In this document: in pieces, positions 1 to 64,000 of the stretch
How the letters are laid out: each line of letters opens with the position of its first letter
How positions within the stretch are numbered: position 1 is the first letter of the stretch
IMG/VR virus record: IMGVR_UViG_3300021339_000006
Span: 12,798-76,797 of that record
Strand: one strand, 5' to 3'
Length of the DNA stretch: 64,000 bases
From: a virus
Made by a program: the position numbers and the translations under genes
Notes under the pieces: generated by a model
What the model was told of the DNA's origin: nothing
Seen by the model: only the letters and a program-made list of their open reading frames with translations
Database searches by the model: none

Positions 1-415
1 AACTCGGAGCCACTTCCACGTCATCATTGTCGTGATTGCTGGGCTGAATAGTGAGCGACGCCGTCGGCTGCTCTCCTTCAGTGAACGCACCAGGCGTGAA
101 CTCCTCGATCCATCCCCAAAACGTGACAGTCGCATCGTCCGGGAACGTGATGGTGATTTGCTGGTTTACAGCAAGCTGCGACATGATTTCCGCCAGCGAC
201 TCAAACGCAAACGCCACCGTGGCGCTGACCTGTGACAACGAGCGCAACTTGCGTGGCGACATTGTGCGCCACGTTGTATTGCGCATCGTTGTCGTGTCGA
301 TCGGACCACCAGCAGTGATGCCTGGAGGTGTGATCTCTTTCTCGTAGAACTTGATATCCGGCGCGCCCGACAAAGTAATGATTGTCGAGAATCCGTCATC
401 GTATCTTTTTCCCAT
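1..415 (-). CDS. major tail tube protein (3' end runs off window)
   Basis: Not in ORF track because truncated. ATG at 415 reads MGKRYDDGFSTIITLSGAPDIKFYEKEITPPGITAGGPIDTTTMRN...ITFPDDATVTFWGWIEEFTPG, a tail-tube-like pattern, downstream of the tail terminator. Confidence 0.7.
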   Translation of the reverse strand, partial: MGKRYDDGFSTIITLSGAPDIKFYEKEITPPGITAGGPIDTTTMRNTTWRTMSPRKLRSLSQVSATVAFAFESLAEIMSQLAVNQQITITFPDDATVTFWGWIEEFTPGAFTEGEQPTASLTIQPSNHDNDDVEVAPS

Positions 416-444
416 AGTTTACTCGCTTTCTGTTTGTTGATTGC

Positions 445-1071
445 TCACGGTGTTTCTGGATAGACCAAAATCTCCACATAGACGGGCGCCGACAACTCTT
501 GTTCGACATAGTCTTGAAGAAGGTTCCCCTCAAAGAGGCTGAGTTGGATTGCGTAACTGTTGACCAGGATCTCGGAAGGAGTATTCACTCCGATACTCGG
601 TCGCTCGTAAGGATTGGCTGTAGCACTGATCCTCACCAACGTCCGATCTACAGGAAACGCATCCGCCAAGGTAAAGGAATAACCAGGCTGGCCTTCATGC
701 GCCACCACTATTTCTCCAATGGTATTCTTGAGAACGGTCACAGTTCCTTCTGGCGCAAGAAGCACGCGATAAGCCAAGACGCCACTACCTGCCCCTGCTG
801 GCCCTTCTGGACCTACATCTCCTTGCGGCCCTGGCTCTCCTTGCGGCCCTGCCTCTCCTGTCAATCCTTGGTTGCCTTGCTGTCCTTGTCCTCCCTGAAT
901 TCCCTGAATGCCCTGCGGCCCCTGTTCTCCTTGCGGCCCTTCTGCCGCAGCATAGGTGGCAATTTGTGCGGCTGTAACGCGCACAGAGGCACCGCCCTGG
1001 GCCGCCTCAAACACTTCCGCCCCTGTGAGGGCGCTGGCTGCGTCAAGCTGTGGGATGGTCTTATTAGCCAT
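445..1071 (-). CDS. collagen-repeat (Gly-X-Y) fibre/whisker protein
   Basis: About 16 consecutive G-X-Y triplets (GPQGEQGPQGIQG...). N-terminus MANKTIPQLDAASALTGAE is typical of fibre-anchoring segments. Confidence 0.75.
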   Translation of the reverse strand: MANKTIPQLDAASALTGAEVFEAAQGGASVRVTAAQIATYAAAEGPQGEQGPQGIQGIQGGQGQQGNQGLTGEAGPQGEPGPQGDVGPEGPAGAGSGVLAYRVLLAPEGTVTVLKNTIGEIVVAHEGQPGYSFTLADAFPVDRTLVRISATANPYERPSIGVNTPSEILVNSYAIQLSLFEGNLLQDYVEQELSAPVYVEILVYPETP

Positions 1072-1567
1072 AAATGCGAAAGTCTCCTTCCTCAGTCACC
1101 CGAACGTCTCCGCCTAGTGTCATTCTCATAAATTCCGGTTCCGGCTCCTCGTCCTCTTCGGACACTGTCAACGTGGCATTGATTGTGAAAAAGTGCCTCC
1201 GTTTCGATCCCACCGTTTCCATGCCCAGTGAGAGCACGCCACTGCTCCTTGAAACGTTGTGAACAAGATAGGCGCCCTCAGAAGTTAGCGCAACAGAAAC
1301 CCTTCTCACCGAGTCCAACTGGAGCGCAACGTCGCGAGCAAACTGCCACGTTTCCACATAAGCCTTCCCGCGGATGGTAATCTGGATGCCAGGATGTTCG
1401 ATCTGTTCCCCAGACCGCATGAGCCTTCCATCCTTGCGAGGATCGGTATCATAAACACAAAGAGCAATGTCTGGTTCCTCAGGGAAGAAAGCCACGTAAG
1501 AATTCTCAGTCGTCACCAATGCCAAGTCGATTAGCAACTGACGAATAATATCTGAGTAGGGCATCAT
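1064..1567 (-). CDS. tail terminator / minor capsid protein family
   Basis: VYDT..G...EHPGIQITIRG pattern and position after the gp10-like gene. Start moved to MMPYSD (ATGA overlap). Confidence 0.65.
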   Translation of the reverse strand: MMPYSDIIRQLLIDLALVTTENSYVAFFPEEPDIALCVYDTDPRKDGRLMRSGEQIEHPGIQITIRGKAYVETWQFARDVALQLDSVRRVSVALTSEGAYLVHNVSRSSGVLSLGMETVGSKRRHFFTINATLTVSEEDEEPEPEFMRMTLGGDVRVTEEGDFRIYG

Positions 1568-2049
1568 AAGATTTTCTTTATCTCGTCTCCTACAACCTGC
1601 CGCAACGTTGGGCCGAATTCCCTGAAAGGTTCTTCGAGGAATTTGGGCTGTGCCTTGCCCTGCGGATCCCAATAACGACCACCCTTCCTAAACTGCCCGC
1701 CCTTCGTGTCACGCACCCTGCCTGCGCTGTCCACTGATCCTCCCATTCTCGGCTGTCCTTTGAGGCGCATTCCTGGCGGCCAGATCTCTCTGTTCTCGTG
1801 GACGTAGATGGCGTATCCAGCGGTAAAGCCAACGTTGACCACGGTCTTGACCGCCTCGCCCTCAGCGCGCGTAAACGCAGACGCTTTGAGGATGCCAAAA
1901 TTGACTGGAACTTTGAGCTGGGCTTCTCGCTGTAGCAGCAAGCCGGCTTTCTTCAGCCCTCGTGCCACAGCCAAACCGATCTTCCGTTCTGCACCTTTGA
2001 TATTGCGCAACACGTTCTCCGTTCCAATGAATCCTGCATCAATCTTCAT
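1564..2049 (-). CDS. HK97 gp10-like tail completion/neck protein
   Basis: VPVNFGILKAS...VGFTAGYAIYVHE...QPKFLEEP pattern and synteny. Confidence 0.75.
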   Translation of the reverse strand: MKIDAGFIGTENVLRNIKGAERKIGLAVARGLKKAGLLLQREAQLKVPVNFGILKASAFTRAEGEAVKTVVNVGFTAGYAIYVHENREIWPPGMRLKGQPRMGGSVDSAGRVRDTKGGQFRKGGRYWDPQGKAQPKFLEEPFREFGPTLRQVVGDEIKKIL

Positions 2050-2384
2050 ATAAACGCAGTCAGCAACCACTCCGTCGCGCGCAGGTTTGGATTTTGATCG
2101 AACCGACGTATCTCGTCCGACGCCACTTCCATCGGATCGTCAGGAATGTCCGATGGCATTTCGCCTAACATTAACCTGTCTCCGGCAGACATGATACGAT
2201 CCACATAAACCACAGCCTTGGATATTTGACGCTCTCCCTTGGAATCAAGGAACTCCTGCGCAGTGCCATCCCACCGACAATCAATCTCAACAGGTTCATC
2301 AAAGGAAAAAGTGCCATAGTGGTCAGCATCCAAACGCTTCCACCATATCGCCTTCTGCCTGCGCATCCTTCGAATCAAACTCAC
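2046..2384 (-). CDS. head closure (stopper) protein
   Basis: D.YG..F..PVEIDCRW...G....S.AVVYVD pattern. GTG start overlaps the upstream stop (GTGA). Confidence 0.65.
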   Translation of the reverse strand: MSLIRRMRRQKAIWWKRLDADHYGTFSFDEPVEIDCRWDGTAQEFLDSKGERQISKAVVYVDRIMSAGDRLMLGEMPSDIPDDPMEVASDEIRRFDQNPNLRATEWLLTAFI

Positions 2385-3019
2385 GCTGCCACCTCCAGTT
2401 TCAAGTAATCGTGAAACGCTTGGAAGTCCATAAAAGGAAAACAAGTGAGACGTGAAGTTCCGTCTGTGACGTTTAACACCTCGACACCTGCTGGAAGCTC
2501 CTTCCGTATTGTGAGGAAGCCACGCATGAAACGCTCAAACGCTTTATCCTTGGTCAACGTGGTGTTGAACTTGTGCCAGTGGGATTCCTTCGCGGCTGAG
2601 TTGCACAAGTCGTAACCGAGCAGGAAGATACGCTGCGCGCCTAATGAGATCGCTAAGTTGATCGCCATTGCACCCGTTGAGTAGTTCCATCCGAGAGTGT
2701 CGCCATCGTGGAGACCGTCGCGCACGCGCTTCATCTTCAGTAACTGTGGCACGTCCCATCCTTCCAGCCCAGCGTTTGTTACAAGTCGGTTGGTAAATAC
2801 TTCTTTGAGGTCTGGAAGTGCTTGGCGCATCCACCATGCCAGATCACCGAAGCATCCAATCTTTATGATGTCATTTCCGAGGCGGCAGGCGTCGTTGCAT
2901 CCAATTGTGTTCCTGCCACTGAGAAGCTGAAAATCAAAGCGGCGCAAAGAAGGGCCGCCTCCAATCAAGAAACAGTCCTGTCCATTCCACTCACGGTCCG
3001 GGATCCAGTAAGCGTTCAT
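2381..3019 (-). CDS. Maf/DUF115/GT42 (sialyltransferase-like) family protein
   Basis: LIGGGPSL, IGCND and STGAMAINLAISLGAQRIFLLGYDL match the GxGPS...LG...I.LLGxD signature. Confidence 0.65.
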   Translation of the reverse strand: MNAYWIPDREWNGQDCFLIGGGPSLRRFDFQLLSGRNTIGCNDACRLGNDIIKIGCFGDLAWWMRQALPDLKEVFTNRLVTNAGLEGWDVPQLLKMKRVRDGLHDGDTLGWNYSTGAMAINLAISLGAQRIFLLGYDLCNSAAKESHWHKFNTTLTKDKAFERFMRGFLTIRKELPAGVEVLNVTDGTSRLTCFPFMDFQAFHDYLKLEVAA

Positions 3020-3386
3020 CAGCAGTGCGTCCCAACCAAAGGACGCTAGGGCGGCGTTTTCCTGACGCTAATGCCCGTAGGCTTCCACTTGTGTCAAGGG
3101 TTTGTGCCATTTGCCCGTAATGCGATGTGTTTAGGCCTAGGGCAACGGCGCTTTGATAGCTGGCGCTCACTGGGCCGGCTTTTTCTGCCGTGGTGCGCGG
3201 ATCGCGAACGGTGTAGAAATGCGCAGCAAGCCATGTCTCGACTAGCTGCAAACGCTCTGTGGACAATTCACTGCCCTCAGCGATCTGCTCAACAAGCGCG
3301 TTTGCAGCTAGGATAAAGGGATCGAGGTTAATCAACGGATCGACCTCAATAATCCCTGCGACTAATTCTGTGGTGGTGCGTGGCAC
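2991..3386 (-). CDS. head-tail adaptor protein
   Basis: WLAAHF...EKAGPVSASY...TSHYGQMA pattern, located after the capsid genes. Confidence 0.7.
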   Translation of the reverse strand: MPRTTTELVAGIIEVDPLINLDPFILAANALVEQIAEGSELSTERLQLVETWLAAHFYTVRDPRTTAEKAGPVSASYQSAVALGLNTSHYGQMAQTLDTSGSLRALASGKRRPSVLWLGRTADERLLDPGP

Positions 3387-3389
3387 GAT

Positions 3390-3860
3390 TTACTTGTGGT
3401 GTGCCCTCTTGGCCTTAGCAGCTTTCTTTGCGCTGCTCTCTTCACCCTCGTCTTCGTCCTCGTCCTCACTCCACTTGTCACCCTTGTCAGCGGCAGCCTT
3501 CTTGGCACCCTTACTGATGGTGGCCGTTTGCAGGTGGGCACCATCAGCGCGTGACTCCTGCCCTGCGCGTGCTGTGCTCCCTGTGTCCTTGACATGCGTC
3601 CCTGCGAGCTGTGTCGAATCGCCCACTGGCTGGGCTTCCTCGTCCTCGTCCTGGTTCCCCAGCTTGAGACCCTTGGGCAGTGGTGCGCCTGGGCTGCCAG
3701 GAGCGCCAAAGGGCCGCCTGGGCTCGCTGCGGTCGCCATCGACACGCTCGAACTTCTCAGGAAACATGGCATCGAGGTCGGCATTTGTGGTGACAACCTC
3801 GTCCTTGCGATAGACCCTGCCGCCTTCGCGGTGTGTCCCTAATTTGACTCTGAACTTCAT
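3390..3860 (-). CDS. hypothetical protein downstream of MCP (packaging-chaperone position), charged low-complexity C-terminus
   Basis: ORF spacing, position and acidic/basic tail. Confidence 0.55.
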   Translation of the reverse strand: MKFRVKLGTHREGGRVYRKDEVVTTNADLDAMFPEKFERVDGDRSEPRRPFGAPGSPGAPLPKGLKLGNQDEDEEAQPVGDSTQLAGTHVKDTGSTARAGQESRADGAHLQTATISKGAKKAAADKGDKWSEDEDEDEGEESSAKKAAKAKRAHHK

Positions 3861-3899
3861 TTTCGTTCTTTCGTTTACTGGTTAATGGTTTCAGTCACT

Positions 3900-4964
3900 T
3901 CAGGGAGCCACGCCGTGGACAATACCAGTCTGTCCATCGTAGTCCGAGCGAAGCTGCGGAACCCAGATCGCCATCACTTTGAAATGCACGCGCATTCCGC
4001 CGTCCGTCTCCCACTGCAAGGTGGTGATGTCCATACCATTCACGAGCCGCGCCACGTCGCTCGTCATTTGCACGAGGATCATTTGGAAGCCAGTGAGGTA
4101 ATCGACAGTTTGGATTTCCGACACGCCGTTGATCTGCATCAAACGCTGGCGGACGGAGTTGTCTCCCTTCTCGTCGCTGTAGTCATTGTCCAAGAACAAG
4201 TCCCAGTCCGGCGAGACGTAGAGCGTCCACGGGCCGAAGTAGTTATTGTTGGTGGACAACTGGCGCATCTCGAGCACCTCGTTGAGCAAGGTCTTCGGAG
4301 TCCAACCACTTGCTGTCGGATTCGTCAACACCTGAGTCAACCGCCCAATGTAATTGGTGAGGCCGTAAACAGTCCCGCCGCCGTAGCTGTATGTCCCAGC
4401 AGTGCCGAGGAACAGTTTCTCAGCCTCTTCCGTCACCTTGCGCGCAGCCAACTGCGCTGTCGTGGTGTCCACGCCCTGACCATTGTTGCGGGAGACCGCA
4501 ATCTGGCGTGCGTTGAAGAAGAAGTCCTTGTGAATCACGGGCAACGGAAGGTTGATCGTGTCCGTCTCAGGGCGATCGCCTTCGCTCTTACGCGCCGGAT
4601 CCATGCTGATGGTCGCCGGTGTGATGTCGCCCATCCGATCCGACTCAAGCACTGTTTTACCCATGCCGTTGGGCACAGTGTAAACCAAGCCCTTGCTGCG
4701 GAAGTCCGAAATGATCCGGAGCCGTTCACGCGCAGCCATTGTCACTGCGTCGTCGATCTGTTTCCACTCGTCTTTGCGCAAAGTGGCGTTCCGAGTCAAC
4801 ACTGGTGTGGACACCAGCTTGTTGGTTCGGAGGTCCTTTGTGGCAATGTAGTGCCGCCCGTCATCCCCAACCCAGGGACGCAGTGTGGCAACGTCGAAGC
4901 CGTTGGTAAGGAGCGTCGAAGCGACGTTCCCTATGGCGCGGCCATTGTAAATGAAGTCTTTCAT
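3900..4964 (-). CDS. major capsid protein (HK97 fold, encapsulin/linocin M18-like family)
   Basis: TLRKDEWKQIDDAV, LPLPVIHKDF and GLTN motifs. 354 aa, follows protease and decoration genes. Confidence 0.85.
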   Translation of the reverse strand: MKDFIYNGRAIGNVASTLLTNGFDVATLRPWVGDDGRHYIATKDLRTNKLVSTPVLTRNATLRKDEWKQIDDAVTMAARERLRIISDFRSKGLVYTVPNGMGKTVLESDRMGDITPATISMDPARKSEGDRPETDTINLPLPVIHKDFFFNARQIAVSRNNGQGVDTTTAQLAARKVTEEAEKLFLGTAGTYSYGGGTVYGLTNYIGRLTQVLTNPTASGWTPKTLLNEVLEMRQLSTNNNYFGPWTLYVSPDWDLFLDNDYSDEKGDNSVRQRLMQINGVSEIQTVDYLTGFQMILVQMTSDVARLVNGMDITTLQWETDGGMRVHFKVMAIWVPQLRSDYDGQTGIVHGVAP

Positions 4965-4999
4965 TTGTTCTTAATGTTTACTGGTTAATCGGCCGTCCG

Positions 5000-5434
5000 T
5001 CACAAGATACGAACACGCACGCGAGTATCAACTTCCGCGGCGGAATCGCTCAAGTCCATTTCTTCGAGTGGAACGCCAATTCGCACGTCCGTCCCGCCAG
5101 CAACCTTCAGCGTCCCATCACCATTGCTGGTGAGAAACTCATTAGGTGTGCAATGCTCGCCTGCCGCAAGGAAGGCAAACACAACGTCTCCAGACTTCTG
5201 GACGCCGACGGCAACGAGTTCGCCGACTGCGTAATTGTCACTGATGCCGCGGCCCTGCAGCGCATCTTCCAGCGCAAAGGTTTTCTCCGCGTGCCCGCCT
5301 GCTGTGCCGTGCGGGATCAAATTCCCAGCACTGTTAAGCGCAACGAGCATACCCGGCGTGATGATGGCAGCCGCGCGCCCTTCTTCGTGGAACCCTTCTC
5401 CCTTGAGTTGGATTCGTGTTGGTCGTGTTTTCAT
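5000..5434 (-). CDS. head decoration/cement protein
   Basis: Small beta-rich protein (ITPGMLV...LTSNGDGTLK) between protease and MCP. Confidence 0.7.
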   Translation of the reverse strand: MKTRPTRIQLKGEGFHEEGRAAAIITPGMLVALNSAGNLIPHGTAGGHAEKTFALEDALQGRGISDNYAVGELVAVGVQKSGDVVFAFLAAGEHCTPNEFLTSNGDGTLKVAGGTDVRIGVPLEEMDLSDSAAEVDTRVRVRIL

Positions 5435-5468
5435 CGTTTTGTTTTAGTGATGTATGTGATCTGACGCG

Positions 5469-6932
5469 TTAGGCGGCAGCCGTCTTCTTGTCAAAGTTCA
5501 TCACCGGAATTTCCAACGGCGCCTCACCAGAGGTCGTTGCGTTGCCGACCGGTGCCATTCCCGCATAGCTTGCCTGCGCAGTCTCAGAGGTCGCAGCCGA
5601 CAAGCGGGCCAGTTTGCGCAGCTCACCAAGCGGCCGCGTGTTCAATTCTTCCTTCGCGAACTCGTTGCTCTCGTTGGCAAGGATAACATCGACCAGCTTG
5701 GTCTTTTCCTCGTTGAGAGACTGCATTGAGTTGCGCAACACTTCCCGCACTTCGGGCGGAGCATTGTCCACGTATTCCTGCACGTTGACAACCTTCGGAG
5801 GAGCCGAAGGTGTGACAGGAGGCGGAACCACCGGCGGCGCGGCCGGAGGTGTCACGGGAGGTGCAACAGGTGGAGGTGTTGCTGGCGGCGTGATGCCGTT
5901 CACAACAATGTCCAACTGCTTATCGTTGTAAGCCATCAAAGCTGCGCGGTCGGTCTCTGCCCACCCCGCATTCGCTGCAATGATGCCGTCCACTTTTTCT
6001 TTTTGTGTCTTCATCGCGGTTGTTTCTGTTTCTTCTTCTGCGGGACGGTGGTTCCCAACAAAGGAACCATCAACCGTCCGGTATTCAGTGACTCGCTTTA
6101 CCTTAACCGGCGTCTCGTCACTCAACGAAACGTCAGTGTCATTTGACATGTAACCGAGCCGCCAAAATTCATTCTCCTTCTCGTAAATAAAGAAGTTGGA
6201 GAACACATCCACCACCCAAATGTAAGGGCCGTTCTCACCGACCTTGAGTTGGTCGCGCAGCTTTTGGGAAAGCGCGCTGTGGATGTTACTGTAAGACATT
6301 TCGTTGTCTGCCAGTCCCATCTTTGTCAGCAACTGATGGAAAGCCTGACCAACCGGCGATCGCTTATCCGCTGCTTGGTTGCGAAGGAAGCCGGCACCGT
6401 CAGCAATCGAACAAGCGCCGATCTGGTCAGGCAGTAACGCAAGATGGTCGGGCCGGTAGTTGCGCGCAACGAGGCTGTAATCCTCGGACTTCCATTTGCC
6501 CGTCGTGTTCTCTCCGTCGAAAAATAATCCAGTGGAAAGCTCCATCATCTCTTTCGCCTTCACTGCCTTAAGGATTCGATCGTCGATCAAATCGGCGCGG
6601 TCCTTTTCAATCCACGCCTCGCTGGTGAGTCTGTTGTTGGCGAACTTAGTGTTGAGCATCAAACCAACCTTGCGGTTGTTGATAACGTCGGGTTGGCACG
6701 CACTGATCCCTTCGCCGTTCAGCGTCGGATGGTAAACCACCACTGGTTTGTGATTCCAAACCTCAGGTGTCTTTTCCAACTCGTCCTTTGGATAAAACAC
6801 AGGGCCGGCCGATCCTGCATGGACGCCCTCAGTGAGGATAACCATCGGAACCACCACATGAGTGCGTCCTTCCAGCGTTTCCTCACGTGAATTTGCAGCC
6901 ATTAAATTGAGTGTGATCTTTGAGTAAGTCAT
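5469..6932 (-). CDS. prohead maturation protease-scaffold fusion (DUF2213-like)
   Basis: KPVVVYHP, ELSTG and PDHLALLP..GAC motifs. Pro-rich linker and helical C-terminus. Confidence 0.8.
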   Translation of the reverse strand: MTYSKITLNLMAANSREETLEGRTHVVVPMVILTEGVHAGSAGPVFYPKDELEKTPEVWNHKPVVVYHPTLNGEGISACQPDVINNRKVGLMLNTKFANNRLTSEAWIEKDRADLIDDRILKAVKAKEMMELSTGLFFDGENTTGKWKSEDYSLVARNYRPDHLALLPDQIGACSIADGAGFLRNQAADKRSPVGQAFHQLLTKMGLADNEMSYSNIHSALSQKLRDQLKVGENGPYIWVVDVFSNFFIYEKENEFWRLGYMSNDTDVSLSDETPVKVKRVTEYRTVDGSFVGNHRPAEEETETTAMKTQKEKVDGIIAANAGWAETDRAALMAYNDKQLDIVVNGITPPATPPPVAPPVTPPAAPPVVPPPVTPSAPPKVVNVQEYVDNAPPEVREVLRNSMQSLNEEKTKLVDVILANESNEFAKEELNTRPLGELRKLARLSAATSETAQASYAGMAPVGNATTSGEAPLEIPVMNFDKKTAAA

Positions 6933-6980
6933 GGTTGGTGTGTCTCCTCCATTCGTGGGCGCTTGTTCCGCACAGCCATC

Positions 6981-7018
6981 TACGCGGGCAAGATAGGACT
7001 GAGCCTGGCAGGAGTAAA
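6981..7018 (-). promoter_or_regulatory. putative sigma70-like promoter for the head operon
   Basis: TTTACT-N17-TATCTT on the minus strand upstream of the protease gene. Confidence 0.4.
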
Positions 7019-7029
7019 GGAAAACCTAC

Positions 7030-7431
7030 TTAGTTTCCAGCTTCTTGTTTTTGCTGGGACTCGAGTAGGGCATCGGCCGGATTGGATGGAATGAACGGTC
7101 TCAGAAGGATGCAGTTGTTGAAAAGATTCTGCACCGTCTGCTCGGGATCGTCCGATATGAGAGCGCGTAGTTCCGAGGGTGTGATAGCGTTAGCAAAAGC
7201 ATCCGTGAGAACCTTCAACGACTCTCCCACAAGTTGGTATTGCAAAACTGTTGTCCGCATTTGATCCACCAAGGCTGTTGTGCCAGACCGCTGGTGGCTT
7301 TGCACCGTTGTGACAATGCGCCGCCATCGCCGCTCCACCTCCTCAGTTGGAATGCCCATCTTACAAGAGATGCGGGCGTTGGTCATTCCCATGGACTTGT
7401 ATTTGACTATCAAGGCATCATCGGTGAGCAC
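7030..7431 (-). CDS. hypothetical protein with possible N-terminal HTH
   Basis: GMTNARISCKMGIPTEEVERRW resembles a helix-turn-helix. Confidence 0.5.
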   Translation of the reverse strand: MLTDDALIVKYKSMGMTNARISCKMGIPTEEVERRWRRIVTTVQSHQRSGTTALVDQMRTTVLQYQLVGESLKVLTDAFANAITPSELRALISDDPEQTVQNLFNNCILLRPFIPSNPADALLESQQKQEAGN

Positions 7432-8246
7432 GCTGTCCTCCTTATTGAAATATAATCGAAAAGCACTTTGCGATTCTGACTGGACTGGATCGGATTCTTG
7501 TAATCACCAAACGGTGCGGGATGCCAACGATGGAGCAAGCCTAGCCGATCGTTGAGTTCGATCAGCTCTCGCGCCTTGCGCCGACTGATTTCTTCCCGAC
7601 ACCTTTGCGTCACGTTGTCCATACGCAAGTCTCCGGGCAGTGGGTCGGCTTGCTGTTGGTGGTGCTCCAGCATGTAAATTTGCTGGTAATCCTCCCACCC
7701 GTGTCCTTTGAATTCAGAAACGCAGCCACCCAACTCGAGGTAATCCAAACGCCGACAAATGAAATTCGTGCCAGCTGGAAACGGGTAGCTCGATGGATGC
7801 TCGATAAGGTGGTAATACTCCGACACGAGAATGGGCATCTTGCTTGGTGATAAGTTGGAAATCGACGTCCCCTGATCCATGTAATACATGCCACCATTGA
7901 ACCACTGCCGAGGCTGCGCCGTTTCCAGGATTGGGAGCAACTCTGTGAAATAGCGCGTGTGGGCAATGCAGTCCACGTCGAGCTTCATAATCCAATCAGA
8001 TTTGGCAAGTGCCGCGCCCACGTTGTGGTAGTGACCGATCGAACGAGGTGCTCGATCGCTGCTCCTGCAATCCACAAATTGCAATGCCTCGCACTCATAC
8101 TGGAGTGCCCACTCTGGAATCGTGCTAGGGGAAATGAGCATGTGACACACGCCTTGCGTAGGCGCGGCACAAACGGATTTCAACCACAAGGTCAGCATCT
8201 CCGGCCGATTCCAATAAGGTGTGATGGTGGTGAGGATTGGTTTCAT
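7410..8246 (-). CDS. glycosyltransferase (GT2/GT7-like, GT-A fold)
   Basis: ITPYWNR, NVGA, KLDVD (DxD), GG..SEFKGHGWED and LHRWH motifs. Confidence 0.8.
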   Translation of the reverse strand: MKPILTTITPYWNRPEMLTLWLKSVCAAPTQGVCHMLISPSTIPEWALQYECEALQFVDCRSSDRAPRSIGHYHNVGAALAKSDWIMKLDVDCIAHTRYFTELLPILETAQPRQWFNGGMYYMDQGTSISNLSPSKMPILVSEYYHLIEHPSSYPFPAGTNFICRRLDYLELGGCVSEFKGHGWEDYQQIYMLEHHQQQADPLPGDLRMDNVTQRCREEISRRKARELIELNDRLGLLHRWHPAPFGDYKNPIQSSQNRKVLFDYISIRRTACSPMMP

Positions 8247-8416
8247 TCTGCTTTTGCGTTTCTTAGGATCTTGTCTGGATTGGCGCCTTTGAGTTTTAGT
8301 AGCACCCGCAGAATACGATTCTCATCACGTGCGGCATCATTCTTCTTTTGGGTAATAATGTCAGCCTTGCGCTCGGTAATGACTCCAAGTTTCGGTCTTC
8401 CAACGCGCGCTTTCAT
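8243..8416 (-). CDS. small basic hypothetical protein (57 aa)
   Basis: Fills the gap exactly, with ATGA overlaps at both ends (MKARVGRPKLG...NAKAE). Confidence 0.55.
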   Translation of the reverse strand: MKARVGRPKLGVITERKADIITQKKNDAARDENRILRVLLKLKGANPDKILRNAKAE

Positions 8417-9048
8417 TTCCGAGAATAGTATCTGTCGCCCCAGCCTTGTTTCATCATCTTTGTTTCTTTGGGAAACAACTGAAACTTGGCAAGGTGGTCG
8501 TCGATCTCTGGCGTGAGTGGACAGTCCTTGTAAAGGTGCTTCTCATTCACCTCAATGTAGGCGTGATCAAACTTCCAAAGCAGATCGCCCATCCCGCGCA
8601 ACGCCATCAGCTCTGCTCCCTGCAAGTCCGCATTGAGAAACCATCCCGGCCCTACAATGTCTTTCAACGCCCAACAGTGCAACAGGGTATCCAACCGAAT
8701 CGTTCGCATTGGGTGATCCTTAATGAACTTGGTGGTTGGGTGTTCCTTCGCGTGCGTGTCAAACGCCAAGAAGCTGGAACTTTGTGACTCGTTGTTGGCT
8801 TCATGAAACATTACCTGCTCCCCGTCGTGCTCACCCAAGCACGCACAGATTGCGAAGTTGCCTGGAAACGTTGCCAGCTTGCGCACCAGCTGCTGGTGTA
8901 TATGGGGCAATGCTTCCACCCATATCACCTTCCGAATGCCCAGGGCGGCATACGCCTGCGCTTCCTGCCCGAGATTAGCACCAAGGTGGAGGACGCCAGG
9001 TGTTTGAATGTTGTGGCGTTTGAAGAGTTCATCGAAGGGGATTAGCAT
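8413..9048 (-). CDS. FkbM-family SAM-dependent methyltransferase
   Basis: LHLGANLGQE, WVEA and LNADLQGAELMALRG motifs. Confidence 0.85.
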   Translation of the reverse strand: MLIPFDELFKRHNIQTPGVLHLGANLGQEAQAYAALGIRKVIWVEALPHIHQQLVRKLATFPGNFAICACLGEHDGEQVMFHEANNESQSSSFLAFDTHAKEHPTTKFIKDHPMRTIRLDTLLHCWALKDIVGPGWFLNADLQGAELMALRGMGDLLWKFDHAYIEVNEKHLYKDCPLTPEIDDHLAKFQLFPKETKMMKQGWGDRYYSRK

Positions 9049-9049
9049 A

Positions 9050-9718
9050 TCAGGTTACGATTAAGGGTTTGTAAATTTGCTCGAACACCTCCACTCGACG
9101 TTCCCAAGTGTGCTGTCCTGCAAAGTGAATAGTTGGCATTCCTTTTCGCCACAGGATGCCGTCATGCCACATCTCAGGGCAAAAGCATCCGATCTCTTCT
9201 GCGCTTGCTGCGTAGATGCCCTTGAAGGCAGTCTCTCGAATGATCTCATCCATATACCATTGCTCCCAAGGAGGATAGGTAACGATCACGCGCTTCTTAG
9301 GTTCGATGCGCAGCGTTCCAATGGTGCAGCGCTCATGCCACTCATCGACAAAATCCATGGCATCCGCTGTCCTCTTCCACACCGTCAATCCAGCGCAGAT
9401 GTATTTCCAGAGCTTCCAGTTGGCTTGGTGGTAACCTGCCATGAAAATGTCCTTTTTGAGGAGGTCAGCCAAGTCCACTCTAAAGTCCATAAACGCCACA
9501 TCAGCGTCTGCCCACACAATCTCTTTATATCCAGCCAACATCGCTTCCCGAATGACGTGAACTTTGGTAAAGCTGGGATGCAGGTCTGGCCAAAACTTCT
9601 CACTTGTCTGCAAGTAGTCGTATCCACGTGCCTCCGCATACAGCCTGTGGTTCTCGAGGAACGGCTGGCAGAGGGAAGCGATCTCTGGCGTTGCGACAGT
9701 GAGTAGGGCTTTCTTCAT
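9050..9718 (-). CDS. glycosyltransferase (GT34/Mnn10-like nucleotide-sugar transferase)
   Basis: YAEARGY, WADAD (DxD), CAG, WEQ and IHFAG motifs. Confidence 0.7.
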   Translation of the reverse strand: MKKALLTVATPEIASLCQPFLENHRLYAEARGYDYLQTSEKFWPDLHPSFTKVHVIREAMLAGYKEIVWADADVAFMDFRVDLADLLKKDIFMAGYHQANWKLWKYICAGLTVWKRTADAMDFVDEWHERCTIGTLRIEPKKRVIVTYPPWEQWYMDEIIRETAFKGIYAASAEEIGCFCPEMWHDGILWRKGMPTIHFAGQHTWERRVEVFEQIYKPLIVT

Positions 9719-10260
9719 GGCTTTTGTATCCACCAGCTTGGGTAGTCCGTCTCCTGCGTCACGTTCACTTTCAGCCCGTGCGTCGCAGCAAACGTATCCA
9801 CCGCAGTCTTGACGCCGTAATCACCGGACTCAATCACGCCATCCAAGTAGTCATGCCCTGCCAAGATTCCATGCCGACGCACCTTGGGCCACCACAACGC
9901 CACGTCCTCTGTAGCTGCCGCAAGCGTATGGTTAGCGTCGATGTAGGCAAAGTCCAGGAAGTCGTCGCTAAAGTGCGGCGCAGCTTGCGCAGAGGTCATC
10001 CGCATTGGAATGGCACGCTTCCTGTAGTCGCGCGCCCGCGTCAAGATGCGTTGATAGCGGGCTTCCTGGTCATTGTCCCCATGCACGCTGTAGCCTGGCA
10101 CATCGAGGATCTTCCAAGGATCAATCTGCCAGCATGTCAACCCTAGAATTCTATCTAGAAGATCGAAGCTGAAGTAACCCTCCGCCACTCCAACTTCCAC
10201 GGCATAGTTGACCAGACCTAAGTCCTTCAACGCACCTGCAAAGTCTTTCCTCGTTCTCAT
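9715..10260 (-). CDS. class I SAM methyltransferase (Methyltransf_24-like)
   Basis: VEVGVAEG, IDPW, DFAYIDANH and GILAGHDY motifs. Confidence 0.85.
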   Translation of the reverse strand: MRTRKDFAGALKDLGLVNYAVEVGVAEGYFSFDLLDRILGLTCWQIDPWKILDVPGYSVHGDNDQEARYQRILTRARDYRKRAIPMRMTSAQAAPHFSDDFLDFAYIDANHTLAAATEDVALWWPKVRRHGILAGHDYLDGVIESGDYGVKTAVDTFAATHGLKVNVTQETDYPSWWIQKP

Positions 10261-10268
10261 CAATGTCC

Positions 10269-10994
10269 TCACCATTGCCTCCGTATCTTTTTAGTTGGTA
10301 TCGGTCTTTCCCAAACACGCTCCCCAGTCCACTCCGGAACCTTCCCCACGTATTGGATATCCTGCGCAGTCGAAATGTAGGCAGCCTGCGAACCACCGCG
10401 CTCACTGAGGCGGCCAGGCAGCGGGCGGTTATACCAGTAGAAAGGCTTGAAGCGTTCGGCGATCCCAACAGAAGTAACGCCTTCCTTTTTCAATCTCCGA
10501 TCCAGCTCTTGATCGTCCCCTGCGTATTGCGGGCGGTAACCTCCACAGCGTTCCACTAACGTCCTACGAAATCCCCAACAGCCATGGTAGGCAAAACGAT
10601 CTGTGTGACGCCAATGGAATGTATCGCTCTGCACCCATTCACCATCAACGTGATCTATGGCAACACGTGGCTGAACAAATTGGCTACCTTGCAACGCGTC
10701 AACAATGGACTCCAGCCACCAAGGCATGTAAATATCATCGTCGTCTGCCTTCGCCAGCGCGTCACTGTCAAAGGAAGCCATTGCGATGGCTGCATTGTTC
10801 TTCTCCCCGAGCGAACGAAACCGACGAGGAACAGACACCACATGCCACCTGTCACCCGACTGGTTTTCATACTGTCCAGAATCATCGAGGATAACCAACT
10901 CCCTATTCTCATAGGTTTGGTTTTCAAAGCATTTGATCATCCGCCCTAATAGCTCTGGGCGATTCAACGTCGGACAAAATGCGGTGATTTTCAT
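10269..10994 (-). CDS. glycosyltransferase family 2
   Basis: CPTLNR, ELVILDD, LGEKNN and ADDDD motifs. Confidence 0.85.
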   Translation of the reverse strand: MKITAFCPTLNRPELLGRMIKCFENQTYENRELVILDDSGQYENQSGDRWHVVSVPRRFRSLGEKNNAAIAMASFDSDALAKADDDDIYMPWWLESIVDALQGSQFVQPRVAIDHVDGEWVQSDTFHWRHTDRFAYHGCWGFRRTLVERCGGYRPQYAGDDQELDRRLKKEGVTSVGIAERFKPFYWYNRPLPGRLSERGGSQAAYISTAQDIQYVGKVPEWTGERVWERPIPTKKIRRQW

Positions 10995-11734
10995 TTCAGG
11001 CGTTCCCACTCTACGGGAACGATGTCTTTTACATCAAGCCCATTCCACCCAGGCACAAACCAAGGCGTTGGCATCACCACACGCTTCATCGGATTCTGAT
11101 TTAACCATGCAGCCCACCACGAGAACGTGCTGGCAGAACAAATTTGATTCCAACACCAACTCATCTCGACCAAGTCTTCCAGCTCATTATTTCCTTCCGA
11201 GAACGTGCAATCGTCCCTGTGCCCGAACGTCTCTTTGCACCACGAAATATCGTCACTGAAGAATCGAAAGTTCTCACCAGGAAAGGTAGCCATTGCACGC
11301 TCGATCCATTGCACAGGAACTGGTGGATGCTTCCGTGTCCAGCGCAAGTAATCACCGCGCCGAACGTGGACGGCTGTGCCAGAATGTGGAAACCAAGGAA
11401 AGTCGAACAGGTTGCGGATATTCCACTCCCACTTTTTGAAATACTTCTCCGACTGCCAGTAACCGTTGAGCAGAATGTTCTGCTCCCGCCACTCCTCCTT
11501 AAAGGGCCGCTCGTGATGGCAGAACACCGGCTCCTCAATCGTTACTGACGGCAGGTTCGGATTGAAGTTTGGGTTGACAAGGTGCTGGAGATAGACGGGA
11601 CTCCACTTGGGATCCCTCGACTCTGCCAACGTTGGCATGGTGAACTCAAGTTGGTGGTCCAGTGCGTAGCTGATTGCGCCTGCTGCTTGGAACAAGAAAT
11701 TGCCCAAGCGTCCGTAGGTTAGGGGCTTGACCAT
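10991..11734 (-). CDS. alpha-1,2-fucosyltransferase-like (GT11)
   Basis: GRLGNFLFQ, GYWQSEKYF, HVRRGDY, FSDD and STFSWWAAWL are the hallmark GT11 motifs. Confidence 0.9.
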   Translation of the reverse strand: MVKPLTYGRLGNFLFQAAGAISYALDHQLEFTMPTLAESRDPKWSPVYLQHLVNPNFNPNLPSVTIEEPVFCHHERPFKEEWREQNILLNGYWQSEKYFKKWEWNIRNLFDFPWFPHSGTAVHVRRGDYLRWTRKHPPVPVQWIERAMATFPGENFRFFSDDISWCKETFGHRDDCTFSEGNNELEDLVEMSWCWNQICSASTFSWWAAWLNQNPMKRVVMPTPWFVPGWNGLDVKDIVPVEWERLK

Positions 11735-11735
11735 G

Positions 11736-12371
11736 CTAGATAAGGAGTTTGTAGTATTCGCCTTCTTTGAACTTTGTGCCAAGTGTAATGGATTCCTGCG
11801 CGCTCTCCTCGTGGTAACGGGCAAGTGGAAGGATCCGAAAGTCCATGCTTACACGCGCCGCATTGGTGCAGTTGCGATGATTTCCGTGCGTGAGAACGTT
11901 GCCATCGAACGCAATCAACTCCCCTACGCGCATACGCATAGGCTCAAAGTCCTGCTTCCCTGGTTCCGATTCAACCCACACGCTGGCTGATCCGTCGGAA
12001 TTGGTTAGTGGGATGATGTAGTTCTTCTCGCCCTTAGGGTGCCCGAACGCAGCATCATTGTGGAAGGCGCCGACAGCAACATTGCCTGGAAGGTGGATGC
12101 GGAAAGTAGGAAACCGCTGATAGAGGATTCGCATCGGATACGTGGGCGCGACTACCGACCGAACAAAGTCCTCGTAGGTATTCACCATCTCCGGCCACCC
12201 AGCACGATACTTGTCATAAAAACGTTTGTGGAAAGATGTGGAAGAGTCAGCGCCTACTTTGAACAAATGCTCGTGGTGTTCCTGCAAAGAGGAGAGGTCT
12301 TTGGTTTCAAACAAAGCCTCCAACAGTCCAACAAAATCAAAGCCTGAGTAGGGTGTAGTCGTGTATCTCAT
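11736..12371 (-). CDS. 2OG-Fe(II) dioxygenase-like (StrG-like) protein
   Basis: YQRFPTFR, FHND (HxD), THGN and RVSMDFR motifs. Confidence 0.7.
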   Translation of the reverse strand: MRYTTTPYSGFDFVGLLEALFETKDLSSLQEHHEHLFKVGADSSTSFHKRFYDKYRAGWPEMVNTYEDFVRSVVAPTYPMRILYQRFPTFRIHLPGNVAVGAFHNDAAFGHPKGEKNYIIPLTNSDGSASVWVESEPGKQDFEPMRMRVGELIAFDGNVLTHGNHRNCTNAARVSMDFRILPLARYHEESAQESITLGTKFKEGEYYKLLI

Positions 12372-13289
12372 TTATTTCTTCTTCTTCGGTTCTGGTGTTA
12401 AGCCAGCAAGGGCAGGAAGCCAAGCACACCGACAATTGGGATGGAGAGGAATGATCCCTCTCGCCTCGTCCACAGTTAGGATTTCCCCTGCACGCGCTGA
12501 GCATTGTTCACACACCCTATCATCTCCAGCTGTTGACCATTCCACCTGCAAGCCCAGCTCATCCACGCCAAGCTTCTCGTAGGCATCCAGCTGCCCTTCC
12601 GAATGGGCATTTATGATCTCTGTCCGCGCGATCATTAGCGCACGCGCGTAGGACAAGGAATCAATCTTGTCGGTCATTGCCCTTGCTATGGCAGTCGCCC
12701 CTAGTCCGTCCACCATGCCCTGGGCGAGGATTGTGTTGAGCTGAGCGCCCATTGTAGCAGTGACGCCACGCAGCTCCTCGTAGGTGCGCATTCCAAGCAA
12801 GCGCACTTTGCTCATTGCTTCTGGCTGGTTGAAGGAGTCAGCGAGGAATTTGGATTCGGTTATGTCCTCCTCCAGCAAGTCCGCCCTGCGTGAGGCTAGG
12901 TAGGCGTTGATGTGCCCCTTCTTGTAAGCCGATTCGATATACTCCGTCGTCCAAGGTTCGTCTGCATTTGCGCCTGGTGGGAGGGAAAAGATGTCCGCCT
13001 CTACTTGCTGCCGGAACCAATCGTTGAACGCTTTGAGCTTCCCAGCATCGGTTCGGAATTCATATTCGCGGCGCTGTGCGAGGATGGCGAGACCAAGCTT
13101 CTTCTCCTTCAGTCCCAATGCGTCCAGCTCTACAATGAACTCTCGGACATGCGCCTTGAGCTTTCGGAAACGTCGCAGGAGATCTTGCTCAAACTTGCGC
13201 CGAATCATCAACGTCCTCGTGGGATCCATCCTCAATGGATTCTTTCGCACGTTGAACGTTGGCTTTTGGTTGGTGGTGCAACAGGACAT
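12372..13289 (-). CDS. head morphogenesis protein (SPP1 gp7 / Mu gpF family)
   Basis: RALMIARTE, W.TAGDDRVC..C and PLHPNCRC motifs. Confidence 0.9.
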   Translation of the reverse strand: MSCCTTNQKPTFNVRKNPLRMDPTRTLMIRRKFEQDLLRRFRKLKAHVREFIVELDALGLKEKKLGLAILAQRREYEFRTDAGKLKAFNDWFRQQVEADIFSLPPGANADEPWTTEYIESAYKKGHINAYLASRRADLLEEDITESKFLADSFNQPEAMSKVRLLGMRTYEELRGVTATMGAQLNTILAQGMVDGLGATAIARAMTDKIDSLSYARALMIARTEIINAHSEGQLDAYEKLGVDELGLQVEWSTAGDDRVCEQCSARAGEILTVDEARGIIPLHPNCRCAWLPALAGLTPEPKKKK

Positions 13290-13297
13290 AAAAATTT

Positions 13298-13332
13298 GCC
13301 TCGGCTGGCCAAAGGATGAAACCAGCCGAGGC
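13298..13332 (-). terminator. 11-bp GC-rich hairpin (terminator/attenuator) just before the gp7-like start
   Basis: GCCTCGGCTGG / CCAGCCGAGGC, followed by AAATTTTT and then ATG. Confidence 0.5.
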
Positions 13333-13344
13333 GCGCGGCGGAGA

Positions 13345-13773
13345 TTAACCGCGTGATTTGCGAGACGGAGCCGGAGGAGGTGTCTCCTCATCCTCTTCGT
13401 CGCCTTCTTCTTCGTCATCGGCTGGGATCAGCTCGTCCTGAGACTCCGGCGCCTCAGCAACTTCCACGGTGGTGGCATCTTTGTGCGCCACTGTGTAACC
13501 AATCTCCACAACCAGCGGAGTCACGTCTGGACCGACGTGAGCGTCAACCTGAACGCTGACAACCTTGTCGCCAAGCGCGCCGTCACCGTTGACATAAATG
13601 ACAATCTCCTTCTGGCTTGAGTCAGGTGAAATTGTGGGCGCGGACGAATCGCCTTCCACAACTGCACCGACAGCAAACGCGCCACTGTCCAGCACGTCCA
13701 CTGCCTCATCAGGCGTCAATGTCAGTTTGCGCCGGTAGCCTGGCTTGATGGACTTCTTGAGTTGAACTCTCAT
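13345..13773 (-). CDS. hypothetical beta-rich protein with acidic tail
   Basis: Start MRVQLKK with SD-like GGAAGAG and ATGA overlap. Confidence 0.55.
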   Translation of the reverse strand: MRVQLKKSIKPGYRRKLTLTPDEAVDVLDSGAFAVGAVVEGDSSAPTISPDSSQKEIVIYVNGDGALGDKVVSVQVDAHVGPDVTPLVVEIGYTVAHKDATTVEVAEAPESQDELIPADDEEEGDEEDEETPPPAPSRKSRG

Positions 13774-13937
13774 TTCTCTTCCTTCTTTGGTATTGGTTCG
13801 TCTCCGCCGTCTTCCACAAGGATTACGAACGGGACGCGCCTTGGTTTTGGTTTTGTCTTGCATGATAGCAGGGTCATGGCCGCCAACACGACGGCACCCG
13901 CAGTCAACGCGAAGCTGATTATCAAAGCTGTTTTCAT
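13770..13937 (-). CDS. small putative lipoprotein (55 aa)
   Basis: Not in ORF track. MKTALIISFALTAGAVVLAAMTLLSC-KTKPK gives a signal peptide plus LLSC lipobox; ATGA overlaps on both sides. Confidence 0.5.
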   Translation of the reverse strand: MKTALIISFALTAGAVVLAAMTLLSCKTKPKPRRVPFVILVEDGGDEPIPKKEEK

Positions 13938-15397
13938 GGGCGCAATGGGACGGTTGGTTTCACTGTCGGGCGGCCGCGTTTTGTCTCACCGTTCTTTTCT
14001 CCCTCCTCCTCTTCATCCTCCTCCGGTTCCTCAAGAGCACGCTCCTCTTCCTCGAGTTGGACTTCCTCCATGCGTTCGCTGGCTGCATCAATGACAGCTT
14101 TGGCTTCATCGTCTTCCATTCCGAGGATCAGTGTGAGGTAATGGAACGGCGGGATCAAAAGATCGACGCCACCCATCGCATACTTTGCCAGCGCAGTAGT
14201 CTTCATCGACGCCACCTCTGCCTTCTCCTTGTCGCTGGGCGTATTGAGGTCGGGCCAGTGAACCTGAATCTCCTTGGGCTTGGACAGCGCGCCGAATGCA
14301 ATCAGCCGTTCTACTGTTGGCAGGATTACAAAAGGCGTGACGTATTCCTTGCGCCTGCGCGTGAGGCGTTTGATCCAAGCGCGGGCGTCCTGTTCGGATG
14401 CTAGTTGCGCAGCTTCTGACCCGATAAAAACGCGCCATGGGACTCCTAGGGCGGCAGCAATCAGCTTTATTTGAACCTCTACATGCGAGCCAGGGTCGGC
14501 TACTTGTGGCGTCAAGCTTTTTGCAGACATGCCCTGGAGCGCAATGTAACGCTGGAGCCCTTCCATGTAGGCTTCCAACTGTTTCTTTGTGCCCTCCTCG
14601 TCGATCTCAACGTCCTCCCCAGGCAGCGTTTCCAAGGACAGTCCTGGGAAGCCTCCCTTCCAAAACATCTCGCCACTGCCACCTGAGATCTTCTTCAAGT
14701 CCAGCAGTCGATTGTAAACCTTCTCCATCCGAGGCAGCCCGTAAACATCACTGGACATTCGGTTGTCTGCGAGGTGGATGATGCGCGACCAGTGAACCTT
14801 GTTGGAAGCGACGGCATTGGCTGTTCCCTGCACGTCCTGAAACTGGATGTTGTAAAGGACTGGAAGACCGTAGCGCGGGTTGGAGGTGTTGGTTTCGAAG
14901 GCGTCAATGCGAACCACCTGTTCATCGAAAGGTCGCACGTAAAGCAGCTCAAGCTTGGCATTGGCGTTGGTGATGATGTCACCCTTCTCTGTGATCCCTG
15001 GCGCAGGTTCGCTCAACGCCTTGCCGTCACTCAAGCCCAACAGCACCACACCGAACCTGCCGATCCCACTGAGAGTGTCCGCGCGCTGCAAGACAGAGAA
15101 CAGCCTGTGTTTCTTTTCCAGCTCAATGAACTCTTTCTCAAAAGGAGTTTCGGTTTGCTTCTCTGTCTCGAAGACTTCTGGATTCTCCGCCCACGTCTCC
15201 TCCGGCCACACAGAAACAACACGTGACGCAATGTCTCCGCGCAGGAACGCCTTCTTGCAATCCTCAGTGGTGACCTCAGATGGGTGCCCACATTCCTGGT
15301 CGATGTCGCGCATACTGTCGAGCTGCCGGCGCAGCCACAATTGGCGTTCGAGGAGGATGTTTTGAACTATCGCGGCATTGACAGCGAGTTTACTCAT
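13934..15397 (-). CDS. portal protein (DUF1073-like)
   Basis: YGLP..Y, VHWSRIIH, YG.PR, SGE.FW and GVPWRVFIG motifs. Size and position also fit. Confidence 0.85.
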   Translation of the reverse strand: MSKLAVNAAIVQNILLERQLWLRRQLDSMRDIDQECGHPSEVTTEDCKKAFLRGDIASRVVSVWPEETWAENPEVFETEKQTETPFEKEFIELEKKHRLFSVLQRADTLSGIGRFGVVLLGLSDGKALSEPAPGITEKGDIITNANAKLELLYVRPFDEQVVRIDAFETNTSNPRYGLPVLYNIQFQDVQGTANAVASNKVHWSRIIHLADNRMSSDVYGLPRMEKVYNRLLDLKKISGGSGEMFWKGGFPGLSLETLPGEDVEIDEEGTKKQLEAYMEGLQRYIALQGMSAKSLTPQVADPGSHVEVQIKLIAAALGVPWRVFIGSEAAQLASEQDARAWIKRLTRRRKEYVTPFVILPTVERLIAFGALSKPKEIQVHWPDLNTPSDKEKAEVASMKTTALAKYAMGGVDLLIPPFHYLTLILGMEDDEAKAVIDAASERMEEVQLEEEERALEEPEEDEEEEGEKNGETKRGRPTVKPTVPLRP

Positions 15398-15432
15398 CGC
15401 GGAACTGTAATTCCTGCCACCGCAGAAGCAAA
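15398..15432 (-). promoter_or_regulatory. putative leaderless sigma70-like promoter of the portal gene
   Basis: TTGCTT-N16-TACAGT-N6-ATG. Confidence 0.45.
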
Positions 15433-15442
15433 CGTTTTACAT

Positions 15443-15643
15443 TCACGTGGTCGAGAAACTCTTTTCCGCTGTGAGTTCGCAGACGAGGTGGGTGGTTTCC
15501 TTCAAGTCCTTCCATGTGACACCGTAGGTTGGTTGCTGCCCAGGGCGGACATAAATTCCAGTCACGATGCCCGCGCTTTCCGAGACCAGCTTGTGATACA
15601 CAGTGCTCTCGAGTGGAAAGGCGATTTCAAGGACAAACTTCAT
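15443..15643 (-). CDS. hypothetical protein
   Basis: Compact ORF with ATGA overlap. Confidence 0.55.
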   Translation of the reverse strand: MKFVLEIAFPLESTVYHKLVSESAGIVTGIYVRPGQQPTYGVTWKDLKETTHLVCELTAEKSFSTT

Positions 15644-16020
15644 GCGCCGTTGGAGGTTGGTAGTTCGCTAGGAGCTTCTTCACTGTCACCAAACTCCTGC
15701 CACATCCAGCGCACCACGTAGTCCATCACGGAAGTAGCCATCGGGATGTCGGGATTCTTGGTAGGGCCGCGAGGATCGAACTGGGTATGGGAAAGCTTAC
15801 GCACAATGTCCGCCAAGGAAACGCCACGCTGGAGCGCCATGCTAATGAGGATGCCGATGCAGCCCCACGTTCCAGCGTCCGCAGACTTGCCCATGTTCAC
15901 AAACACCTCACCAGGCGAGCCGTCGTCAAACAAACCTACCCTGATGTAACCCTTCACCGGCCCAACTTTGAACTTGTGGACAATGGCTGCGCGCGTCTCT
16001 GACAGTCGCCTACGTTCCAT
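15640..16020 (-). CDS. stand-alone class II ribonucleotide reductase C-terminal (TSCPD) domain protein
   Basis: RRRL..TR..IVHKFKVG..KGYI.VGLFDDGSPGEVF...SMALQRGV...F.P.G.T.NPDIP.ATSVMDY. Confidence 0.8.
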   Translation of the reverse strand: MERRRLSETRAAIVHKFKVGPVKGYIRVGLFDDGSPGEVFVNMGKSADAGTWGCIGILISMALQRGVSLADIVRKLSHTQFDPRGPTKNPDIPMATSVMDYVVRWMWQEFGDSEEAPSELPTSNGA

Positions 16021-16441
16021 GCTTCTCTCCCACTGGACCGACGCGACGCGACGGAGGACCATCTACTTTCTTAATACCTGCATCATCCGCCAAGATGTTC
16101 TTCTCCAGTTCTCCAACCATGGGTGATTTGGTTCGCATGTCCAGCACGCGCAGGCGTCGCATTCCAGCAATGCGCAGCAGGATCAGGTAGCCAAGCAAGT
16201 CCAACACAACGTCCTCACCGAACGCATTGGGACTGGATGCCATGCGACTCAGCTTGTCGTCGAGGCGCACCTTGATCTGTTCCGCAGCATCCGCTTTGGA
16301 GAAGATGCGAACGGGATTGAGGGCAGAGTCACCATACGCCCTGTTCTTCTGAATCAGGAGCGTTTGGATTTCATTGCAGACAGTTGCGATGTCTGCCTGA
16401 GTTTGGAGCAGCATCTCTTCTGTGGTTTCGTTGCTAATCAT
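16010..16441 (-). CDS. nucleotide-modification-associated domain protein (DUF1599/Nmad1-like)
   Basis: KNRAYGDS...IKVRLDDKLSR...DVVLDLLGYLIL. Confidence 0.65.
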   Translation of the reverse strand: MISNETTEEMLLQTQADIATVCNEIQTLLIQKNRAYGDSALNPVRIFSKADAAEQIKVRLDDKLSRMASSPNAFGEDVVLDLLGYLILLRIAGMRRLRVLDMRTKSPMVGELEKNILADDAGIKKVDGPPSRRVGPVGEKHGT

Positions 16442-17364
16442 ACCTTTGAATACTTTGGAATCCACGCTCCTTCGGCCGTCTGGTCGAAGTCACACATCAA
16501 ACGCGGCTCCTTCTCCACTAATATCTTCGCCACCTTGGAAAGCGCCACGGCGATTTCCTCCTCCGCTGCTGGGGACGTGCGCAGCGCAATGATGTGCCGC
16601 AGTGCGCGCAGGTTCAGCGACCAAACTCCGCCTGTCGCTACGCCCATTGGAATAATCCGGCGCAGGCAAGAGGTGAGCTGCTTCTTGAGATGGAAATTGT
16701 TGTTGGAATTGTCGATGTCCCACGTCTTCATCAAGTCAACATAGGCTTCCTGCGCAAACTGAAAGACACTGGCGAATACCTTCTGCGTATAACGCTTCTT
16801 GCTTGCGAGGTCATACAACTTCATCTGCGGAGATTTGCTAGGCTGCCCAGGAGGCACGTTCCACGGATCTAACTCCTCCAAAACTTCTCGCTCTTCCTTT
16901 GTCAATCGAATGGACGAGGGCATCCACCAAGGGATGTCTGTGAACCGAATGTATCTCATGGAACCCTCGCTGATCGCCACGCCCGCGCGATGCCTGTTCA
17001 TCTCGCCAGTAAAGACTCGGCTGACTCCTTCGATGGCAAAGTTGTAGGTGGCGTGTTCGAGGACAGAACCATGACCGGACTTGAGGATGTTCTCAAAGTA
17101 TTCGTGCCAGTCCTTGCGCACCTTGGTGACGTTTGGATTCAAGCCAGGCTCGAAACTCATGTAGCAGCGTTTGGCAGCGAGCCCAATGATGGATTCCGCA
17201 CCACTCAAAGGCTTGTGCTCACTCATGCTCCCAATGCCTTTGAAACAGCCATCTTGAGGCCAGGCGTATTTGGTAGCGCCTACATGATCCAACCACCTTC
17301 GAATCTCAGCGTCATCCGCTTGCGTCGCACCAATACAAAAGACCTCAATTTCAACATTTCTCAT
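16438..17364 (-). CDS. thyX: FAD-dependent thymidylate synthase
   Basis: GHGSVLEHA, RHR......SMRY and NLRALRH..LR....AEEEI motifs. Confidence 0.92.
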   Translation of the reverse strand: MRNVEIEVFCIGATQADDAEIRRWLDHVGATKYAWPQDGCFKGIGSMSEHKPLSGAESIIGLAAKRCYMSFEPGLNPNVTKVRKDWHEYFENILKSGHGSVLEHATYNFAIEGVSRVFTGEMNRHRAGVAISEGSMRYIRFTDIPWWMPSSIRLTKEEREVLEELDPWNVPPGQPSKSPQMKLYDLASKKRYTQKVFASVFQFAQEAYVDLMKTWDIDNSNNNFHLKKQLTSCLRRIIPMGVATGGVWSLNLRALRHIIALRTSPAAEEEIAVALSKVAKILVEKEPRLMCDFDQTAEGAWIPKYSKV

Positions 17365-17537
17365 CGTGAACTATTATCTGGGCAGGACTCGGCTGAATGC
17401 AGCTTCGTCACGGTTAGCAGGAATACGTTTGGATTTGACGGTGCGTGGCTTGGCAAACAGGTAACCACCAATGAAGCCGAGCACAAAGTTGACAGCCATG
17501 CAGACAATCAACGTTCCAATGAATTGATCCAACGTCA

Positions 17538-18056
17538 TCATAAAGAGCTTGGAGCTAGGTCTAGTTTGTCACCGACTTTGACAGGAAATTCCAACCGCCA
17601 CTTCATCAATCCGCTCTTCACCGCACCGAACACCACAGGCATGTTGGTTTCGTCGATGGGAATAGGCTGGAGCGTTACAATCCAATTGGTGATGGTGTGG
17701 TTCGTGTTGTCAGGCACGCCATCCTCGCCTTTGCCGACCTGTAACACTGGACGCTCCTCTACCTTGAGCACTTGGAAGCGCGTTGTCCACGGCGCTGCTT
17801 TGTTACGCGCTTCCTGGGCAGCCTTGCGCATTTGCACCGACATAGGCGCAGCGGGTGGCATGATCGAAGCATGGTTCGTGTTGATAGTTGTGAGGTTGGT
17901 GGTGTGCATCACCTCCACCTTGGTCCCTGCAGGCGCAATGACGGTAATGGAATTGCCTAGCTGCGCCGCTGCTTTCTCGTTGCAGCTAAGGGCAAGTCCG
18001 AAAGCAAGCACCAGCGCCGCAGGAAAGAAATCCCAAAGTTTCTCAAGGTTTCTCAT
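17538..18056 (-). CDS. hypothetical membrane/secreted protein
   Basis: Hydrophobic N-terminus followed by LSC. Confidence 0.5.
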   Translation of the reverse strand: MRNLEKLWDFFPAALVLAFGLALSCNEKAAAQLGNSITVIAPAGTKVEVMHTTNLTTINTNHASIMPPAAPMSVQMRKAAQEARNKAAPWTTRFQVLKVEERPVLQVGKGEDGVPDNTNHTITNWIVTLQPIPIDETNMPVVFGAVKSGLMKWRLEFPVKVGDKLDLAPSSL

Positions 18057-18227
18057 TTGCGCTTTCTGGGTTGGTAACAAACATGGGCGCCTTCTTTGCG
18101 CGCTCGTCCGTTACGTGAATTTGATTGTCGGTAGAGGCGCGCAGGATTGTGTCGCTGTCCACAGTCACCACAACCATTCCATCGGTTAGGATGACTTCGA
18201 TTCGGTTCGCGTTGTGAATATCGGCTT

Positions 18228-18422
18228 TCATGGTTTCCTGTAGTGGCAAAACTTGAAGCTCTTCCCGCTCCCGCACGCGCAGGGTGAATAAAGCTTGATT
18301 TGCCTGTTGCTGGTTTCCTTGGCTGTCAAATCCCGTTTCACTGGAATGTAATCTTTGCGCTCCGCGCGAGGGAGCTTTTGAATTTCTTCCTCGTTAATGA
18401 GGACGCCTGTTCTTGTGTTCAT
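18228..18422 (-). CDS. SEC-C motif protein
   Basis: PCACGSGKSFKFCH. Confidence 0.75.
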   Translation of the reverse strand: MNTRTGVLINEEEIQKLPRAERKDYIPVKRDLTAKETSNRQIKLYSPCACGSGKSFKFCHYRKP

Positions 18423-18736
18423 GATTTCACTTTTGTTGGTTTGGGCAGTGGTTGCCAGTGTGTGGGCCGGACTGTAACGGATCGAGGTTCATAGCTAAGG
18501 CCGCTCCATCGTCCTCCGTGCTGTAATACAGCAACATATGCCGCCTCCCAATGAGGTTCACGGCTGCAAAGGTTTGGATCGTTCCCCTTCTCTAACGCAT
18601 CCATGATTTGGTTATTGTGAGCACAGTCTACCCACATGCCTTGGCACACCACGTTTTCCTCATCTGATCCAAAGGAAGGATAGCAAAGGAGAATCTGCTC
18701 GTCCATCGGTGCAGTGCTAATTGGGCGCCACCTCAT
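18419..18736 (-). CDS. DUF551-like hypothetical protein
   Basis: WRPISTAP...PTHWQPLP. Confidence 0.7.
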   Translation of the reverse strand: MRWRPISTAPMDEQILLCYPSFGSDEENVVCQGMWVDCAHNNQIMDALEKGNDPNLCSREPHWEAAYVAVLQHGGRWSGLSYEPRSVTVRPTHWQPLPKPTKVKS

Positions 18737-19377
18737 GGGATCGTGATGCGGTAAAACTTGTGCGGCCCTTCCATGTCCAGTGGATAGCTGTCCGCGTTGT
18801 TTGTGTAAAGGAACACCTGCATCACCGTTGTCCATTCGATGAGGTCAACAGAGGACAACAATGTGCCCATGCGCGCAGGCACAGGCAGCGGACCATAGTA
18901 GGCAGGAAACGCGTAAGGGTAGTTCACCTCATCAACAGGAATGTAATCCTTCACCAGTCCACGCTCCCAGCGCGTGCTGGCTGAGCCTAACCAAAGCGTA
19001 GGGAGCCCATCCTCGCGCAGGCAGTAGAGCAGCCTGGGCTTTGGAACGTCGGGCAGGGTTGTGGACTTAACATCGAAGGCTGGAGGGTAGTAGTCCCAAG
19101 GCAGGTTCGTGAAGTAAACGCGCTCAACTGTTACCAGCAGCGAGTCCAGCGCCACTCCCTCAGGCAGGTAGAAGGAAAGGTTGGTTTCGTTGTGGTCGCT
19201 GAAACGCTTGTCCTGAATGCCGTCGAGGCGCTTCATTGCTTTTGCTGCGCGACATCCTGCGTAACCTAAACCGATTGCCACGATGGTGAGAACTGCTACT
19301 GCGCAGATGATGTTTGCGGCAGCTTGCCACCACGCGCAAAGCAGTGCGGCAACCGATAGGTTTGTCCTTGTGTTCAT
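18733..19377 (-). CDS. membrane-anchored protein with C-terminal S.DL..W...FYR motif
   Basis: N-terminal TM segment; ends LLSSVDLIEW...HKFYRITIP. Confidence 0.55.
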   Translation of the reverse strand: MNTRTNLSVAALLCAWWQAAANIICAVAVLTIVAIGLGYAGCRAAKAMKRLDGIQDKRFSDHNETNLSFYLPEGVALDSLLVTVERVYFTNLPWDYYPPAFDVKSTTLPDVPKPRLLYCLREDGLPTLWLGSASTRWERGLVKDYIPVDEVNYPYAFPAYYGPLPVPARMGTLLSSVDLIEWTTVMQVFLYTNNADSYPLDMEGPHKFYRITIP

Positions 19378-19666
19378 TCGATCCTCCATGCCATCCACGC
19401 TCCGAGGCAAACGCAAGCCACCAACCAAAACCCGAGGAGGGCTTTGCGCTGGCGACTCAGTTGCCTGAGCTGGGTGACTGTTGTCCGTATTGTGTTCACA
19501 GCCCTATTATCTAGGGCTTGGGCAAAGCCACTGCAACACAAAGCGCGAGGACAGCCACGCACAGTGTGGCAACCGGAGGAGTGATGGTGAGTAAAGCGAG
19601 GATGGTGAGAATGGCTGCAATCACCACAAAGAGTCGTTTGGTCGTCATGCGTCCAACGTAGCACGC

Positions 19667-19882
19667 CTACCAAATCCCGTCTTTGTGTTCCTGCTTGAGC
19701 GCGTCCAGGTTGCGCCGAGTGTAATCTGCCACCACGTTCCCTGGTGCAAAGGAGGCACTGGGTTTGCGATCCCGCATTCCATTCACCCAAAGCCAATGGA
19801 AATACTGCGCGGGAACGTCCTGCATCCGAACGCCTTTGTGCAATCCGAATGGCATTGGATCAGTGTCCTCAAGTGGCTTCAT
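19667..19882 (-). CDS. DUF3820-like small protein
   Basis: MPFGLHKG..MQDVPAQYFHWL. Confidence 0.7.
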   Translation of the reverse strand: MKPLEDTDPMPFGLHKGVRMQDVPAQYFHWLWVNGMRDRKPSASFAPGNVVADYTRRNLDALKQEHKDGIW

Positions 19883-20169
19883 TGAATGTAGGTGAGAGTC
19901 AGTCCGCCACTAAGGAGAATGCGCGCAACCACCACACGGTTGTCCGGAGCCACAAACCAAGTGATGGCATAGGTTCCGTTGTCCACCGTGTTTGCGTATC
20001 CGATCGGACGGAACCCAGCGTCGGTTAATTGCACACGGACATCTCGAATGGTTTCTATCAGCTTTGCTTGGCGTTCCTCTGTGGCTTCGGTTTCTTCTGC
20101 CCTTGCCGCGGCTGCCTTCTCCTGTCGGTTGATCTTTCGATTCAACCACCAACGTGTAATTGGATTCAT
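19879..20169 (-). CDS. hypothetical protein
   Basis: Compact ORF in an operon. Confidence 0.5.
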   Translation of the reverse strand: MNPITRWWLNRKINRQEKAAAARAEETEATEERQAKLIETIRDVRVQLTDAGFRPIGYANTVDNGTYAITWFVAPDNRVVVARILLSGGLTLTYIQ

Positions 20170-20170
20170 G

Positions 20171-20530
20171 TCAGCCTTTCCCAAGTGGTTCTTCCATGTC
20201 GTCACTATCCTCACCTGGATCTTTGTAAGGTGGGCGCAGGAACGATCCACATTCAGCCATTGCAGCAACACCGACAGCCGTCACCTGCCGAATCTCGTCG
20301 AGAACGTCAACATTGTTTCCATGCCCATTTACCCATGCTGCTTTGGCTTTGAGCAAGCACTGTTCCTGGATTAGAAGCCACTCACCGATTGTGTGCGTGT
20401 GGTTTGGATACTTGGCTTCCTGATACAGACGCTCCGACCAAATTGCGTCCACCACTTCGAGTGGGATCAGGCGTCGAATCTCCTCCGCTGTTCCCTTAGC
20501 CGTTTTCCTTGCTGTTGATTTCTTCTTCAT
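20171..20530 (-). CDS. hypothetical, possible MazG-like all-alpha NTP pyrophosphohydrolase fold
   Basis: SERLYQEAKY...GEWL...DEIRQVTAVGVAAM. Confidence 0.45.
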   Translation of the reverse strand: MKKKSTARKTAKGTAEEIRRLIPLEVVDAIWSERLYQEAKYPNHTHTIGEWLLIQEQCLLKAKAAWVNGHGNNVDVLDEIRQVTAVGVAAMAECGSFLRPPYKDPGEDSDDMEEPLGKG

Positions 20531-20534
20531 AAAT

Positions 20535-20647
20535 TGGAAGGCGGGCACCTCGGACTTGAACCAAGGAACAATGCGTCACCACAGAAGCCGCTCTCAGAGT
20601 CGCGTGCTAGGCAGCTACCTGCATCATCTGTTCCGTTACATGCCCAC
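20535..20647 (-). ncRNA. tRNA-like RNA lacking a canonical D-arm and anticodon arm
   Basis: Acceptor-like GTGGGCAT/GTGCCCGC, T-arm CTTGG-TTCAAGT-CCGAG, inner helix GGAACA/TGTTCC, 3' end ...CTTCCA. Confidence 0.55.
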
Positions 20648-20659
20648 ATAAAACAAAAT

Positions 20660-20727
20660 GCCAGGCAAGCGACCGCCCCCACAGTCACGCGCAGTGTTTA
20701 GTAGGAACTGCGCGCTGCTTACCTGGC
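20660..20727 (-). ncRNA. structured RNA, three-way junction
   Basis: Closing stem GCCAGGTAAGC/GCTTGCCTGGC; inner stems GCGCGCAGT/ACTGCGCGT and GACTG/CGGTC. Confidence 0.5.
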
Positions 20728-20738
20728 GAAATCAAATA

Positions 20739-20822
20739 CTGGAAGGCTGATGGATCTGTTCTGGTGCTTTCTCGCGGCCGCCTAACAATTTCCATCCAGC
20801 GCACACTGCCGTTGCCTTCCAG
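20739..20822 (-). ncRNA. structured RNA
   Basis: Closing stem CTGGAAGGC/GCCTTCCAG and inner GATGGA/TCCATC. Begins 7 nt after an AGATAAT motif. Confidence 0.45.
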
Positions 20823-20958
20823 CAAGAACATTATCTCCGCTCCTTGCAAAGGCACTTCCTACAAATGCGTTTCTTTCTACTCGGGCTGTAGCACCAATCG
20901 TGAAACCCTAGTGCGCATTTGATGGCGTCAATCAAATCATCGAGGAACAGTGGACGCC

Positions 20959-21309
20959 TCATTTGAAGTGCTCCTCAAGGAAGATATCGGTCATGTCCAC
21001 GCCTCTCGAGCATGAGAGGCTGGAGCTTTCGATCCCTGCGCGTGCCATGTCATACATCAGCGACATGATCGCAGCCAACGCACCTGCCCGTTGCACACTG
21101 TCCAGAGGCGCAAGCTCCGAGCCCATCCGTTTGATAATGACCGCCGCCATCTTCTGATTGCGGACGTCTTTGAAGAACTTGGGATGACGCAGGCGCAAAT
21201 ACTTCATTGCGTCTTCTGTTGTCCTCACGTTCTGGATGCGTGCCATGCCAGTAGCAGGCGCTCCCATCACAGGTGCGCGTGAGTTGGTTATTGATTTTCT
21301 CGTTGCCAT
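20959..21309 (-). CDS. hypothetical protein
   Basis: ORF in tight operon. Confidence 0.5.
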   Translation of the reverse strand: MATRKSITNSRAPVMGAPATGMARIQNVRTTEDAMKYLRLRHPKFFKDVRNQKMAAVIIKRMGSELAPLDSVQRAGALAAIMSLMYDMARAGIESSSLSCSRGVDMTDIFLEEHFK

Positions 21310-21319
21310 TACCGTTTGC

Positions 21320-21562
21320 TTATTTCCTTTTCCTTCCGAATGCACCCTTGCGCAGCTTCTCCAAGTCCCGTGCGAAATCGAGGCACACCTTCCCATGCTT
21401 CTCTCCCAAACAGCGCGTTGCCTTTGATTTGAGAGCGTCAATGAGAACATCCAAGTCCTTCTTGTTCAACAAAATCGCCACAGTTCCTTCCTCTCCCAAG
21501 CGCGCAAGGAGTTTGCTCTCAATGACCTCACGATGGACGAGTTCTGTGCGTGTGACTGCCAT
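21320..21562 (-). CDS. hypothetical protein
   Basis: ORF in tight operon. Confidence 0.5.
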   Translation of the reverse strand: MAVTRTELVHREVIESKLLARLGEEGTVAILLNKKDLDVLIDALKSKATRCLGEKHGKVCLDFARDLEKLRKGAFGRKRK

Positions 21563-21996
21563 TACCGTTTGCCCTTCGTCCCGCCTGCATCGAAGTAGGC
21601 TTTGCGCGCTTCCTGAGCGTATCCTTTGAACTCCTTAGCGAGGTGCCGGAACATCTGTGCCATCTCATCTCGATTGCTGATAAACTCACACGCTGCGCGA
21701 TCCAGGAACTTTTGTGGGATCGCCTCCAAGGCCACTGCCTGCCCAAGCAAGTGTTCCTGTTCCACAAGCGCAGCAACGCCTGGACCTTGCTCTTCCAAGA
21801 GTGTCTCCAACCGTCCATGCAACTCTGTCCAGTTCTTTTTATCGTATTTGCGCTGCAATTTTGCGTCATCACAAACACGATTGAACAGTTCCATCGTAGG
21901 TGACGACACGTTCCCTAGTGGAAACTTGGTGGTGATGTTTGGGAAGGTTTGCCTATGACTTGTGTCTCGAAATGTATCTGATTCAATATCACTCAT
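21562..21996 (-). CDS. hypothetical protein
   Basis: Preceded by the AGATAACAAAGC-ATG motif. Confidence 0.55.
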   Translation of the reverse strand: MSDIESDTFRDTSHRQTFPNITTKFPLGNVSSPTMELFNRVCDDAKLQRKYDKKNWTELHGRLETLLEEQGPGVAALVEQEHLLGQAVALEAIPQKFLDRAACEFISNRDEMAQMFRHLAKEFKGYAQEARKAYFDAGGTKGKR

Positions 21997-22002
21997 GCTT
22001 TG

Positions 22003-22299
22003 TTATCTCCCTTCCAGCTCGTAGTCGTAGTGGGCTGTCAGTCCAACGCGCTCATCCACCCATCCACCTTCCTTCAACACTGTTTTCTTGGGCTTGCGCT
22101 TGGACTCTTTCTCGTTCCGCACAAAGATGATTTTCTTCTTCCCACAGTCCCTGCATATGATGTGGTGGCTTGGATACAAGCTGCCGTCGCCGACTACTGA
22201 AGAATCCCTCAACATTTTGATATTGGTGTGCTTGCATCCTTCCTGCAACGCGTCGATCTCGTTTTGATGGCGACGCTTCATGTCCAACAGCTTGCTCAT
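22003..22299 (-). CDS. hypothetical Zn-ribbon protein
   Basis: CKH...CRDCG. Confidence 0.5.
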   Translation of the reverse strand: MSKLLDMKRRHQNEIDALQEGCKHTNIKMLRDSSVVGDGSLYPSHHIICRDCGKKKIIFVRNEKESKRKPKKTVLKEGGWVDERVGLTAHYDYELEGR

Positions 22300-22694
22300 C
22301 TGTAATCTCCGTTCCGTGTTGTGAGGTAATTCCAACCTTCCCACTTGTCTTCAAGCTCTTGTTCAGCTTCGGACACGTCCCCTGGTTTGCGCACGCCGCA
22401 TTTCTCACACCAGGTTTTGCGGCCGGTTACGATTGGAGGATTTGTTCCACGCGTGCTTTCAAAGACCTTCCAAACGTGCTCACATGCTTCGCTCACTTGT
22501 CACCTACTTTCGTGTAAAGCCAATATCCACCAGGGTAGATGGTCAGTATCTGAGTGGATGCAGGCTTTGTCACCTGCACCTCGATCCGTTCAGGACGTGC
22601 GTAGATTGCGTCCACCACAGCCTCGCGTGCCAGTGCGCTTGCATCAGCAGCAACGATCCTGTCGCCCTTCTTGAGTGTGTTGATGTTGAGCATA

Positions 22695-23219
22695 TCAAAG
22701 CGCCTTGTCCGCAAAGTAGCGTTTCGACAGTGAGGAACGTTTAGCTGGTTTTCTCTTTGAGGGTGCAATGTGTTTCATCAAACGCTCTCGAACCGCTTTC
22801 TTTGCTTTGGGATTCTTGGTAGGTTTGCCGGGCATTACTTGAAATCCCACCTTATCCGATAGCTTTTCCAATGCTATCTCTTGCGCCTTCACCTTTGCCT
22901 GCAATTCCTTGAACGCCTTCTCCATTGGTGAACTACCCTTACGCAACAGCGGCGCCTCGTCGTCCTGATCGTGTCCTCGATCCTCCTTGCGATTGCGCAG
23001 TTCTCGTTGGCGCGACCACGTCGTCACGTTGTTAAACACCAGTTGCGCATCCTCTACCATTACCAAAGCGCGCTCAATACAAGAGTTGAGCATTGCGAAT
23101 TCATCCTCTTCTTCCTCGTCGGCGTCCTTGAAAACGCCTACCATCATCCTGATCCCTTCCGCTCCAGATTCCAGCTTACTGCTTACGTCCTCAACTTCTT
23201 CTTCTGTTAGGATTTGCAT
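22695..23219 (-). CDS. hypothetical protein
   Basis: 174 aa ORF with acidic N-half. Confidence 0.55.
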   Translation of the reverse strand: MQILTEEEVEDVSSKLESGAEGIRMMVGVFKDADEEEEDEFAMLNSCIERALVMVEDAQLVFNNVTTWSRQRELRNRKEDRGHDQDDEAPLLRKGSSPMEKAFKELQAKVKAQEIALEKLSDKVGFQVMPGKPTKNPKAKKAVRERLMKHIAPSKRKPAKRSSLSKRYFADKAL

Positions 23220-23243
23220 ACAATTATAAAGATGTTGAGCATT

Positions 23244-23471
23244 TCACTTTGCCTTGTGGAGGTCCATGCCTGGCAGCCTGGGTTTGCGACCATTGCGGCG
23301 GTCATACTCCATCGTGACTTTGAAATGGCCTAAACGTGAGTTGCTGAGGGACGCCACAGCACGCGCAGCCGCAATAGCCTCTTTGGTAGGTTTGTCCTCT
23401 CGACATACGTCCTGTGCCTTCTTGTCCAACATCCGGCACCAATCACTTGACTTTAGCAGTGGTTCTTTCAT
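23244..23471 (-). CDS. small helical hypothetical protein
   Basis: Preceded by the AGATAACAAAGC-ATG motif. Confidence 0.55.
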   Translation of the reverse strand: MKEPLLKSSDWCRMLDKKAQDVCREDKPTKEAIAAARAVASLSNSRLGHFKVTMEYDRRNGRKPRLPGMDLHKAK

Positions 23472-24018
23472 GCTTTGTTATCTTCCGAATCACCCGTTTC
23501 AGTTTCACCAAACTACGCTTCTCTTCAACCATTGGTTGTGGGAATAAAGAAAAAGGAATGCCTGTTCCTCGATGGAGTAAGGTTTTCACATACACCACAT
23601 CCAGCCTTTTGCGCTGGTTTTGTTTTTGATCCAACACCTTCCTTGGGTTCTGGCAATACAATGCGCGCCGTCTTGCCAGTAGCCTTTTTCGATTTGCAGC
23701 ACGATATCGGCGTTGGTTCTCCAAACACCTTTCCTTGTTTTGAGAACGCCACGCGCTTTGTTTTTCTAGGCGGACTTTCCGGTTCTTCCACCAGCGCCTT
23801 CTTCGCAACTCAGCAAAATGCTCTTTGTTCCTATCCATATAGGAACGAATCTTATCAGGATTTTTCTTTACCCAGCTCTTTCGGTAACGTTGGCGCTCCT
23901 TCTTATGCTTACTAGCATACACACGCGCACGCTCCCGAAGCACTTTGCGGTTTCGTTGATAATAGCATTTCCTTCGCGCACGGTAGGCTTCTTCGCTTTC
24001 ACCTTTACGCCGACTCAT
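23443..24018 (-). CDS. very basic helical-repeat protein (resembles HNH N-terminal repeats but has no nuclease motif)
   Basis: Repeats such as YYQRNRK, WVKKNPDK, YMDRNKE and YRAANRK. No HNH or CxxC motif. Confidence 0.6.
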   Translation of the reverse strand: MSRRKGESEEAYRARRKCYYQRNRKVLRERARVYASKHKKERQRYRKSWVKKNPDKIRSYMDRNKEHFAELRRRRWWKNRKVRLEKQSAWRSQNKERCLENQRRYRAANRKRLLARRRALYCQNPRKVLDQKQNQRKRLDVVYVKTLLHRGTGIPFSLFPQPMVEEKRSLVKLKRVIRKITKHERTTAKVK

Positions 24019-24052
24019 ACCATAGTATCTCCGCAAGTGACCGACCGGAGCC

Positions 24053-24332
24053 TTAATTCTTTCGACGGTGTGCTACCATTGCAGCTTCCTTCTCTGCGTG
24101 GAAGGCGCAAATCTCTTTGTAATACTTTTCCAAAATCTCAGCGCCCTCGTCCTCACTCGGCTTCTCCGACGCCCCACGCAGCTTGAGCGGAACAGCAAAG
24201 GAAAGAAGCAAACCAACAGTCCCTAAGCTGTGCCTTCTGTTGAGGTGGAACGCCTTTGCGATACACCTGCTTGAGGAAATCCTCAAACATTTCGTCTATC
24301 GAGGCTCCCAATTTGAATGGTGGAAATTCCAT
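24053..24332 (-). pseudogene. apparently frameshifted small gene
   Basis: ATG 24332 frame stops at 24153, while the +1 frame continues SEDEGAEILEKYYKEI to 24053. Confidence 0.35.
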
Positions 24333-24349
24333 ACGCTATTATCTGTGGC

Positions 24350-25771
24350 TTACCATGCAGCGCCAGCCATCTTTTTCTTCTTGGCGATCTTATTGAAACC
24401 ACCACTGGCTGCATCGACTTGGTCATCATACTTGCCATGCGGAAAGTATTTCAGCTCGTCAATGAAGTCCTTCGTCCAGGCGCGCTTGAGGCAGTAGACG
24501 TTCCCGGCACCCATCTGCGATGCCAATGGATAAGCACGTGCTTCCTTGTCCCCTGTAGGGTGGAAGGCAATGACCTTGAACCCAGCCAGGTTGCGCACTG
24601 TGCTTTCCCCTGACTCCTTTCCTCCTGATCCTCCTTCGATCTCAATCACTACCGGCACCTCGTCCCCATCCTCCTCTGCCGTCTCTGCAATCCTCTCTTC
24701 CCGCTTAGTGGCGCCCCATTGTCCTCTGCGCACATCACATATCCAAAACTTACCCTTCTTGTCCACACCAATGCGGACGCCTGCTGACCAGTTGCCACCA
24801 TCGGGCGTGCCTGCTTTGTCCCAGGAACGAACCATGCGCAGGAGCTTCGGTTCGTTGTCCTCATAAACAACCTTATCAGTCTCAAACATGCCACCACCCA
24901 GAGGCACAGGATCTTGGAGCACTTGACTGGCGTATCCGTATGCACCCAGTTCCTCCTTCAGCGTTTCCAACACTTCCCTTGGCATCCGCACAGGATCGAG
25001 CAGTCCATCCACGTAATACTTTTTGAGTCCTGGTGGTGAGATGCTTTTATGCAATTCCCCAGGCAGGCAGATATGTTTGATCTGTCCAGCCTTGCGCGCC
25101 AGTAATTCTCCACTGGGATCAGCCTGCCCTAGGCGTTGCTGCACCAGTATCAGTGGCGAGACCAGCTTGTCCACTTTGCGCGTTGGCAGTGTGGTAGTCA
25201 TCCATCTGTTAATGCGTTTGATTTCAACCTGCGAATAACTCTCCTCAGGATTGATCGGATCGTCCACCAGCTGGAAGTGTCCGTGATAACCTGTGATCGC
25301 ACCTCCAACACCGACGCACAGGCGGGATCCCATCTGCGTATTGGTAAACAGCCCCTTGGTGTTTTCGTCCTCGCGCAATTGGATGTTGGGAAAGCAGGAT
25401 TGGTATTTGTCTGACTGAACCAAATCCCGCGCCTTCAAGCTGTCCTTCATCGCCACCGCCTGCGCGTAGGATGCGCAAACAAACTTGGCACTTGGCAAGC
25501 GAGTCCAAACCCAAGCAGGAAATGCCTGGCTGACAATAGTGGACTTGGTGCTGCCAGGAGGAACGTTGATTACCAGATCGTAGGCTTTTGGTTCTCCAAG
25601 GAACACGCGCTCTGCCATCACTTGCAACTCATCGCACAGGTATTCCACATGCCAATTCAGCACTGGCTCCTCTGCCACGATCACAGTCCAAAACTCCTTC
25701 AGGAACTCGTAGAAAGAATCCTTCACGATGGAAGCCAGGATCGTGAATTCGTTTACCTTTACGTCACTCAT
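24350..25771 (-). CDS. terL: terminase large subunit
   Basis: Walker A VPPGSTKS, Walker B LVDDP, nuclease SWDKAG and DDQVDA. Confidence 0.93.
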   Translation of the reverse strand: MSDVKVNEFTILASIVKDSFYEFLKEFWTVIVAEEPVLNWHVEYLCDELQVMAERVFLGEPKAYDLVINVPPGSTKSTIVSQAFPAWVWTRLPSAKFVCASYAQAVAMKDSLKARDLVQSDKYQSCFPNIQLREDENTKGLFTNTQMGSRLCVGVGGAITGYHGHFQLVDDPINPEESYSQVEIKRINRWMTTTLPTRKVDKLVSPLILVQQRLGQADPSGELLARKAGQIKHICLPGELHKSISPPGLKKYYVDGLLDPVRMPREVLETLKEELGAYGYASQVLQDPVPLGGGMFETDKVVYEDNEPKLLRMVRSWDKAGTPDGGNWSAGVRIGVDKKGKFWICDVRRGQWGATKREERIAETAEEDGDEVPVVIEIEGGSGGKESGESTVRNLAGFKVIAFHPTGDKEARAYPLASQMGAGNVYCLKRAWTKDFIDELKYFPHGKYDDQVDAASGGFNKIAKKKKMAGAAW

Positions 25772-26525
25772 CTGCTGTGTTGGTTAATTGTTTCATTTCC
25801 ATTTCCACTACTGGTTTGGCTTTGTCTGCCGCTGCCTTCCTGCGCACTGCTTCAAGGATCTTTTTCCGCGTATCCAAATCCAAATCCAGTTCATCAATAT
25901 CAATCCCAGTGCCTGCAATGCCAGTGTGATCGACCTCAATCTTTTCCCCATATCCTCGATCCCTGTTCTGCGTTCTGTTCACAAACATCACTGCTGCGGG
26001 ATTTCTCAACTGCACCAAATCCAAGAGTGCAGATTCGAAGAAGTTTTTCCTGTGCCACTGGACATCATCCAGCATTTGCCTGAAGTCAATGTCATGCTTC
26101 CACATTTCCAAACTGTTCCTGCTCACTCCTACCATTTTGCAGGAAGCGCTCACATCAAAGCACGTGCTCACCAATGCATGTATGAAAAGCTCCTGTTTGA
26201 TTCGTTTGGATTTGCCATTCAGGATGGCGTCAATCTTCCCAGTATTGTCCTCCCAGAACTGAATATCCTCCCACACTTTCCTCGCATCAGGGCTTAGGCG
26301 TTCCAGGATATAGTCCTTCAGCTCAAGTCCATCGCCAGGCATCTTTCTGTTCTGATCTGCCAGCGTTTTCGCCAATTGTAATTCTGGATCAGCCTTGATC
26401 TGCTTCCTCAGCACCTGATGATTTCTGTCCAATGCCTTAGCGACATGGGAGATGTCCGCGTCTCTCAAGCACGCGTCATAGAACCGTAATATGAATTCCA
26501 ACCCTTGGTGTCTCCTATGTGCCAT
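25764..26525 (-). CDS. terS: terminase small subunit
   Basis: HTH ASCKMVGVSRN..W and FVNRTQNRDRGYGEK; immediately upstream of terL. Confidence 0.75.
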   Translation of the reverse strand: MAHRRHQGLEFILRFYDACLRDADISHVAKALDRNHQVLRKQIKADPELQLAKTLADQNRKMPGDGLELKDYILERLSPDARKVWEDIQFWEDNTGKIDAILNGKSKRIKQELFIHALVSTCFDVSASCKMVGVSRNSLEMWKHDIDFRQMLDDVQWHRKNFFESALLDLVQLRNPAAVMFVNRTQNRDRGYGEKIEVDHTGIAGTGIDIDELDLDLDTRKKILEAVRRKAAADKAKPVVEMEMKQLTNTADE

Positions 26526-26573
26526 ATGGCACAATGGATACAAGGGAATCTTTAGGAAGCAAGAAAGTTCTTC

Positions 26574-27218
26574 TTACTTAGCGTAAGGCACAGGGTCAAC
26601 CATCCCTGCTATTGCGAATGCTTTCTTCCGAGGAACACAGCTTGCGCACTCCCCACAATGCGTCTCTCCACTCAAGTAACACGACCAAGTCAATTCCATT
26701 GGGACGTTGAGCTTTTTCCCAGCCTTCACCACCTCCCATTTGTCCAAGTAATTGATAGGCATCAAAATCTGTGGACACTCTAATCCACAAGCGAATGGAA
26801 GTAGATTGTTAAATGCCTGAGTGAACTCTGGATAGTTGTCTGGATTTCCACCATGCGCAATGTTCCCATGTCCAATGTAAGGGATCCCATTTGTCATGCA
26901 GTATCCAGCGGCCAACGAGATCAGGATCAGGTTGCGTGCGTTCACTCTCGACACTGCCCCGGAGAGTTCCTTGGCGGGCCGCCTTCCCTGGATCAATCCC
27001 GACGTGACCACACCTCCAATTGCCACCTCAGCAATGTGGTGAGGCATTCCCATTGCTTTGGCGCAATCCTTGAGCGCCTTGTGCTCTTTCCACGTTGCAC
27101 GGCATCCATAGTCGATCATCAACAGCTCGACTTGGAAACCCTCATCTTTAAGGACTGCCGCAGCAACCACGCTGTCGAGTCCTCCACTGCAAAGAACTGC
27201 CACTTTGTTTGATTTCAT
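26574..27218 (-). CDS. queC: 7-cyano-7-deazaguanine synthase
   Basis: SGGLDS, RNLI.IS, PD and TWSCY...HCGECASC motifs. Confidence 0.92.
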   Translation of the reverse strand: MKSNKVAVLCSGGLDSVVAAAVLKDEGFQVELLMIDYGCRATWKEHKALKDCAKAMGMPHHIAEVAIGGVVTSGLIQGRRPAKELSGAVSRVNARNLILISLAAGYCMTNGIPYIGHGNIAHGGNPDNYPEFTQAFNNLLPFACGLECPQILMPINYLDKWEVVKAGKKLNVPMELTWSCYLSGETHCGECASCVPRKKAFAIAGMVDPVPYAK

Positions 27219-27271
27219 GTTGTATTATCTGTGCTGTTTTCGTGCCCTAGCCTGACCAAGGCAGCGTTTGT

Positions 27272-27550
27272 TTAAGATTTGCCCGTCCTGTGTGCTGTGC
27301 GTGCTGCTTTTATCGCCTGGCGCAGCCTGGCCCACCAGCTTTGTTTGGGTGGCGTCTCGCGTGCGGGAGGTCGGTCGTCGATACGCTCATTGTATCCATG
27401 CGGCCCAATGTTAAAACGTGCGCCGCACTGTCCACATTCAACGTTTATGCACAAGCCGGCACCTGGCCCTTCCAGCCATTTGCTATTCATGCAATCTGGA
27501 CAGATGCCAATGCGAAGGTAATACCTTTCGTTCTTGGTGGTTGGTCTCAT
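27272..27550 (-). CDS. Zn-finger hypothetical protein
   Basis: CPDC...EGPGAG...CGQCG. Confidence 0.55.
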   Translation of the reverse strand: MRPTTKNERYYLRIGICPDCMNSKWLEGPGAGLCINVECGQCGARFNIGPHGYNERIDDRPPARETPPKQSWWARLRQAIKAARTAHRTGKS

Positions 27551-27837
27551 AGCTCCCAGTGATCCAGATTCTTTTTAACCTTCTTCACCTGCGCCACAAG
27601 GTCACACAGAGAGGCTTGCTTGGCTGCTCCTGCCTCTCCGTTCAACACAACGTCAAGTTCGCGCACCAACCTGCGCTTGTCCTCGAGAACTTCCTTGTAA
27701 TCTCGAACCTCCTGTTCCAGTTCTGCACGCGCGTCCACCTGAACTTGTTCAATGGCGGCCCTTGTCAGGGCTCCAGAATAAATGTCTTGCTCCACCGCAG
27801 TCGAAATCGCCTCCACCCAATCTTTTGCTTCCTTCAT
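27547..27837 (-). CDS. hypothetical protein
   Basis: RLVRELDV.LNG..GAA.QASLCDLV, a recurrent phage motif. Confidence 0.55.
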   Translation of the reverse strand: MKEAKDWVEAISTAVEQDIYSGALTRAAIEQVQVDARAELEQEVRDYKEVLEDKRRLVRELDVVLNGEAGAAKQASLCDLVAQVKKVKKNLDHWEL

Positions 27838-28328
27838 GTCATTCCTTATTAAACTCCTTCAAAAACTCTTGGATGATTACATTCGTTTGCTCTTCTATGT
27901 ATTCCTCAAACATCCAACGTTGACCGAGACTGGCATTCTGTGTGTTTTGCGCAATGCGCTCTGCTGCCCGTCGCGCCATCACTCTGATCTGCATCAGTGT
28001 AGGGCGCGCATCCTTTTGAACTTCCTCAATGGCTTGGACTGTCCTGCTGCCAGGGGATTCCTTGATCCCAACAAACATATCCAATGCCACCGCCTCGCCT
28101 ACCGCCATTGCCCACTCAACTGCTTTCTTCATAAACGATATTTCTTTTCCCATCCGATGTGGTTGAAGAACTCAAATCCATCGATGTTCTGACACATTGT
28201 ATGGCAATGACGAAAACGTCTGTATTGCCCAGCTTCCCAAGAAACATGCCGATACCACGATACGTTCGGAATCGTTTTCGTGAAATCTACCTTCACAAGC
28301 GTTTCAACATTAGGCTGCGTGTCCTGAT

Positions 28329-28727
28329 TCACCATTTCCTCCTGCCTTTGCGCAGCCACGGTTTGTCCTGCAAACGCTCCTCACGCGTTGGAGGCAAGAG
28401 CGGATCGGTAGCCGTAGTGATTGTGCTCATGTCTGCTGCGGTCAAAAGAACCTGCGCGGCGTCCGTGCTGTTGTAGTCGTAACGCTGCATCTCTTCGTAA
28501 ATCGTTTTGAATTTGTCAACGCTGCTAGGGATTGGCAGCGGATGCGATTTGTTGATTAAAGGGAGCAGATCGCCTGGGTCAATCGCTATCTCCCTGCCTG
28601 CCTGATCCGAGATTACAATGCAAGTCAGTTCTCTCTTCCTGATTGCTTCAATGAGCCTCATGGAATCCTCGTGAGACACCACACTGCCAATGATGGCGAC
28701 CCTGTTCTCAATCCTCAGCGTCTTCAT
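28329..28727 (-). CDS. hypothetical protein
   Basis: ORF in operon. Confidence 0.5.
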   Translation of the reverse strand: MKTLRIENRVAIIGSVVSHEDSMRLIEAIRKRELTCIVISDQAGREIAIDPGDLLPLINKSHPLPIPSSVDKFKTIYEEMQRYDYNSTDAAQVLLTAADMSTITTATDPLLPPTREERLQDKPWLRKGRRKW

Positions 28728-29058
28728 CGGTAATGCCTAATTTCCGCGCCAGGATGACAATGCTGGAAGGATCGGAAATCTGCCCTTCGTTGTGCGCGTG
28801 CCGTAGATACTTAAGCACCTTCCGCCTCTTGGCTTCCATTGCTCTCATATTGACCCCACGCAATGCGCCCATGCCCACCAGCATTGTGTGGACAGCTACA
28901 AGGTCGGACATCTCGAGATCAATGCGCGCTGCGTTGTTGAGTGATTTCCCTGGTTGCGTCTCGAGAATGCCGAACCGCTGCGCCTTGGTTGTGCGCTGTC
29001 CGACCTCACAACACTCCTCCACAAGGGAAGCCAGCAGGTGGTTTAATACCGTCATCAT
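28708..29058 (-). CDS. MazG-like nucleotide pyrophosphohydrolase
   Basis: EECCEVGQ..TK..RFG...E.SDL (EExxE...ExxD). Confidence 0.65.
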   Translation of the reverse strand: MMTVLNHLLASLVEECCEVGQRTTKAQRFGILETQPGKSLNNAARIDLEMSDLVAVHTMLVGMGALRGVNMRAMEAKRRKVLKYLRHAHNEGQISDPSSIVILARKLGITDEDAED

Positions 29059-29059
29059 A

Positions 29060-29347
29060 TCATTCCCGCCCTTTGATCATCTCCTGCATCTGTTCAAGAA
29101 TAGCACCTTGCATGGACGCCGCGACAGCACAGAGATCTTGAATTCTGTCGCAATAGCCTTGCATCAACGCGAGTCCCTCAGGAGAAACCTTTGCCTTGTT
29201 TTTCTTCACAACTTCTTTGACAGCGTCAACAATGCGCAAAAGTTCCATACCTGTTGCTGGCCCGAAAGATGGAACACCGAGTTTCGCAAGCACCATGCCA
29301 AATCGTTTCGCCTCTTCCTCTGTGTAAGGATGGATGTCTGACTTCAT
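29060..29347 (-). CDS. hypothetical protein
   Basis: Preceded by the AGATAACAAAGC-ATG motif. Confidence 0.55.
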   Translation of the reverse strand: MKSDIHPYTEEEAKRFGMVLAKLGVPSFGPATGMELLRIVDAVKEVVKKNKAKVSPEGLALMQGYCDRIQDLCAVAASMQGAILEQMQEMIKGRE

Positions 29348-29715
29348 GCTTTGTTATCTCCTGTGCCCTTGTTGTGGTAGCTGAGAAATTCCATTGGAGT
29401 TGAGAACACAGTCACCTCGTTCGATGGCAAGCGCAATGCTTCCGGATCCTTCACCGACTTGCACACGTTCGCGCGGTAGATTGCCGCTCCTGCGCATTGT
29501 TGATTGGTGGTGCTGTGGCAGTCGATGTGGTGCTCCCCATGCACCATCTGAATCCATTCCTCAGGAGAGTATCCTCCGAGGTAACCAGCAATCGCCTTAC
29601 GTGTCCAAGGACAGCCGGCGCAAGGCGTGGTGTGTTGCTGCGCTGTGGGCAGCCGATCCTCGTCGGAGGTAAACCTGCGCGCGAGGATCTGGGCGTCTGT
29701 GAGGTTAGGCTTCAT
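29344..29715 (-). CDS. Cys-rich DUF6283-like protein
   Basis: PC.GCPW, CH and QCAG motifs. Confidence 0.55.
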   Translation of the reverse strand: MKPNLTDAQILARRFTSDEDRLPTAQQHTTPCAGCPWTRKAIAGYLGGYSPEEWIQMVHGEHHIDCHSTTNQQCAGAAIYRANVCKSVKDPEALRLPSNEVTVFSTPMEFLSYHNKGTGDNKA

Positions 29716-30377
29716 GGTTTCCAAATAACTTTTGCGCCATCACCTGCTGACCAAATGTGACCTTTTGCCCTGTGCGCCTCGTAGGCGACTTTGCTGACCA
29801 CCACCACTGAATGGACAAGCTCTGTCCTGCTCCACGTCCTGCCTTTGCGCATGACACCGGCCGAAGGCAGCGTTCGGAAAGTGTGGTAGGTGCAATAGGC
29901 TGACACCGTCTTGATGTAAGTCACGCCACGTTTGAGAGTTCTAATTGTTTGCATATTAAATTGAAGCGTGGAGTGTTGTGAGGTCTGACTCGTCCGGCAA
30001 CGGCTCGCTGCATTGCTCGGGCGCTATGATCAGCTTGGCGTTGTCGGACACTCTGGACAGGCGCAGGAACGATCCGTTTTGAACGCCGAGCACTTTGTAG
30101 GTCTGTCCCGCGCAGTGCAGGTTACCGTCCAACGTTTTGATCGGGCGCGCGTCCGGTATGAGGAGCGTCACCTTTGTTCCGCGTTTTATATCGTTGAGGT
30201 TTGTAAATTTCATGGTGTTGTTGAGTTGGGGAATTACACCTCAATGCCAGCTTCGGCATTCGACGCATCAATGACCGCCTGCAGTGCGCACAGCGCGTCG
30301 TCGGCGTCAACTTTCATACAGACCAACTGCGCTGCTTCCAGCGCCGCTTTTTGTTCTTCGGTTAGTATCATGCTCCG

Positions 30378-30398
30378 GTATTAGCACGCACCGTGCCC
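30378..30398 (-). promoter_or_regulatory. sigma54-like (-24/-12) promoter
   Basis: GGGCACGGTGCGTGCTAATAC gives GG-N10-GC, with ATG 12 nt after the GC. Confidence 0.55.
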
Positions 30399-30581
30399 GC
30401 GTCCCAGTTGTCCTAAACTACTCAATCACAGCTCTTGCGTTTTGCAGGAGTGTCAAAAGTGTCGTCAATCTGTGCAAGTGTCTTTACACTTCTGTTGGAT
30501 TCTTAGACACCGCCCTTGTCTTGCCCTAGGCGCTGTGCTGCTTTTGCTGCACCTACAGCTTGGTCTATGCGCTTGCAAAGC

Positions 30582-30603
30582 TGCCTAGGTCAGGCTGAGG
30601 GCG
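30582..30603 (+). repeat. 22-bp dispersed intergenic repeat
   Basis: TGCCTAGGTCAGGCTGAGGGCG, identical to the reverse complement of 53308-53329. Confidence 0.85.
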
Positions 30604-30607
30604 AAAC

Positions 30608-31513
30608 TTAACGCACAGGCCCTCCTGCCACCCACGTGTCGAATTCTGCCGGATCCTTGCACGCACGCACAAACGCCTCCAGCCCTTGCAGCGCAGCTTC
30701 CGCTTTGGGCCGCACTGTGCGCAACCAATGCACGTAATACCACGACACACCAATGCCCCTTTTATTCCGATGGAACGTGTCGTCATCACACGCAGTCCAC
30801 GCTTTGAAGGGACTGTCCTGTGGCAGGTCCGTTGCCAAGTAACCACCCAGCGCAGTCTGACAACCCATCTTCACCTGCCCGATCATCTCGTCCTCATTCC
30901 AACACTCAATTCGATGGTTCGGAACGATCCCTTGGCAAAGGCGTCGCAATGGCATCACGTCCTCCTCAAGCACGCGCTCTCCTGTCGGGCACCAGGTGTC
31001 GAGAAACACACTATTGAACTCAACGCCGAAGTTCCGCGCATGGTGCAAGTATTGATAAATGTCTGCCTGAATCACCGACACCTTTCCTTTCGGAAGGTGT
31101 GCCCCTACAAGTTTGATGACATCCTTGCTGCGCTCTACTACCACAACCTTGGCAACGTTTGGATTCCGATCCAACAGCCCCACTGCCAATCCCAGTCCGA
31201 GCCCACCTACCAGAACCTTGCCACGCATCTTGGCAAGCTGTCGAGTGTGCTGTTCCACTTCTTGTGGCAACGAACTCATCCACGTGCCGGCGCCTGACTC
31301 CTTCAACGTGTGAACACCTATCGGCTCATCCAAAGTGAGGACAGTTGCCTTGAGTCCCATGAACAATGCGTTGCGCATCGACACAACAGGCAGGCGCGTG
31401 CCCGCTGCTTTGAACTCAACCGACACTGAGAACTTGCCACTCTTTCCCTCTGGGAGGTGGTAGGGAAGGGAAAAGATGCGGCCCTTGTGCTCGTATGTTG
31501 GGAATGCCTTCAT
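30608..31513 (-). CDS. SAM-dependent methyltransferase (spermidine-synthase-like fold)
   Basis: VLVGGLGLG, VVERSKDVI and FLDTW motifs. Confidence 0.75.
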   Translation of the reverse strand: MKAFPTYEHKGRIFSLPYHLPEGKSGKFSVSVEFKAAGTRLPVVSMRNALFMGLKATVLTLDEPIGVHTLKESGAGTWMSSLPQEVEQHTRQLAKMRGKVLVGGLGLGLAVGLLDRNPNVAKVVVVERSKDVIKLVGAHLPKGKVSVIQADIYQYLHHARNFGVEFNSVFLDTWCPTGERVLEEDVMPLRRLCQGIVPNHRIECWNEDEMIGQVKMGCQTALGGYLATDLPQDSPFKAWTACDDDTFHRNKRGIGVSWYYVHWLRTVRPKAEAALQGLEAFVRACKDPAEFDTWVAGGPVR

Positions 31514-32082
31514 GAGCAGGAGATGTTGCTGAGGTGTGACTGGAGTTCGTCTGATATTTCCTGCAAGCGTGCCGACAGTTCCTCTTCCTTGCGCGTTTCG
31601 TAGGCTTCCTTCTTCTCGCCCTTCTCCTTCTCCGGCTCCTCCCAGCTAATGTCCGTGCTCTCGAGGTCGTTAATGCAACCGTCCAACGCGTCAATACGCT
31701 CTTGAAGAATCTGCCCCGTGTTCCCTTCCTTCAGTCCCTCTGGCATACCGTCCAGCTTCCCTTCGGTCTCGTCCTTGATGTTGGTCAATTCATTCACCAC
31801 ATCATCACGCTCGCCTTCCAAGTCCTCAATGCTTTCGGCGTCGAACTTGCGCTCCTGCAATTCATAAATTGCTCCCCAGAACTCAGACTTGGTGAGGTCT
31901 TTGGGCTTGGGTTGGCAGTCGGGCTTAGCGCAGCGCGTGCGCCGATCCTTCCTGAACGCTTTGCCGACGTTGACGCGGAACACCCAAAAGGTGTAGGAAT
32001 CGCCACGTTTAATTTCGCAGCCGCACTTGCCGCAGTTAGGTTGATTGATCCGTGCTTTCTTTACTCGTTTGACTCTTGGCAT
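31510..32082 (-). CDS. hypothetical protein (Zn-binding N-terminus, acidic coiled coil)
   Basis: CGKC...C....C followed by acidic heptads. Confidence 0.6.
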   Translation of the reverse strand: MPRVKRVKKARINQPNCGKCGCEIKRGDSYTFWVFRVNVGKAFRKDRRTRCAKPDCQPKPKDLTKSEFWGAIYELQERKFDAESIEDLEGERDDVVNELTNIKDETEGKLDGMPEGLKEGNTGQILQERIDALDGCINDLESTDISWEEPEKEKGEKKEAYETRKEEELSARLQEISDELQSHLSNISCS

Positions 32083-32447
32083 GATTTTGGTTGGTTAAGC
32101 TGCTCTTGTGATTGAATAAACCTCCTCACCCGGTTTCCTGAACGAGAGCTGAAACTGGTGAAGCGCAGCGGTGATGTTGACTGCCATAACTGGCTGGACT
32201 TGGAACTCTCCGTCCTGTGTGATGTAGATGACTAGGTATCGGTTCATATTTGGTTATCCGTTAAATCGAATTGTGCCTGCTTCCACGAACACATCACTCT
32301 TCTCGTTGAGGAGCACAGTTGAGCCGTCAGGGAACTCAATCCTTGCGTGCGTTGTGCCCGCGTCGATCACCTTGCCCTGTAGCTTGCGCCCAGTGCGGAT
32401 CTCCTTGCAGGTGTGAACCTCACCAATCTTCAAGTTCAAAAATGTTC

Positions 32448-32942
32448 TCACAATGCCTCGTTCTCCTCTTTTGTCATTGCCACAAAACACTCTACCCAAT
32501 TACCGCTGCTCTTTTGATTCCAATAAGAATGCAGCCCTATGATATGGCACAAGGCTTCGGCCGCCCGCTTCGCTGCTGGGCGCTTGCCAACAAACATAAC
32601 CTCCGGCCCGTATGTCACACGCCAACCAGTTGTGTCGGAACGCTCCAACTTTATCCTCAGCGGCAATGTTTTGGGCTTCAGCTCTCGTGCTCTACGCTGC
32701 GCGTATTGCAAATCCGATTCCGCAGGATTGAACACGTCCGCACGAATCTCCGCCTCCGTCACTGGCGCGTCTGCGTAGCAACGCTGAAGTTCCTGGAATG
32801 CTGCTTGGAGGTTGTCACCTTTCTCACAGCGTCGGTAACCGAGTTCAAACGCTGCCGCTACTGCTTCTGGTATTCTTGGCATATCAATTGTTCCTTCAAA
32901 TTCGCTGCGAGGGATCGGACCTCGCAGCATTGTTATCTCCAC
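32448..32942 (-). CDS. hypothetical protein
   Basis: ORF in early cluster. Confidence 0.5.
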   Translation of the reverse strand: MEITMLRGPIPRSEFEGTIDMPRIPEAVAAAFELGYRRCEKGDNLQAAFQELQRCYADAPVTEAEIRADVFNPAESDLQYAQRRARELKPKTLPLRIKLERSDTTGWRVTYGPEVMFVGKRPAAKRAAEALCHIIGLHSYWNQKSSGNWVECFVAMTKEENEAL

Positions 32943-32948
32943 CTGTCC

Positions 32949-33839
32949 TTAATTGAGCAAGAGGTTCAGCGCCTGCTTGCCAAGTTTGTTGCGTTCCATC
33001 ACTCCGAGGAACCGGTTTGTTTCGACGCTGCGCACATCGGTCTCCCGATAGTTGCGGAAATGTGTGGCGTATTCCGTCACTGCGTTGAACGCGTCCCAGC
33101 GCGTTTTGCCCTCGTTGCCTTCGCCCGTGTTAAACAGCTCGACCAACTTTGTGCGTCGGTTGTCCGCCTTGGTGCCTTCCGAGGGCATGAGCTTCTTGAG
33201 GAAGTCCTCAAACTGATCGGCCGTCATGCGTGCCTGCGCAAGCTTAGTGAACTCAACCTTGATCCCATCCACGTCCTGTTGCAGGTCATTCATAAACGTC
33301 TTCCAACGCTTGCTGTGGAGTTCTGCGCGGTTTGATGTGTGGGAAACCCACATGTTGGATTTGATCTCACGGCTCACCTGGCCGTTGAGGCAGCGCAAGC
33401 GTTCGATGTAAAGCCGACTGCGGCGAGGTGTGGCACCATCCCATCCGTCCGTGCTGTAAATGTAGGCTGCCATCGGATCGCCCAACTTGCGCGCGCCGCA
33501 CGGAATGTCCATCTTGACATCAAGCTTCACGAACGCAAACGCGCGGCAGCGTTCCTCAAGGAATCCTGCGCGCGTAACTTTGCCCTTGATGAAGTCCGCG
33601 AACTCAAACTGCTCCTTGAGGAACTCCCGAGGTTGACTGGGACTGTAACCCTTGCCGACGACGCCGAGCGCCTCTTTGGTGTCGCTGCGGTAAAGCAGCT
33701 TCATCCGAGGCATCACGATCGCAGTGTCCGTTCCGCTGACTGTGTCCTCAAGCGGCTCCCAGTCGAGGTTCGCTGCTTTGAGTGTTTCCTCCATCGAGGT
33801 CGCTTCCGTTCCGAGTGTTTGTATTATTGAGCTGTGCAT
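32949..33839 (-). CDS. DUF932/DUF945-family protein
   Basis: LDW, LGVVG..Y, RLRCLNG and TRWDAFNAVTEY motifs. Confidence 0.8.
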   Translation of the reverse strand: MHSSIIQTLGTEATSMEETLKAANLDWEPLEDTVSGTDTAIVMPRMKLLYRSDTKEALGVVGKGYSPSQPREFLKEQFEFADFIKGKVTRAGFLEERCRAFAFVKLDVKMDIPCGARKLGDPMAAYIYSTDGWDGATPRRSRLYIERLRCLNGQVSREIKSNMWVSHTSNRAELHSKRWKTFMNDLQQDVDGIKVEFTKLAQARMTADQFEDFLKKLMPSEGTKADNRRTKLVELFNTGEGNEGKTRWDAFNAVTEYATHFRNYRETDVRSVETNRFLGVMERNKLGKQALNLLLN

Positions 33840-33877
33840 ACTGTTTGTTCTTTCTGATTTGTTGTTGATGTTTGAAA

Positions 33878-34126
33878 TTAAGCATTGCGTTGGAGGAGCT
33901 CGTCCACTGCCGCCTCGCAATAAAAGTCGGGCACGCACAAAACAGCTTTGACGCCCTCCACCGTCGTAACCGAACGCATCGCCTCAAGTGCCGCGTCCCA
34001 AGTCGCATCCGAATACATTTGATAGCTGGACGTTTTGTCCTGCAGCATCGACTTCTCTACTTCGAGGACAACAGCCGCCCGTTGCTTGCCGTTTAACTCT
34101 GTTCCGACTGTCGTTGTATTTATCAT
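33878..34126 (-). CDS. hypothetical early protein (leaderless)
   Basis: ATG 6 nt after the -10 element. Confidence 0.5.
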   Translation of the reverse strand: MINTTTVGTELNGKQRAAVVLEVEKSMLQDKTSSYQMYSDATWDAALEAMRSVTTVEGVKAVLCVPDFYCEAAVDELLQRNA

Positions 34127-34132
34127 GACCCA

Positions 34133-34182
34133 ACAATGCGCCTGCCTACTCCTCTTTGCAACGATAATTCCTAAAAAGTTTC
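34133..34182 (-). promoter_or_regulatory. sigma70-like early promoter with conserved upstream element
   Basis: GAAACTTTTTAGG...TTGCAA-N17-CATTGT-N6-ATG; twin at 57904-57953. Confidence 0.65.
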
Positions 34183-34243
34183 ATTTTGTTAATTGCCCGC
34201 AATGTTTGCAGTTCTTTCATCGACCAAGAAAAGGACAGCTGGG

Positions 34244-34822
34244 CTAGAACTTTCTGAGGGTGACGCGTATTTGCTGCGCGTTTACGCGTGCAAGGAACTG
34301 ATGTAATGGAATCCCAACAAACTTAACGCGCACGTTGCCTGGCATCACAGCCAAGTCGTAACGCACAACAGGTGGACGCCCAAAGATGCCACACTCATGC
34401 AGCGCCGCCACCACATTGTGGCTGAAGTAGGCGATCTCTGTTTTGCGGTCGCGTCGATGGATCAGCATCCACCCAACACTTCCAGCAGCGCGTGCGCAGC
34501 GTTCGGATTGGAGCAGTGCGTGCGCAAAGGAATTCTTCCCCACCTTCTTTCTCTTCGGAGCATCAAAAATTTCCTGTGGAGAATGTTTGCTGTAGCCGCG
34601 CTTGAGTTCGATGGTCACCAACTTGAGGAGAGGCAGTCCGATGGGATCCACAGCCGCGATGTCCCCCCATGAACCGAACGTGGTTTTTCCAGACTTGGCA
34701 CGCTGCGTGGCACGTCCACCACTTTGGGAGGATCGCCAGAAAACGTCATCTCGCTTTCCGCCCGTCCACCAGAGAGACAACGTCTTACAAATCTGCCGCT
34801 CGAATGAAGCACCTTTAGGCAA
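34244..34822 (-). CDS. Holliday junction resolvase (PD-(D/E)XK)
   Basis: KGASFER, SGG, GDI and IELKRG motifs. Confidence 0.8.
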   Translation of the reverse strand: MPKGASFERQICKTLSLWWTGGKRDDVFWRSSQSGGRATQRAKSGKTTFGSWGDIAAVDPIGLPLLKLVTIELKRGYSKHSPQEIFDAPKRKKVGKNSFAHALLQSERCARAAGSVGWMLIHRRDRKTEIAYFSHNVVAALHECGIFGRPPVVRYDLAVMPGNVRVKFVGIPLHQFLARVNAQQIRVTLRKF

Positions 34823-35144
34823 TCAGAATCCTCCTCGAATTATTGGAACACATCTTCGGATTCTCAGTTTCTCCAAACCAATGCAACCACCAACCGTCAA
34901 GGCGGTAGTGGGCACGCCACATTTTCCCTGGATAAACTCCTGAGGGTTGGGAGTGGGAGTAATCGTGAAGCGCATCAAATGTTTCCTGCGTCATCAATGC
35001 GTGGCCCGAATCGATCTCAATATCAAAACGACTTGGTTGCTCCCACCATTTTCCCATTGGCTCTGTGATGGGTGGAACAGGATGCAAGTCGGCCACACTA
35101 CGAACCATCATTGCCTTCTCCACTGCCGTCATCAATGCACTCAT
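34815..35144 (-). CDS. hypothetical protein
   Basis: YS.S.PSGVYPGKMWR, a recurrent phage motif. Confidence 0.55.
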   Translation of the reverse strand: MSALMTAVEKAMMVRSVADLHPVPPITEPMGKWWEQPSRFDIEIDSGHALMTQETFDALHDYSHSQPSGVYPGKMWRAHYRLDGWWLHWFGETENPKMCSNNSRRILIA

Positions 35145-35337
35145 ACACCCAGTCCTCGTGCCTTGATCAATTCCATAGCTTCCTCCCTGGAGAAACCAGC
35201 TGCCGTCAAAGCACTCAATTTGGAGTAGAGCAGTTGAGCAAGAGGCTTCATGGAAGCTTCCATCATTTCTTGATTGTCCAGGAGCGTCTTCATAAGCCGC
35301 TCCAAGTTCTGCCTGTCCAGCGGGCCGGTGTTTTCAT

Positions 35338-36201
35338 TCATAAAAGCATTCCTCGCCTGTGCGTTGCTACCGGAACCACTCCAGCAATCGACCTCATGCC
35401 CAACGTGCCGCACACCTCGCGCCAGCCTTTGGGATCAATCGAGTCTTCGATCAACTGCGGGCTCGGGCACCCTTCATAGGGCAGCTGGACTAGGCGTCGA
35501 TTGAGGCGCACTCTTTCCTTTCCTGCCTTCGAGGTGATGATTTGAAACGCTTTGCACTTCGGATCCAACTCACCACGCAAATACTTGAGTGCCGTCTTCT
35601 CGCCCACACCACCTACTCCAGGCACTTCATCTCCGTGGCAACCAGCAATCGCTTTCATCACAGCCCACTGCGATGGACGGATTCCATAGGTGCGCATGAA
35701 ATTGGCTTTGGTGATGCGCTTGCGCGCTTGAGGTGAGTAGATGGCAACGTTCGGGCGCAAACATTGATACAGGTCGTGGTCCGCTGTGATGAGGATGGCT
35801 TCCTCATTCTTTGGAAGGTTCTTTGCAATGGAAGCAATCAAGTCGTCACTCTCCATTCCTCGGCAGCAAAAGATGTTCTTGAATCCAATCATCGGCAGAT
35901 AACGCTGACGCAATTCCGAGATTTGGATTTGCAGTCCTCGGATGGACTTGATTTCGGCCTCGTCTCGGTTGGCTGCGTGGCGCTTTGCTTTGTAGCCTTC
36001 AAAGATTTCTTTGCGGAACAAGTGAGGATGCTCAAAGCAAAACGCGATGTGATCGGTTTGGAACTCATCCTTGAAGAATCCAATGGACTTGAGGAAGCCG
36101 AACACGACGCCAGTAGGTTTTTCCTTCCACGACAGTCCCTGTGTGGTGTGGAACGCGCGGTGGCAAAGGTAGGACACGTCAATCACCAGCCAAGTTCTCA
36201 T
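35338..36201 (-). CDS. 5'-3' exonuclease (FEN/T4 RNase H-like)
   Basis: LVID, YKAKR, ESDD, ADHDLYQ and H3TH PGVGGVGEKTA. Confidence 0.9.
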   Translation of the reverse strand: MRTWLVIDVSYLCHRAFHTTQGLSWKEKPTGVVFGFLKSIGFFKDEFQTDHIAFCFEHPHLFRKEIFEGYKAKRHAANRDEAEIKSIRGLQIQISELRQRYLPMIGFKNIFCCRGMESDDLIASIAKNLPKNEEAILITADHDLYQCLRPNVAIYSPQARKRITKANFMRTYGIRPSQWAVMKAIAGCHGDEVPGVGGVGEKTALKYLRGELDPKCKAFQIITSKAGKERVRLNRRLVQLPYEGCPSPQLIEDSIDPKGWREVCGTLGMRSIAGVVPVATHRRGMLL

Positions 36202-36884
36202 TTGCGTTTACGCCTTTCGGTTTTATCCAAGCCAAGCTTGGACTTGCCGTTAGGATACTTCACGTCCTTCTTTCCGCAAAGATACAACGCAAGTGAAATG
36301 ATATGATCTGGCCATCCACGATGCTCCTTGATGGCGAGGAACGCTCGGCTTCCACCGCCATACTCGATCTCCTCCTTCACCAGCATGTCATACGCTGCGT
36401 CCAACAGCAGGGGCTTTTGGTAAACGAAGTAGATGTAACGGTGCGCCCAAATTAAGTCCAGCGAAGGCGCAAGCTCTTGCATACGCTTACAACCCATTAC
36501 CTGCTCCTTAGGACTGCCCGGCCCTGGAATCTCAGCCGCGTCCCTACATAACAGACGCGCCGTGTCCGCAAGTGGCACACCTTTGAGGTGGTTGCCTCGA
36601 ATGACAGCCATCTCGTTCTGCGTAAACCTCAATCCTTTGCGTGAGATGCGCTTGCGAGGCCGGTAACGAATGACACGATCATCCTCATTGCTTGTGATCT
36701 GCTCAATGAGGCGCTGGATAGCTTTGACGCTGCGTCCTACCTTAAGCGCAAGCGCCCTGGGTGACGCGCCGGCCCCACCACTGAAAAACTTATCGAGAAC
36801 ACGATCCCGCTCTTTCTTTTTCCAAGGCGTGTCGGTGTGCTTTTGAGCAATGCTCTCCGATGGTAGGAATCCTACGCGTTTCAT
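36198..36884 (-). CDS. tandem Myb/HTH-like repeats fused to an NAD-ligase domain Ia-like motif
   Basis: W...E...LA..VGRS..AI, a second similar repeat, then HRYIYF...PLLLDAAYD. Confidence 0.5.
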   Translation of the reverse strand: MKRVGFLPSESIAQKHTDTPWKKKERDRVLDKFFSGGAGASPRALALKVGRSVKAIQRLIEQITSNEDDRVIRYRPRKRISRKGLRFTQNEMAVIRGNHLKGVPLADTARLLCRDAAEIPGPGSPKEQVMGCKRMQELAPSLDLIWAHRYIYFVYQKPLLLDAAYDMLVKEEIEYGGGSRAFLAIKEHRGWPDHIISLALYLCGKKDVKYPNGKSKLGLDKTERRKRK

Positions 36885-37132
36885 TTGACCTCCAAATCGT
36901 GTGGGTATGCTGTCGGATCAATGTGCATTATCTCTGCCAAGACAATCACTTTTGGAACGTAACTAGAAGGGCTGTCCGACCCGCCGTTGCTTTCCAGCCC
37001 TTGTTCCTTACACCACAGATCGTAATGGTAATCCGACCAGATCGGACTCAAGCCCAACGCCGGCCCGCAGTAGTAAAGGAATTGATGCGCCAGCATAATC
37101 TCCTCTGCGGTGTAACCATTGAAGCGTTTCAT
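36881..37132 (-). CDS. stand-alone NAD-dependent DNA ligase domain Ia-like protein
   Basis: HQFLYY......PIWSDYHYD. Confidence 0.55.
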   Translation of the reverse strand: MKRFNGYTAEEIMLAHQFLYYCGPALGLSPIWSDYHYDLWCKEQGLESNGGSDSPSSYVPKVIVLAEIMHIDPTAYPHDLEVK

Positions 37133-37340
37133 GGTTGCGGTGGTGCAGGGAATTCCTCCCAGAAAGGCTTGCCCTCATAAAGCCCATCCAGCTTCCACAG
37201 TGTGCCATCATTACACACCGCAAGGACAAGATACTTTCCAACCGAGTCAATGGTGGAGACGACCTGAATGGTTTTGCGCTGGCGCTTGCTGCGCGGAGGT
37301 GTTGCAGGAAACGGAGGTGGTGCTTTGAAGATTCCCATAA

Positions 37341-37643
37341 CTATTCTGGATTGGTTGCGTCTTTGAATGATGTTGAGAGGAAATGGGCAGGAAGATCTTC
37401 GCCAATGATTGTGAGATACATCAACTCGCCTTCGCGCAAACGTTCAATGTCCACAAGTGTCGGTTGCCAAGCCACCACAATCATTGGGTGGCCACTACAC
37501 GAACCTCCCTCGATGTCGTGAACAAAAACATGGGCTTCCTGCACCTGATCCTCAGACATTCCCGGCGGTGGTCCGAACACGTGGTTCGCTTGTGGAAACT
37601 CAACACACTTCACTCGTATCTCCTTTTGCGATGGGACAAGCAC
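37341..37643 (-). CDS. hypothetical protein
   Basis: F..AN..FGPP.GM...WQPT..D..RL..G pattern. Confidence 0.55.
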   Translation of the reverse strand: MLVPSQKEIRVKCVEFPQANHVFGPPPGMSEDQVQEAHVFVHDIEGGSCSGHPMIVVAWQPTLVDIERLREGELMYLTIIGEDLPAHFLSTSFKDATNPE

Positions 37644-38731
37644 TCTGCCTCAATAGCGTGCCACACTTGCGCCACAAGCTTGCGCACTGTGGTTTCCATG
37701 CCCTCCTGCTCGATGTGCGCAATAATTGCGTCCCTCGATCCCTCAAAGAGCAGTTCCTTGGCATCGTAAATCTTGCGCTTGGATTCTTGCTCCTCAGCTA
37801 CGCCTTCCTTCCCTTTCTTCTTCACCTTGCGCCAGTGACTCTCAAGAATAAGGTAGTCAACGCACGATCCCACGTCGTCAATCCCTAAGTCGTAATAGAT
37901 GGGAATTTCAACTGCCCGATCCTTGCCGATCTTGCCCGTAACGCGATTCTTTTTGATCTCAGCCAAACAGGTAACTCCAATGGTGCGCTTCTTGCCACGC
38001 ACTGGACGTTTGATCTTTTGTTTGACACTGGTCCAGATCTCGAGGTTGGCGTAGAAGCGCAGCGCCTTACCACCACTGCGCGTTTTCTTCTCGAAACTCA
38101 TCCCGAGGTTGTCCCGTGTCTGTCCAATTACGATCAAGATGCTGCGAGTCTTTTTCAACCCAGCCAACACGTTGCGCAAGTTCTCGCTGTGGTATTTGGC
38201 TTTGCCATCGCCGAACGATCCCTTTGCCTCTCCTGCTTCCTCAGCCGCCCTCTTTTGCTTGGCGAACTTCTTTGCCGCTGCTGATGAACCCAAACTGTCC
38301 TGCGAGTCCAGCACGTAGATAAAGGGCTTGCCGGCATTGATTCGATCGGTGATGTGGTAGTAAAAGGATTCGATGGTGTCGCTGAATACAGGCTGTCCCT
38401 TTTTGTAGGCGGGCGCCTCCATGCGCTCAGCCACACTCTTTCCAAAGTAATGCTCAATGTCCATCAGCGCACCACCTTCAACGTCGTCGAAAATGAGCGT
38501 GTAGTCTCTGAATGCCTTTTTACGGCAAGCTTCTGCAAAGCACGTCAACGTGGTGAACGTTTTGCCGCTCGCGCTGTCTCCAACAAGGTAGTAGTAACCA
38601 CCTTTCATGAAGGCATAGAACGGCGTGTCTGTGCAGGCAAGATTCAGGAGGGTGCTCCCAGAGCTGAGGGCACCCTCCTTATCCAACCGAGGCTTCTCAC
38701 GCCTCGCCAACAACACCTCCTTTGGCGTCAT
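37610..38731 (-). CDS. RecA/UvsX-like recombinase
   Basis: GDSASGKT, DVEG, VLDS, QTRD and SGGKALRFYA motifs. Confidence 0.9.
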   Translation of the reverse strand: MTPKEVLLARREKPRLDKEGALSSGSTLLNLACTDTPFYAFMKGGYYYLVGDSASGKTFTTLTCFAEACRKKAFRDYTLIFDDVEGGALMDIEHYFGKSVAERMEAPAYKKGQPVFSDTIESFYYHITDRINAGKPFIYVLDSQDSLGSSAAAKKFAKQKRAAEEAGEAKGSFGDGKAKYHSENLRNVLAGLKKTRSILIVIGQTRDNLGMSFEKKTRSGGKALRFYANLEIWTSVKQKIKRPVRGKKRTIGVTCLAEIKKNRVTGKIGKDRAVEIPIYYDLGIDDVGSCVDYLILESHWRKVKKKGKEGVAEEQESKRKIYDAKELLFEGSRDAIIAHIEQEGMETTVRKLVAQVWHAIEAECLSHRKRRYE

Positions 38732-39976
38732 TTATTTTTTCTTCTTTTTCTTGGAGGGCTTCTCCTCCTCCCACTCGTCGTCCTCATCCTCGTCGGCGTC
38801 TTTTTCTTCTTCCTCCTCGTCATCCTCGTCTTCGTCTTCGTCCGCCTTCTTGGACTTCTTCTTTTTCTTGGAGGGTTTTTCTTCTTCCTCCTCGTCCTCC
38901 TCGTCCTTCGACTTCACGCGAGGCTTTTCCTCCTCGTCCTCGTCATCATCCTCGTCGAAGTCCTCGAAGTCGTCCTTCTCGGATTTGGATTTCTTCTTGG
39001 ACTTCTTGGACTTGGGTTCGTCATCCTCGTCTTCATCCTCGTCGGCATCCTCGTCCTCGTCATCCTCGTCAGCGTCCTTGGACTTTTTGGATTTGGACTT
39101 CTTGGACTTGGGTTCGTCATCCTCGTCCTCGTCGTCTTCATCCTCATCTTCCTCGTCGGCGTCATCCTCGTCCTCATCCTTGGACTTGCCGCGCGCAGCC
39201 TTGGACTTCTTCTTGGACTTGGGTTCGTCATCCTCGTCGTCGTCATCCTCGTCAGTTTCGAGGAGCGCCTTCTTTGTTTCCTCGTAGGTGGGAATGACCA
39301 ACAGATCGTCGAGGCACAGTGTCTTCTCCAACACCTCCTCCTCGTCGTAGTCCTCCTTACGCGGCTTGAAGTCGATGGACGCGCAGCGCACAAAGCTGCG
39401 ACCTGCGTAGGTGTCATCCTCGAAGCCAACCTTCAATGTGAGGCCGCCCTCAGCGTGAAAGAAGTTCTCCCAGCCATCGTCCTCGTCTGCATTGCGCAGC
39501 CGCGCGTTGAGGTCACGTCCGAACAAGTGCGCCGAGAAGTCCCAGATCTGGAAACCCTTCTCTGTGTCCTTCCGATTGTTGAGGTTGAACAACTGGCGTT
39601 CCTTCGGCGCCAACGCTTTGATTGTTTCCTCGTTGTCATCCTCGTCCTCCTTCGCCAGCTTCGCGCGGTATTCGCAGATGTAACACTTCTTCTTTGCCGT
39701 CAGCCGAGGGCAAATCATCCGCTCGTTGTTTGCGCCAACATTTTGATGAATGTGAAACGTGCGTTCCCAATGGAGAGCGCCCTCGTCCGCCCACGGATTA
39801 CCCTTGCCCGCAGTGAAGGGCAAGATGTCCAGCAACGCAGTGCCTGACTTTGGCTTATACGTCTGCACGCCGTCCGGCAACTTGAGGTAAGGACTCGCCC
39901 CCGTTTGTTGTTTGTCCGCCCGCTCCCGAGCCGACGTATAACGCCTCTCGGCACCTCGATCTTTTCTCTTTTTCAT
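38732..39976 (-). CDS. single-stranded DNA-binding protein (gp32-like) with ~170-aa charge-block tail
   Basis: ILPF, H.H..VG and CP...CYICE Zn site; lies between recA-like and uvsY-like genes. Confidence 0.75.
   Translation of the reverse strand: MKKRKDRGAERRYTSARERADKQQTGASPYLKLPDGVQTYKPKSGTALLDILPFTAGKGNPWADEGALHWERTFHIHQNVGANNERMICPRLTAKKKCYICEYRAKLAKEDEDDNEETIKALAPKERQLFNLNNRKDTEKGFQIWDFSAHLFGRDLNARLRNADEDDGWENFFHAEGGLTLKVGFEDDTYAGRSFVRCASIDFKPRKEDYDEEEVLEKTLCLDDLLVIPTYEETKKALLETDEDDDDEDDEPKSKKKSKAARGKSKDEDEDDADEEDEDEDDEDEDDEPKSKKSKSKKSKDADEDDEDEDADEDEDEDDEPKSKKSKKKSKSEKDDFEDFDEDDDEDEEEKPRVKSKDEEDEEEEEKPSKKKKKSKKADEDEDEDDEEEEEKDADEDEDDEWEEEKPSKKKKKK
39002..39238. repeat. three exact 30-bp repeats in the SSB tail (DEDDEPKSKK)
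   Basis: CTTCTTGGACTTGGGTTCGTCATCCTCGTC at 39002, 39098 and 39209. Confidence 0.85.
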
Positions 39977-40121
39977 TGTTTGTTGTGTTCTTGTTTTTGC
40001 CTCTCTGCCCGTTCCTTAGCCTTCAAGTGTCCAGCTGTTGCAAACTTGGCAACCAAGAATGCAAGGATAGGCACGCCGACGAAAGTCGCCAGCAAGAGCA
40101 AAATTATGTCGATGGATTGCA

Positions 40122-40595
40122 TCAATCGTCCTCGCGACGGCTGCGCAGCTTTTTGCGCGTCATATCGTTTACCGCGTCGCGCCCACGTTCTGAAACTTTC
40201 GGGTTGGAAAAGTAACCCATCCCATGCAACTCAACCAGCAACGTAAGCGCACGCTTCTTGTGTTCCAGTGCCCACACCACAGCTTGGTGCAGATCCGCTG
40301 TGTGCTGGGCTTCGCGCACCTCACGCTCTGCTTCCTGATACTGATCCTGTTTGAGGATTGTGGATTTGATGGCGGACTCGGTGACCTTCTCCAGTCCGTA
40401 TTTGGCTGGATGCTCTCGAATCTGGAAGTCGAGTTCGGCTTTCACCACGTCCAGCTTTGCATTCAACTCTCCAACGTCTCGTTTCGCATCAGCCGATTTG
40501 TGAGCGTATGCAAGATAGGCGCTCGGGAGGTTGATGCATTCCTTATCGAGGTTGTGCTCGTCAATTTGAACAACGGATTCTGATTTGTTTCCCAT
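40122..40595 (-). CDS. UvsY-like recombination mediator
   Basis: Helical protein, KVTESAI...ALEHKKRAL..LV.L..GYF, next to SSB and RecA. Confidence 0.6.
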   Translation of the reverse strand: MGNKSESVVQIDEHNLDKECINLPSAYLAYAHKSADAKRDVGELNAKLDVVKAELDFQIREHPAKYGLEKVTESAIKSTILKQDQYQEAEREVREAQHTADLHQAVVWALEHKKRALTLLVELHGMGYFSNPKVSERGRDAVNDMTRKKLRSRREDD

Positions 40596-40601
40596 GTCCT
40601 A

Positions 40602-41111
40602 TTATCGCGCGCGCAAACTGTAACGCGCTGGTTTTCCATTAGGTCCAGGAACACCCGAATCTGACTTTTTAAGTGGTCGCGTCCCTACCGTGGACAAGCT
40701 GTGCAGGTTGGTCATAAGGGAGTGGCGAGTGGTCCGATTTCTGATCGCCTTAGTCTTCCACAAATCATCAACGTCCATCGTCGCGTGCTTGCTGGCGTAG
40801 TCAATAATCAGACTGCGCACGTCTCCCCACTTAGCGCGCAAAGGAGGGATCGGTTCTTTCCAACGTGCCGTGTCCCGAAGCTTCGGATTTCCGGCAAGCG
40901 CAGGCAGGTCTCTGGGAAGCATCCCATGCAGCTCTGCAGCCGCTTCAGCCTGCCCTACAATCGCCCCTAGGTGCTGTCCTAGCTCCCCAAGCGTCTTCGC
41001 TTTGCGCAACGCAGCCAAATGACCACGTAGGGCGCGCAAATACGCGGTGCGCTGCTTCTTTGTTGGTAGGCTCGTGATCACTTTGCCGTCACCACTTCCC
41101 GTGCGCGCCAT
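40602..41111 (-). CDS. hypothetical basic protein
   Basis: 169 aa ORF. Confidence 0.5.
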   Translation of the reverse strand: MARTGSGDGKVITSLPTKKQRTAYLRALRGHLAALRKAKTLGELGQHLGAIVGQAEAAAELHGMLPRDLPALAGNPKLRDTARWKEPIPPLRAKWGDVRSLIIDYASKHATMDVDDLWKTKAIRNRTTRHSLMTNLHSLSTVGTRPLKKSDSGVPGPNGKPARYSLRAR

Positions 41112-41629
41112 TGAGCCTCGAAATCACCTAGGCGCTCATCCATTTGCTGTTCGGTCTCAGGGAACAAGTGCATGTCATTCGCACAGGACAAGTAAAACCA
41201 ATTCCACCACCCACGGATACTTGGGTCTGGGTGTTTGTATCCAAGAATCTCCGCAGCGTGCATTAAGTGCAACGTGAAGTGGTGTGGAATTTCATCTGTG
41301 TAGCGAAAGTAATCTTCACCTTTGCTTTTCATTCCATCAAACCACTCCACGTCAGCTGTGTCATCGAGATCGCTTGTTTGGATGGAAGGTCCAGTAAAAG
41401 AACCACCTCCCCGATCGTAGGGAGTAAGTAGCGCACAGCGATTGAATGCGCTAATAAGAAAACATCGACGCAGCCAACGCACCAACACTTTGACTGGATG
41501 ATCCTTTCGGATTCCATCTGGGCCACGCACGCACGCAATCAAAACGCTCTGTTGCATGAACGTTAATTCATGCACCCAGTCTTGAAGCACTGATCGCCGT
41601 TGGTCAATTGGTGTAATTGGATTCTTCAT
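41078..41629 (-). CDS. conserved phage hypothetical protein
   Basis: SVLQDWV..L..MQQ.VL...RGPDG...HF..HLMHAAEILGYKHPD. Confidence 0.6.
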   Translation of the reverse strand: MKNPITPIDQRRSVLQDWVHELTFMQQSVLIACVRGPDGIRKDHPVKVLVRWLRRCFLISAFNRCALLTPYDRGGGSFTGPSIQTSDLDDTADVEWFDGMKSKGEDYFRYTDEIPHHFTLHLMHAAEILGYKHPDPSIRGWWNWFYLSCANDMHLFPETEQQMDERLGDFEAQWRAREVVTAK

Positions 41630-41632
41630 AGT

Positions 41633-42214
41633 TCAACCTTTGATATTCAGATAGTCTCGAGCAATAACCTGCGACCACTTCTCCATGTCCTTGAAATCCT
41701 TGCCTAGCTCTTCCCTCGTTGCCCAATGCGCCAAGTGTAGGTCGCGCTCTGGGGAAGTGAAGTTGGTGTAGGTGGTGGTGGCACGATAGAACATGCAGAG
41801 ATGCACGTCCTCAACTGGACCGCCGGTAGTAATCAACACACCATCCAACTCAAGGGACTTCAACGGAACACCAAGCTCTTGCGTGACTTCCAACAACGCC
41901 GTATAGAAAATCGTATGCCCTTCTTCCACGTGCCCACCAGCACCAATGTATTTCTTACCGGCAAGGCGTGTCTCTCCTTGCCCCTGCATCCGAGTCATTG
42001 CGACATACCGAGTGTCTGGCACAGGCGTAGTCACCAGCACGTAAGGAATTGGCTGCCTCCACGTTGGATCAGTTTCAAGTTCCTGACGCTCGCGATATTC
42101 ATGCCGACGCTTTATCACCTCAACCACCGCACGCAGAACGTTTCCATCCGTGACCAGTTCATCGGTCGGTAGGTGGGTGAGGTAACTAGCCGCAACTGCC
42201 ATGATTTTGCCCAT
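41633..42214 (-). CDS. NUDIX-family hydrolase
   Basis: E.DP..RQPIPY, GGHVE...LEVTQELG and EKWS motifs. Confidence 0.75.
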   Translation of the reverse strand: MGKIMAVAASYLTHLPTDELVTDGNVLRAVVEVIKRRHEYRERQELETDPTWRQPIPYVLVTTPVPDTRYVAMTRMQGQGETRLAGKKYIGAGGHVEEGHTIFYTALLEVTQELGVPLKSLELDGVLITTGGPVEDVHLCMFYRATTTYTNFTSPERDLHLAHWATREELGKDFKDMEKWSQVIARDYLNIKG

Positions 42215-42216
42215 AA

Positions 42217-43164
42217 TTATTTCGAGTGAATTGCCTCCCAGCAAGCTGCGGCCAGGCCGGCGTGTTTACTGTCGTAGAAATTCCTTCCAAAAATATCAAT
42301 GACCTTGAACGCACGCACACCAAACGCGTGATTGGGAGCGTTACCTTCTTTTCCTACCATGCACGCTCTGGCATACCCGAGAACACAATACCGGATCCCT
42401 TCCGCGTCTTCATCCTTTACTGCCCTCAGGATGCGTGCTGCATCAGACCACGCTGGATTGTGTGCCATCATTAGACGCGCGAGGTCAAAGGCAGCGTCCT
42501 TTGTAAACGTAGTGACTTGAATCGCCTTCAGTTGCTCCGCTTCCGTTGGGAGCGAACCTACCGCATCCAAAATCACAAGCGCCTTGCGTCCTGATCCGTC
42601 CGCAGCATCCGCAATCGCTTCGACCACATCATCCGTCACGGACAGCTTTTCCTTGTCAACGACACGCTTGAGCACACGAGTTAGCGCAGCCTCATTCAGC
42701 GATTTCAATTTGATCTCTGTTGAGCGCGTGTGGATTGTTTTGATCAGCTTTTGCGGATCAGTAGTCGCCAACATGAAGTAAACATGGTCGGGCGTGTCCT
42801 CGATCATCTTAAGCAAGGAATTCTGTGCGTCACCAGTCAACTTGTGCGCCTCGTCGATCAACCAAATGCGCGCCTTCCCCAACATCGGCACCAGTCCCAA
42901 ATGCTTTTTGATCTCCCGAACCTTATCAATGCCGCGATCGTCCGCCGCATTGATCTCAAAGAAATCCTGGTCGCTGCATTCCAAAACCTCTTTCAGGATG
43001 CGGGCGATTGTTGTCTTGCCGCATCCAGACGGGCCGCTCAACAAAATGGTGTGCGGGATCGTCTCACGATGGATGAACGTTTGCAGTGAACTCACCGCAT
43101 CGTCCTGACCCACCAGACCTTTCAACGTCTTGGGCCGATAGCGTTTGTAGTATTCTTTGCTCAT
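42217..43164 (-). CDS. clamp loader AAA+ ATPase (DnaX/RFC-like)
   Basis: YRPKT, GPSGCGKTT, DEAH and AQNSLLK motifs. Confidence 0.9.
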   Translation of the reverse strand: MSKEYYKRYRPKTLKGLVGQDDAVSSLQTFIHRETIPHTILLSGPSGCGKTTIARILKEVLECSDQDFFEINAADDRGIDKVREIKKHLGLVPMLGKARIWLIDEAHKLTGDAQNSLLKMIEDTPDHVYFMLATTDPQKLIKTIHTRSTEIKLKSLNEAALTRVLKRVVDKEKLSVTDDVVEAIADAADGSGRKALVILDAVGSLPTEAEQLKAIQVTTFTKDAAFDLARLMMAHNPAWSDAARILRAVKDEDAEGIRYCVLGYARACMVGKEGNAPNHAFGVRAFKVIDIFGRNFYDSKHAGLAAACWEAIHSK

Positions 43165-43165
43165 G

Positions 43166-44644
43166 TCAGTTGCGTCCTAGTATCTCCCTCAAAAACAATT
43201 CTGCGTCGGTTGTAAACTTATCGGGCTTGTCAGGATGGTAAAAGCGACCTTGCTTGAATTTGACCTCGCGCTTCTGGAACCAATTCCCACCAACCGGCGC
43301 AAGTTCATACTCCACCTCGAGCGGCACAATCAACCACGGATACGCTTTGCGCAATTCCACCGTGACGGTGTGCTCCACAATCTCGAGGTAATTTTTCAGT
43401 TCCTTCTGATGCACGTCCCCAATCAAGCTGTCGTGAATCTGCCCTACAATCATGCTGCGCATCTTATACTTCCGCAGCAAGCGGTTGACTCGGATCAGTG
43501 TCCACAACAGGCAATGGAAAGCCGAACCCTGCACTGGGTAGTTGGTAACCGCATTGCGTCCGAATGAACCGAACACACGAAACCCAGTAAGAAGGTCAAA
43601 GTAGCCTTTATCCAAGTAGGCGTGATACCAATCGCGCCTCCACTTGCCGTATTCCATGAAACGGACATTCCAAAAGTCGTTTTCAACTTCTTGAATGTGC
43701 TTCTCAAATGTGTGCTTGCGTGGCTTTTCGTCTGGGTCGCAGGCGCCCAGTTCTTTGATCCCTTGCGTGGACTTGAGCCATCCTTTGAGGGACATGCCTC
43801 CCGGTGCGGTCAGCTTGCCCTTATCTATCCACTCCCACAGTGCCTTGGCGCAGGCAACGTAGTAGTCGCCATAAAACTGAGGGAACACAAATTTGTTCTT
43901 TGCGCCATAGCGCGCGTCCTTACTCACATCGTGCGGCTCGAGGCAATAAATCTGCGCCGCCATATCTCGATGCATGTCCTTACCTGGCGTGGTGATATAG
44001 GAAATGAAGTTCCTATCGTGGTGGTAGCACGCGCTCACACCGACCTCGATACCTTTGAAATCATTCTCCACCAGCAAGTGACCTTTGCTTGCGATAAACA
44101 AACTGCGGATGATTTCAGCGATCTCCTTATCGCGCACTGGAAAGTTTTGGAAGTTTGGGCTGTTGCTGCTGGAGCGGTAGGTCTTGACCGTGTGCAGATT
44201 AAAGAAGGGATGCAGTCTTCCATCCACAGTCTCACGCTCAATCCCAGTAAGGAATGTCCCTAGCGCCTTGTCATACTTCTGAAACCGAATCAACTTGGGA
44301 ATGAAAGGATGGTCGATCTTTTGCAGCGCCTCTTCATCCGTCGAAGGCTTCCCGGACTCTGTTTCATCCGTCACTGCATAGTCCAGCTCTGTATGGAAGA
44401 TGGCCGAGATTTGATCCCGCGCAGTCAAGCTGGCTTTAGGGCCAAAACGCCGACGCCACAGTTTCCAAATCCTGTCTTCCTCAATCTCCTGACGCACCTT
44501 GCGCAGCTTGTCCTGAATGTCGCTCTTGGTGCGCTGCAAACGCGGCACGTCAATCCTGATCCCATTGCGCTCGATCCGGGAAAGCTCAATCAGTCCGTTG
44601 TGAAGCAGCGCGTAACCCTCCTGCCTAATCGCATCAATCTTCAA
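43166..44644 (-). CDS. DNA polymerase family A, polymerase domain only
   Basis: Motif A DFKGIE, motif B RYGAKNKFVFPQFYG, motif C IHDS. TTG start at 44644 with SD AAGGAG. Confidence 0.9.
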   Translation of the reverse strand: MKIDAIRQEGYALLHNGLIELSRIERNGIRIDVPRLQRTKSDIQDKLRKVRQEIEEDRIWKLWRRRFGPKASLTARDQISAIFHTELDYAVTDETESGKPSTDEEALQKIDHPFIPKLIRFQKYDKALGTFLTGIERETVDGRLHPFFNLHTVKTYRSSSNSPNFQNFPVRDKEIAEIIRSLFIASKGHLLVENDFKGIEVGVSACYHHDRNFISYITTPGKDMHRDMAAQIYCLEPHDVSKDARYGAKNKFVFPQFYGDYYVACAKALWEWIDKGKLTAPGGMSLKGWLKSTQGIKELGACDPDEKPRKHTFEKHIQEVENDFWNVRFMEYGKWRRDWYHAYLDKGYFDLLTGFRVFGSFGRNAVTNYPVQGSAFHCLLWTLIRVNRLLRKYKMRSMIVGQIHDSLIGDVHQKELKNYLEIVEHTVTVELRKAYPWLIVPLEVEYELAPVGGNWFQKREVKFKQGRFYHPDKPDKFTTDAELFLREILGRN

Positions 44645-45821
44645 AGCCCATCTCCTTTCTTTGCACCATCGCGAGTCGGTATTCCAGGATGGCATCCATA
44701 CCGCCATACAGGAGCAAGTCTTTGAGGTTCGCCTCGCGGATTCGATTGTAGTGCGTCGATTCGTCAGACTTGAGATAAGATTCAACGTGCGCGTCGTAAA
44801 TTGGAACGCCCAGCTTTACCAACGCCTGGAACTTGAGCGAACAAATGCCTTCCCTATTGTCCAAGCAATGGGAAGCCAACATCGTGTCCCATCCCCAGCG
44901 CCGGACGCCGTGGTTGAACATACGCAGCGTCCACCGCTCTTCCATCTTGAGGTTGGAGGCGATCTTTCTGGTGCGTTTGGAACTCAGGAACTTTCCCGTC
45001 GCTGCAATAGCTTTTCCCCACCACGGATAGGACACAGTGCGCTTGCCGTTGCTGACTGCGCAGCTAAAAATCTTCGCTTCCGGCCAGTCCGCTTTAAGGC
45101 AGTTGCATTCGTAATCCACTGCGGCGAAGCCACCAGCAGCATCAATCTCTTCCAACGCCTCAACCACCGCGTCCTCTTCGAACAGCAATTCAATTTTGCT
45201 TTCCCAATTCGGTTGCTTCGGTGGCGACTCTTCAATGTCAAAAGCCATTTCGAGATGGTCGGCGAACAGCCGGTCCATCAATTTGTTTTTCATCCGCAAC
45301 AGGTAGGAAGGATGATACGTCGGGACAACCCAATGTTTCTCAAGTGGGATTTTCCAACCGACCCATCGGCCCATCTCTCCTATATCTGTTTTCCAATATG
45401 GACCGATCACACTGACCAACGCCGACCGGCCCAGCGTAATGATCACGCGCGGTTCGTAAGTCTCGATTGCTTGCAACAGGTTTGGCCGGCAGTAACCGAT
45501 CTGCTTCGCGTCTGGCGTTGCATTGTTGGGAGGACGACAGATGAGTGCGTTTGTTACCCAACACTCTTTGTCCAACTTCACCCCCAGACTGCCCAGCGTG
45601 TCGCGTAGGTATTTGCCAGCAAGTCCAACAAATGGACGCCCTTCCTGATCCTCTGTGGCTCCGGGAGCCTCTCCAACCACCATGACCCTCGCCGTTCCTC
45701 GTCCAGCCACCACCATCTTAGGACTGCGACAGGTCTTGAAGAGGCCACAGGAACCACACTTGGGCAGGAATCCCTCTGGCTTTTGACTATGGACTGCGCT
45801 TGATGCAAAGAATCCAGTCAC
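44634..45821 (-). CDS. family-4 uracil-DNA glycosylase fused to a 3'-5' exonuclease
   Basis: CGSC, GEAPG, CRPP.N and HPSY (UDG4); DYEC, DTM and YGGMD (exonuclease). Confidence 0.88.
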   Translation of the reverse strand: MTGFFASSAVHSQKPEGFLPKCGSCGLFKTCRSPKMVVAGRGTARVMVVGEAPGATEDQEGRPFVGLAGKYLRDTLGSLGVKLDKECWVTNALICRPPNNATPDAKQIGYCRPNLLQAIETYEPRVIITLGRSALVSVIGPYWKTDIGEMGRWVGWKIPLEKHWVVPTYHPSYLLRMKNKLMDRLFADHLEMAFDIEESPPKQPNWESKIELLFEEDAVVEALEEIDAAGGFAAVDYECNCLKADWPEAKIFSCAVSNGKRTVSYPWWGKAIAATGKFLSSKRTRKIASNLKMEERWTLRMFNHGVRRWGWDTMLASHCLDNREGICSLKFQALVKLGVPIYDAHVESYLKSDESTHYNRIREANLKDLLLYGGMDAILEYRLAMVQRKEMGFED

Positions 45822-46906
45822 TCGTTGTTACCCTGTTTCTTCTTCTTGGATTTCTTCTCAGGCTGCTCTTCCTCCTCGTCCTCGTCGCCGTCCTCTTCCA
45901 CTTCCTTCGCTGCGCTGAGGACAGTGGTGTAGGTCCAGTGACCACCCTTAGCCGAGAGCTTGTCGTTTTGAATCACGGCCTCGGAGTAGTTCTCCGAAAT
46001 GTGCTGGAGCAATTCCGGCGAGATCAGGAAGGTCATAGGCGGCCCTTCGTAGGCAACCTTACTCACCTCTTTATACCATCCGAAAACGCCCTCGCCCTTG
46101 ATCAGCATCCGCCCGTCCACCAAGTTGACTTGGACTTGCGTCTGCCCCGACGCATCCGCCGCAAACACTGCCGCGCGATCGCTTGCCTTCACTGCCCCTT
46201 TCGGCAGGACAATCTTGTGCCCTTTGACCTTCAGCAAATGATCCAACTCTGGATAGCTCTCAGCATAGCGCCGGCAGGAATAAATCAACCCATCGGCGTT
46301 CTTGAAGTGAATCCAGGACTTGGTCAGGGACATCTTGTTCATCCCCAGCGAGGTAATGTCCTTCAGCGCAGTGCCGCGCACCAACACCGAGTCCTCCAAT
46401 CCAATGTCCACCTTGCAACGCAAGATTTGGAAGTTGTCGCACGCTTCCACGTAGTCCGGATGGAGGTGAATGCAGCACAGCAAGAACTTGCTTTCGTCAC
46501 CGCTCACGCAAAGGCTCACCAGCCCTACGGCTTCCGTGAAGTCTGCGGGCAGCTTTTTCCACTTCTCAGGCTGCTCAACGCGATCAATCGGAAGGAAAAT
46601 TTCTGCGTCCTTCGTGATCCCAAACCCTTTCTTCTTACCGCGGAACTCCAACTCGCCCCTGTCGTTCTCGCGCACCTTGAGGAATGGATCGTCCAACTTC
46701 TGCAAGATGTCCAGCAGCGCAGTTGCCTGCACAGCACCAGTGATGGTTACTCCGATCTCCTTTCGACAAGCCACCTCGTCGTTGAAGGTCATCACGTTTC
46801 CATCCTGGAAGACAAAACAGGAGGACTGCTCGATGAACTCCCTGGGTGATAACCCAGAGCGAACGGCCAACAGATCATTTAGGAAGTCTTCTCTTTTTAT
46901 GTTCAT
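45818..46906 (-). CDS. sliding clamp (beta-clamp-like)
   Basis: Repeated alpha/beta pattern (TFND, EACDNFQI); 362 aa, between polymerase and dpdA-like genes; clamp loader nearby. Confidence 0.65.
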   Translation of the reverse strand: MNIKREDFLNDLLAVRSGLSPREFIEQSSCFVFQDGNVMTFNDEVACRKEIGVTITGAVQATALLDILQKLDDPFLKVRENDRGELEFRGKKKGFGITKDAEIFLPIDRVEQPEKWKKLPADFTEAVGLVSLCVSGDESKFLLCCIHLHPDYVEACDNFQILRCKVDIGLEDSVLVRGTALKDITSLGMNKMSLTKSWIHFKNADGLIYSCRRYAESYPELDHLLKVKGHKIVLPKGAVKASDRAAVFAADASGQTQVQVNLVDGRMLIKGEGVFGWYKEVSKVAYEGPPMTFLISPELLQHISENYSEAVIQNDKLSAKGGHWTYTTVLSAAKEVEEDGDEDEEEEQPEKKSKKKKQGNNE

Positions 46907-47165
46907 TGGTTTTGGTCTTTTCGGAAGCTGCTTTCTTTGCCGGCTTTTCCCGATGCTTCTTTAAGAATCGAAAGAGTGATTCAATTTGCTCATCCGTAAG
47001 CTTGTTTTTGCGCTTGAGGTATTTCCTCAGTCGATCGCCAGACCAACCCACCCAATGCGGAAAGATGTGCATTTGATGGAACGTTGGCATGACATGGGAC
47101 TTGCGCTGCGGGATCAGGAATTCGGGTGACGTTGTGCCTCCTCCGCCTGAAAAATAAACTCTCAT
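46875..47165 (-). CDS. small protein resembling the missing N-terminus of DpdA/TGT-like barrels
   Basis: Starts MRVYFSG; ATGA-coupled to the dpdA-like gene. Confidence 0.5.
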   Translation of the reverse strand: MRVYFSGGGGTTSPEFLIPQRKSHVMPTFHQMHIFPHWVGWSGDRLRKYLKRKNKLTDEQIESLFRFLKKHREKPAKKAASEKTKTNEHKKRRLPK

Positions 47166-48238
47166 AGAATCTCAAAGGACTTCCTGATCCAAGTTCTCTG
47201 CGCGTCTCCAACTCCATCCCGAATCGCCAACGGCCACGGCCACTTGGGCCGGCTCTCTTCAAGGTCTTTGAGGTAATGGAGATTCACCAGTGAACGCGCA
47301 CGGAAGTTGGTGCTGACTCCATACGGCTCCTCTTCCGTCGAATTCAACTCAACACCCAGATGTCCCAACCACCGGTCCGTGTCCTCTTTAATCGAAAGCT
47401 TGGCGTTGTCATAATGCTTGTCCTTGCACTGCCTGGGATGCCGACCTTTTGTAGTCCACGCAAAACGATTCATCCGCTTTGTCACCTTACGCGAAACGTT
47501 GACCTGCATGGGAGGCACATCGTATCGGAAGCCAGTTCTCTTGTCCCACCTGGGCACGAGAATCCAGCCGTAGGATGCAAGTTTGATCCACGTTGCCGAG
47601 TCCACCGACCACCACGGCCAGCGGCACATCAGCTTCCAAGAGGTCATCGCAAAGCCGTGTGTCTTAATGACGGGCAAGAATCCATTGGACTCTGGACAGA
47701 GCTTTGTGAACAACGTGTCTGCCCAACGCATGTAAACGCCCACGCCGATTGAATGACCTAAGCCACCGATCCCAATCAGATCGTAACGCCCAGCCTCAAG
47801 GTAACGATCCACATACTTCAAGTTCGTCCCTGCATGAATCACAGGAATGGGTTGGACACCGTGCTCTTCCTCAAAGAATCGCTGCACCTCCCAAGTCAGG
47901 TCTGGATTCTGAATTACGTCCACCGTGGTGATCAGGACACCAGTGCCTTCCAGCTTCTTTACAAACACTGCAAACTTGTCGCAGTAGGCTCGGAACGCAG
48001 AACCTTTGGACAAGTCGAAGAACGAGTAATCCCCTTTGCCTCGAGGGATCGCCGCAGGTTCAAGACTGCGTCCGTGCTTCCCGATCTTCTCCTTGTGCCC
48101 TACATGGAGGTTGAACAACGAGTAAGCGCCCGAGTCAACAAACATGGACTGGCAGGACAGATCGCCGTCCTCGATCTCTGTCCAAGAACGGCTGTCTCGG
48201 ATCATCCGTCGGTTAATCTCCTTCAGCGATTCACTCAT
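47162..48238 (-). CDS. dpdA: DNA 7-deazaguanine transglycosylase (DpdA/TGT-like)
   Basis: FVDSGAYS, DVI, PIPVIH, IGIGG, THGFA and SVDSATW motifs; clustered with folE/queE/queD. Confidence 0.8.
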   Translation of the reverse strand: MSESLKEINRRMIRDSRSWTEIEDGDLSCQSMFVDSGAYSLFNLHVGHKEKIGKHGRSLEPAAIPRGKGDYSFFDLSKGSAFRAYCDKFAVFVKKLEGTGVLITTVDVIQNPDLTWEVQRFFEEEHGVQPIPVIHAGTNLKYVDRYLEAGRYDLIGIGGLGHSIGVGVYMRWADTLFTKLCPESNGFLPVIKTHGFAMTSWKLMCRWPWWSVDSATWIKLASYGWILVPRWDKRTGFRYDVPPMQVNVSRKVTKRMNRFAWTTKGRHPRQCKDKHYDNAKLSIKEDTDRWLGHLGVELNSTEEEPYGVSTNFRARSLVNLHYLKDLEESRPKWPWPLAIRDGVGDAQRTWIRKSFEIL

Positions 48239-48444
48239 TGCTGTAGGTGCTCCTTTGCTTGCGCAACCACGCACCCGTGCTTGTGTCGAACTTGAGGAGG
48301 TGTCTTGCCAGTGTCATTGCAGTGGACACAATACCACTCAACCGAAAGGATTGTGTCCAACATAGACATCCCTCTGCGTGCTGGACGCTCCTTGATAGCA
48401 AGGTCAACCATCTCACTTAAAAGCTGCTTGGTGCTTTTACTCAT
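48235..48444 (-). CDS. small Zn-binding hypothetical protein
   Basis: CVHC...H..GC. Confidence 0.5.
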   Translation of the reverse strand: MSKSTKQLLSEMVDLAIKERPARRGMSMLDTILSVEWYCVHCNDTGKTPPQVRHKHGCVVAQAKEHLQQ

Positions 48445-49030
48445 TGTTGGACTTTGCCAATTCGATCAGCTTGTAGAATTCAGCACGCACCTCTGCCTTC
48501 AAAAACGTGCCGCGCAACTGGGAGGTGACCATTACCGCTTTTTGTTTCTGCACGCCTCGGCACGCCATGCATTGGTGCTTTGCCTGAATCACAACACCAA
48601 CACCGGCCGGCTTGAGATGCTTCGACATTGCGTCCGCAATCTCCACTGTCATCTTTTCCTGAATCTGCAACCGCCGCGCAAAGCAATCCACCAAACGCGC
48701 CATCTTGGACAGTCCCACCACACGTGACTTCCTCTTCGATGGCAGATAGGCAATGTGCGCGTAGCCAACAAACGGAAGCAGATGGTGCTCGCATACAGAA
48801 CTGAATTCGATCCACGAGCAGTTAATCATTTGATCGTAACGGCCCGCAGCGAAATCACGCTCCAGTATTTCCTCTGGACGCTGGCAGTAGCCTAGCGTCA
48901 TCTCGTCCCATGCACGCACCACCCTGTCGGGCGTGTCCTGGAGGCCGTCCCTGTCAACGTCCTCACCGACATAGCTGAGCAAGGTGCGAATCGCCTCTCG
49001 CGCCATCACTTCTGTTGCCTGTTCCTTCAT
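48437..49030 (-). CDS. folE: GTP cyclohydrolase I
   Basis: TPDRV, CEHHLLPF, GLSK.AR, LQIQE and H.CM..RGV motifs. Confidence 0.95.
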   Translation of the reverse strand: MKEQATEVMAREAIRTLLSYVGEDVDRDGLQDTPDRVVRAWDEMTLGYCQRPEEILERDFAAGRYDQMINCSWIEFSSVCEHHLLPFVGYAHIAYLPSKRKSRVVGLSKMARLVDCFARRLQIQEKMTVEIADAMSKHLKPAGVGVVIQAKHQCMACRGVQKQKAVMVTSQLRGTFLKAEVRAEFYKLIELAKSNNE

Positions 49031-49732
49031 TCAATAGCCTTTTGCTGGATCGCCTCCCAATGGGACTGGCGTCCTGCTCCTACTATCTGCGAGGTCCACG
49101 GCATACAACTTGTGAAGCTGCCATCCAGCGCGCAGTGGCTGCCCTCGATAGCACTGCACCACAGCCTCGGAGATCGCGTTCAGCACTGCCGGATTCTTCC
49201 GCTGACTCCACTCTGGGTGCAACCAAACCGAATTGGGAATCGGATCAGTCCCGAACGCCTCCTCCAACGCCTTCAGGTAGAAATCAATGTCTGCTGGCGT
49301 TTCGATGATCAGCTTGAACTCATCTGCCTGCTGGATGTTCTCAACCAATGGCATTTTCCACTTCTTGGGTGAGAGGGTTATGAAATCGAAATGACCCTTC
49401 ATCGGAAACGATCCACTCGTCTCCAAATGAACCTGCATGAAAGAGGTGCGCAGTTCGTGCGTCAATTCTGTGAGGTCATGAACAGTCGGCTCGCCTCCAG
49501 TAATGACAACAAAATCAACGATGGGATCCGCGCACGCCTCGACACGAATCTCCTCTGCCGACATGCGCTTGATGTCCTTGGGCACATGGTCTGGATGCCA
49601 AGTGCCTGCGCTGTCGCACCAAGGGCATTGCACTGGGCAGCCGAATGTCCTCAGGAAATAGGCTGGGCGTCCCATGTGGGTGCCCTCACCTTGGAACGTC
49701 CTGAATCGCTCGTGTATTGGATACAACTTCAT
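49031..49732 (-). CDS. queE: 7-carboxy-7-deazaguanine synthase (radical SAM)
   Basis: FQGEG, CPVQCPWCD, TGGEP, ETSG, SPK and QLHK motifs. Confidence 0.93.
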   Translation of the reverse strand: MKLYPIHERFRTFQGEGTHMGRPAYFLRTFGCPVQCPWCDSAGTWHPDHVPKDIKRMSAEEIRVEACADPIVDFVVITGGEPTVHDLTELTHELRTSFMQVHLETSGSFPMKGHFDFITLSPKKWKMPLVENIQQADEFKLIIETPADIDFYLKALEEAFGTDPIPNSVWLHPEWSQRKNPAVLNAISEAVVQCYRGQPLRAGWQLHKLYAVDLADSRSRTPVPLGGDPAKGY

Positions 49733-50094
49733 GGTTGGTAAATGCAAGACGAGGTGCAAGTTTCGTCAATCTCGATGGCAACGAGGCTGGGCAAGCTGTC
49801 CTTGAGTCGCTCGTAAATCCAACGCGCTAATTCCTCGCTGGTTGGATTCTCAAGGCCAGTGGTCTCGTTGAGATAGTGGTGATCCAACCTCTCCTCAACA
49901 AACGACTTCACCTCCTTGGAGATGGTGCCGAAGTCCATCAGCATTCCCTGCTTCGGCCCATAGAAGATAAGCTTCTCACCCTGCACCACAACGCGCATCA
50001 CCCACGAGTGTCCGTGCAATCGTTGGCACTTTCCATCATGGTGAGGCAGCTTGTGGGCTGCCTCGAATTTGAATTCCTTTTTGAGTGTAAACAT
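49729..50094 (-). CDS. queD: 6-carboxy-5,6,7,8-tetrahydropterin synthase
   Basis: FEAAH, C.RLHGHS, DF, LDH..LN and PTSE motifs. Confidence 0.95.
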   Translation of the reverse strand: MFTLKKEFKFEAAHKLPHHDGKCQRLHGHSWVMRVVVQGEKLIFYGPKQGMLMDFGTISKEVKSFVEERLDHHYLNETTGLENPTSEELARWIYERLKDSLPSLVAIEIDETCTSSCIYQP

Positions 50095-50107
50095 TTTCGT
50101 TCTCGAA

Positions 50108-50136
50108 AGGGTGCCGGCATCTGCGTCCGGCACCCT
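50108..50136 (-). terminator. 10-bp hairpin in the queD leader
   Basis: AGGGTGCCGG/CCGGCACCCT. Confidence 0.45.
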
Positions 50137-50163
50137 CCTTGAACGTATTATCTGCGCACTGCG

Positions 50164-50763
50164 TTACGCGCTCTTGATTTTCTTCAACGCGCTGGGAGTG
50201 AGTTTGTATTGGATCAGCGTCTGCGCCTCCACCAGCCCGTCTCGACGTGCCCGACGCAAGCGGATGCGTGCCTGCTTGAGCGTGACGCCAGCAGCCTTCG
50301 CAATCTCCTCGTCGGATTGGAACTCCTCGGTGAGCTTGCTGTTGACCTGGTAGCGGTTGGTGCCCTTCGCGCAGCCGAAAGCGTCGCGTTCAGTTTCTTC
50401 CTTCGGCGCTTTGACTTTCTTTTCCTTCTTGGGCTTCTTCTCTTTCTTCGCGGGCTTGTCCTTCTTCTCCTTCTTGCCGCCCTTCTCTTCCTTGGGCGCT
50501 TTGTCCTTCTTGGGCTTGCCGTTCTTCTCAGCCTTCGCGCCGTCTTCGCCGCCCTCGTCCACCAACAGTTCGATCTCGTCGCCTTCGTCGATGGAAGACA
50601 GATTGTTGTAATCCTTGATGAACTTGTCGCCCACCTTGTCCGCTTCCACCTTGGTCGGCACCATGCGCAGTTTGCTGATGAGCTTTTCGTCATCCCACTC
50701 CGACGCCTTTTCCTGCCCGAGGCTCAGCATTAGTGCCACCGCCTGTGTCCGTTTGATCTTCAT
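50164..50763 (-). CDS. DNA-binding protein with Lys-rich linker and C-terminal winged HTH
   Basis: KKEKKPKKEKK linker; EEIAKAAGVTLKQARIRL.....GLV. Confidence 0.6.
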   Translation of the reverse strand: MKIKRTQAVALMLSLGQEKASEWDDEKLISKLRMVPTKVEADKVGDKFIKDYNNLSSIDEGDEIELLVDEGGEDGAKAEKNGKPKKDKAPKEEKGGKKEKKDKPAKKEKKPKKEKKVKAPKEETERDAFGCAKGTNRYQVNSKLTEEFQSDEEIAKAAGVTLKQARIRLRRARRDGLVEAQTLIQYKLTPSALKKIKSA

Positions 50764-50866
50764 ATCTGACTCTGTTCTTTCTTTTGTTGTGTTGCGTGTT
50801 TGCAACTTGGTTCATCAGCATTATCTGACGACGAGCATCGTATGCACACCTTTTGTGGAATTATTT

Positions 50867-52264
50867 TCAGAACGTGGAAAGGAGGCAGGGACAAGCGATT
50901 CCCAAGTTCCCTGCTGTCCACACGTTGTCTGTGTCTGCCCACTCGCCATCTCGAAGGAATACCCAGTTCAGACGGTAAATACCCATCTTCTTTTCGTCCG
51001 ACGTTTGATTGATCCCGCACATGCCAGTCACGTGCGCGTTCTTGCGCTTGTCCTCAGAAAAGTCCTTCTTGCGTATCATCCTCGAATCGTAAGCCGTCGC
51101 CGCTGCCTGGGTAGCGGTAACGACCAAGCAGTGGTTGTCCAAAGAAACCCGACGCATGATCTTCCACGATTCGTTCACCTGGTGTCGGTATTCCATGGAC
51201 TTGGTGGACGCTTCCGGCGCCAGCAAATCTATGTAATCCACCACCACCACATCAGCCACCCAACCATCTCTTGCAAACTCTGCAACGTCCCGTTCGATGT
51301 CACTTGCAGAAATTACTGACGCACCAACGCAGCGCACCTTGACTGGAAGTTCCTTGGACGCTGTGGCCTGCCTCAGCTTCTCCGCTACTGCCGCCACGTC
51401 TTTCCTTGAAAGTCCAATCCGGCGTTTGTTCCTAAACTTGACCCGGCCCTCTCCATCCCTCACAAGCAGGCGTCTGGGGAACCGAATGATCTTCGTCTTG
51501 AATGGACGCCTTGTTGCGCGCATGTAAAGCCGACGGAACGCCTGATCCTCGCTCATGTCACCCAAAACGTAGTAAAGCACCTTCTTCCGTTGCCGTATGC
51601 CCTGATACACAGTTTCGAGCAGCCAAAAACTTTTGCCACGTTTCTCTGGCGCAGCAAACGCAATGAACCCATCACGCTCAAAGTGTGGGGAAAGGAACTC
51701 GTCGAGGGCGCCAGGGAATTGGATCAGTGTCCTGTCCTGGTCATAATAATGAAACGTCTTCCGAATACTCTCCTTGGAAAACGGATCGCTCCAGTCGGAG
51801 GAGGAAAAGCTCACGGATTTGAAATCTGTGAGGTAGCTCTTGGCTTCCTCCGCGTCCTCATTGTCCAACGCTTGCTGCATTCCTTCTGCCGTGCGCGTCA
51901 ACCGAACGCGCTCAAAGTAGGCTGAGGAAAGGTCGATGAGGTATTTCTCATTCATCTCTTCTGCCACTGCCTCATGGTCTTTGCTGAGCCTGGACAGGAA
52001 CGCCTCGATTACTTCTGCAACGTCCGGATCTTTTATTTTGTCCGCGTGTTTGTGATACAGGTTGGTAATGTGTTTGCGTGGTGCTTTGTGGTAGCGACCG
52101 AAGTAGGCAAAACACCAATGCGCTATAAGGTTCGACCACTTGTTCTCAAAGGGACGTTTCTCACCAGCCATCCTCCCGTGGACGGCAGCAAGCACGCCAT
52201 CGTTAACAATTAACGCAACAAGGATGGCGCGTTCCTCATTGGACTTTACAGGGACGGACTTCAT
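50867..52264 (-). CDS. replicative helicase (DnaB-like)
   Basis: APEKRGKS, VVVDY, ATQ and SED..K motifs. Confidence 0.85.
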   Translation of the reverse strand: MKSVPVKSNEERAILVALIVNDGVLAAVHGRMAGEKRPFENKWSNLIAHWCFAYFGRYHKAPRKHITNLYHKHADKIKDPDVAEVIEAFLSRLSKDHEAVAEEMNEKYLIDLSSAYFERVRLTRTAEGMQQALDNEDAEEAKSYLTDFKSVSFSSSDWSDPFSKESIRKTFHYYDQDRTLIQFPGALDEFLSPHFERDGFIAFAAPEKRGKSFWLLETVYQGIRQRKKVLYYVLGDMSEDQAFRRLYMRATRRPFKTKIIRFPRRLLVRDGEGRVKFRNKRRIGLSRKDVAAVAEKLRQATASKELPVKVRCVGASVISASDIERDVAEFARDGWVADVVVVDYIDLLAPEASTKSMEYRHQVNESWKIMRRVSLDNHCLVVTATQAAATAYDSRMIRKKDFSEDKRKNAHVTGMCGINQTSDEKKMGIYRLNWVFLRDGEWADTDNVWTAGNLGIACPCLLSTF

Positions 52265-53160
52265 CGAAGTCCCATCGCTTTGAGCCGTTCAGGCGTGACT
52301 CTGGTTATCACGTCGTCGGGATCGTGTTTTCCATTCTTCCTGGGAGATTGCTGTCTCTTCATTGCGTCTTCAATCCGCACAAACTTCCCAAAGAAACTCT
52401 TGAACGTGTAACACTTAGGAACAAATTGGTCATCATTCCAATGGAGAAAATACCACTGCATCACTTTTTTAATTTGGTTTGGTTCAATCTGTTCAAAACA
52501 TCCCTGACAGGTTCTCGCCCAATTTTTGATTGTCCTGGGAGACCATCCTGTTCTGGTAGAACCAGGCTGTCCAACGTAGAATCTGTTTTTGATGGAAAAC
52601 TTGGCATACGCCTGGGCGAATCTCATTGCTCTGGTGATCACTGCATCCTGATCAAAGCCAAAAGAATCGTTATGTTTGACGCCGGCCTCGGGCCGCGCGT
52701 CCACTGTATTCTTACTTGTCTTATCTAGTATGTCAGATCGCATCACACTTTTATGTGATAGCCTCTCACACTTTTGTGTGATAGCTCTCACACTTTTGTG
52801 TGATAGCTGGGGTTCTTGGAAAGTAGTCCTCAAAGAGCGTCGGTTTCCAGGCAAACGCACCACTTTTACCAAACCCAGTTTTTCAAACTTTAGTATGGAA
52901 CATGACACCCAGTTTCTGGATTTCCCCCACCACACGGACAACCATCGGTTAGATGCTGTGCATCCTTTCTTTCGTTTGCACAGTGCGTTGATTTTTGAGA
53001 GCAACATCATCTCTTCGGCATTCAACACACGAGGCTGGTTCCGGCTGCCATCTGAGTTGGTGTCATCATAAAGTATTTTCACTTCCAATGGAATGAACCA
53101 TCCACGGGGCTGCTCTTCGTGAAGCTCCAACGCCTCTGCTTTGTGGTCTGCGTATCTCAT
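52261..53160 (-). CDS. replication initiator (lambda O-like; N-terminal wHTH, internal iterons)
   Basis: GCTASN..L...S...I..F...GLV wHTH; direct repeats in mid-gene; upstream of helicase. Confidence 0.7.
   Translation of the reverse strand: MRYADHKAEALELHEEQPRGWFIPLEVKILYDDTNSDGSRNQPRVLNAEEMMLLSKINALCKRKKGCTASNRWLSVWWGKSRNWVSCSILKFEKLGLVKVVRLPGNRRSLRTTFQEPQLSHKSVRAITQKCERLSHKSVMRSDILDKTSKNTVDARPEAGVKHNDSFGFDQDAVITRAMRFAQAYAKFSIKNRFYVGQPGSTRTGWSPRTIKNWARTCQGCFEQIEPNQIKKVMQWYFLHWNDDQFVPKCYTFKSFFGKFVRIEDAMKRQQSPRKNGKHDPDDVITRVTPERLKAMGLR
52743..52807. repeat. three 20-bp iterons (putative origin)
   Basis: TCACACTTTT(A/G)TGTGATAGC at 52743, 52766 and 52788. Confidence 0.8.
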
Positions 53161-53165
53161 AATCC

Positions 53166-53265
53166 AAAAAGAAACCGCCGTCCCTGGGAGGTCGAAATGG
53201 CGTAGGACGTGCCACTCCCAAAGACGGCGATCAAAGTCTTCATCCCTACTTGGCTTTCGACAGCC
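53166..53265 (-). promoter_or_regulatory. structured leader/attenuator with two complementary box pairs
   Basis: Long hairpin 53176-53229 followed by a U-tract; boxes GTCGAAA/TTTCGAC and GTAGG/CCTAC. Confidence 0.55.
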
Positions 53266-53307
53266 GCTTTCATTGCATTTCCATTATCTCCTACACCGCT
53301 TTATTTC

Positions 53308-53329
53308 CGCCCTCAGCCTGACCTAGGCA
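53308..53329 (-). repeat. 22-bp dispersed intergenic repeat
   Basis: Exact copy of 30582-30603 in the opposite orientation. Confidence 0.85.
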
Positions 53330-53387
53330 ACGTTTTGACGCCGATTGCGCACGTATGCACGCTCCCGCCTGCTGTCCTAAACGCGTC

Positions 53388-54254
53388 CTAGAGCCCAGCA
53401 AGGCGGCGCAGCGCAGCAATCTCTTTTGGCTTTGCCTCACCTGGATCTTTGGCATCGAGGATTACGTTCTCAGTCCTGCCAGGAAACACAGCAAGCTCTC
53501 CTGCCAGCTTGCGCGCCTCACGCTGTGCCTCCTTTGAGGAGTCAAAGCACACAAAGCGAAACGGAATGCCAGACAACAAACGAACCTGCGCCGGCGTGTA
53601 GGACGTTCCAAAGACGCCTACCGAACCAGGCCCCACCTTCCACACGTCCAGCGGACCTTCACAAATTACCACTGACTGCGCGCAGTAGTCCAGTCCATAC
53701 AGGATGCGCTTGTGGTTCACAGCCTCCTCCTCAGCGCCGGCTGAAATGTAACGCTGCGCAACATCTGATCCCACTGCGCGCGTAGTCCAACTCACACGCC
53801 TGTTTTGGTAGTAGATCGGAATGTAAATGCGCCATCCAAGTCTGCCTGCAATCCCGATGCCTTCGATCTCCCACATGCCTTGCACTTGCTCCGGCTTGTA
53901 ACCACGTCCGCACAAGTATTCTTTGTGGATGCGTTTCAACGGCCCACGCCCTTTTGGTTCAATCAACTTTCCACGGACAGCTTCTCTGGGCGCCACGTGC
54001 TCGTGTTCCAGTCCCTTCCAGAACTGCCCAAGGATGGCTTTGGAAGCGCCGAGCCTTTGCAGCGTAACGTAGGCAGGATGGAACCCACAGCGCCAGCAAT
54101 TCGTATATCTCGATCCCAACCGATAGCCGAGATGGTAATTTGTGGAAGAGCAGAACACACAGTCACGAAGCTGTATCCATCCAGGTCGGCAATGGGAACT
54201 GCCACTCTCCAAATACGCCACCTTCAACTCATCGAGTAAATCCCGAAACGTCAT
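53388..54254 (-). CDS. DNA primase (Zn finger + TOPRIM)
   Basis: CVFC...CWRC, ICEGPLD, FD and KDPG motifs. Confidence 0.85.
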   Translation of the reverse strand: MTFRDLLDELKVAYLESGSSHCRPGWIQLRDCVFCSSTNYHLGYRLGSRYTNCWRCGFHPAYVTLQRLGASKAILGQFWKGLEHEHVAPREAVRGKLIEPKGRGPLKRIHKEYLCGRGYKPEQVQGMWEIEGIGIAGRLGWRIYIPIYYQNRRVSWTTRAVGSDVAQRYISAGAEEEAVNHKRILYGLDYCAQSVVICEGPLDVWKVGPGSVGVFGTSYTPAQVRLLSGIPFRFVCFDSSKEAQREARKLAGELAVFPGRTENVILDAKDPGEAKPKEIAALRRLAGL

Positions 54255-54811
54255 ACGTGCTTCCAAGTGTGGTAGCTTACAATGGAGGTCACACCACTCC
54301 TGCGAAGTCCAAATCGTTTTGCGATACTTAAATGGATTTCTTGATTGGCGGCCCTGGCACGAATCTGCCGCACAAGACCGGCCGTGAGATTCGTTTTAGA
54401 ATGAAACTCACCTCTTCGTTTGATATAACTTTCAGGGTTCGGTTTTTTCCAAACAGTGCCGTTTCGGATAGCATCTTCATGGTTTTCCACCATGGTTCCC
54501 CACCTCAAATTTTCTAGTTTGTTGTTGAGACCATCATCATCCCAATGACAACAACATTTTCTTTTCGGACGCAGACCTACAAATTCTTCAAGGACAAGAC
54601 GGTGAACAAAAACCAGTCTGTGTTTCCCTGCGTTTCGATTGTGAAGACACACTCGATTGTAAAAGCGCCCGCTTTTTGTGACTGTAGTTTTGCCCTTCAG
54701 TCTTTTCCAGCGTTGCTGGTGTTTTCTATCAAAGCGAAAAGACCAGACACTACCATCGTCCCCGACTCGATAGTGTGGAAAACCGCGAATGATTTTATAT
54801 CGGACTGTCAC
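54251..54811 (-). mobile_element. NUMOD4-HNH homing endonuclease
   Basis: Y.VGDDG.VWS, VHRLV..FVG and H.DD...NN.LENLRWGT..EN motifs; AT-richer than flanks. Confidence 0.85.
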
Positions 54812-55011
54812 CGCAGCTTAGGGCGTTGTCCTTTGCTCTCGGCGTAAATTTTCATGAACTTGAAAATCATTTCTCTCATCGACTTGCCGTTCAACGCACA
54901 AGCTGCCTTGTAGGCTTTTTTCAGTTCGGGTGGAACGTTCTCGAGGAACATCGCGCCTCGATATTCGGAAGGATCCCGCATAAGCCCTTCGCCTTTAATT
55001 TTTGCTGGCAT
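54808..55011 (-). CDS. ribbon-helix-helix-like regulator
   Basis: LENVPPELKKAYKAACALNGKSMRE. Confidence 0.6.
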   Translation of the reverse strand: MPAKIKGEGLMRDPSEYRGAMFLENVPPELKKAYKAACALNGKSMREMIFKFMKIYAESKGQRPKLR

Positions 55012-56362
55012 GAGTTATTCCTTTCAACAGTTCCTCAAAGATATCTAAGTCCGACACGTCTGCATCGCCGTCCAGAATCGCTCTTAGTATCTTACGCTTG
55101 CGTTTCAAGATACGCACCTGCCCTTCCTCGATGGTGCCTTTCGCGAACAAGTAGTAAACCATGACACGGCGCTTTTGCCCGATGCGATGCAGCCGATCCT
55201 CACCCTGCGCCAGCAATCCTGGAGTCCAGGGAAAGTCCAGAGACACCACGTAGGCAGCGGCTGTGAGCGTGATGCCGATCCCAGCTGCCTTCCAATTGCC
55301 AAACATCAAGTCCTTGCGCTTGTTAGATTGGAACTGGCGGACTGTCTCGTGCCGCATCTTTCCTTTCACCCGCCCGTCGATCACAAGCGCACGCGAGCCA
55401 AACTTTTCCTTGAGTCTGTCGATCACCTTTCGGTGCATGGTAAAGCACACCAGCTTCTCGCCTGGGTGCGTGACGAGGAAGTTCTCGATCCATGCAATCG
55501 TCTGTTCCAATTTCAGCTTGGCGCACAGGCGCAGGAGGTAGCCGACCTTGGCAAGTGACTCCATCTTCTTGGCACGGTTCGCACGCGCTGCGCTCTGCTC
55601 CTTCAGCCATTCCAGGAAGTGCTTCTCAGCGTAGGCATACTCCTGTTCTGCCTTCCGACTCAACTTGAGCGGAACAGCCTGGCGAATCTTGTCCGGCAGT
55701 TCCTTGAGCACGTCCTTCTTCAACCGACGGATCATGCATTCCTTTTGAAGGATTCCATGCAGCTCTGCCTTGTTGGTCGCACCGGTATATTTCCAACCCC
55801 AGTGCGTGTAGCGAGGCTGGCAGTAGCGCCAAGCAAACTCGGAGAAGGATGGGAACAGATCTGGACGGATCGCCTTCAGTGTGGGCCACAATTCCACAGG
55901 ACGGTTGACAAGTGGCGTCCCGCTGAGCCCGACCACTGAATCGACGCCCTTCACCAACTTGAGGACAGCTCTCGTTCGATCGGTTGATCTGTTCTGAATG
56001 TAATGGACTTCATCAAGGACAACACAACGTGGCTTCCAACGCCTCAGGATTTTCAACCACGATGTAAGAATGTCGTAATTGAGGATGATGATGTCGCATG
56101 GTGGGCGCCTGTGCTTGCCCTTGGCGCGTCCTTCCAGGACTTCCGTCCGCATGTTGAAATGCAGCGCAGCTTCAGCCTGCCAGGTGTATTTAACGGAAGC
56201 AGGAACAACGATGACGACGGGCCGGCGTTTTGGAATGCGTCGAATCCAGTCCAAGGCTTGGATCGTTTTGCCAAGCCCTTGTTCATCAGCCAGCAGAGCC
56301 CTTCCTCGGAAATTGTAGATCGCCCTGACGCCTTCGATCTGGAAGGGCTTGAGTTCAGTCAT
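54995..56362 (-). CDS. SNF2-family helicase
   Basis: LADEQGLGKT, DEVH, SGTP and QGEDRLHRIGQ motifs. Confidence 0.92.
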   Translation of the reverse strand: MTELKPFQIEGVRAIYNFRGRALLADEQGLGKTIQALDWIRRIPKRRPVVIVVPASVKYTWQAEAALHFNMRTEVLEGRAKGKHRRPPCDIIILNYDILTSWLKILRRWKPRCVVLDEVHYIQNRSTDRTRAVLKLVKGVDSVVGLSGTPLVNRPVELWPTLKAIRPDLFPSFSEFAWRYCQPRYTHWGWKYTGATNKAELHGILQKECMIRRLKKDVLKELPDKIRQAVPLKLSRKAEQEYAYAEKHFLEWLKEQSAARANRAKKMESLAKVGYLLRLCAKLKLEQTIAWIENFLVTHPGEKLVCFTMHRKVIDRLKEKFGSRALVIDGRVKGKMRHETVRQFQSNKRKDLMFGNWKAAGIGITLTAAAYVVSLDFPWTPGLLAQGEDRLHRIGQKRRVMVYYLFAKGTIEEGQVRILKRKRKILRAILDGDADVSDLDIFEELLKGITHASKN

Positions 56363-56931
56363 TACGCCCACACCTCTTGAAAGCAGAGGCGGATTTCTGC
56401 GGTGGCTTGATTGAAATCCTCACGACGCTTCCCACGCGCAAGCAAGTAGTCTCGGACGCTTGCCAGCAACTGTTTGGGAGTCATGACCTCCTGCATCAGC
56501 TCTGCGGGCGTCTCCAGTAGCAGCGCAATGATTTCCTGCGCGTCGTCGGACAGACCTTCCACAGCTTCGAGGCAAGGACTGTGCATCGGCGGCGCTGGGA
56601 TCCCAACCACCTCCTCGTTTAGTTCCATCATAGGGCGCGCCAGCGTCCTGTCGCGCACCAAGCTGCGCAAACGCCAGTGCGCGATGTTGTGGACTTGCGT
56701 GGAAAACTTGGTGCCCTTTGTGGGATCGAACCTCCAGTTCAACGTCTTCACGAATGCGTAATGACACTCGCTGAGGCACTCGTCGAAAGGAACGTGGTAG
56801 GTCTTGTGCGTATGCCACGCCAGTTTGTAAAGCAGTTTCACCGTTTCGGTGTATGCCTGCTCTGCATCAATTTTGAGTTCTCGTTTCACTTTGCGGATGG
56901 TTTTTGCTGCCATTGTCTTTGTTGTTTCCAT
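56362..56931 (-). CDS. sigma70-region-2-like phage transcription factor
   Basis: KLLYKLAW...FDECLSE...F...FDPTKGTKFST matches the sigma region 2.3 'FDP.KG.KFSTY' pattern. Confidence 0.7.
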   Translation of the reverse strand: METTKTMAAKTIRKVKRELKIDAEQAYTETVKLLYKLAWHTHKTYHVPFDECLSECHYAFVKTLNWRFDPTKGTKFSTQVHNIAHWRLRSLVRDRTLARPMMELNEEVVGIPAPPMHSPCLEAVEGLSDDAQEIIALLLETPAELMQEVMTPKQLLASVRDYLLARGKRREDFNQATAEIRLCFQEVWA

Positions 56932-56935
56932 TGTG

Positions 56936-57646
56936 TTACTTGAGCTGCGCAGCTTGTGCGCTGTTGCCCACTTGTCCAAGTTTAATTTTGGAGCCTTCCT
57001 TCTTGCCGTGTGCATACGCACCACCGTCGATCCCAACCTCACGGTGCTTCGCCTCTTTGACACCTTCCATCTCTTTAGCAATCAACGCAACCTTGGTCCG
57101 CACAACCAACGCAAAACACTGCGCCTCCTTCGGGTTAAGCTTTTCCTCCTCGCGTTTGTTTGCGGCTGCTATTCCTCGATGAAGTCCGGCGTAAATGCCA
57201 CGCTTGCAAGCTGCGGTCATCTCCACGATCCCAGCCTTGCGTGCTTTGTAGTAGGTGGAGTAGAACACGTCCTCGAGCCAAGGAAACAGTTCCTTGCAAA
57301 TGAGGACGTCGGTGGCGTCTCCAACAAAACAAAAGCGCGAGCGCCCGAAAAATATAACGCGCACGCCGAACACGTCCTGGAGCGTCCACCAAATGTATTT
57401 GTGATACAGCTGGAATTTCTGTGAACGAATCTTCACGTCCTCTTTCACAATCTCCACACCGTAGGTTTTCTTTTCGTTCGGGTCGGCAAGTGACACCATC
57501 GCAATGTCGATTTGGTGTTTCATTGCAAGCTCCTTGGCACGGGCCATCGCAGCCTCAGCCTCGTGCGGCGTCGCTGCGTTGTTGTTTGCAAGTCGGAGAA
57601 TCTTTGCAAGTTTCTCGAGGATTTCTTCGTTCGGTAAGTTGTGCAT
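56936..57646 (-). CDS. DUF2786-domain protein
   Basis: KILRLA...TPHEAEAAMARAKELAMKH.I. Confidence 0.75.
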   Translation of the reverse strand: MHNLPNEEILEKLAKILRLANNNAATPHEAEAAMARAKELAMKHQIDIAMVSLADPNEKKTYGVEIVKEDVKIRSQKFQLYHKYIWWTLQDVFGVRVIFFGRSRFCFVGDATDVLICKELFPWLEDVFYSTYYKARKAGIVEMTAACKRGIYAGLHRGIAAANKREEEKLNPKEAQCFALVVRTKVALIAKEMEGVKEAKHREVGIDGGAYAHGKKEGSKIKLGQVGNSAQAAQLK

Positions 57647-57675
57647 GGTGTTGGTGCTGTTAAGTGTTTGTTGGA

Positions 57676-57897
57676 TTACAGAAATTTAATTTGGACCGGT
57701 GTCGTTCCGTCGTTGACCTCGAACCACGCAACATTGTTGCGGAACTGAAATTCGTAGTCGTCGTCCTCCTCGTCCTCAAACACAATGACCACTGCCGGAG
57801 GATAGCTGAGGATTTCAATTACTGTGCCGAGGCGCACTGCGCCATCCTGCCACGTTACGTTTGCTTGCTGTCCTTCTACTACTTGTTTTGCTTTCAT
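57676..57897 (-). CDS. hypothetical early protein (leaderless)
   Basis: ATG 6 nt after the -10 element. Confidence 0.55.
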   Translation of the reverse strand: MKAKQVVEGQQANVTWQDGAVRLGTVIEILSYPPAVVIVFEDEEDDDYEFQFRNNVAWFEVNDGTTPVQIKFL

Positions 57898-57903
57898 GCC
57901 AAG

Positions 57904-57953
57904 ACGATACACGCACGCACTCTTGCTTGCAACCGTAATCCCTAAAAAGTTTC
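57904..57953 (-). promoter_or_regulatory. sigma70-like early promoter
   Basis: GAAACTTTTTAGG...TTGCAA-N17-TATCGT-N6-ATG. Confidence 0.65.
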
Positions 57954-57959
57954 TTTTAT

Positions 57960-58385
57960 TTATTTCGTCGGATTTGCCGCTTGCTGCGAGACATACTTGC
58001 TGCGTCCGCACAGGATTTGCAGCATTGCTGCGACGCGCACTGGGCGCATTTTGGATGCTTTTATCACCACCTGCTTCATGCCCTTGGTCAGGGTAATCGG
58101 CTCCGTCAGCACTAGCTCCACGCATCCATCTGATCCCAGCTTGCGCACCAACGTTGTAACTGGACGCATTCCGAGCGTGCGCTTAATGTCGAGGTCGATA
58201 AACTCCTCATAAAAACCAAGGATTTCAAACTCGCAGTTGTTAAGCTCCTGCGCCAGTTTGGCCGCCTCTTCCGCTGTGGCCGCTGTGTAAAGCACTGTTG
58301 GCGGTTTCCCTGGCGGGTAGTCCCACACTTTGAGTGCGCCGTCCTTGAGGTTGGGATCGTGAATAAATCGTTTTGTTGATGTCAT
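57960..58385 (-). CDS. hypothetical protein
   Basis: ORF in early cluster. Confidence 0.5.
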   Translation of the reverse strand: MTSTKRFIHDPNLKDGALKVWDYPPGKPPTVLYTAATAEEAAKLAQELNNCEFEILGFYEEFIDLDIKRTLGMRPVTTLVRKLGSDGCVELVLTEPITLTKGMKQVVIKASKMRPVRVAAMLQILCGRSKYVSQQAANPTK

Positions 58386-58581
58386 AAGCTGTTTACAGGT
58401 TATTCCACGCTTCAATAAATGCTGGGATGTTGCCGGTGATCTCAATAGTGGTGGAGCAGTCCGTGCGCGTTACAGTGCAATCGGCCTCCTCCGCAACGCT
58501 CTCAATGTCCTCAAGCACTGCCGCATCCGGCACCTGCTTAAACGTTACCTTTTGCGTTGTCACTCTCGTTATCATATTCAA

Positions 58582-58610
58582 ATCTTACGTCCAGTTGTCC
58601 TAAACTGCAA
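58582..58610 (-). promoter_or_regulatory. sigma70-like leaderless promoter
   Basis: TTGCAG-N17-TAAGAT-N6-ATG (58575). Confidence 0.6.
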
Positions 58611-59006
58611 TAGGAATCTCTACAAAGTCTCTTTTTGTTATTTACCCAACGCAGCTTTGAGCGCGCGGGCTGTAACGCGGAAGCGTTCGAGGTGCGCTGG
58701 GCACATACTGTGGCTGATTTTGAACCCTGCGAGGTCCGGAAAGTAACCTGTAATGGTGCTGCCCGGAAAGCACTCTCCGCATACGTGAACCACGCTTCCA
58801 ATTACTTTGTAGGGCTCGTTTTCAATTAGGGTGTTCATTGGGTGTTACCGGTTGTTGAAGCTGTGGACGATCGTGTCAAGCTGCGCCTCGTGCTGCGCGT
58901 TGTGCGCTGTGCTTGCGCTGCGCACGCCGTCAAATGCACTGCAAAGCATTAGGCACAACACTGCGCTTCCTACTGCAATTAGTGTCAACATCGTCTTCAT
59001 GCTGCC

Positions 59007-59027
59007 GTATTAGCAGGAGTGGTGCCC
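59007..59027 (-). promoter_or_regulatory. sigma54-like (-24/-12) promoter
   Basis: GGGCACCACTCCTGCTAATAC gives GG-N10-GC, with ATG 12 nt after the GC. Confidence 0.55.
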
Positions 59028-59143
59028 TCGAGACATTACGCAAAAACCGTGTGTTCATGCAGTAGCACGCGCAAACGGTGTCTTGTGTCTAGGACATTTC
59101 GAGACACTCTGTCTATTTTCTGCGCAGGCAAGATAATGCGGCT

Positions 59144-60190
59144 GTGAAACTGTTGTCGCTTGCGCTTGCAAACTTCCAAGCGCACGAGAAACTCAATATT
59201 GAGTTCGGTTCTGGCATCACAACCATTTGGGGCCCGACCGACGTGGGCAAGTCTGCCATACTGCGTGCGCTGCGCTGGGTGGCACTGAACGATCTTGGTG
59301 GGGATGATTTCATTCGGGAGGGAGGAAACAAAGCAATCGCGTTGCTCAAAGTGGATGTTGGAGAAAAAGGCCATCCAGTCCTTGTTCGGCACATACTGCG
59401 CACGCGCGGCCCAAGACGCACGAACCTGTATCAGCTTGATGATAAGGAGTTCTCTGCATTCGGGCAAGGCGTTCCATCGGACGTTACCGACCTGTTGAAT
59501 CTGAACGAGATCAATTTTCAAGCGCAGCACGACTCTCCATTCTGGTTCAGTGAATCCGCGCCCGAAGTTTCTCGAAAGCTCAATGCAGTGGTTGACCTCA
59601 GCGTCATCGACAGTTCCTTGTCTTACATTTGGGCACAGGTGCGCCTCGCACAGGAACGCAAGACCGTGACGGCAGAGCGCCTCGCAGAATCGAAAAAGCA
59701 GCTTGAGGAAATTCTGCCGCAGCGGGCTCGGATTGCAGCATTCGAGGAGATAAAGTCTAAGCATGAAGAGCAGCAAAAACTGGCAGCAACTTGTGGTAGA
59801 TTGGAAAAGCTCATCGACCGAGCGCGTGACACTCGAATCCGCGCAAAGGATTCCCTCGCCCAGCACACACAAGGCAGCGCGCTTCTTGAACTTGCCAGCA
59901 ATGCTCGAAAGCTGCAAAAGCGCAGAGACAGTTTGGAAGCTCTTCTCAAGGGCGCACGGGATCAAAAGCTCAAAGCTAAATCTCCACCACCTTTCGCCCC
60001 AGTCGAACTTGCGTATTCAAAATTCAACAAAGCGACTCTGGACGCAAACAACCTAGAGAAGTTGGTTGAACGAATCGAGATGGCGTCCAGCAAAGTCGCG
60101 CGCACAGCAAGGCAGGCGAAAGAAAGCGAATCCGAATTACACTCCAAGACAAAAGGACAACGGTGCCCCTTATGCCAAAAGCCAATGTGA
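59144..60190 (+). CDS. SbcC/Rad50-like ATPase, N-terminal half
   Basis: NFQAH, Walker A GPTDVGKS, Q-loop and coiled coil; ends at the CPLC zinc hook. Confidence 0.85.
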   Translation: MKLLSLALANFQAHEKLNIEFGSGITTIWGPTDVGKSAILRALRWVALNDLGGDDFIREGGNKAIALLKVDVGEKGHPVLVRHILRTRGPRRTNLYQLDDKEFSAFGQGVPSDVTDLLNLNEINFQAQHDSPFWFSESAPEVSRKLNAVVDLSVIDSSLSYIWAQVRLAQERKTVTAERLAESKKQLEEILPQRARIAAFEEIKSKHEEQQKLAATCGRLEKLIDRARDTRIRAKDSLAQHTQGSALLELASNARKLQKRRDSLEALLKGARDQKLKAKSPPPFAPVELAYSKFNKATLDANNLEKLVERIEMASSKVARTARQAKESESELHSKTKGQRCPLCQKPM

Positions 60191-61122
60191 TTGCTGTCCT
60201 CATCAGCGACCTCCACCTGTCGTTGCGCCAACCTTCCTGCCGTGCAGACAAAGACTGGATGGCTGTGCAGGCTAACTACCTCGAACAAGTCCGAGAAGAG
60301 GCTGGTCCTTACGATCGCATTCCAGTCCTCTGCGCAGGTGACATTTTTGACCGTTGGAATCCTCCGCCGGAGTTAATCAACTTCGCTCTCAAGCACCTTC
60401 CTCCAAAAATGCTCTGCGTTCCTGGACAGCACGACCTGCCCAACCACAACATCAGCGACATGCACCGCAGCGGGTATGGCGTCTTGAAACGGGCAGGCAA
60501 AATCACAGACCTAAGCCAATGCACCTCCGGAGGAAACCACCAATGCTATGTCCACAAAGACGGTGATTTTGTAGCACGTGGCTTCGGTTGGGATCAGGAT
60601 ATCGAGTCTCCAGTTTATGAGAGTTTGAAAATGCCGCAGACTCTTCACATCGCGCTCATCCACAAATACTGCTGGATGGAAGGGAAGTCCTACCCAGATG
60701 CTCCTGCGGATGCCAATGTGAATGCATTCCGAAAGCAGCTTAAAGGCTACGACGTGGCAGTGTTCGGTGACAACCACAAGCGATTCATGACTGAGGTAGG
60801 CAAATGCACTGTGGTGAATTGCGGCGGTTTCATCCGGCGCAAGTCCGACGAGATTGGACGTAAGCCCAGCATGGGACTCCTGCATTCCGATGGCACTGTG
60901 ACTTGGAAAAGGCTGGACACGTCCCAAGACCTCTTCCACGAAGGAGAGGACAAGCGCGATGAGGTTGCTGTGGACATGAAGGACTTCATTGACGAGCTTT
61001 TCAAACTTGGGGAGCAGGGACTGGACTTTGTTGAAGCAGTGAAGAACCATCTGCGAGATGACGACATCAAACCCGAGGTGAAACAGATCATCCTCAAATC
61101 CCTGGAAGCTAATGGCACTTGA
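60187..61122 (+). CDS. SbcD/Mre11-like metallophosphoesterase nuclease
   Basis: SDLH, AGDIFD, GQHD and GDNH motifs (alternative start at 60172). Confidence 0.88.
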   Translation: MIAVLISDLHLSLRQPSCRADKDWMAVQANYLEQVREEAGPYDRIPVLCAGDIFDRWNPPPELINFALKHLPPKMLCVPGQHDLPNHNISDMHRSGYGVLKRAGKITDLSQCTSGGNHQCYVHKDGDFVARGFGWDQDIESPVYESLKMPQTLHIALIHKYCWMEGKSYPDAPADANVNAFRKQLKGYDVAVFGDNHKRFMTEVGKCTVVNCGGFIRRKSDEIGRKPSMGLLHSDGTVTWKRLDTSQDLFHEGEDKRDEVAVDMKDFIDELFKLGEQGLDFVEAVKNHLRDDDIKPEVKQIILKSLEANGT

Positions 61123-61369
61123 CAAAGACACCTACCAAAGACTCAAGGACGAAGTTGAGTCCGCGAGCAGTGAGGCGCAGCGCGCAAGGGGCGCTCTCGA
61201 GGAACACATGAAACGTTTGCAAGACGAGTTCGAGTGTGAGACGTTAGACGAGGCGCGCGAGGAACTGAAGAGCTTGCAATCCAAAGCCTCGAAGGCTGAA
61301 AAGGAATTCGACAAAGCCCTCGCCCAGTATGAAAAGGACTGGAAGGGAGACAAAGATGGCGACGAATAA
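61112..61369 (+). CDS. short coiled-coil protein
   Basis: Continuous heptad pattern. Confidence 0.6.
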   Translation: MALDKDTYQRLKDEVESASSEAQRARGALEEHMKRLQDEFECETLDEAREELKSLQSKASKAEKEFDKALAQYEKDWKGDKDGDE

Positions 61370-61538
61370 GTTCTGCCAGCTGACCCGATCCGATCGAGGA
61401 AAGGACAACTACTTCAAATGTGGCAAGCCTGCCAAGTTCATCCTACTCTATGATCCGTTGCACCCGAAGGGACTGCTTCTGTGTGGCAGATGTGCGCGCC
61501 ACACTCGAAAGAAAGACAATTTAAGGAAGCTAATATGA
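61356..61538 (+). CDS. small Cys-rich protein
   Basis: C...CGKPA...LCGRC. Confidence 0.5.
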   Translation: MATNKFCQLTRSDRGKDNYFKCGKPAKFILLYDPLHPKGLLLCGRCARHTRKKDNLRKLI

Positions 61539-62104
61539 TCGACTTGGATGAAGAAGAGAAACACATCTCCGAACTACGCACCAAGTTGAGCACCCTCAAA
61601 GACGTGGTGAGACGCGAGGAAGAGGAAGTGGTGAAGGCTGATGCAAGGATCGCCCACACGCAGGACGCGCAAGAAATCCTTCAACGTCTGGCAGAGGCTG
61701 TCCAGCAGCAAGCGCACAAGCGTATCTCGGAAGTGGTGTCGTCCTGCCTGTCGGCTGTGTTCGATGATCCTTACGAGTTCAAGATTCAATTTGAACGCAA
61801 GCGCGGGCGCACTGAGGCGCATTTGGTATTCACCCGACGCACGCTCCAAGTCGATCCGCTGACAGCTTCCGGTGGTGGTGTCGTGGACGTGGCAGCGTTT
61901 GCATTGCGCATCGCGTGCCTTGTTTTACACCGTCCGAGACTCCAACACATTGTCGTCCTCGATGAACCATTCCACTTTGTCTCGGAACAGTATCAGGGCA
62001 ACGTGCGCGAGATGCTGGAGCAACTCTCAAAGGACATGAAAATCCAGATCGTAATGATCACACACAACGAAAATTATGCGACGGGGAAAATCATCGAGCT
62101 CTAA
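61535..62104 (+). CDS. SbcC/Rad50-like ATPase, C-terminal half
   Basis: Signature SGGG, Walker B VVLDEP and H-loop ITH. Confidence 0.85.
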   Translation: MIDLDEEEKHISELRTKLSTLKDVVRREEEEVVKADARIAHTQDAQEILQRLAEAVQQQAHKRISEVVSSCLSAVFDDPYEFKIQFERKRGRTEAHLVFTRRTLQVDPLTASGGGVVDVAAFALRIACLVLHRPRLQHIVVLDEPFHFVSEQYQGNVREMLEQLSKDMKIQIVMITHNENYATGKIIEL

Positions 62105-62328
62105 AGACCAAGCCGAGATCGTCACGTGCCCACTATGCGAGCGCACCTACAGCACTTTCAAGGAGGCGGAAATCCTTGTCAGCGGAAGATGTAACGCCTG
62201 CATCATACTCAACGCGCTGCTCGAGGTCTGCAAAGTCCACGAGATGAGTTTGCAAAGCGCCGTGGTTGGTTACGTTCGTGGAGTGGCGAAGCTTGAGCAC
62301 CTGAAAGCGAAGGAAGTTTGGGCACGCA

Positions 62329-63141
62329 TCAACGAGCGGTAGCTGGATCAATGTTGATTGGACCAACCGGACGTGGCGTTTCCACTGCCTGCACCCAAAC
62401 CCTTGTAGGTCTCTTCTTACGTATGGGCTTGGGCACCACGAGCTTTCCACCCTTGGGCGCTATTGCGGATAGGAAGTAGGGCCGCGTCCTGTAGAAGCCA
62501 GCGTCCTCCACAGTCTCATACCAAAGCACCACAGGCCCTTCTGTCGTGACCAAGGCGGCCCAGTTGGTAAGTGATGCGCTGCTTTCCACGTAATGCTTTC
62601 CCGGCGGCACCTGGAGCCCTAGGCGTTGAATTTGAGCACTACTCCATCGACTGTCTGCACTCCTGCCTTGCGCACGCACGCGCACGATCCAAGAGCCCTC
62701 GGTGGTCATGGGCAAATCCCAAATGATGATGGACGTGTTGGTGGTGAAGTTTGTCCCATAGTAGGTGGAGTGAACTTCGATCAGATAGTTGGTCGCCTCA
62801 GCAACCTCCGTCCACATTGCAAAGCCGTTTTGCAACTCAAGCACTGGCGCTGGCATGTGAGGAATTGCCCATGACACCTCGTCACTGAATTCGCTTTCTA
62901 GCTGCGCGCCGTTTTCGTCGATCTCATAGGCAGTGACACAAAAGAACAACACGTCACCCGAACGCTCCTTTGTAATTGGATAGTTGGTGCTCAGTCCAAC
63001 GTCCACTGAGTTTGTGTAGGAACGAGAAGCGCCACCAATGTAGACTTTGTATCCAGCCACCTCCGGCTCTGTATTGGGATCCCATTCAAGCCACGCACCA
63101 AAGCAAGACGATGCGAGCAGAAACCAAAGCAGCATCTTCAT
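62329..63141 (-). CDS. secreted fibronectin type III domain protein
   Basis: Signal peptide, WDPNTEPEVAGYKVY...VTAY....ESEFS; C-terminal ESSASLTNW...FYR. Confidence 0.75.
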   Translation of the reverse strand: MKMLLWFLLASSCFGAWLEWDPNTEPEVAGYKVYIGGASRSYTNSVDVGLSTNYPITKERSGDVLFFCVTAYEIDENGAQLESEFSDEVSWAIPHMPAPVLELQNGFAMWTEVAEATNYLIEVHSTYYGTNFTTNTSIIIWDLPMTTEGSWIVRVRAQGRSADSRWSSAQIQRLGLQVPPGKHYVESSASLTNWAALVTTEGPVVLWYETVEDAGFYRTRPYFLSAIAPKGGKLVVPKPIRKKRPTRVWVQAVETPRPVGPINIDPATAR

Positions 63142-63887
63142 ATCGTGAGCCCTACTTCTGCACCGAACTTGGTTCGGAGGAAGGTTCGATCCGTTCCAGC
63201 GACCACTGTATTGTAGACGCGCAGCCGTCGAATCTGACCAGCGAACGGAATACCACTTGAACTCATTTCTATTCGATAGTTTCCGCTGACAGTAAGATTC
63301 GTTCCACCAGCAGCCGACCCGTTAGATACACCGTCCACATACATATCTTTATTACCACCACTGCGATGATATTCAATTACATGCCAGGCGTCATCCCACC
63401 CGCTCAATTGGCTGGCAGAAAGACGATTAGGCGTTTCAGGGAAATCTGCGTAGAACACATTCGTGTAGGTGGAATACCAAAGGTGGGTCGGAGTCCCTTG
63501 AAGACGAATGATTGTATTCATCGCCTGCGCCCCATACTGCTTCACAGCCGCAAAAATGGAGAAGCTGCTGGCCGACAACCAAGTAGAAAGTGGGATGGGA
63601 GAAACTGCCGGTCCTAGGAAATAGTTGGTGGCACCTCCTGTTGGTAGAGCGATGCAGGGTAATCCATTCGCTCCGGTTGCATCGTAGGTCATGTTATTTC
63701 CAACACCAGGCACCATGGTGATGGCGTTGGGACTGGCCTCGACGAAACTCGCCACTGCTCCACCATGCGTCAATCCAGTCAGCAGCGACGCGTTGAAATC
63801 AAACGTCATGCCAGTAGTGAAATCAGGTGTTCCTGATGGCGTCAGTCTTCCTACCAGTGCTGGTGAATTCAATCCTAGTCCGTGCAT
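63138..63887 (-). CDS. LamG/concanavalin A-like lectin domain protein (probably virion-associated)
   Basis: WHVI.......MYVDG...FAGQI..LRVYN. Confidence 0.7.
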   Translation of the reverse strand: MHGLGLNSPALVGRLTPSGTPDFTTGMTFDFNASLLTGLTHGGAVASFVEASPNAITMVPGVGNNMTYDATGANGLPCIALPTGGATNYFLGPAVSPIPLSTWLSASSFSIFAAVKQYGAQAMNTIIRLQGTPTHLWYSTYTNVFYADFPETPNRLSASQLSGWDDAWHVIEYHRSGGNKDMYVDGVSNGSAAGGTNLTVSGNYRIEMSSSGIPFAGQIRRLRVYNTVVAGTDRTFLRTKFGAEVGLTI

Positions 63888-63888
63888 A

Positions 63889-64000
63889 TTATGGTTCGGC
63901 GGCGTATGCCGCGATGATGTCCGTGTCAGCAGATCCGAAACAAGTAAGCGTCATAAGAGCCACCTTACTGGCAGCAAGCGAAGCCGGCGCCGCTGCACCT
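63889..64000 (-). CDS. C-terminus of a probable tail-fibre-type protein (partial)
   Basis: ...APASLAASKVALMTLTCFGSADTDIIAAYAAEP-stop. Confidence 0.45.
   Translation of the reverse strand, partial: GAAAPASLAASKVALMTLTCFGSADTDIIAAYAAEP

Follow-up and report, generated by a model that had tools for sequence, protein, structure and literature searches.

A horizontally mobile block of seven soluble enzymes among the head genes of a soil phage is a candidate virion glycosylation system

Results and discussion

Layout of the enzyme block

The window analyzed here is a 64,000-nucleotide stretch of the 76.8-kb genome of an uncultured phage from soil. A block of enzyme genes lies on its minus strand, with a MuF/SPP1 gp7-like head gene on one side and a DUF2213 prohead protease gene on the other, in the order originally predicted (Table 1). 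Rather than the six enzymes of the original prediction, the block encodes seven: a PhyH-type Fe(II)/2-oxoglutarate (2OG) dioxygenase, GT11, GT2, Methyltransf_24, a GT34-like GT-A enzyme, FkbM, and GT2_2. Two small non-enzyme ORFs are also part of it. Orthologues of the island genes occupy the same site in relatives at about 47-75% identity, which indicates that the genes are real.

The stop codon of the MuF gene abuts the start of the dioxygenase gene (TAAATG), and the stops and starts that follow overlap or abut as TAGCATG, ATGA (four times), ATGGTGA, and TGATATG, in agreement with the predicted overlapping or abutting genes. The island genes are translationally coupled. A gap of 97 bp separates the island from the protease gene, and promoter-like and terminator-like sites are not above shuffled expectation. 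From gene order only, we infer late co-expression with the head genes.

The most hydrophobic 19-mer across the island proteins has a KD value of only 1.11; thus, the enzymes contain no transmembrane (TM) helix. Furthermore, neither Epimerase/GDP-mannose dehydratase (PF01370) nor NTP_transferase (PF00483) has a match in the whole 76.8-kb genome. The enzymes are therefore soluble and dependent on host sugars, and both the lack of an obvious TM segment and the lack of nucleotide-sugar synthesis genes were correctly foreseen.

Table 1. Features of the island and its surroundings (window positions)
Feature	Position	Strand	Evidence and remarks
MuF / SPP1 gp7-like head morphogenesis protein	12372-13418	-	PF04233, 59.9 bits; upstream island boundary
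PhyH-type Fe(II)/2-oxoglutarate dioxygenase (u211)	11736-12371	-	fold and conserved residues
GT11 (alpha-1,2-fucosyltransferase family)	10991-11734	-	PF01531, 73 bits vs cut-off 23.9, E 3e-20
GT2-family GT-A glycosyltransferase	10269-10994	-	PF00535, 45 bits, E 1e-11
Methyltransf_24 class I SAM-dependent (O-)methyltransferase	9715-10275	-	PF13578, 55 bits, E 1.7e-14
GT-A glycosyltransferase, GT34-like	9050-9718	-	sub-cut-off Pfam matches; DxD motif
FkbM-family methyltransferase	8413-9048	-	PF05050, 45 bits, E 1.4e-11; phrog_8156
57-aa ORF	8243-8416	-	ATGA-coupled on both sides; no family match
GT2_2 GT-A glycosyltransferase, last island enzyme	7410-8246	-	PF10111, 32 bits vs 27.3
133-aa HTH-like protein	7030-7431	-	only weak DUF3037 match
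DUF2213 prohead protease/scaffold	5469-6932	-	PF09979; downstream island boundary
Major capsid protein (MCP), candidate acceptor	3900-4964	-	DUF6260 and Linocin_M18 matches; after protease
MptE-like (Maf/WaaZ-fold) transferase-like protein, neck module	2381-3019	-	PF01973, 23.7 bits, below cut-off

Glycosyltransferases, methyltransferases, and small ORFs

Catalytic motifs are intact in the island enzymes. GT11 matches a second profile, phrog_2644 (E 1e-39), and carries the motif HVRRGDY as well as an N-terminal GRLGNFLFQ. Its nearest GenBank phage matches are cyanophage GT11 genes with 31-37% identity. The donor may be fucose; this, like the "fucosylated" glycan of the original prediction, is read from GT11 family membership only. 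A start at TTG 11824 was rejected; the true start is the ATG at 11734. The start of GT2 overlaps the GT11 stop (ATGA); this protein is 70-76% identical in relatives, and tblastn against 50,697 GenBank phage records gave no match.

For the GT34-like enzyme, the Pfam matches to DUF273 (22.2, cut-off 30) and GT34 (21.1, cut-off 23) are both sub-threshold, and the DxD motif WADADV is invariant in five orthologues. The top PDB match of its low-confidence model (pLDDT 59.9) is domain 1 of PBCV-1 A064R (2p6w, E 1e-6), followed by the GT34 enzyme XXT1. The "GT34" label derives from sub-threshold matches and this low-confidence model. In GT2_2, D90-x-D92 is invariant. At least 227 homologues share 43-57% identity with it, many of them on 70-83 kb contigs. 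GT2_2 is present in all cassette loci of lineage A, the phage's own relatives, that reach its position (L002/L003/L010, L005, L020, L023/L024, and L027); L004 and L021 stop short of this position.

The phage matches of Methyltransf_24 are cyanophage genes and an archaeal-virus gene annotated as an O-methyltransferase. FkbM was found in all cassette variants examined. The 57-aa ORF is not conserved; relatives have small ORFs in its place, but these are non-homologous to it. Orthologues of the 133-aa HTH-like protein are found in L002, L005, L020, L023, and L027 and in none of the cassette-less loci. Both small ORFs belong to the island block.

A phage-specific dioxygenase tied to deoxysugar genes

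The dioxygenase has no Pfam match. Its AF2 model (pLDDT 92) adopts a PhyH-type 2OG dioxygenase fold with invariant residues H104-x-D106...H162...R173, and Foldseek relates it with a probability of 1.00 to SptF, PtlH, AviO1, HygX, KanJ, and PHYHD1. Additionally, its nearest viral folds include cyanophage PhyH/2OG oxygenases. The family is large and almost phage-only, comprising 2,231 representative clusters with a single match across 185,579 prokaryotic species genomes; given this near-absence, the island was not simply taken over from a host.

GT11 lies no more than 8 kb from a gene of this family in 15 of 25 viral loci. Fusion partners within the family are DegT/EryC1 aminotransferase, GT10, and WbsX, and in one locus (L035) 4,6-dehydratase, 3,5-epimerase, and reductase genes neighbor the homologue. 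More distant homologues adjoin RNR or DNA ligase genes, not head genes, which counts against a virion role. A homologue also lies on a giant-virus MAG contig (L042). Collectively, synteny and domain fusions tie the family to deoxysugar chemistry, and the enzyme is probably a sugar or nucleotide-sugar tailoring enzyme. Its synteny, the L035 neighbors, and the fusions make it a sugar-linked cassette member and not a bystander.

Distribution and mobility of the island

In lineage A, the island recurs at the same site with shuffled content (L002/L003/L010, L004, L005, L020, L021, L023/L024, and L027). In the cassette-less relatives (L006, L009, L011, and L013-L018), the protease gene comes immediately after MuF. 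The six cassette-bearing phages of the portal tree form one clade (support 94/94); the island marks this clade and is missing from sister phages. The island core consists of the dioxygenase, GT11, Methyltransf_24, and FkbM. In an unrelated lineage (lineage B: L019, L022, L026, and L029), the core lies between TerL (phrog_6681) and portal (phrog_6547), accompanied by GT25, GT2, and GT47-like genes, and in a third lineage (L028) it is directly upstream of TerL. The island is therefore horizontally mobile between lineages. The synteny comparison proposed earlier thus reveals a site conserved in one clade and a core placed between terminase and portal elsewhere, which strengthens the link to head assembly.

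Among the 107 ORFs in 11 cassettes, there are zero large multi-TM proteins and no initiating phosphoglycosyl transferase, flippase, polymerase, or ligase. The absence of flippase and polymerase noted for the window extends to an initiating transferase. These counts bear on a host-envelope role, in which the soluble glycosyltransferases and methyltransferases would edit undecaprenyl-linked O-antigen, EPS, or S-layer intermediates at the inner membrane face; host flippases and ligases would export the altered glycan and, for example, superinfection would be blocked or progeny kept off debris. O-antigen glycosyltransferases are normally peripheral and lack TM helices, and GT11, GT2, GT25, and FkbM are classic families of O-antigen/LPS clusters, a point that also counts against virion glycosylation. 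Moreover, the closest homologues from cultured phages belong to cyanophages and are interpreted in the literature as cell-surface modifiers (PMC12801897). However, the 11 cassettes lack the export and initiating genes, the island sits in head/packaging operons of two unrelated lineages and, in a third, immediately before TerL, the dioxygenase family is nearly missing from the 185,579 prokaryotic species genomes, no integrase came to notice, and the presumed late expression would leave little time for surface rebuilding. We consider an envelope role unlikely.

Candidate acceptors of the glycan

The core recurs next to head/packaging genes of unrelated phages, and the most likely role of the island is therefore to cover the particle in a methylated deoxysugar glycan. 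We favor virion glycosylation over the other readings and give it about an even chance. GT11, GT2, the GT34-like enzyme, and GT2_2 would take host-made nucleotide sugars and build an oligosaccharide of about four residues with a fucose-type 6-deoxyhexose, which the SAM-dependent Methyltransf_24 and FkbM would O-methylate. The phage-specific dioxygenase would tailor the sugar or nucleotide sugar. The likeliest acceptor would be at least one virion protein, modified in the cytoplasm during head assembly within whose operon the island would be expressed; the outcome might be a glycan coat differing in composition among related phages.

The predicted soluble, operon-embedded pathway drawing on host nucleotide sugars holds, given the absence of TM segments and of sugar-nucleotide or export genes. 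In contrast, capsid or fibre proteins as the target found no direct support. When the MCPs of cassette-bearing and cassette-less relatives are aligned, no extension or motif sets the cassette-bearing ones apart. Neither the window MCP, which ends in HGVAP, nor the tail protein, which ends in SGSEL, has the -GS/-GDS C-terminus that capsid and tail-tube proteins carry in Che8 and Corndog. Similarly, sequence and profile comparisons of the window enzymes with Che8 gp108-110 and Corndog gp35-38 detected no similarity.

As the present analysis identified no acceptor, a non-virion protein of phage or host, a small molecule, or a free methylated oligosaccharide that is released might serve instead. 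The PhyH-type relatives AviO1, HygX, and KanJ work on small-molecule sugars, and the island contains an HTH-like protein with no assigned role. Nevertheless, the repeated head/packaging-operon placement would have no obvious rationale, and the cassettes hold no scaffold-forming secondary-metabolite genes; we regard such an acceptor as very improbable.

DNA is the other conceivable acceptor, with the glycosyltransferases placing a glycan on a modified base shortly before packaging. ThyX and QueC lie within about 5-15 kb of the island, and the lineage-B island is located between TerL and portal. Phage GT-A/GT-B enzymes with relatives among LPS enzymes are known to make multi-sugar DNA glycans. 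Phage glycosyltransferases of this kind glycosylate 5hmC, and their clusters can adjoin terminase or structural genes (bioRxiv 10.1101/2023.12.21.572611). The DNA glycan hypermodification clusters (5mYOX/ThyS-dependent glycosyltransferases; Pyle et al.) resemble the island in these respects. Unlike them, the present genome has no detected base-hydroxylating or hydroxymethylating partner and carries O-methyltransferase-type enzymes instead. It lacks a C5-cytosine methyltransferase and a ThyA-like hydroxymethylase, and a TET/JBP search found no match, although the same search was silent in every control genome too. Additionally, structural comparison of the dioxygenase ranks PhyH-type enzymes first, with no TET/JBP among the matches listed, and its family fusions involve sugar enzymes. 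DNA glycans in the literature covered are mono- to tri-saccharides without O-methylation. The lower likelihood originally assigned to DNA is thus retained, and we judge this target quite improbable, with the silent TET/JBP controls in mind. The accompanying argument, which groups the DNA-modification genes with those for replication, is correct only in part: the QueC gene is beside the large terminase gene, and no TGT/DpdA was detected. As a further point against DNA, 7-deazaguanine is not known to carry a hydroxyl acceptor.

Comparison with known systems

The closest precedent for virion glycosylation is the cassette of mycobacteriophage Corndog, at the same gene position: its O-methyltransferase and three glycosyltransferases, gp35-38, immediately precede the capsid maturation protease gp39, and virion glycosylation by gp35-38 is reported as proven (Freeman et al. 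2023, as cited in PMC11600133 and PMC12363180). In cluster O phages, an O-methyltransferase and three glycosyltransferases are described as modifying capsid and tail tube (PMC11600133; PMC12363180). Both systems place a tandem methyltransferase and glycosyltransferase block of soluble enzymes in the head operon, upstream of protease and MCP; glycosylation is phage-encoded in Corndog and would be so here. They differ in that the window island comprises seven enzymes, among them GT11, FkbM, and the dioxygenase; in that none of the seven shows detectable homology to gp35-38 or to Che8 gp108-110; and in that the -GS/-GDS C-termini of the mycobacteriophage proteins are missing here. The phage is from soil, with a presumed soil host, and its glycan is a candidate only.

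Chlorovirus PBCV-1 (three-domain A064R and A061L) likewise combines soluble virus-encoded GT-A enzymes with two SAM methyltransferases, described as capping the terminal 6-deoxyhexose of the MCP glycan (PMC9614988). The match of the window GT34-like model to A064R domain 1 corresponds to 17-18% identity at a pLDDT of 59.9, and the giant-virus contig L042 carries a homologue of the dioxygenase. However, PBCV-1 is a eukaryotic giant virus with N-linked glycans and scattered, early genes, and its pathway as described in that source includes no GT11 or dioxygenase (PMC9614988).

Cyanophages, for example S-SCSM2R, P-SSM2, and S-CAM9, hold the only cultured-phage homologues of the window GT11, Methyltransf_24, and FkbM (27-37% identity), besides the PhyH/2OG oxygenases noted above. 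In cyanomyoviruses, however, the usual interpretation of GT11, FkbM, Methyltransf_24, and 2OG genes is that they modify the host cell wall, a putative function (PMC12801897).

Outside the island, the MptE-like protein of the neck module has MptE-like and GT2-fusion clusters as its Atlas structural neighbors. It is possibly related to the island; its gene also follows the MCP gene in cassette-less relatives.

Organization of the enzyme island

The source IMG/VR record (76,797 bp) is complete by CheckV, the window spans its bases 12798–76797, and nearly all genes lie on the minus strand. Between the MuF/SPP1-gp7-like head gene and the DUF2213 prohead protease gene, our analysis exactly reproduced the gene order given in the original prediction, although seven enzymes were counted instead of the six claimed. 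The junctions from the MuF stop codon to the second GT2-type gene (GT2_2) overlap or abut (TAAATG, TAGCATG, ATGA four times, ATGGTGA, and TGATATG). The start of the 133-aa HTH-like ORF is uncertain, and a GTG at 7431 would give a 22-bp overlap with GT2_2. Promoter- and terminator-like sites were as frequent in our scan as in shuffled sequence, so the scan was uninformative.

Positions of genes and ORFs in the window
Feature	Position	Strand	Remarks
147-aa protein	2–415	-	tail region
Collagen-like protein, 208 aa	445–1071	-	among tail genes
MptE-like (Maf/WaaZ-fold) transferase-like protein	2381–3019	-	among head-tail connector genes
Major capsid protein (MCP)	3900–4964	-
144-aa protein		-	between DUF2213 protease and MCP
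DUF2213 prohead protease	5469–6932	-
133-aa HTH-like ORF	7030–7431	-
GT2_2	7410–8246	-	PF10111
57-aa ORF		-	between FkbM and GT2_2
FkbM	8413–9048	-	PF05050
GT34-like GT-A enzyme	9050–9718	-	sub-threshold profile matches
Methyltransf_24	9715–10275	-	PF13578
GT2	10269–10994	-	PF00535
GT11	10991–11734	-	PF01531
u211, 211 aa	11736–12371	-	no Pfam match; fold from structure prediction
MuF/SPP1-gp7-like protein	12372–13418	-	PF04233
172-aa ORF, window-specific	13345–13863		between portal and MuF; no homologue in any relative
55-aa ORF	13770–13937	-	overlaps portal stop
Portal	13934–15397	-	PF06381
TSCPD-domain protein and ThyX	15640–17364	-	between terminase and portal
Large terminase (TerL)	24350–25771
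QueC	26574–27218	-	beside TerL
UDG-superfamily-domain protein, 395 aa	44634–45821	-	upstream of family-A DNA polymerase gene

As originally claimed, the enzymes lack TM segments: no cassette enzyme contains a hydrophobic segment above a KD of 1.11 or a TM helix. The claim that nucleotide-sugar genes are missing also proved correct. No GDP-fucose synthesis genes are encoded by the phage, and a profile search of the 76.8-kb genome found neither epimerase/dehydratase nor nucleotidyltransferase genes; the pathway must therefore draw on host nucleotide sugars. At the DNA level, the island has no match in GenBank phages, and PDB sequence searches returned no match for six cassette enzymes or the dioxygenase profile. 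Near the island, the 55-aa ORF is strongly hydrophobic over one segment (KD 2.30), contains a lipobox-like LLSC, and competes with the 172-aa ORF.

Family assignments of the glycosyltransferases and methyltransferases

Five of the seven enzymes pass curated Pfam cut-offs. GT11 scores 73 bits against PF01531 (cut-off 23.9), with coverage restricted to the C-terminal half of this profile, and matches phrog_2644 over its full length (E 1e-39). The scores of the other four are 45.4 bits for GT2 (cut-off 23.3), 32 for GT2_2 (27.3), 45.3 for FkbM (22.7), and 55 for Methyltransf_24 (26.3). The GT11 translation contains AVHVRRGDYL, and HxRRxD is the GDP-fucose-binding motif of the GT11/PF01531 family. 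The catalytic motifs are intact: GT11 has HVRRGDY, each of the three GT-A enzymes has DxD, and the dioxygenase u211 has HxD...H...R. Moreover, DDDD is present in GT2, and D90-x-D92 of GT2_2 is invariant in 14 homologues.

The GT34-like enzyme remains below the cut-offs of GT34 (PF05637; 21.1 bits, cut-off 23) and DUF273 (22.2 bits, cut-off 30). Because only five sequences were available, its model is poor, with a confident N-terminal nucleotide-binding half. With this model (mean pLDDT 59.9), the best PDB match in Foldseek is the GT34-like domain 1 of PBCV-1 A064R (2p6w, E 1e-6), which the entry describes as a glycosyltransferase taking part in glycosylation of the major capsid, and the second match is the GT34 enzyme XXT1 (E 6e-5). 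These modeled resemblances are suggestive but weak.

A mostly viral dioxygenase family linked to sugar enzymes

The 211-aa protein u211 matches neither PF05721 (PhyH) nor any other Pfam family at E ≤ 0.1, and a PhyH annotation appears only in neighboring clusters of the Atlas structure-cluster resource (13–19% of their members). Its AF2 model, built on an alignment of 31 homologues, has a pLDDT of 92 and a double-stranded beta-helix fold, which Foldseek matches to many PhyH-type Fe(II)/2OG dioxygenases with a probability of 1.00 and modest TM-scores (0.4–0.5). His104, Asp106, His162, and Arg173, corresponding to the HxD...H iron triad and the 2OG-binding Arg, are invariant in the 31 sequences. 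The Foldseek matches include the sugar-acting AviO1, HygX, EvdMO1, and KanJ, and cyanophage PhyH/2OG oxygenases are near u211 among viral models.

At E ≤ 1e-3, the u211 family numbers 2,231 representative clusters. Its Atlas clusters are mostly viral, and a single match was found in 185,579 prokaryote species (one genome each), on a MAG contig. This cassette-linked family, with its approximately 2,200 representative clusters, is nearly absent from cellular genomes and uncharacterized. Family members are fused to a DegT/DnrJ/EryC1 sugar aminotransferase (4 of 10 tested), a GT10 fucosyltransferase domain, a WbsX glycosyltransferase, NUDIX, and WDGH. In the IMG/VR locus L035, a reductase/epimerase, a 4,6-dehydratase, and an RmlC-like 3,5-epimerase are followed by a u211 homologue and then by a sulfotransferase and a methyltransferase. 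On the basis of these fusions and sugar neighbors, u211 is read as a putative enzyme that tailors a sugar, or a nucleotide sugar, belonging to 6-deoxyhexose chemistry, and not as a protein hydroxylase or DNA-base oxidase. The biochemical context of the family, 6-deoxyhexose or nucleotide-sugar tailoring, is clear and testable.

The collagen-like protein of the window carries GXY repeats (PF01391, 29 bits). Its hydroxylation by u211 for glycosylation, as in mimivirus, was considered and rejected, since two cassette-bearing relatives, L020 and L023, lack the gene and u211 is tied to sugar enzymes. Skp1-like prolyl-hydroxylation-dependent glycosylation is less likely on the same grounds. In addition, a giant-virus MAG contig (L042, IMGVR GVMAG) encodes a u211 homologue with 33% identity at 7971–8690, and Nucleocytoviricota proteins in the Atlas fuse the u211 fold to DegT aminotransferase and GNAT domains.

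A single gain of the island among related phages

Related loci collected with MuF and with u211 as queries fall into two groups. In L002/L003/L010, L004, L005, L020, L021, L023/L024, and L027, the island occupies the same site, with 43–76% identity and shuffled content, whereas in L006, L009, L011, and L013–L018, MuF is followed directly by the protease. The dioxygenase is missing from L002 and L005, is undetected in L004, whose locus is truncated, and lies between FkbM and GT2_2 in L020, L021, L023, and L027. In L005, a 516-aa GT2-GT11 fusion, a GT25, and a second FkbM replace the GT2 and GT34-like genes of the window, and L027 has additional methyltransferases. The 133-aa HTH-like ORF accompanies the island across relatives; the 57-aa ORF is not conserved in them and was ruled out as a conserved carrier or acceptor.

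In the portal tree, one clade unites the six cassette-bearing phages (UFBoot/SH-aLRT 94/94), and the cassette-less L006/L009 is its sister. This single clade indicates that the island was gained once there and has diversified since. The synteny sought in related phages was therefore found, with the island at the same site in one clade and absent from cassette-less relatives. GT2_2 has at least 227 distinct homologues (43–57% identity), many on 70–83 kb contigs, which indicates that the phage group is abundant.

Two further observations concern these loci. The GT2-GT11 fusion (L005:11665–13215) provides a Rosetta-stone link for two neighboring window genes. Furthermore, MuF has 348 aa here and 620–754 aa in relatives (L005:9833–11701, L004:4829–7039, L023:1577–3841, and L012:10031–12013); that of L005 matches an intein-splicing domain, and those of L004, L023, and L012 bear long C-terminal extensions.

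Recurrence of a mobile core in unrelated phages

Homologues of u211 with 57–62% identity also occur in a second lineage (L019, L022/L025, L026, and L029), in which no neighbor within ±8 kb, including the terminase and portal, is similar to any window protein. There, TerL (phrog_6681), a GT25-like gene, and GT2 come first; u211, GT11, Methyltransf_24, FkbM, and fused methyltransferases follow in an order that differs between loci, and then come a GT47-like gene, a 188-aa protein with an EDD motif, and the portal (phrog_6547). A comparable block is located between a primase/helicase and TerL in L028, and GT11 lies within 8 kb of a u211 homologue in 15 of 25 IMG/VR loci. Collectively, the distinctive part of the cassette is a mobile core consisting of the dioxygenase, GT11, Methyltransf_24, and FkbM. 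In 11 cassettes, none of the 107 ORFs encodes a large multi-TM protein such as a flippase, polymerase, or ligase, in agreement with the original claim that flippase and polymerase are lacking, and only a few small ORFs have a single hydrophobic segment. The 188-aa protein shares its EDD motif with the glycosyltransferases Che8 gp110 and Corndog gp38 of mycobacteriophages, and its candidacy as their relative was dismissed (hhalign E 0.07, not significant).

Comparison with known glycosylation systems and possible acceptors

The site of the island has a precedent in Corndog, in which gp35–38 are directly upstream of the capsid maturation protease gp39, as the window island precedes the DUF2213 protease. 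Cluster O phages reportedly carry an O-methyltransferase and, after it, three glycosyltransferases acting on proteins of the capsid and tail tube (PMC11600133; PMC12363180). However, the window enzymes are not detectably related to the virion-glycosylation genes Che8 gp108–110 and Corndog gp35–38 by phmmer and blastp (below 5 bits) and by hhalign (probability about 1% or less); homology to the essential glycosyltransferases Che8 gp110 and Corndog gp38 was thus not detected, and no mycobacteriophage was among the tblastn matches of the cassette enzymes. The C-termini of the capsid proteins and tail-tube proteins are KTGS and SDGS in Che8 and LVGS and KGDS in Corndog, whereas the window MCP ends in HGVAP and its tail protein in SGSEL, so both lack the Gly-Ser-type (-GS/-GDS) acceptor end. 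The MCP alignment of relatives shows no extra segment in cassette-bearing phages, and no C-terminal extension or Ser/Thr-rich acceptor was found in the MCP. The chlorovirus system is a functional analogue, in which soluble glycosyltransferases are joined by two methyltransferases and the MCP glycan is capped at a terminal 6-deoxyhexose (PMC9614988).

The prediction that the island glycosylates the virion thus stands in part. The soluble enzymes, the absence of export machinery, and the placement with head or packaging genes (the head operon in window-type phages, the TerL-portal interval in the second lineage, and, in a third, a site directly upstream of TerL) argue for a virion acceptor, as would, by analogy, the Corndog and chlorovirus precedents. 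The unrelated enzymes and the missing MCP segment and -GS/-GDS ends argue against it, and we give virion glycosylation about an even chance, the highest of the readings considered.

Remodeling of the host envelope would suit the families of the enzymes and the way in which cyanophage homologues are usually interpreted (PMC12801897). Nevertheless, the operon context and the near absence of the dioxygenase family from cellular genomes are hard to reconcile with it, and we regard it as unlikely. GtrABC-type serotype conversion relies on the membrane flippase GtrA, GtrB, and a type-specific multi-TM Gtr; in contrast, no TM helix occurs in the cassette enzymes and no large multi-TM ORF in the 11 cassettes.

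Glycosylation of DNA deserves mention because known DNA-glycan clusters can adjoin terminase genes (bioRxiv 10.1101/2023.12.21.572611). However, 5mYOX/ThyS-dependent clusters need a base-hydroxylating or hydroxymethylating enzyme (a TET/JBP or ThyA homologue), a C5-MT being optional, whereas the window genome has only ThyX. Neither C5-MT, TET/JBP, nor ThyA-like enzymes are encoded (PF00145, PF12851, and PF00303 are absent from the 76.8-kb genome, the PF12851 search being weak as it also matched no control genome), and the dioxygenase is not TET-like. DNA is thus an improbable acceptor, and other acceptors are slightly more improbable still.

More broadly, we tentatively propose, as a possibility well short of an even chance, that a mobile, phage-specific glycan module moves among tailed phages of unrelated lineages and extends to giant viruses. 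The core of this module would combine a new family of PhyH-like 2OG dioxygenases tailoring 6-deoxyhexose with GT11, Methyltransf_24, and FkbM, and its insertion beside head or packaging genes would yield an oxidized, methylated, strain-variable glycan coat on the virion. If so, particle glycosylation would be common in environmental phages, with a chemistry unlike that of the mycobacteriophage system. In the sources consulted, demonstrations of virion glycosylation by a phage's own enzymes come from a few mycobacteriophages only, in which antibody recognition is altered. If soil phages also glycosylate their particles, using enzymes of a different kind, the trait would be widespread and convergent among phages. 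GT2_2, a conserved island enzyme, by itself has more than 200 distinct homologues, many on 70–83 kb contigs, and the core moves between lineages. Consequences of such a trait would follow for phage adsorption, stability, aggregation, and recognition, both in the environment and in therapy.

Other features of the phage genome

The portal is at most 33% identical to any GenBank phage portal. The genome contains no tRNAs and encodes, in addition to ThyX and the TSCPD protein, PolA, a clamp-loader-like ATPase, a RecA-like protein, and an SNF2 helicase. Since the TSCPD protein and ThyX lie between terminase and portal, the packaging-to-head region holds several metabolic inserts. QueC, of the 7-deazaguanine pathway, adjoins TerL, with nearby ORFs that have no Pfam match; TGT/DpdA (PF01702) was not detected in the genome, and a deazaguanine pathway was discarded, QueC alone being found.

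The MptE-like match of the transferase-like protein among the connector genes is sub-threshold, and its structural neighbors in the Atlas are MptE-like and GT2-fusion clusters. Cassette-less relatives also keep this protein after the MCP, with two copies in L006. Given these links and this distribution, it may serve the virion module as a sugar transferase throughout the lineage, and it is not specific to the island.

The gene for the 395-aa UDG-superfamily-domain protein sits immediately upstream of the gene for the family-A DNA polymerase, with which it overlaps. Approximately 60% identity connects the 147-aa tail-region protein with the N-terminal portion of a 356-aa protein 7 kb downstream (genome 5543–6613, outside the window), and the two are paralogous structural modules. 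Finally, no RNA run is listed as containing the stretch; it occurs in three DNA runs on soil metagenomes, drawn from two studies, and one may be its source.

Follow-up and report, generated by a model that had tools for sequence, protein, structure and literature searches.

The RNA locus described here lies in a tailed phage represented by a 76.8-kb IMG/VR virus record rated complete, of which bases 12798-76797, a stretch of 64,000 nucleotides that we call the window, were analyzed. The identical sequence, for which no RNA run was listed, was found in three soil metagenome DNA runs from two studies, and there are consequently no sequence variants to compare at the locus. The genes for the portal (13934-15397) and the large terminase, TerL (24350-25771), are both in the window, and the phage further encodes a family-A DNA polymerase, an SNF2 helicase, a RecA-like protein and ThyX. 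Neither an integrase nor a reverse transcriptase is present in the phage genome, which also encodes no SmpB and no CCA-adding enzyme, and no tRNA gene was found anywhere in it, either with ARAGORN or with RF00005, which gave no match over the whole genome (gathering score 29 bits). Judged by TerL, which is 34-44% identical to that of phages of Cellulophaga, Rhizobium and Erythrobacter and of vB_RanS_PJN03, cultured phages are only distant relatives of the window phage. Small minus-strand genes make up a 9-kb island that separates the terminase from the portal, and the RNA locus is part of this island. Among relatives whose TerL is 44-67% identical, the corresponding interval measures about 160 bp to 3.5 kb and has no gene in common with the window; those at 50-67% lack all of the island genes, and the overall span of the TerL-portal gap is about 160 bp to 9 kb. 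The island is hypervariable, and in the window phage it contains many small coupled ORFs.

Read along the minus strand, the order of features is the stop codon of orf43, element 1, spacer 1, element 2, spacer 2, element 3, the tetranucleotide AUUU and the ATG of orf119. The upstream gene, orf43 (20831-20962), encodes a small Cys/His-rich protein of 43 amino acids with a weak match to phrog_15926 (E 0.0017). Its TAA stop codon (20833-20831) falls inside an AGATAAT motif (20830-20836), within GGAGATAATG, and the motif also overlaps a possible ATG. The original prediction had set this motif at the head of the RNA array, and the motif is indeed present, but a private promoter box it is not: AGATAAY occurs in 13 copies on the minus (coding) strand of the genome versus 2 on the plus strand, the coding-strand copies lie mostly 0 to 9 nt ahead of start codons, and the TAA here is the orf43 stop. 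Element 1 (20739-20822) is an 84-nt Y-shaped fold with a 9-bp closing stem, CUGGAAGGC/GCCUUCCAG. Element 2 (20660-20727) is a 68-nt three-way junction composed of an 11-bp closing stem, GCCAGGUAAGC/GCUUGCCUGGC, a 9-bp hairpin and a 6-bp hairpin with a GGGG loop, and it is followed by a U-tract. Element 3 (20535-20647) is an anticodon-less tRNA-like RNA. Spacer 1 (20728-20738; UAUUUGAUUUC) and spacer 2 (20648-20659; AUUUUGUUUUAU) are both U-rich. Sequence reading and folding bear out the three closed-stem elements that had been predicted, and the U-rich stretches UAUUUGAUUU and AUUUUGUUUUAU do lie between them. The downstream gene, orf119 (20171-20530), encodes a conserved four-helix protein of 119 amino acids; its ATG has no Shine-Dalgarno sequence and is separated by 4 nt from the CCA that ends element 3.

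The gap had been described as free of ORFs, which proved incorrect, as two minus-strand ORFs tile the stretch: orf48 (48 amino acids, 20685-20831) and orf53 (53 amino acids, 20527-20688), with the junctions TAATG, GTGA and ATGA. If both were ordinary small genes, translated and coupled to orf43 and orf119, the folds and the T-arm described below would be coincidental. A strict count of 5000 shuffled gaps found exact stop/start-overlap tiling of this kind in just 0.24% and a loose count in 1.5%, a GGAG (as part of AGGAG) stands 8 nt ahead of the first ATG, that of orf48, the island is rich in small coupled ORFs, and orf53 has a hydrophobic N-terminus and seven Cys residues. Codon usage leans the other way for orf53. 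A codon-usage score, calibrated on long genes of the phage and on spurious ORFs 45-70 codons in length, gave 0.16 +/- 0.13 for real 50-codon chunks and -0.16 +/- 0.10 for spurious ORFs. On this scale orf48 scored -0.015, a likelihood ratio (real versus spurious) of 0.91 that is neutral, and orf53 scored -0.114, a likelihood ratio of 0.09 or about 10:1 against coding; the likelihood ratio for orf119 in the same test was 170, and nearly all other island genes outscored both small ORFs. The start codon of orf53 is a GTG without a Shine-Dalgarno sequence, buried in the strongest helix of the locus. Neither ORF has a Pfam or PHROG match at E<=10, a tblastn search of related loci totaling about 0.75 Mb yielded nothing for either, and their exact sequences are absent from a collection of 15 billion proteins, in which the gene call begins at orf119. 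We regard translation of orf48 and orf53 as quite improbable; most likely the 300-nt stretch is more like RNA genes than coding sequence.

Element 1 has a predicted folding energy of -32.1 kcal/mol (z -2.96 against dinucleotide shuffles), and its closing pairs form with a probability of 0.94 in the fold of the whole locus. Element 2 is more extreme, at -40.6 kcal/mol (z -5.11), and none of 200 dinucleotide shuffles was as stable. A genome-wide scan of 70-nt windows, based on a regression of minimum free energy against GC content, placed element 2 at about the ninth most stable locus among roughly 1100 independent windows. Several of the loci ranked above it are inside genes, and since other very stable hairpins of the phage are intragenic, stability alone is weak, supportive evidence. 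A covariance model of element 2, R1, was run over 745 kb of loci and found no relatives. The idea that the elements are paralogs of one another was dropped, the local alignments between them being no better than those of shuffles.

Part of the original prediction was that GCCUUCCA ends both element 1 and element 3, and that the locus might form one switchable RNA of about 290 nt. The sequence does occur at both sites, but as a 13/16 direct repeat it does not stand out from the chance repeats found within the same 800-nt stretch. The alternative fold using the distal copy likewise exists on paper; it lies 2.5 kcal/mol above the minimum and accounts for about 6% of the ensemble, the kind of alternative to be expected of any RNA this long. 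These observations bear on a reading of the stretch as a cis-acting leader of orf119, in which the 5' UGGAAGGC would pair with either copy of GCCUUCCA and so gate the translation or processing of orf119. The second copy ends 4 nt ahead of an AUG that has no Shine-Dalgarno sequence, the energy difference between the two folds is small, and RNase P is known to cleave tRNA-like structures in polycistronic mRNAs, all of which would suit a leader. Against it stand the minor share of the distal pairing in the ensemble, of a kind usual in 300-nt RNAs, the chance level of the repeat, the lack of an evident ligand or sensor, and the finding that none of 61 other loci of the orf119 family, described below, has a leader comparable to that of the window. 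We think that such a gating role is improbable to a marked degree.

Element 3 consists of a 5' acceptor strand (20647-20640), a 74-nt interior (20639-20566), a T-arm (20549-20565; CUUGG-UUCAAGU-CCGAG), a 3' acceptor strand that follows the T-stem directly (20541-20548) and a tail, CUUCCA (20540-20535). The 8-bp acceptor-like stem, GUGGGCAU/GUGCCCGC, and the canonical T-arm are where they had been predicted. The stem abuts the T-arm directly, with pair probabilities of 0.86-0.93 in the whole-locus fold, and the T-arm has a G53-C61-type closing pair and the loop positions U54, U55, C56, A57 and A58. Together they give a 13-bp acceptor/T stack (8+5 or 7+6) that includes three G.U pairs. The arrangement expected of a tRNA, a 5-bp T-arm with a UUCRANY loop stacked straight on a 7-bp acceptor stem, is therefore found in element 3. 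The T-arm is the only one in the 76.8-kb genome on either strand, and shuffled sequences give 0.30 per genome; the T-arm together with a 7-bp acceptor stem is expected by chance 0.04 times per 77-kb genome (153.6 kb, both strands), which scales to roughly 8e-5 for the 300 nt on one strand. This figure, at a site beside a gene family associated with tRNA and tmRNA genes, also weighs against orf48 and orf53 being ordinary genes whose RNA folds by coincidence.

The remainder of element 3 departs from a tRNA. As predicted, the D-arm is lacking, and what is present is very probably a genuine upper half of tRNA/tmRNA type, acceptor stem plus T-arm, with neither a D-arm nor an anticodon arm; among all hairpins with 7-nt loops, none other than the T-arm has at least four pairs together with U33 and R37. 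The long branched helix that had been seen in place of the anticodon arm was not confirmed, in that shuffled sequences fold as stably as element 3 (z +0.12 against dinucleotide shuffles). The terminal CCA is there, but the tail reads C-UU-CCA, which shifts the CCA by two bases from the register it would have at the 3' end of a tRNA.

In the checks with ARAGORN and Rfam that the original prediction had proposed, ARAGORN called no genes at default settings, and Rfam searches with 801 nt and with 126 nt gave no tRNA or tmRNA match at gathering scores or at E<=10. When ARAGORN was relaxed (-ps80, -ps70), only poor models of tRNA-His or of tRNA-Ala with an intron appeared. The tmRNA models RF00023, RF01849-51 and RF04321 do not match element 3, and the same models detect the tmRNAs in three metagenome contigs, L068, L090 and L091. 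Alanine identity is absent from element 3, which has G1-C72, U2.G71, G3-C70 and a discriminator C followed by UUCCA. A covariance model of TLD-only RNAs, R2, built from the RNAs of contigs L060 and L068, found no match in the window at E<=10; elsewhere it scored 27-31 bits on the tmRNA pieces of L090 and L091 and 12-22 bits on several tRNAs. In form alone, element 3 fits the type of the mycobacteriophage DS6A RNA, with an acceptor stem and T-arm, a helix substituting for the anticodon arm, and no pseudoknots. Two other matches were set aside. An archaeal C/D-box or intron match (sR22, 15 bits, E 0.58-3.7) corresponds to the GGUAGCUGCC stretch and was judged to be due to chance, and a mascRNA match (20 bits, E 0.04) owes its score to the T-loop alone. 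Element 3 fits no described family by any test run.

The original prediction held that element 3 has no mRNA-like part. That may be too strong, as the interior contains the only tmRNA-tag-like ending of the region, found post hoc. This sequence, GUAGCUGCCUAG (20607-20618, minus strand), best treated as a lead, reads as the codons GUA GCU GCC UAG (20618-20607), that is, Val-Ala-Ala-stop. It is identical at 11 of 12 positions to GUAGCUGCCUAA, the tag end of the Rfam permuted-tmRNA consensus, a likeness recognized only post hoc, and no other 12-mer in the genome comes as close as one mismatch to that sequence. Sites with a hydrophobic residue followed by Ala-Ala-stop number 5 in 153.6 kb of strand, and for the interior of element 3 the expected number is 0.0024. 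Neither a PK1 nor a recognizable resume-codon context accompanies the tag frame in element 3. The 8-bp stem has G:C as its first pair with C opposite, as in tRNA-His, which was again noticed after the fact. The interior also carries a CUGUGGU loop with three of five stem pairs and the motifs UA-GCAC...GAGC, which are cloverleaf traces below threshold (ARAGORN -ps80). A specific likeness to tRNA-His was dropped, the alignment to Escherichia coli hisR being no better than that to leuT or proM. Aligned to tRNA interiors, the interior gave a z of 3.1, and other 44-nt interior windows score equally.

Taken at their strongest, these features would describe a pseudoknot-free mini-tmRNA, which would combine a tRNA-like domain and a very short tag frame, reading (V T E Q) M M Q V A A before its stop codon, would be charged with a residue that is not alanine, and would still carry out some form of trans-translation. 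The near match of GUAGCUGCCUAG to the permuted-tmRNA tag end, its uniqueness in the genome and its low expectation in the interior would agree with this, as would a GGAACA/UGUUCC helix at a P2-like place, the G:C-first 8-bp stem with its opposite C, and the true tmRNA genes that adjoin relatives of orf119. The molecule would nevertheless be a tmRNA that neither the tmRNA models nor ARAGORN at default settings detects, that has neither G3.U70 nor A73, and whose frame would open 1-13 nt past the acceptor strand without a PK1; its tag-like ending was noticed post hoc and its His-likeness is non-specific when hisR is compared with leuT and proM. We consider this reading very unlikely. The corresponding full proposal, a working tmRNA of 107 nt with a His-type (G-1:C73-like) end and a tag of 6-10 codons closing with Val-Ala-Ala-stop, for which elements 1 and 2 would serve as a processed leader or as partners, is just as distant a prospect; if it were true, the phage would make an RNA that redirects or replaces host ribosome rescue.

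No relatives of the locus came to light. Searches of cultured phages by blastn found none, nor did scans of IMG/VR for exact copies of seeds taken from element 3 and element 2, and blastn and nhmmer comparisons with 34 TerL-based and 69 orf119-based loci detected no RNA relatives. For the flanking genes, single-sequence scans of IMG/VR with orf163 and orf119 likewise gave no relatives. Because the locus is a singleton among the sequences searched, no covariation was seen. A 21-mer spanning the T-loop and acceptor strand occurs in none of 185,579 species genomes, and element 3 is therefore not a freshly captured host tRNA end; an 18-mer of the T-arm gave 18 matches versus about 17 expected by chance. 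Origin as an attP remnant or from a host tRNA was rejected given the absence of the 21-mer, the chance level of the 18-mer and the lack of both an integrase and a reverse transcriptase.

The neighborhood of orf119 is more informative. The orf119 family comprises conserved proteins of about 90 residues. For orf119 the structure model (pLDDT 87) shows a four-helix bundle whose only fold matches are weak and MazG-like, with none reaching E<=0.001; the protein has no Pfam family, and 7 of 48 family members match phrog_2831, which is of unknown function. A profile scan of metagenome contigs with the orf119 family yielded 62 loci, 61 of them distinct. At 10 of the 61 a T-arm lies on the same strand within 600 nt of the orf119-family gene, and at none does one lie on the opposite strand; the T-arm density is 0.216 per kb, versus 0.006 per kb in terminase-based control phage loci, an enrichment of about 35-fold. 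The RNAs at these loci are of several kinds. Contigs L052, L053, L084, L086, L096 and L102 have canonical tRNAs beside the orf119-family gene, and odd tRNAs, long or D-armless, were noted in L053 and L096. In L090 and L091, a permuted tmRNA begins 7 nt after the orf119-type gene (RF04321, 102.6 and 89.8 bits). A 90-nt TLD-like RNA with G3.U70 and A73 stops 13 nt ahead of the orf119-type gene in L060. Apart from these neighbors, the family contig L068 encodes an 86-nt TLD-only tmRNA (RF00023, 60.2 bits) about 2.7 kb from its orf119-type gene. No leader structures were found upstream of the other TLD-only or tmRNA genes. Because a T-arm with an acceptor stem is rare by chance and this one stands directly upstream of an orf119-family gene, coincidence is very unlikely. 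Element 3 thus very probably derives from a tRNA or tmRNA gene, a degree of confidence that is a reasoned estimate rather than a computed one.

Descent from such a gene leaves room for element 3 to be a decaying relic, either of a phage tRNA, possibly of His type, or of a tmRNA, with elements 1 and 2 acting as terminators or stability hairpins of the upstream operon. Decay would account for the failure of every family model to match element 3, for an interior in which only sub-threshold cloverleaf traces remain and the tRNA-like alignment signal is shared by other 44-nt stretches, and for three G.U pairs in the acceptor and T stems of an RNA whose fold has a z of about zero. It would also suit a phage without any other tRNA and an island that is hypervariable. 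Element 2, moreover, has the form of an intrinsic terminator, an 11-bp G+C-rich stem and then the U-tract AUUUUGUUUU, and it was flagged as terminator-like. As a terminator it is atypical, with a branched 46-nt "loop". Simple decay is harder to reconcile with the pattern of what has been kept: all 13 acceptor/T pairs and all seven T-loop positions are intact, and the putative D and anticodon stems have three mismatches in nine pairs. An intact acceptor/T stack versus mismatched D and anticodon stems gives a weak hint that the upper half has been retained by selection. With a terminator 12 nt upstream, element 3 and orf119 would also have no space for a promoter, and branched domains of 68-84 nt are untypical of terminators. 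On balance, we consider a relic unlikely, though deserving of real weight.

Among known systems, the closest case is the TLD-only (CDS-less) tmRNA of mycobacteriophage DS6A (tmRNA Website tmID 11587; PMC4131195, PMC11915505). Like element 3, the DS6A RNA is phage-encoded and consists mostly of an acceptor stem and a T-arm; a helix stands where the anticodon arm would be, and a functional D-arm is lacking. DS6A-like elements, those of L060 and L068, occur on contigs with relatives of orf119. Strong inhibition of tmRNA is described for a molecule similar to the DS6A form, whether or not it can be charged, and titration of SmpB may be the cause (PMC4131195; PMC11915505). In contrast to the DS6A RNA, element 3 has no G3.U70 and no A73, and where the DS6A RNA has a short hairpin its interior is 74 nt long; its T-arm and D-region sequence are not tmRNA-like, and neither the Rfam tmRNA models nor R2 match it. 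The resemblance to the tRNA-like domain of tmRNA that had been proposed for element 3 thus stands for its shape, which is like that of the DS6A mini-tmRNA, and fails for the match to tmRNA models and for alanine identity. A natural reduction to the tRNA-like part is also seen in a jakobid mitochondrial tmRNA without an mRNA-like domain, which retains G.U as its third acceptor pair and A as its discriminator (PMC3590771), unlike element 3, which has neither. With the tRNAs of phage tRNA islands (RF00005), element 3 shares a canonical T-arm, a contiguous acceptor helix and a neighbor of the orf119 type, and it differs from them in having no D-arm and no anticodon hairpin with 5 bp and a 7-nt loop, and in being the sole tRNA-like feature of its phage. 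Phage T4 makes two further RNAs, RNAC and RNAD, which map to the T4 tRNA gene region. They are stable small RNAs of unknown function that were detected experimentally (PMC9697503), and they can be likened by description to the window elements as structured non-tRNA small RNAs of a phage, the window elements being known from sequence alone.

We present a model for the locus in which the array is non-coding and ends in an upper-half mimic of tRNA or tmRNA descent that RNase P and 3' trimming set free to act as a decoy, and we give this model an even chance of being correct. The 300 nt between orf43 and orf119 would be non-coding and cotranscribed with the minus-strand genes on either side. Element 3, as the final 107-113 nt, would keep a coaxial acceptor/T-arm upper half, the D and anticodon arms having been lost or never possessed. 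RNase P would read the 13-bp acceptor/T stack and cut 5' of G20647, freeing element 3 from a leader made up of elements 1 and 2, with the U-rich linkers as likely RNase E entry sites, and 3' trimming would part element 3 from the orf119 message, whose start lies 4 nt farther on. By analogy with DS6A, the mature RNA would mimic the top half of a tRNA and occupy a host factor that reads the acceptor stem and T-arm; SmpB would be the first candidate target and defense nucleases directed at tRNA ends the second. The processed operon, the decoys and the protein sponges of the original prediction likewise have the standing of conjecture.

Phage tmRNAs are common and often lack annotation, and phages are increasingly seen to have many tRNA-shaped RNAs that standard finders miss and whose plausible targets are the translation machinery of the host, the rescue of its ribosomes or a defense directed at tRNAs. 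The locus described here would widen the class of upper-half mimics with a member that has no alanine identity, a long interior and two very stable domains ahead of it, and, if it is active, such mimics would need only the acceptor/T-arm stack. Element 3 is a singleton seen so far only as DNA sequence, and its importance is accordingly potential. The association of orf119-type genes, which encode a widespread family of small four-helix proteins in phages, with tRNA, tmRNA and mini-tmRNA genes, several odd ones included, makes these genes markers for such RNAs in phages. This marker role may be a sturdier result than element 3 itself and would offer a practical route to more RNAs of this kind.

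The terminase and portal genes are separated by a hypervariable cargo site (window positions 15,397-24,350). It spans 9 kb here, whereas its length in relatives ranges from approximately 160 bp to 3.5 kb, and this phage and its relatives have no genes in common within it. The 119-aa gene orf119, encoded on the minus strand at 20,171-20,530, belongs to a family with the alignment consensus ...EVYxAIDSERDYQD...IRKIAAxGVACMEQHGAPxR, for which Pfam contains no family. For its product a four-helix bundle is predicted (pLDDT 87), and the MazG-like matches of this fold are weak. The family is also present in 154-159-kb Rhizobium phages, e.g. RL2RES and RHph_I46, and no annotated tRNA lies within 2.5 kb of the gene in those phages.

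Immediately upstream of the orf119 homologue in locus L060 is a tandem pair of small RNAs. The first (2511-2567) is a 57-nt mini tRNA-like RNA consisting of an acceptor stem, one hairpin and a T-arm; the second (2573-2662) is a 90-nt RNA resembling the tRNA-like domain of tmRNA, in which G3.U70, A73 and the motif GUCGAC are present. Neither RNA matched Rfam at E≤1, and ARAGORN called a 377-nt tmRNA across the region. Locus L068 encodes an 86-nt mini-tmRNA composed solely of the tRNA-like domain (3220-3305), with G3.U70, A73 and an encoded CCA; its match to RF00023 reaches 60.2 bits, the entire middle of the model being deleted. Both L090 (1243-1497, 102.6 bits) and L091 (3268-3523, 89.8 bits) contain a permuted, two-piece tmRNA gene (RF04321), which in each case begins 7 nt past the stop codon of an orf119-family gene.

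Four tRNA-like genes of 120-140 nt occur in a single phage tRNA cluster, locus L053 (1284-1420, 1686-1805, 2665-2804 and 2825-2949). In all four the acceptor stem and T-arm are normal, a D-arm or a stem resembling one is present, and a 45-70-nt insert lies ahead of the anticodon region; the inserts share the motif GCCGAUUGGAUGAAGGUU. None of the four was called by ARAGORN, and the only Rfam match was to part of one (1738-1806, 32 bits), in a different acceptor register. Other odd phage tRNA genes are a D-armless, amber-suppressor-type tRNA (L096, 3323-3391), a 149-nt tRNA interrupted by two long inserts (L096, 4611-4759), a 95-nt gene to which ARAGORN could not assign an anticodon (L024, 7325-7419) and an 84-nt gene that, at 31.7 bits, is barely above the Rfam threshold (L024, 13,553-13,636).

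The most stable local fold of the genome is a triple repeat at window 52,745-52,810 (minus strand). It consists of three tandem copies of a ~22-nt unit, CTATCACA(C/T)AAAAGTGTGA..., each containing the inverted repeat CACA-N-AAAA-GTGTG, and falls within a 299-aa ORF (52,261-53,160); it looks like an operator or iteron array. A second structured stretch, 19,390-19,520 (minus strand; -61.8 kcal/mol over 131 nt), comprises the hairpin CCCUA-GAUAA-UAGGG, which carries AGATAAT in its loop, followed by a long imperfect hairpin of ~25 bp. At -0.18, the codon score of the ORF spanning this stretch (19,374-19,796) resembles that of non-coding sequence. At 53,150-53,300 (minus strand), in an intergenic gap, AGATAAT is followed after ~55 nt by a strong intrinsic terminator with an 18-bp stem, UUUCUUUUU; this unit could encode a small RNA or a micro-peptide.

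The coding (minus) strand of the window carries 13 copies of AGATAAY (53,289, 50,826, 50,153, 36,933, 32,938, 29,359, 27,230, 24,344, 23,483, 22,008, 20,836, 19,512 and 17,379) versus two on the other strand, and three of the 13 are the same sequence, AGATAACAAAGCATG. Start codons mostly lie 0-9 nt downstream of the motif. Most of the phage genes lack a Shine-Dalgarno sequence and their leaders are A-rich. The motif could serve either as a phage-specific promoter of leaderless mRNAs or as a signal for translation.

Follow-up and report, generated by a model that had tools for sequence, protein, structure and literature searches.

Candidate sigma-54-type promoters head the two leftward gene trains of a soil phage

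Genomic context of the two sites

The DNA analysed here, referred to as the window, is a stretch of 64,000 nucleotides that covers bases 12798-76797 of a 76,797-bp virus record (IMG/VR IMGVR_UViG_3300021339_000006) from a soil phage; the ends of the record overlap by ~140 nt. Scans against PHROGs and Pfam (97 and 104 ORFs, respectively), together with a crude gene map, describe a tailed phage with nearly all of its genes on the minus strand, and 47 of the 97 ORFs have no PHROG hit. Two short sites, hereafter site 1 and site 2, are found on the gene strand. Each occupies a large non-coding gap, and the ORF that follows it opens a long co-directional train. They thus head the only two long co-directional (leftward) gene trains of the phage. 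The features of the two regions, in window positions, are the following.

30234..30371, minus strand: first ORF after site 1 (45 aa), starting at the motif ATG; no family match; positive codon-usage score.
30369..30382, minus strand: block AATAC-CGGAGC-ATG of site 1, shared with site 2 and placed between the candidate -12 element and the start codon; the ATG comes 12 nt after the GC.
30383..30398, minus strand: core of site 1, GGGCACGGTGCGTGCT, a GG-N10-GC candidate -24/-12 element inside a 236-nt gap (30372-30607) between minus-strand genes.
30450..30510, minus strand: repeat cluster of site 1, with GACAC at -83, -92 and -111 and GTGTC at -139 (counted from the A of the ATG).
58845..59000, minus strand: first ORF after site 2 (51 aa), with a hydrophobic N-terminus; no family match; positive codon-usage score.
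58998..59011, minus strand: block AATAC-GGCAGC-ATG of site 2, geometry as in site 1.
59012..59027, minus strand: core of site 2, GGGCACCACTCCTGCT, a GG-N10-GC candidate -24/-12 element inside a 143-nt divergent gap (59001-59143).
59078..59107, minus strand: repeat cluster of site 2, with GACAC at -82 and -89 and GTGTC at -107 (counted from the A of the ATG).
59132..59146, plus strand: GATAAT-N6-GTG, a -10-like element and start codon of an SbcC/SbcD-like operon, in the intergenic region shared with site 2.

The train behind site 1 carries packaging and virion genes: the 45-aa ORF is followed by small genes, QueC, terminase, ThyX, portal, head and glycosylation genes and capsid, and then by tail genes that run across the ends of the record. 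The replication train behind site 2 starts with the 51-aa ORF, small genes, an SNF2 helicase, a primase and a DnaB-like helicase, includes the 7-deazaguanine genes (FolE, QueD, QueE and a DpdA-like gene), and later encodes a sliding clamp, a split family-A polymerase (PolA), a clamp loader, UvsY/UvsX and an exonuclease. Its last gene, methyltransferase-like, ends at 30608. To the right of site 2, the SbcC/SbcD-like operon lies on the plus strand and diverges across the 143-nt gap. Just past the end of the methyltransferase-like gene there is an inverted repeat (30511..30603) with 21-nt arms, 76% complementary and 51 nt apart, and one of these arms is an exact 21-mer that occurs again at 53308-53328 on the other strand. 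No terminator was found on the minus strand after this upstream operon, and an Rfam search over the window gave 0 matches.

According to the original prediction, the window holds no gene for an AAA+ activator, and this extends to the whole record. Neither Pfam nor PHROGs detected a sigma factor, an RNA polymerase or an enhancer-binding protein in the phage, and no helix-turn-helix regulator family was detected. In a six-frame search of the phage and of two relatives described below (G001 and G002), the activator family PF00158 matched only the P-loop of the clamp loader; this search also gives matches in all 14 control genomes and is therefore not specific. A search with PF04552, the sigma-54 DNA-binding domain, gave no match, and no GAFTGA-like loop was found in an open frame.

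A paired sequence at the two start codons

The motif originally described as a twin, GGGCAC-N6-TGCTAATAC-N6-ATG, has the sequence and coordinates claimed for it, with the correction that both copies lie on the minus strand, reading from 30398 down to 30369 and from 59027 down to 58998. The identical geometry ascribed to them, GG-N10-GC followed by an ATG 12 nt after the GC, is likewise true of both. Site 1 reads GGGCAC-GGTGCG-TGCTAATAC-CGGAGC-ATG and site 2 reads GGGCAC-CACTCC-TGCTAATAC-GGCAGC-ATG. The motif can be written as CGnGGGCAC-N6-TGCTAATAC-nGnAGC-ATG, and alignment on the ATG leaves CGnGGGCAC, TGCTAATAC, nGnAGC and ATGA as the parts common to both sites. The 6-nt spacer between the two shared blocks has none of its bases in common (0/6).

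As a shared pair, the motif is repeated beyond chance. The downstream block TGCTAATACnGnAGCATGA, allowing up to 3 mismatches, is seen twice against 0.08 expected, and 0 of 100 shuffles reach two copies. Among 6,670 pairs of start-codon contexts drawn from 116 crude gene calls, sites 1 and 2 form the top outlier, with 28 of 40 positions identical (24 for the runner-up). Across the whole record, the 31-mer of site 1 finds a match of 24/31 at site 2 and at best 19/31 elsewhere. A third copy of the motif is absent from the 76,797-bp record, even with 2 mismatches. Contigs of three DNA runs contained no variants at the site, only the identical phage.

Agreement with the sigma-54 consensus

The geometry that is essential to sigma-54 promoters is present at both sites: each reads GGGCAC-N6-TGCT, with GG and GC doublets 10 nt apart and TGC at -12. 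GG and TGC are described as the elements essential to such promoters, and the A:T pair within GGCA is one that is contacted (PMC3844500). As bare matches to the sigma-54 consensus, the two sites are no better than chance. The core GGCAC-N6-TGCW occurs 2 times in the record against 2.01 expected, and for the fuller form TGGCAC-N5-TTGCW, chance predicts 49.0 copies and 47 are counted if as many as 2 mismatches are tolerated.

Scoring with a sigma-54 matrix had been proposed together with the original prediction, and it does not lift the sites above the genome background. On a Salmonella matrix tallied from 29 intergenic ChIP-supported sites (PMC3844500, Table 3; maximum 24.9), the sites score 8.8 and 7.7 and rank 27th and 46th in the record, levels at which 15.7 and 25.9 chance sites are expected. 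Score is lost mainly at two positions: before GG the phage sites have a G, where 29 of the 29 Salmonella sites have a T, and the T at -15 is replaced by G in one phage site and by C in the other. A second matrix, built from assumed base frequencies (maximum 18.7), gives 13.2 and 11.3, with 2.5 and 8.2 chance sites expected in the record. When only crude intergenic DNA (6,421 nt) is considered, both sites are the top two of five hits scoring at least 9.5. Three conserved parts of the motif, namely CG at -30/-29, AATAC and nGnAGC, are left unexplained by sigma-54.

Repeats upstream of the sites

Upstream, site 1 is preceded by 209 nt of non-coding DNA and site 2 by 116 nt, and this DNA is rich in GTGTC/GACAC, as had been claimed (7 seen against 0.66 expected). 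The pentamer pair AGACA/TGTCT is even more enriched in the two upstream regions (8 against 0.47 expected) and ranks first of 512 pentamer pairs, GACAC/GTGTC being third. At both sites, AGACAC/GTGTCT repeats are found between 78 and 139 bp ahead of the start codon, which fits the usual enhancer distance of ~70-150 bp (PMC3844500). The divergent region of another relative, G003, contains GTGTCT and TAGACAC without a sigma-54-like site, so the repeats need not be an enhancer, and they may bind a phage regulator rather than a host activator. A cluster of five GACAC copies in coding DNA (48266-48356) was dropped from consideration, since only a poor GG-N10-GC follows it.

Conservation in related phages

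Cultured phages are distant. A megablast search of both regions against them returned no match, and the closest are only 36-49% identical in TerL and 34% in the capsid protein; the distant cultured relatives include alphaproteobacterial phages of Brevundimonas, Rhizobium and Erythrobacter. The exact 30-nt pattern gave 0 hits in viral contigs. Relatives of a 301-aa gene and of SbcC, tried for footprinting, were set aside, being 31-52% identical and not syntenic at the sites, and a query with the SNF2 helicase found no relatives. A search of TerL against genome contigs gave one 30% hit, in a MAG. A 77-kb metagenome contig (L045) was also reached through TerL; its copy in IMG/VR, G001, is 27.6 kb long and has 21 proteins in common with the phage at a mean identity of 49.5%. 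A further contig of 32.7 kb, G002, is ~79% identical to G001 at the nucleotide level and, like G001, ~50% identical to the phage at the protein level.

Both relatives carry copies of CGGCAY-N6-TGCT that are intergenic and oriented with the genes, two in G001 and six in G002. The two copies in G001 are identical over 26 nt (TGAAATCGGCATGAGTCTTGCTCATA). One, site A, precedes an SNF2 helicase gene and a homologue of the phage gene at 57960-58445, a position equivalent to that of site 2, and the other, site B, precedes a DUF932 gene. All six copies in G002 fall between ORFs on the gene strand; four read CGGCATGA(A/G)TCTTGCTCATA, one CGGCACACAACCTGCTTAT and one CGGCATGTAGCCTGCTATA, and their spacers are of four differing kinds (GAATCT, GAGTCT, ACAACC and GTAGCC). 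The sites of the two relatives score 15.0 on the second matrix, a level expected 0.18 times by chance per record of G001's size. With the Salmonella matrix, those of G001 take ranks 1-2 in their record and those of G002 ranks 3-5 and 8-10 in theirs.

An alignment of eight sites from the three phages, made with MAFFT, contains 12 invariant columns in the motif region, which correspond to GGCA, one C, TGCT and ATA, and one more invariant A ~25 nt downstream of it. Indeed, the bases that survive are those named as essential or contacted (GG, TGC and the A of GGCA) in PMC3844500. Homologous sites thus keep the GG/GC doublets and their spacing while the spacer drifts, as seen across the eight aligned sites and in the four spacers of the six G002 sites. 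In addition, G001 and G002 have a recurring element, TTGCA-N4-TGCAA, which follows the core at a distance of ~10 nt and is also present on its upstream side. The composite of core and element occurs in 17 stretches of 7 viral contigs with varying spacers, including 4 copies in each of two 10-kb contigs; the search pattern fixes the core bases, so these numbers speak for spread and copy number, not for constraint.

Two other relatives lack such sites. G003 (93% complete) shares 47 proteins with the phage and has the same architecture, including the divergent SbcCD operon; G004 is complete, and both are about as related to the phage as G001 and G002 are. On the gene strand, the gaps of G003 and G004 contain no sigma-54-like site of this kind. 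High-scoring hits elsewhere in these genomes were read as chance: those of G004 are antisense inside long ORFs and those of G003 lie on the non-gene strand. DUF932 and DUF2786/DUF7168 proteins are common to the phage, G001 and G002 and are absent from G003 and G004. A phyletic search for a cognate factor yielded only these families, a MazG-like protein, QueD and two small ORFs.

Nature of the promoters

We read sites 1 and 2 as candidate sigma-54 (RpoN)-type -24/-12 promoters that would head both long leftward transcription units, and we place the probability of this reading at about one half. What speaks for it is the position and orientation of the sites and their conservation in relatives, rather than how well they match the consensus. 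The claim of sigma-54 promoters in the original prediction gains from the conserved GGCA...TGCT of the relatives, but loses from the modest matrix scores and from G003 and G004, which are without such sites. Like bacterial sigma-54 promoters (TGGCAC-N5-TTGCW), the phage sites combine GG-N10-GC with GGCAC and TGCT, are oriented with the downstream operon, have repeated short sites ~80-140 bp upstream and keep GGCA and TGC in relatives. Unlike them, they have no T before GG and no T at -15, have an ATG where the start site is expected, with no leader left, and belong to the genome of a lytic-type phage that has no gene for sigma-54 or for an activator.

The same bases can be read in terms of the sigma-70 family. 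The two sites would then produce leaderless mRNAs with the A of the ATG as +1, the -10 element would be GCTAATAC (GCtANAWC type) or TGn-TAATAC (extended -10), and the conserved GGGCAC box, lying in the spacer, would act as an operator or as the site of an activator. We regard this, the main rival, as fairly unlikely. For the box there is a parallel in the middle promoters of phage T4, in which a box replaces the -35 element. The sigma-70 reading accounts for features on which sigma-54 is silent, namely the conserved AATAC, AGC-ATG and the exact distance to the ATG, as TAATAC-N6-ATG has the textbook distance from -10 to +1. GCTAATAC fits the -10 consensus of Caulobacter RpoD (sigma-73) promoters (TTGaCgS/GCtANAWC; PMC8144410, PMC13004042) at 7/8 positions with the A of the ATG 6 nt after it, and at site 1 GGGACGC fits the -35 at 5/7 with 13-nt spacing. 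This level of agreement, one mismatch in the -10 and two in the -35, is however common in the record, where 24 places tie with it and 6 are better (both strands, mostly coding DNA), and the -35 of site 2 reaches only 3/7. In E. coli terms, GCTAAT has a C at -11 and TAATAC a C at -7, and a simple scan for TTGACA/TATAAT finds nothing on the minus strand in either gap. A separate class of GATAAT[AG] elements, from which GCTAATAC is one base off, lends further weight to sigma-70: 11 of its 13 copies in the record are on the local gene strand, four have a start codon 5-8 nt downstream (QueC, UvsY, SbcC and ThyX), and one of these four has the same N8 spacing to the start codon as the two sites. Members of the class are also found ahead of DUF932 in both G001 and G002, and ahead of SbcC in G003, where the homologue is preceded by GATAAT-N5-GTG. 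Alphaproteobacterial phages are among the distant cultured relatives, and leaderless messages are documented in an alphaproteobacterium, S. meliloti, with 171 mapped leaderless mRNAs that all start with AUG (PMC3616915). The phage sites resemble these cases in having an ATG at the expected +1 and no usable Shine-Dalgarno sequence; under the sigma-54 reading they differ, since the known cases are read by sigma-70-family factors. It is in the relatives that the sigma-70 reading fares worst. They read GCTCATA, GCTTATT and GCTTTAC, with C or T at the A(-11) position and no -35, and the -10 fails because that position is C in GCTCATA; they also keep CGGCAY where the sigma-70 model has mere spacer, and GGGCAC is likewise left unexplained. 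Both types of promoter may overlap at the sites.

Two further explanations were weighed. The sites could be phage-specific promoters read through a phage-encoded factor, either an unrecognised sigma-like protein or one that redirects the polymerase, with AGACAC (TTGCA-N4-TGCAA in relatives) as the regulator sites of that system and the likeness to sigma-54 a coincidence. Five of the eight G001/G002 sites share a near-identical 20-mer, spacer included, as is typical of such promoters; 47/97 phage ORFs are without a PHROG hit, and DUF932 and DUF2786/DUF7168 are shared with G001/G002 and not with G003/G004. For phage YuA, a need for additional and possibly phage-encoded factors has been suggested on the grounds that four promoters had shown no activity in vivo (PMC10914365). 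Yet an unrelated conserved 20-mer would reach a sigma-54 score of 15.0 with a probability of only ~3e-6 per position, CGGCAY and TGCT are kept exactly even where the spacer is free, the scans detected no family of sigma factors, RNA polymerases or helix-turn-helix regulators, and one site heads replication genes, which are needed before most phage proteins exist. This explanation seems to us improbable. Still harder to sustain is the idea that the sites are no promoters and serve for protein binding or docking, for instance as an operator that covers the first gene's start codon, or as a roadblock where the sigma-54 holoenzyme docks and is never activated. The near-palindrome GCA...TGC and the lack of an activator gene in the phage would suit it, as would the ability of the holoenzyme to occupy DNA without firing (PMC3844500). 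Nevertheless, the asymmetric GGCA...TGCT has the same orientation to the genes at 10/10 sites in three phages, the sites stand exactly at the heads of gene trains, and neither gap offers another promoter candidate on the minus strand. We consider such a non-promoter role very improbable.

Relation to known phages

Phages are thought to rely almost wholly on the main sigma factor of the host or on their own polymerases and sigma factors. The use of sigma-54 is rare but not unprecedented, the example cited being Pseudomonas phage YuA (PMC5053324), for which dependence on host sigma-54 was reported (Ceyssens et al. 2008, as cited in PMC5053324 and PMC10914365). YuA has nine conserved promoters, four of which had earlier been reported to be without in vivo activity, and one of its start sites, P015, is labelled sigma54-like in Table S3 of the same source (PMC10914365). 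The 50 nt given there upstream of P015 can be read as TTGACC-N17-TACAAT, which is sigma-70-like, and contain no GG-N10-GC (PMC10914365, Table S3), so the YuA precedent is weaker than its label. The phage studied here resembles YuA as a phage without an RNA polymerase of its own, YuA being said to use host sigma-54 for part of its programme; it differs in that the motif is explicit, present twice and common to relatives. In addition, a protein of phage Q19 has a weak HHpred likeness to sigma-54 (PMC7693777). A full-text literature search found only YuA and this putative sigma-54-like protein as phage cases of sigma-54, and no conserved families of sigma-54-type promoters in lytic phages.

Proposed mechanism and significance

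If the sites are sigma-54 promoters, host RNA polymerase carrying sigma-54 would dock at GGCA(C) (-24) and TGC(T) (-12) and form a closed complex, which would open only through an ATP-hydrolysing activator. The phage encodes no recognisable activator, so an enhancer-binding protein of the host would be needed; the AGACAC/GTGTCT repeats may recruit this protein or mediate its modulation. The transcript would start no more than about 2 nt from the ATG, which follows the GC at a distance of 12 nt. That the sigma-54 holoenzyme binds, that a host activator is needed, where transcription starts and that translation is leaderless (as discussed below) are all points that we infer; gating of the clusters by a host activator is put forward purely by inference.

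Counting the C of GC as -12 makes the C that immediately precedes the ATG position +1. The purines closest to it are the A that opens the ATG and a G two bases ahead of the ATG, which predicts a leader of 0-2 nt. With such a start, each train's first small ORF would be read from an mRNA with no leader or almost none. A usable Shine-Dalgarno sequence is absent from both sites: at site 1 only 1 nt separates a GGAG from the ATG, and site 2 lacks such a sequence. The ATG in G002 lies 38-70 nt downstream of the sites, so the leaderless geometry is not a trait of the family, and the layout would be specific to this phage, perhaps also to site A of G001. A sigma-54 promoter that yields a leaderless message would be unusual, and a titles-level literature search found no paper on a sigma-54-driven leaderless message.

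Sigma-54 is a rare choice for a phage and would tie infection to the state of the host. Should the sites function in this way, both gene trains would have to wait for an active enhancer-binding protein of the host before starting; either host physiology would then gate infection, or there is an activator of a new kind. A bolder version, which we think has only a slim chance of being right, describes a lytic soil phage lineage that takes host sigma-54 polymerase as the entry to its gene trains, has no AAA+ activator and opens the complex with a non-canonical, phage-specified factor at its own repeats (AGACAC here, TTGCA-N4-TGCAA in relatives), the promoter of this phage firing at the start codon. 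If true, phage-specified opening would be a new mode of sigma-54 activation, joined to a sigma-54-driven leaderless message. More speculatively still, the phage makes 7-deazaguanine DNA, and if the contacted G residues were modified, this could set the timing of the two promoters.

Sigma-54-like sites in related phages and their downstream element

Nearly all sigma-54-like sites of this phage group are followed, about 10 nt downstream, by the inverted repeat TTGCA-N4-TGCAA, whose complementarity is often prolonged by the flanking bases. The sites concerned lie in two related phage contigs, G002 (stretches L073-L076 and L095-L100) and G001 (L072), and in the contigs behind L103-L106 and L108-L111. 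The element could serve as an operator overlapping the start site; alternatively, it could give the transcripts a 5'-terminal hairpin. More distant viral contigs also hold near-perfect sigma-54 consensus matches; the scan covered 530 kb, in which chance alone would yield about 0.6 of them:

L005, 1396-1411 (+): TGGCACTTTATTTGCA, with an ATG 10 nt past the GC
L022, 301 (-): near-perfect site
L028, 18889 (+): near-perfect site

Proteins of the DUF932 and DUF2786/DUF7168 families, covered in the window by 32949-33938 and 56936-57646, are common to G001 and G002, which have sigma-54-like sites, and absent from the related phages G003 and G004, which lack them on the gene strand, a sample too small for a conclusion. 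In G001 and G002 such a site lies directly upstream of DUF932.

Published precedent for phage sigma-54 promoters may be weaker than citations imply, to judge from one table on Pseudomonas phage YuA (PMC10914365, Table S3). Start site P015 is labelled sigma54 there; the 50 upstream bases that it lists contain no GG-N10-GC and are read here as TTGACC-N17-TACAAT.

In the record itself, the top-scoring match to the Salmonella-derived sigma-54 matrix (score 17.8, 0.09 expected) is the following:

63796-63813 (-): TGGCATGACGTTTGATTT, within the 5' part of ORF 63138-63887; -12 doublet GA, not GC

Genome ends and candidate origin

Positions 1-143 of the full record recur at 76655-76797 (window 63858-64000), a repeat of about 140 nt with one mismatch, and the phage genome is probably complete, either circularly permuted or terminally redundant. 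Two repeat-rich segments lie within coding DNA:

52740-52806: tandem repeat, three units of 22 nt (CTCTCACACTTTTGTGTGATAG), 82-100% identical
48266-48356: GACAC/GTGTC five times within 90 nt, inside a small ORF

The tandem units, located inside a replication-initiator-like gene (52261-53160), are probably origin iterons. Each contains CACAC-TTTT-GTGTG, a core similar to the GACAC-TTTT-GACAC upstream of site 1, the candidate promoter at 30398..30369 (-). The ORF with the GACAC/GTGTC cluster is directly upstream of a DpdA-like gene; a count of five was reached in none of 200 shuffles, and no convincing promoter motif was found after the cluster.

A second promoter-like class and a duplicated 21-mer

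GATAAT[AG] is a second promoter-like class of this phage, with 13 copies in the whole record, 11 of them on the gene strand and none with a recognisable -35. Those in the window are:

17378, 19511, 20835, 24343, 27229, 36932, 40606, 50152, 50825, 53288 (-): GATAAT[AG]
59132 (+): GATAAT[AG]

Start codons follow at 5 nt (QueC and UvsY), 6 nt (SbcC) and 8 nt (ThyX). In G001 and G002 the element is found again ahead of DUF932, and in G003 ahead of SbcC. One copy is immediately upstream of a folded-RNA array (20535-20836).

The 21-mer GCCTAGGTCAGGCTGAGGGCG is present in two identical copies that face opposite ways, a duplication for which 100 shuffles gave no match:

53308-53328 (-): 19 nt ahead of a GATAAT
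30583-30603 (+): can pair with 30511-30531, giving a long hairpin with mismatches where the replication train ends
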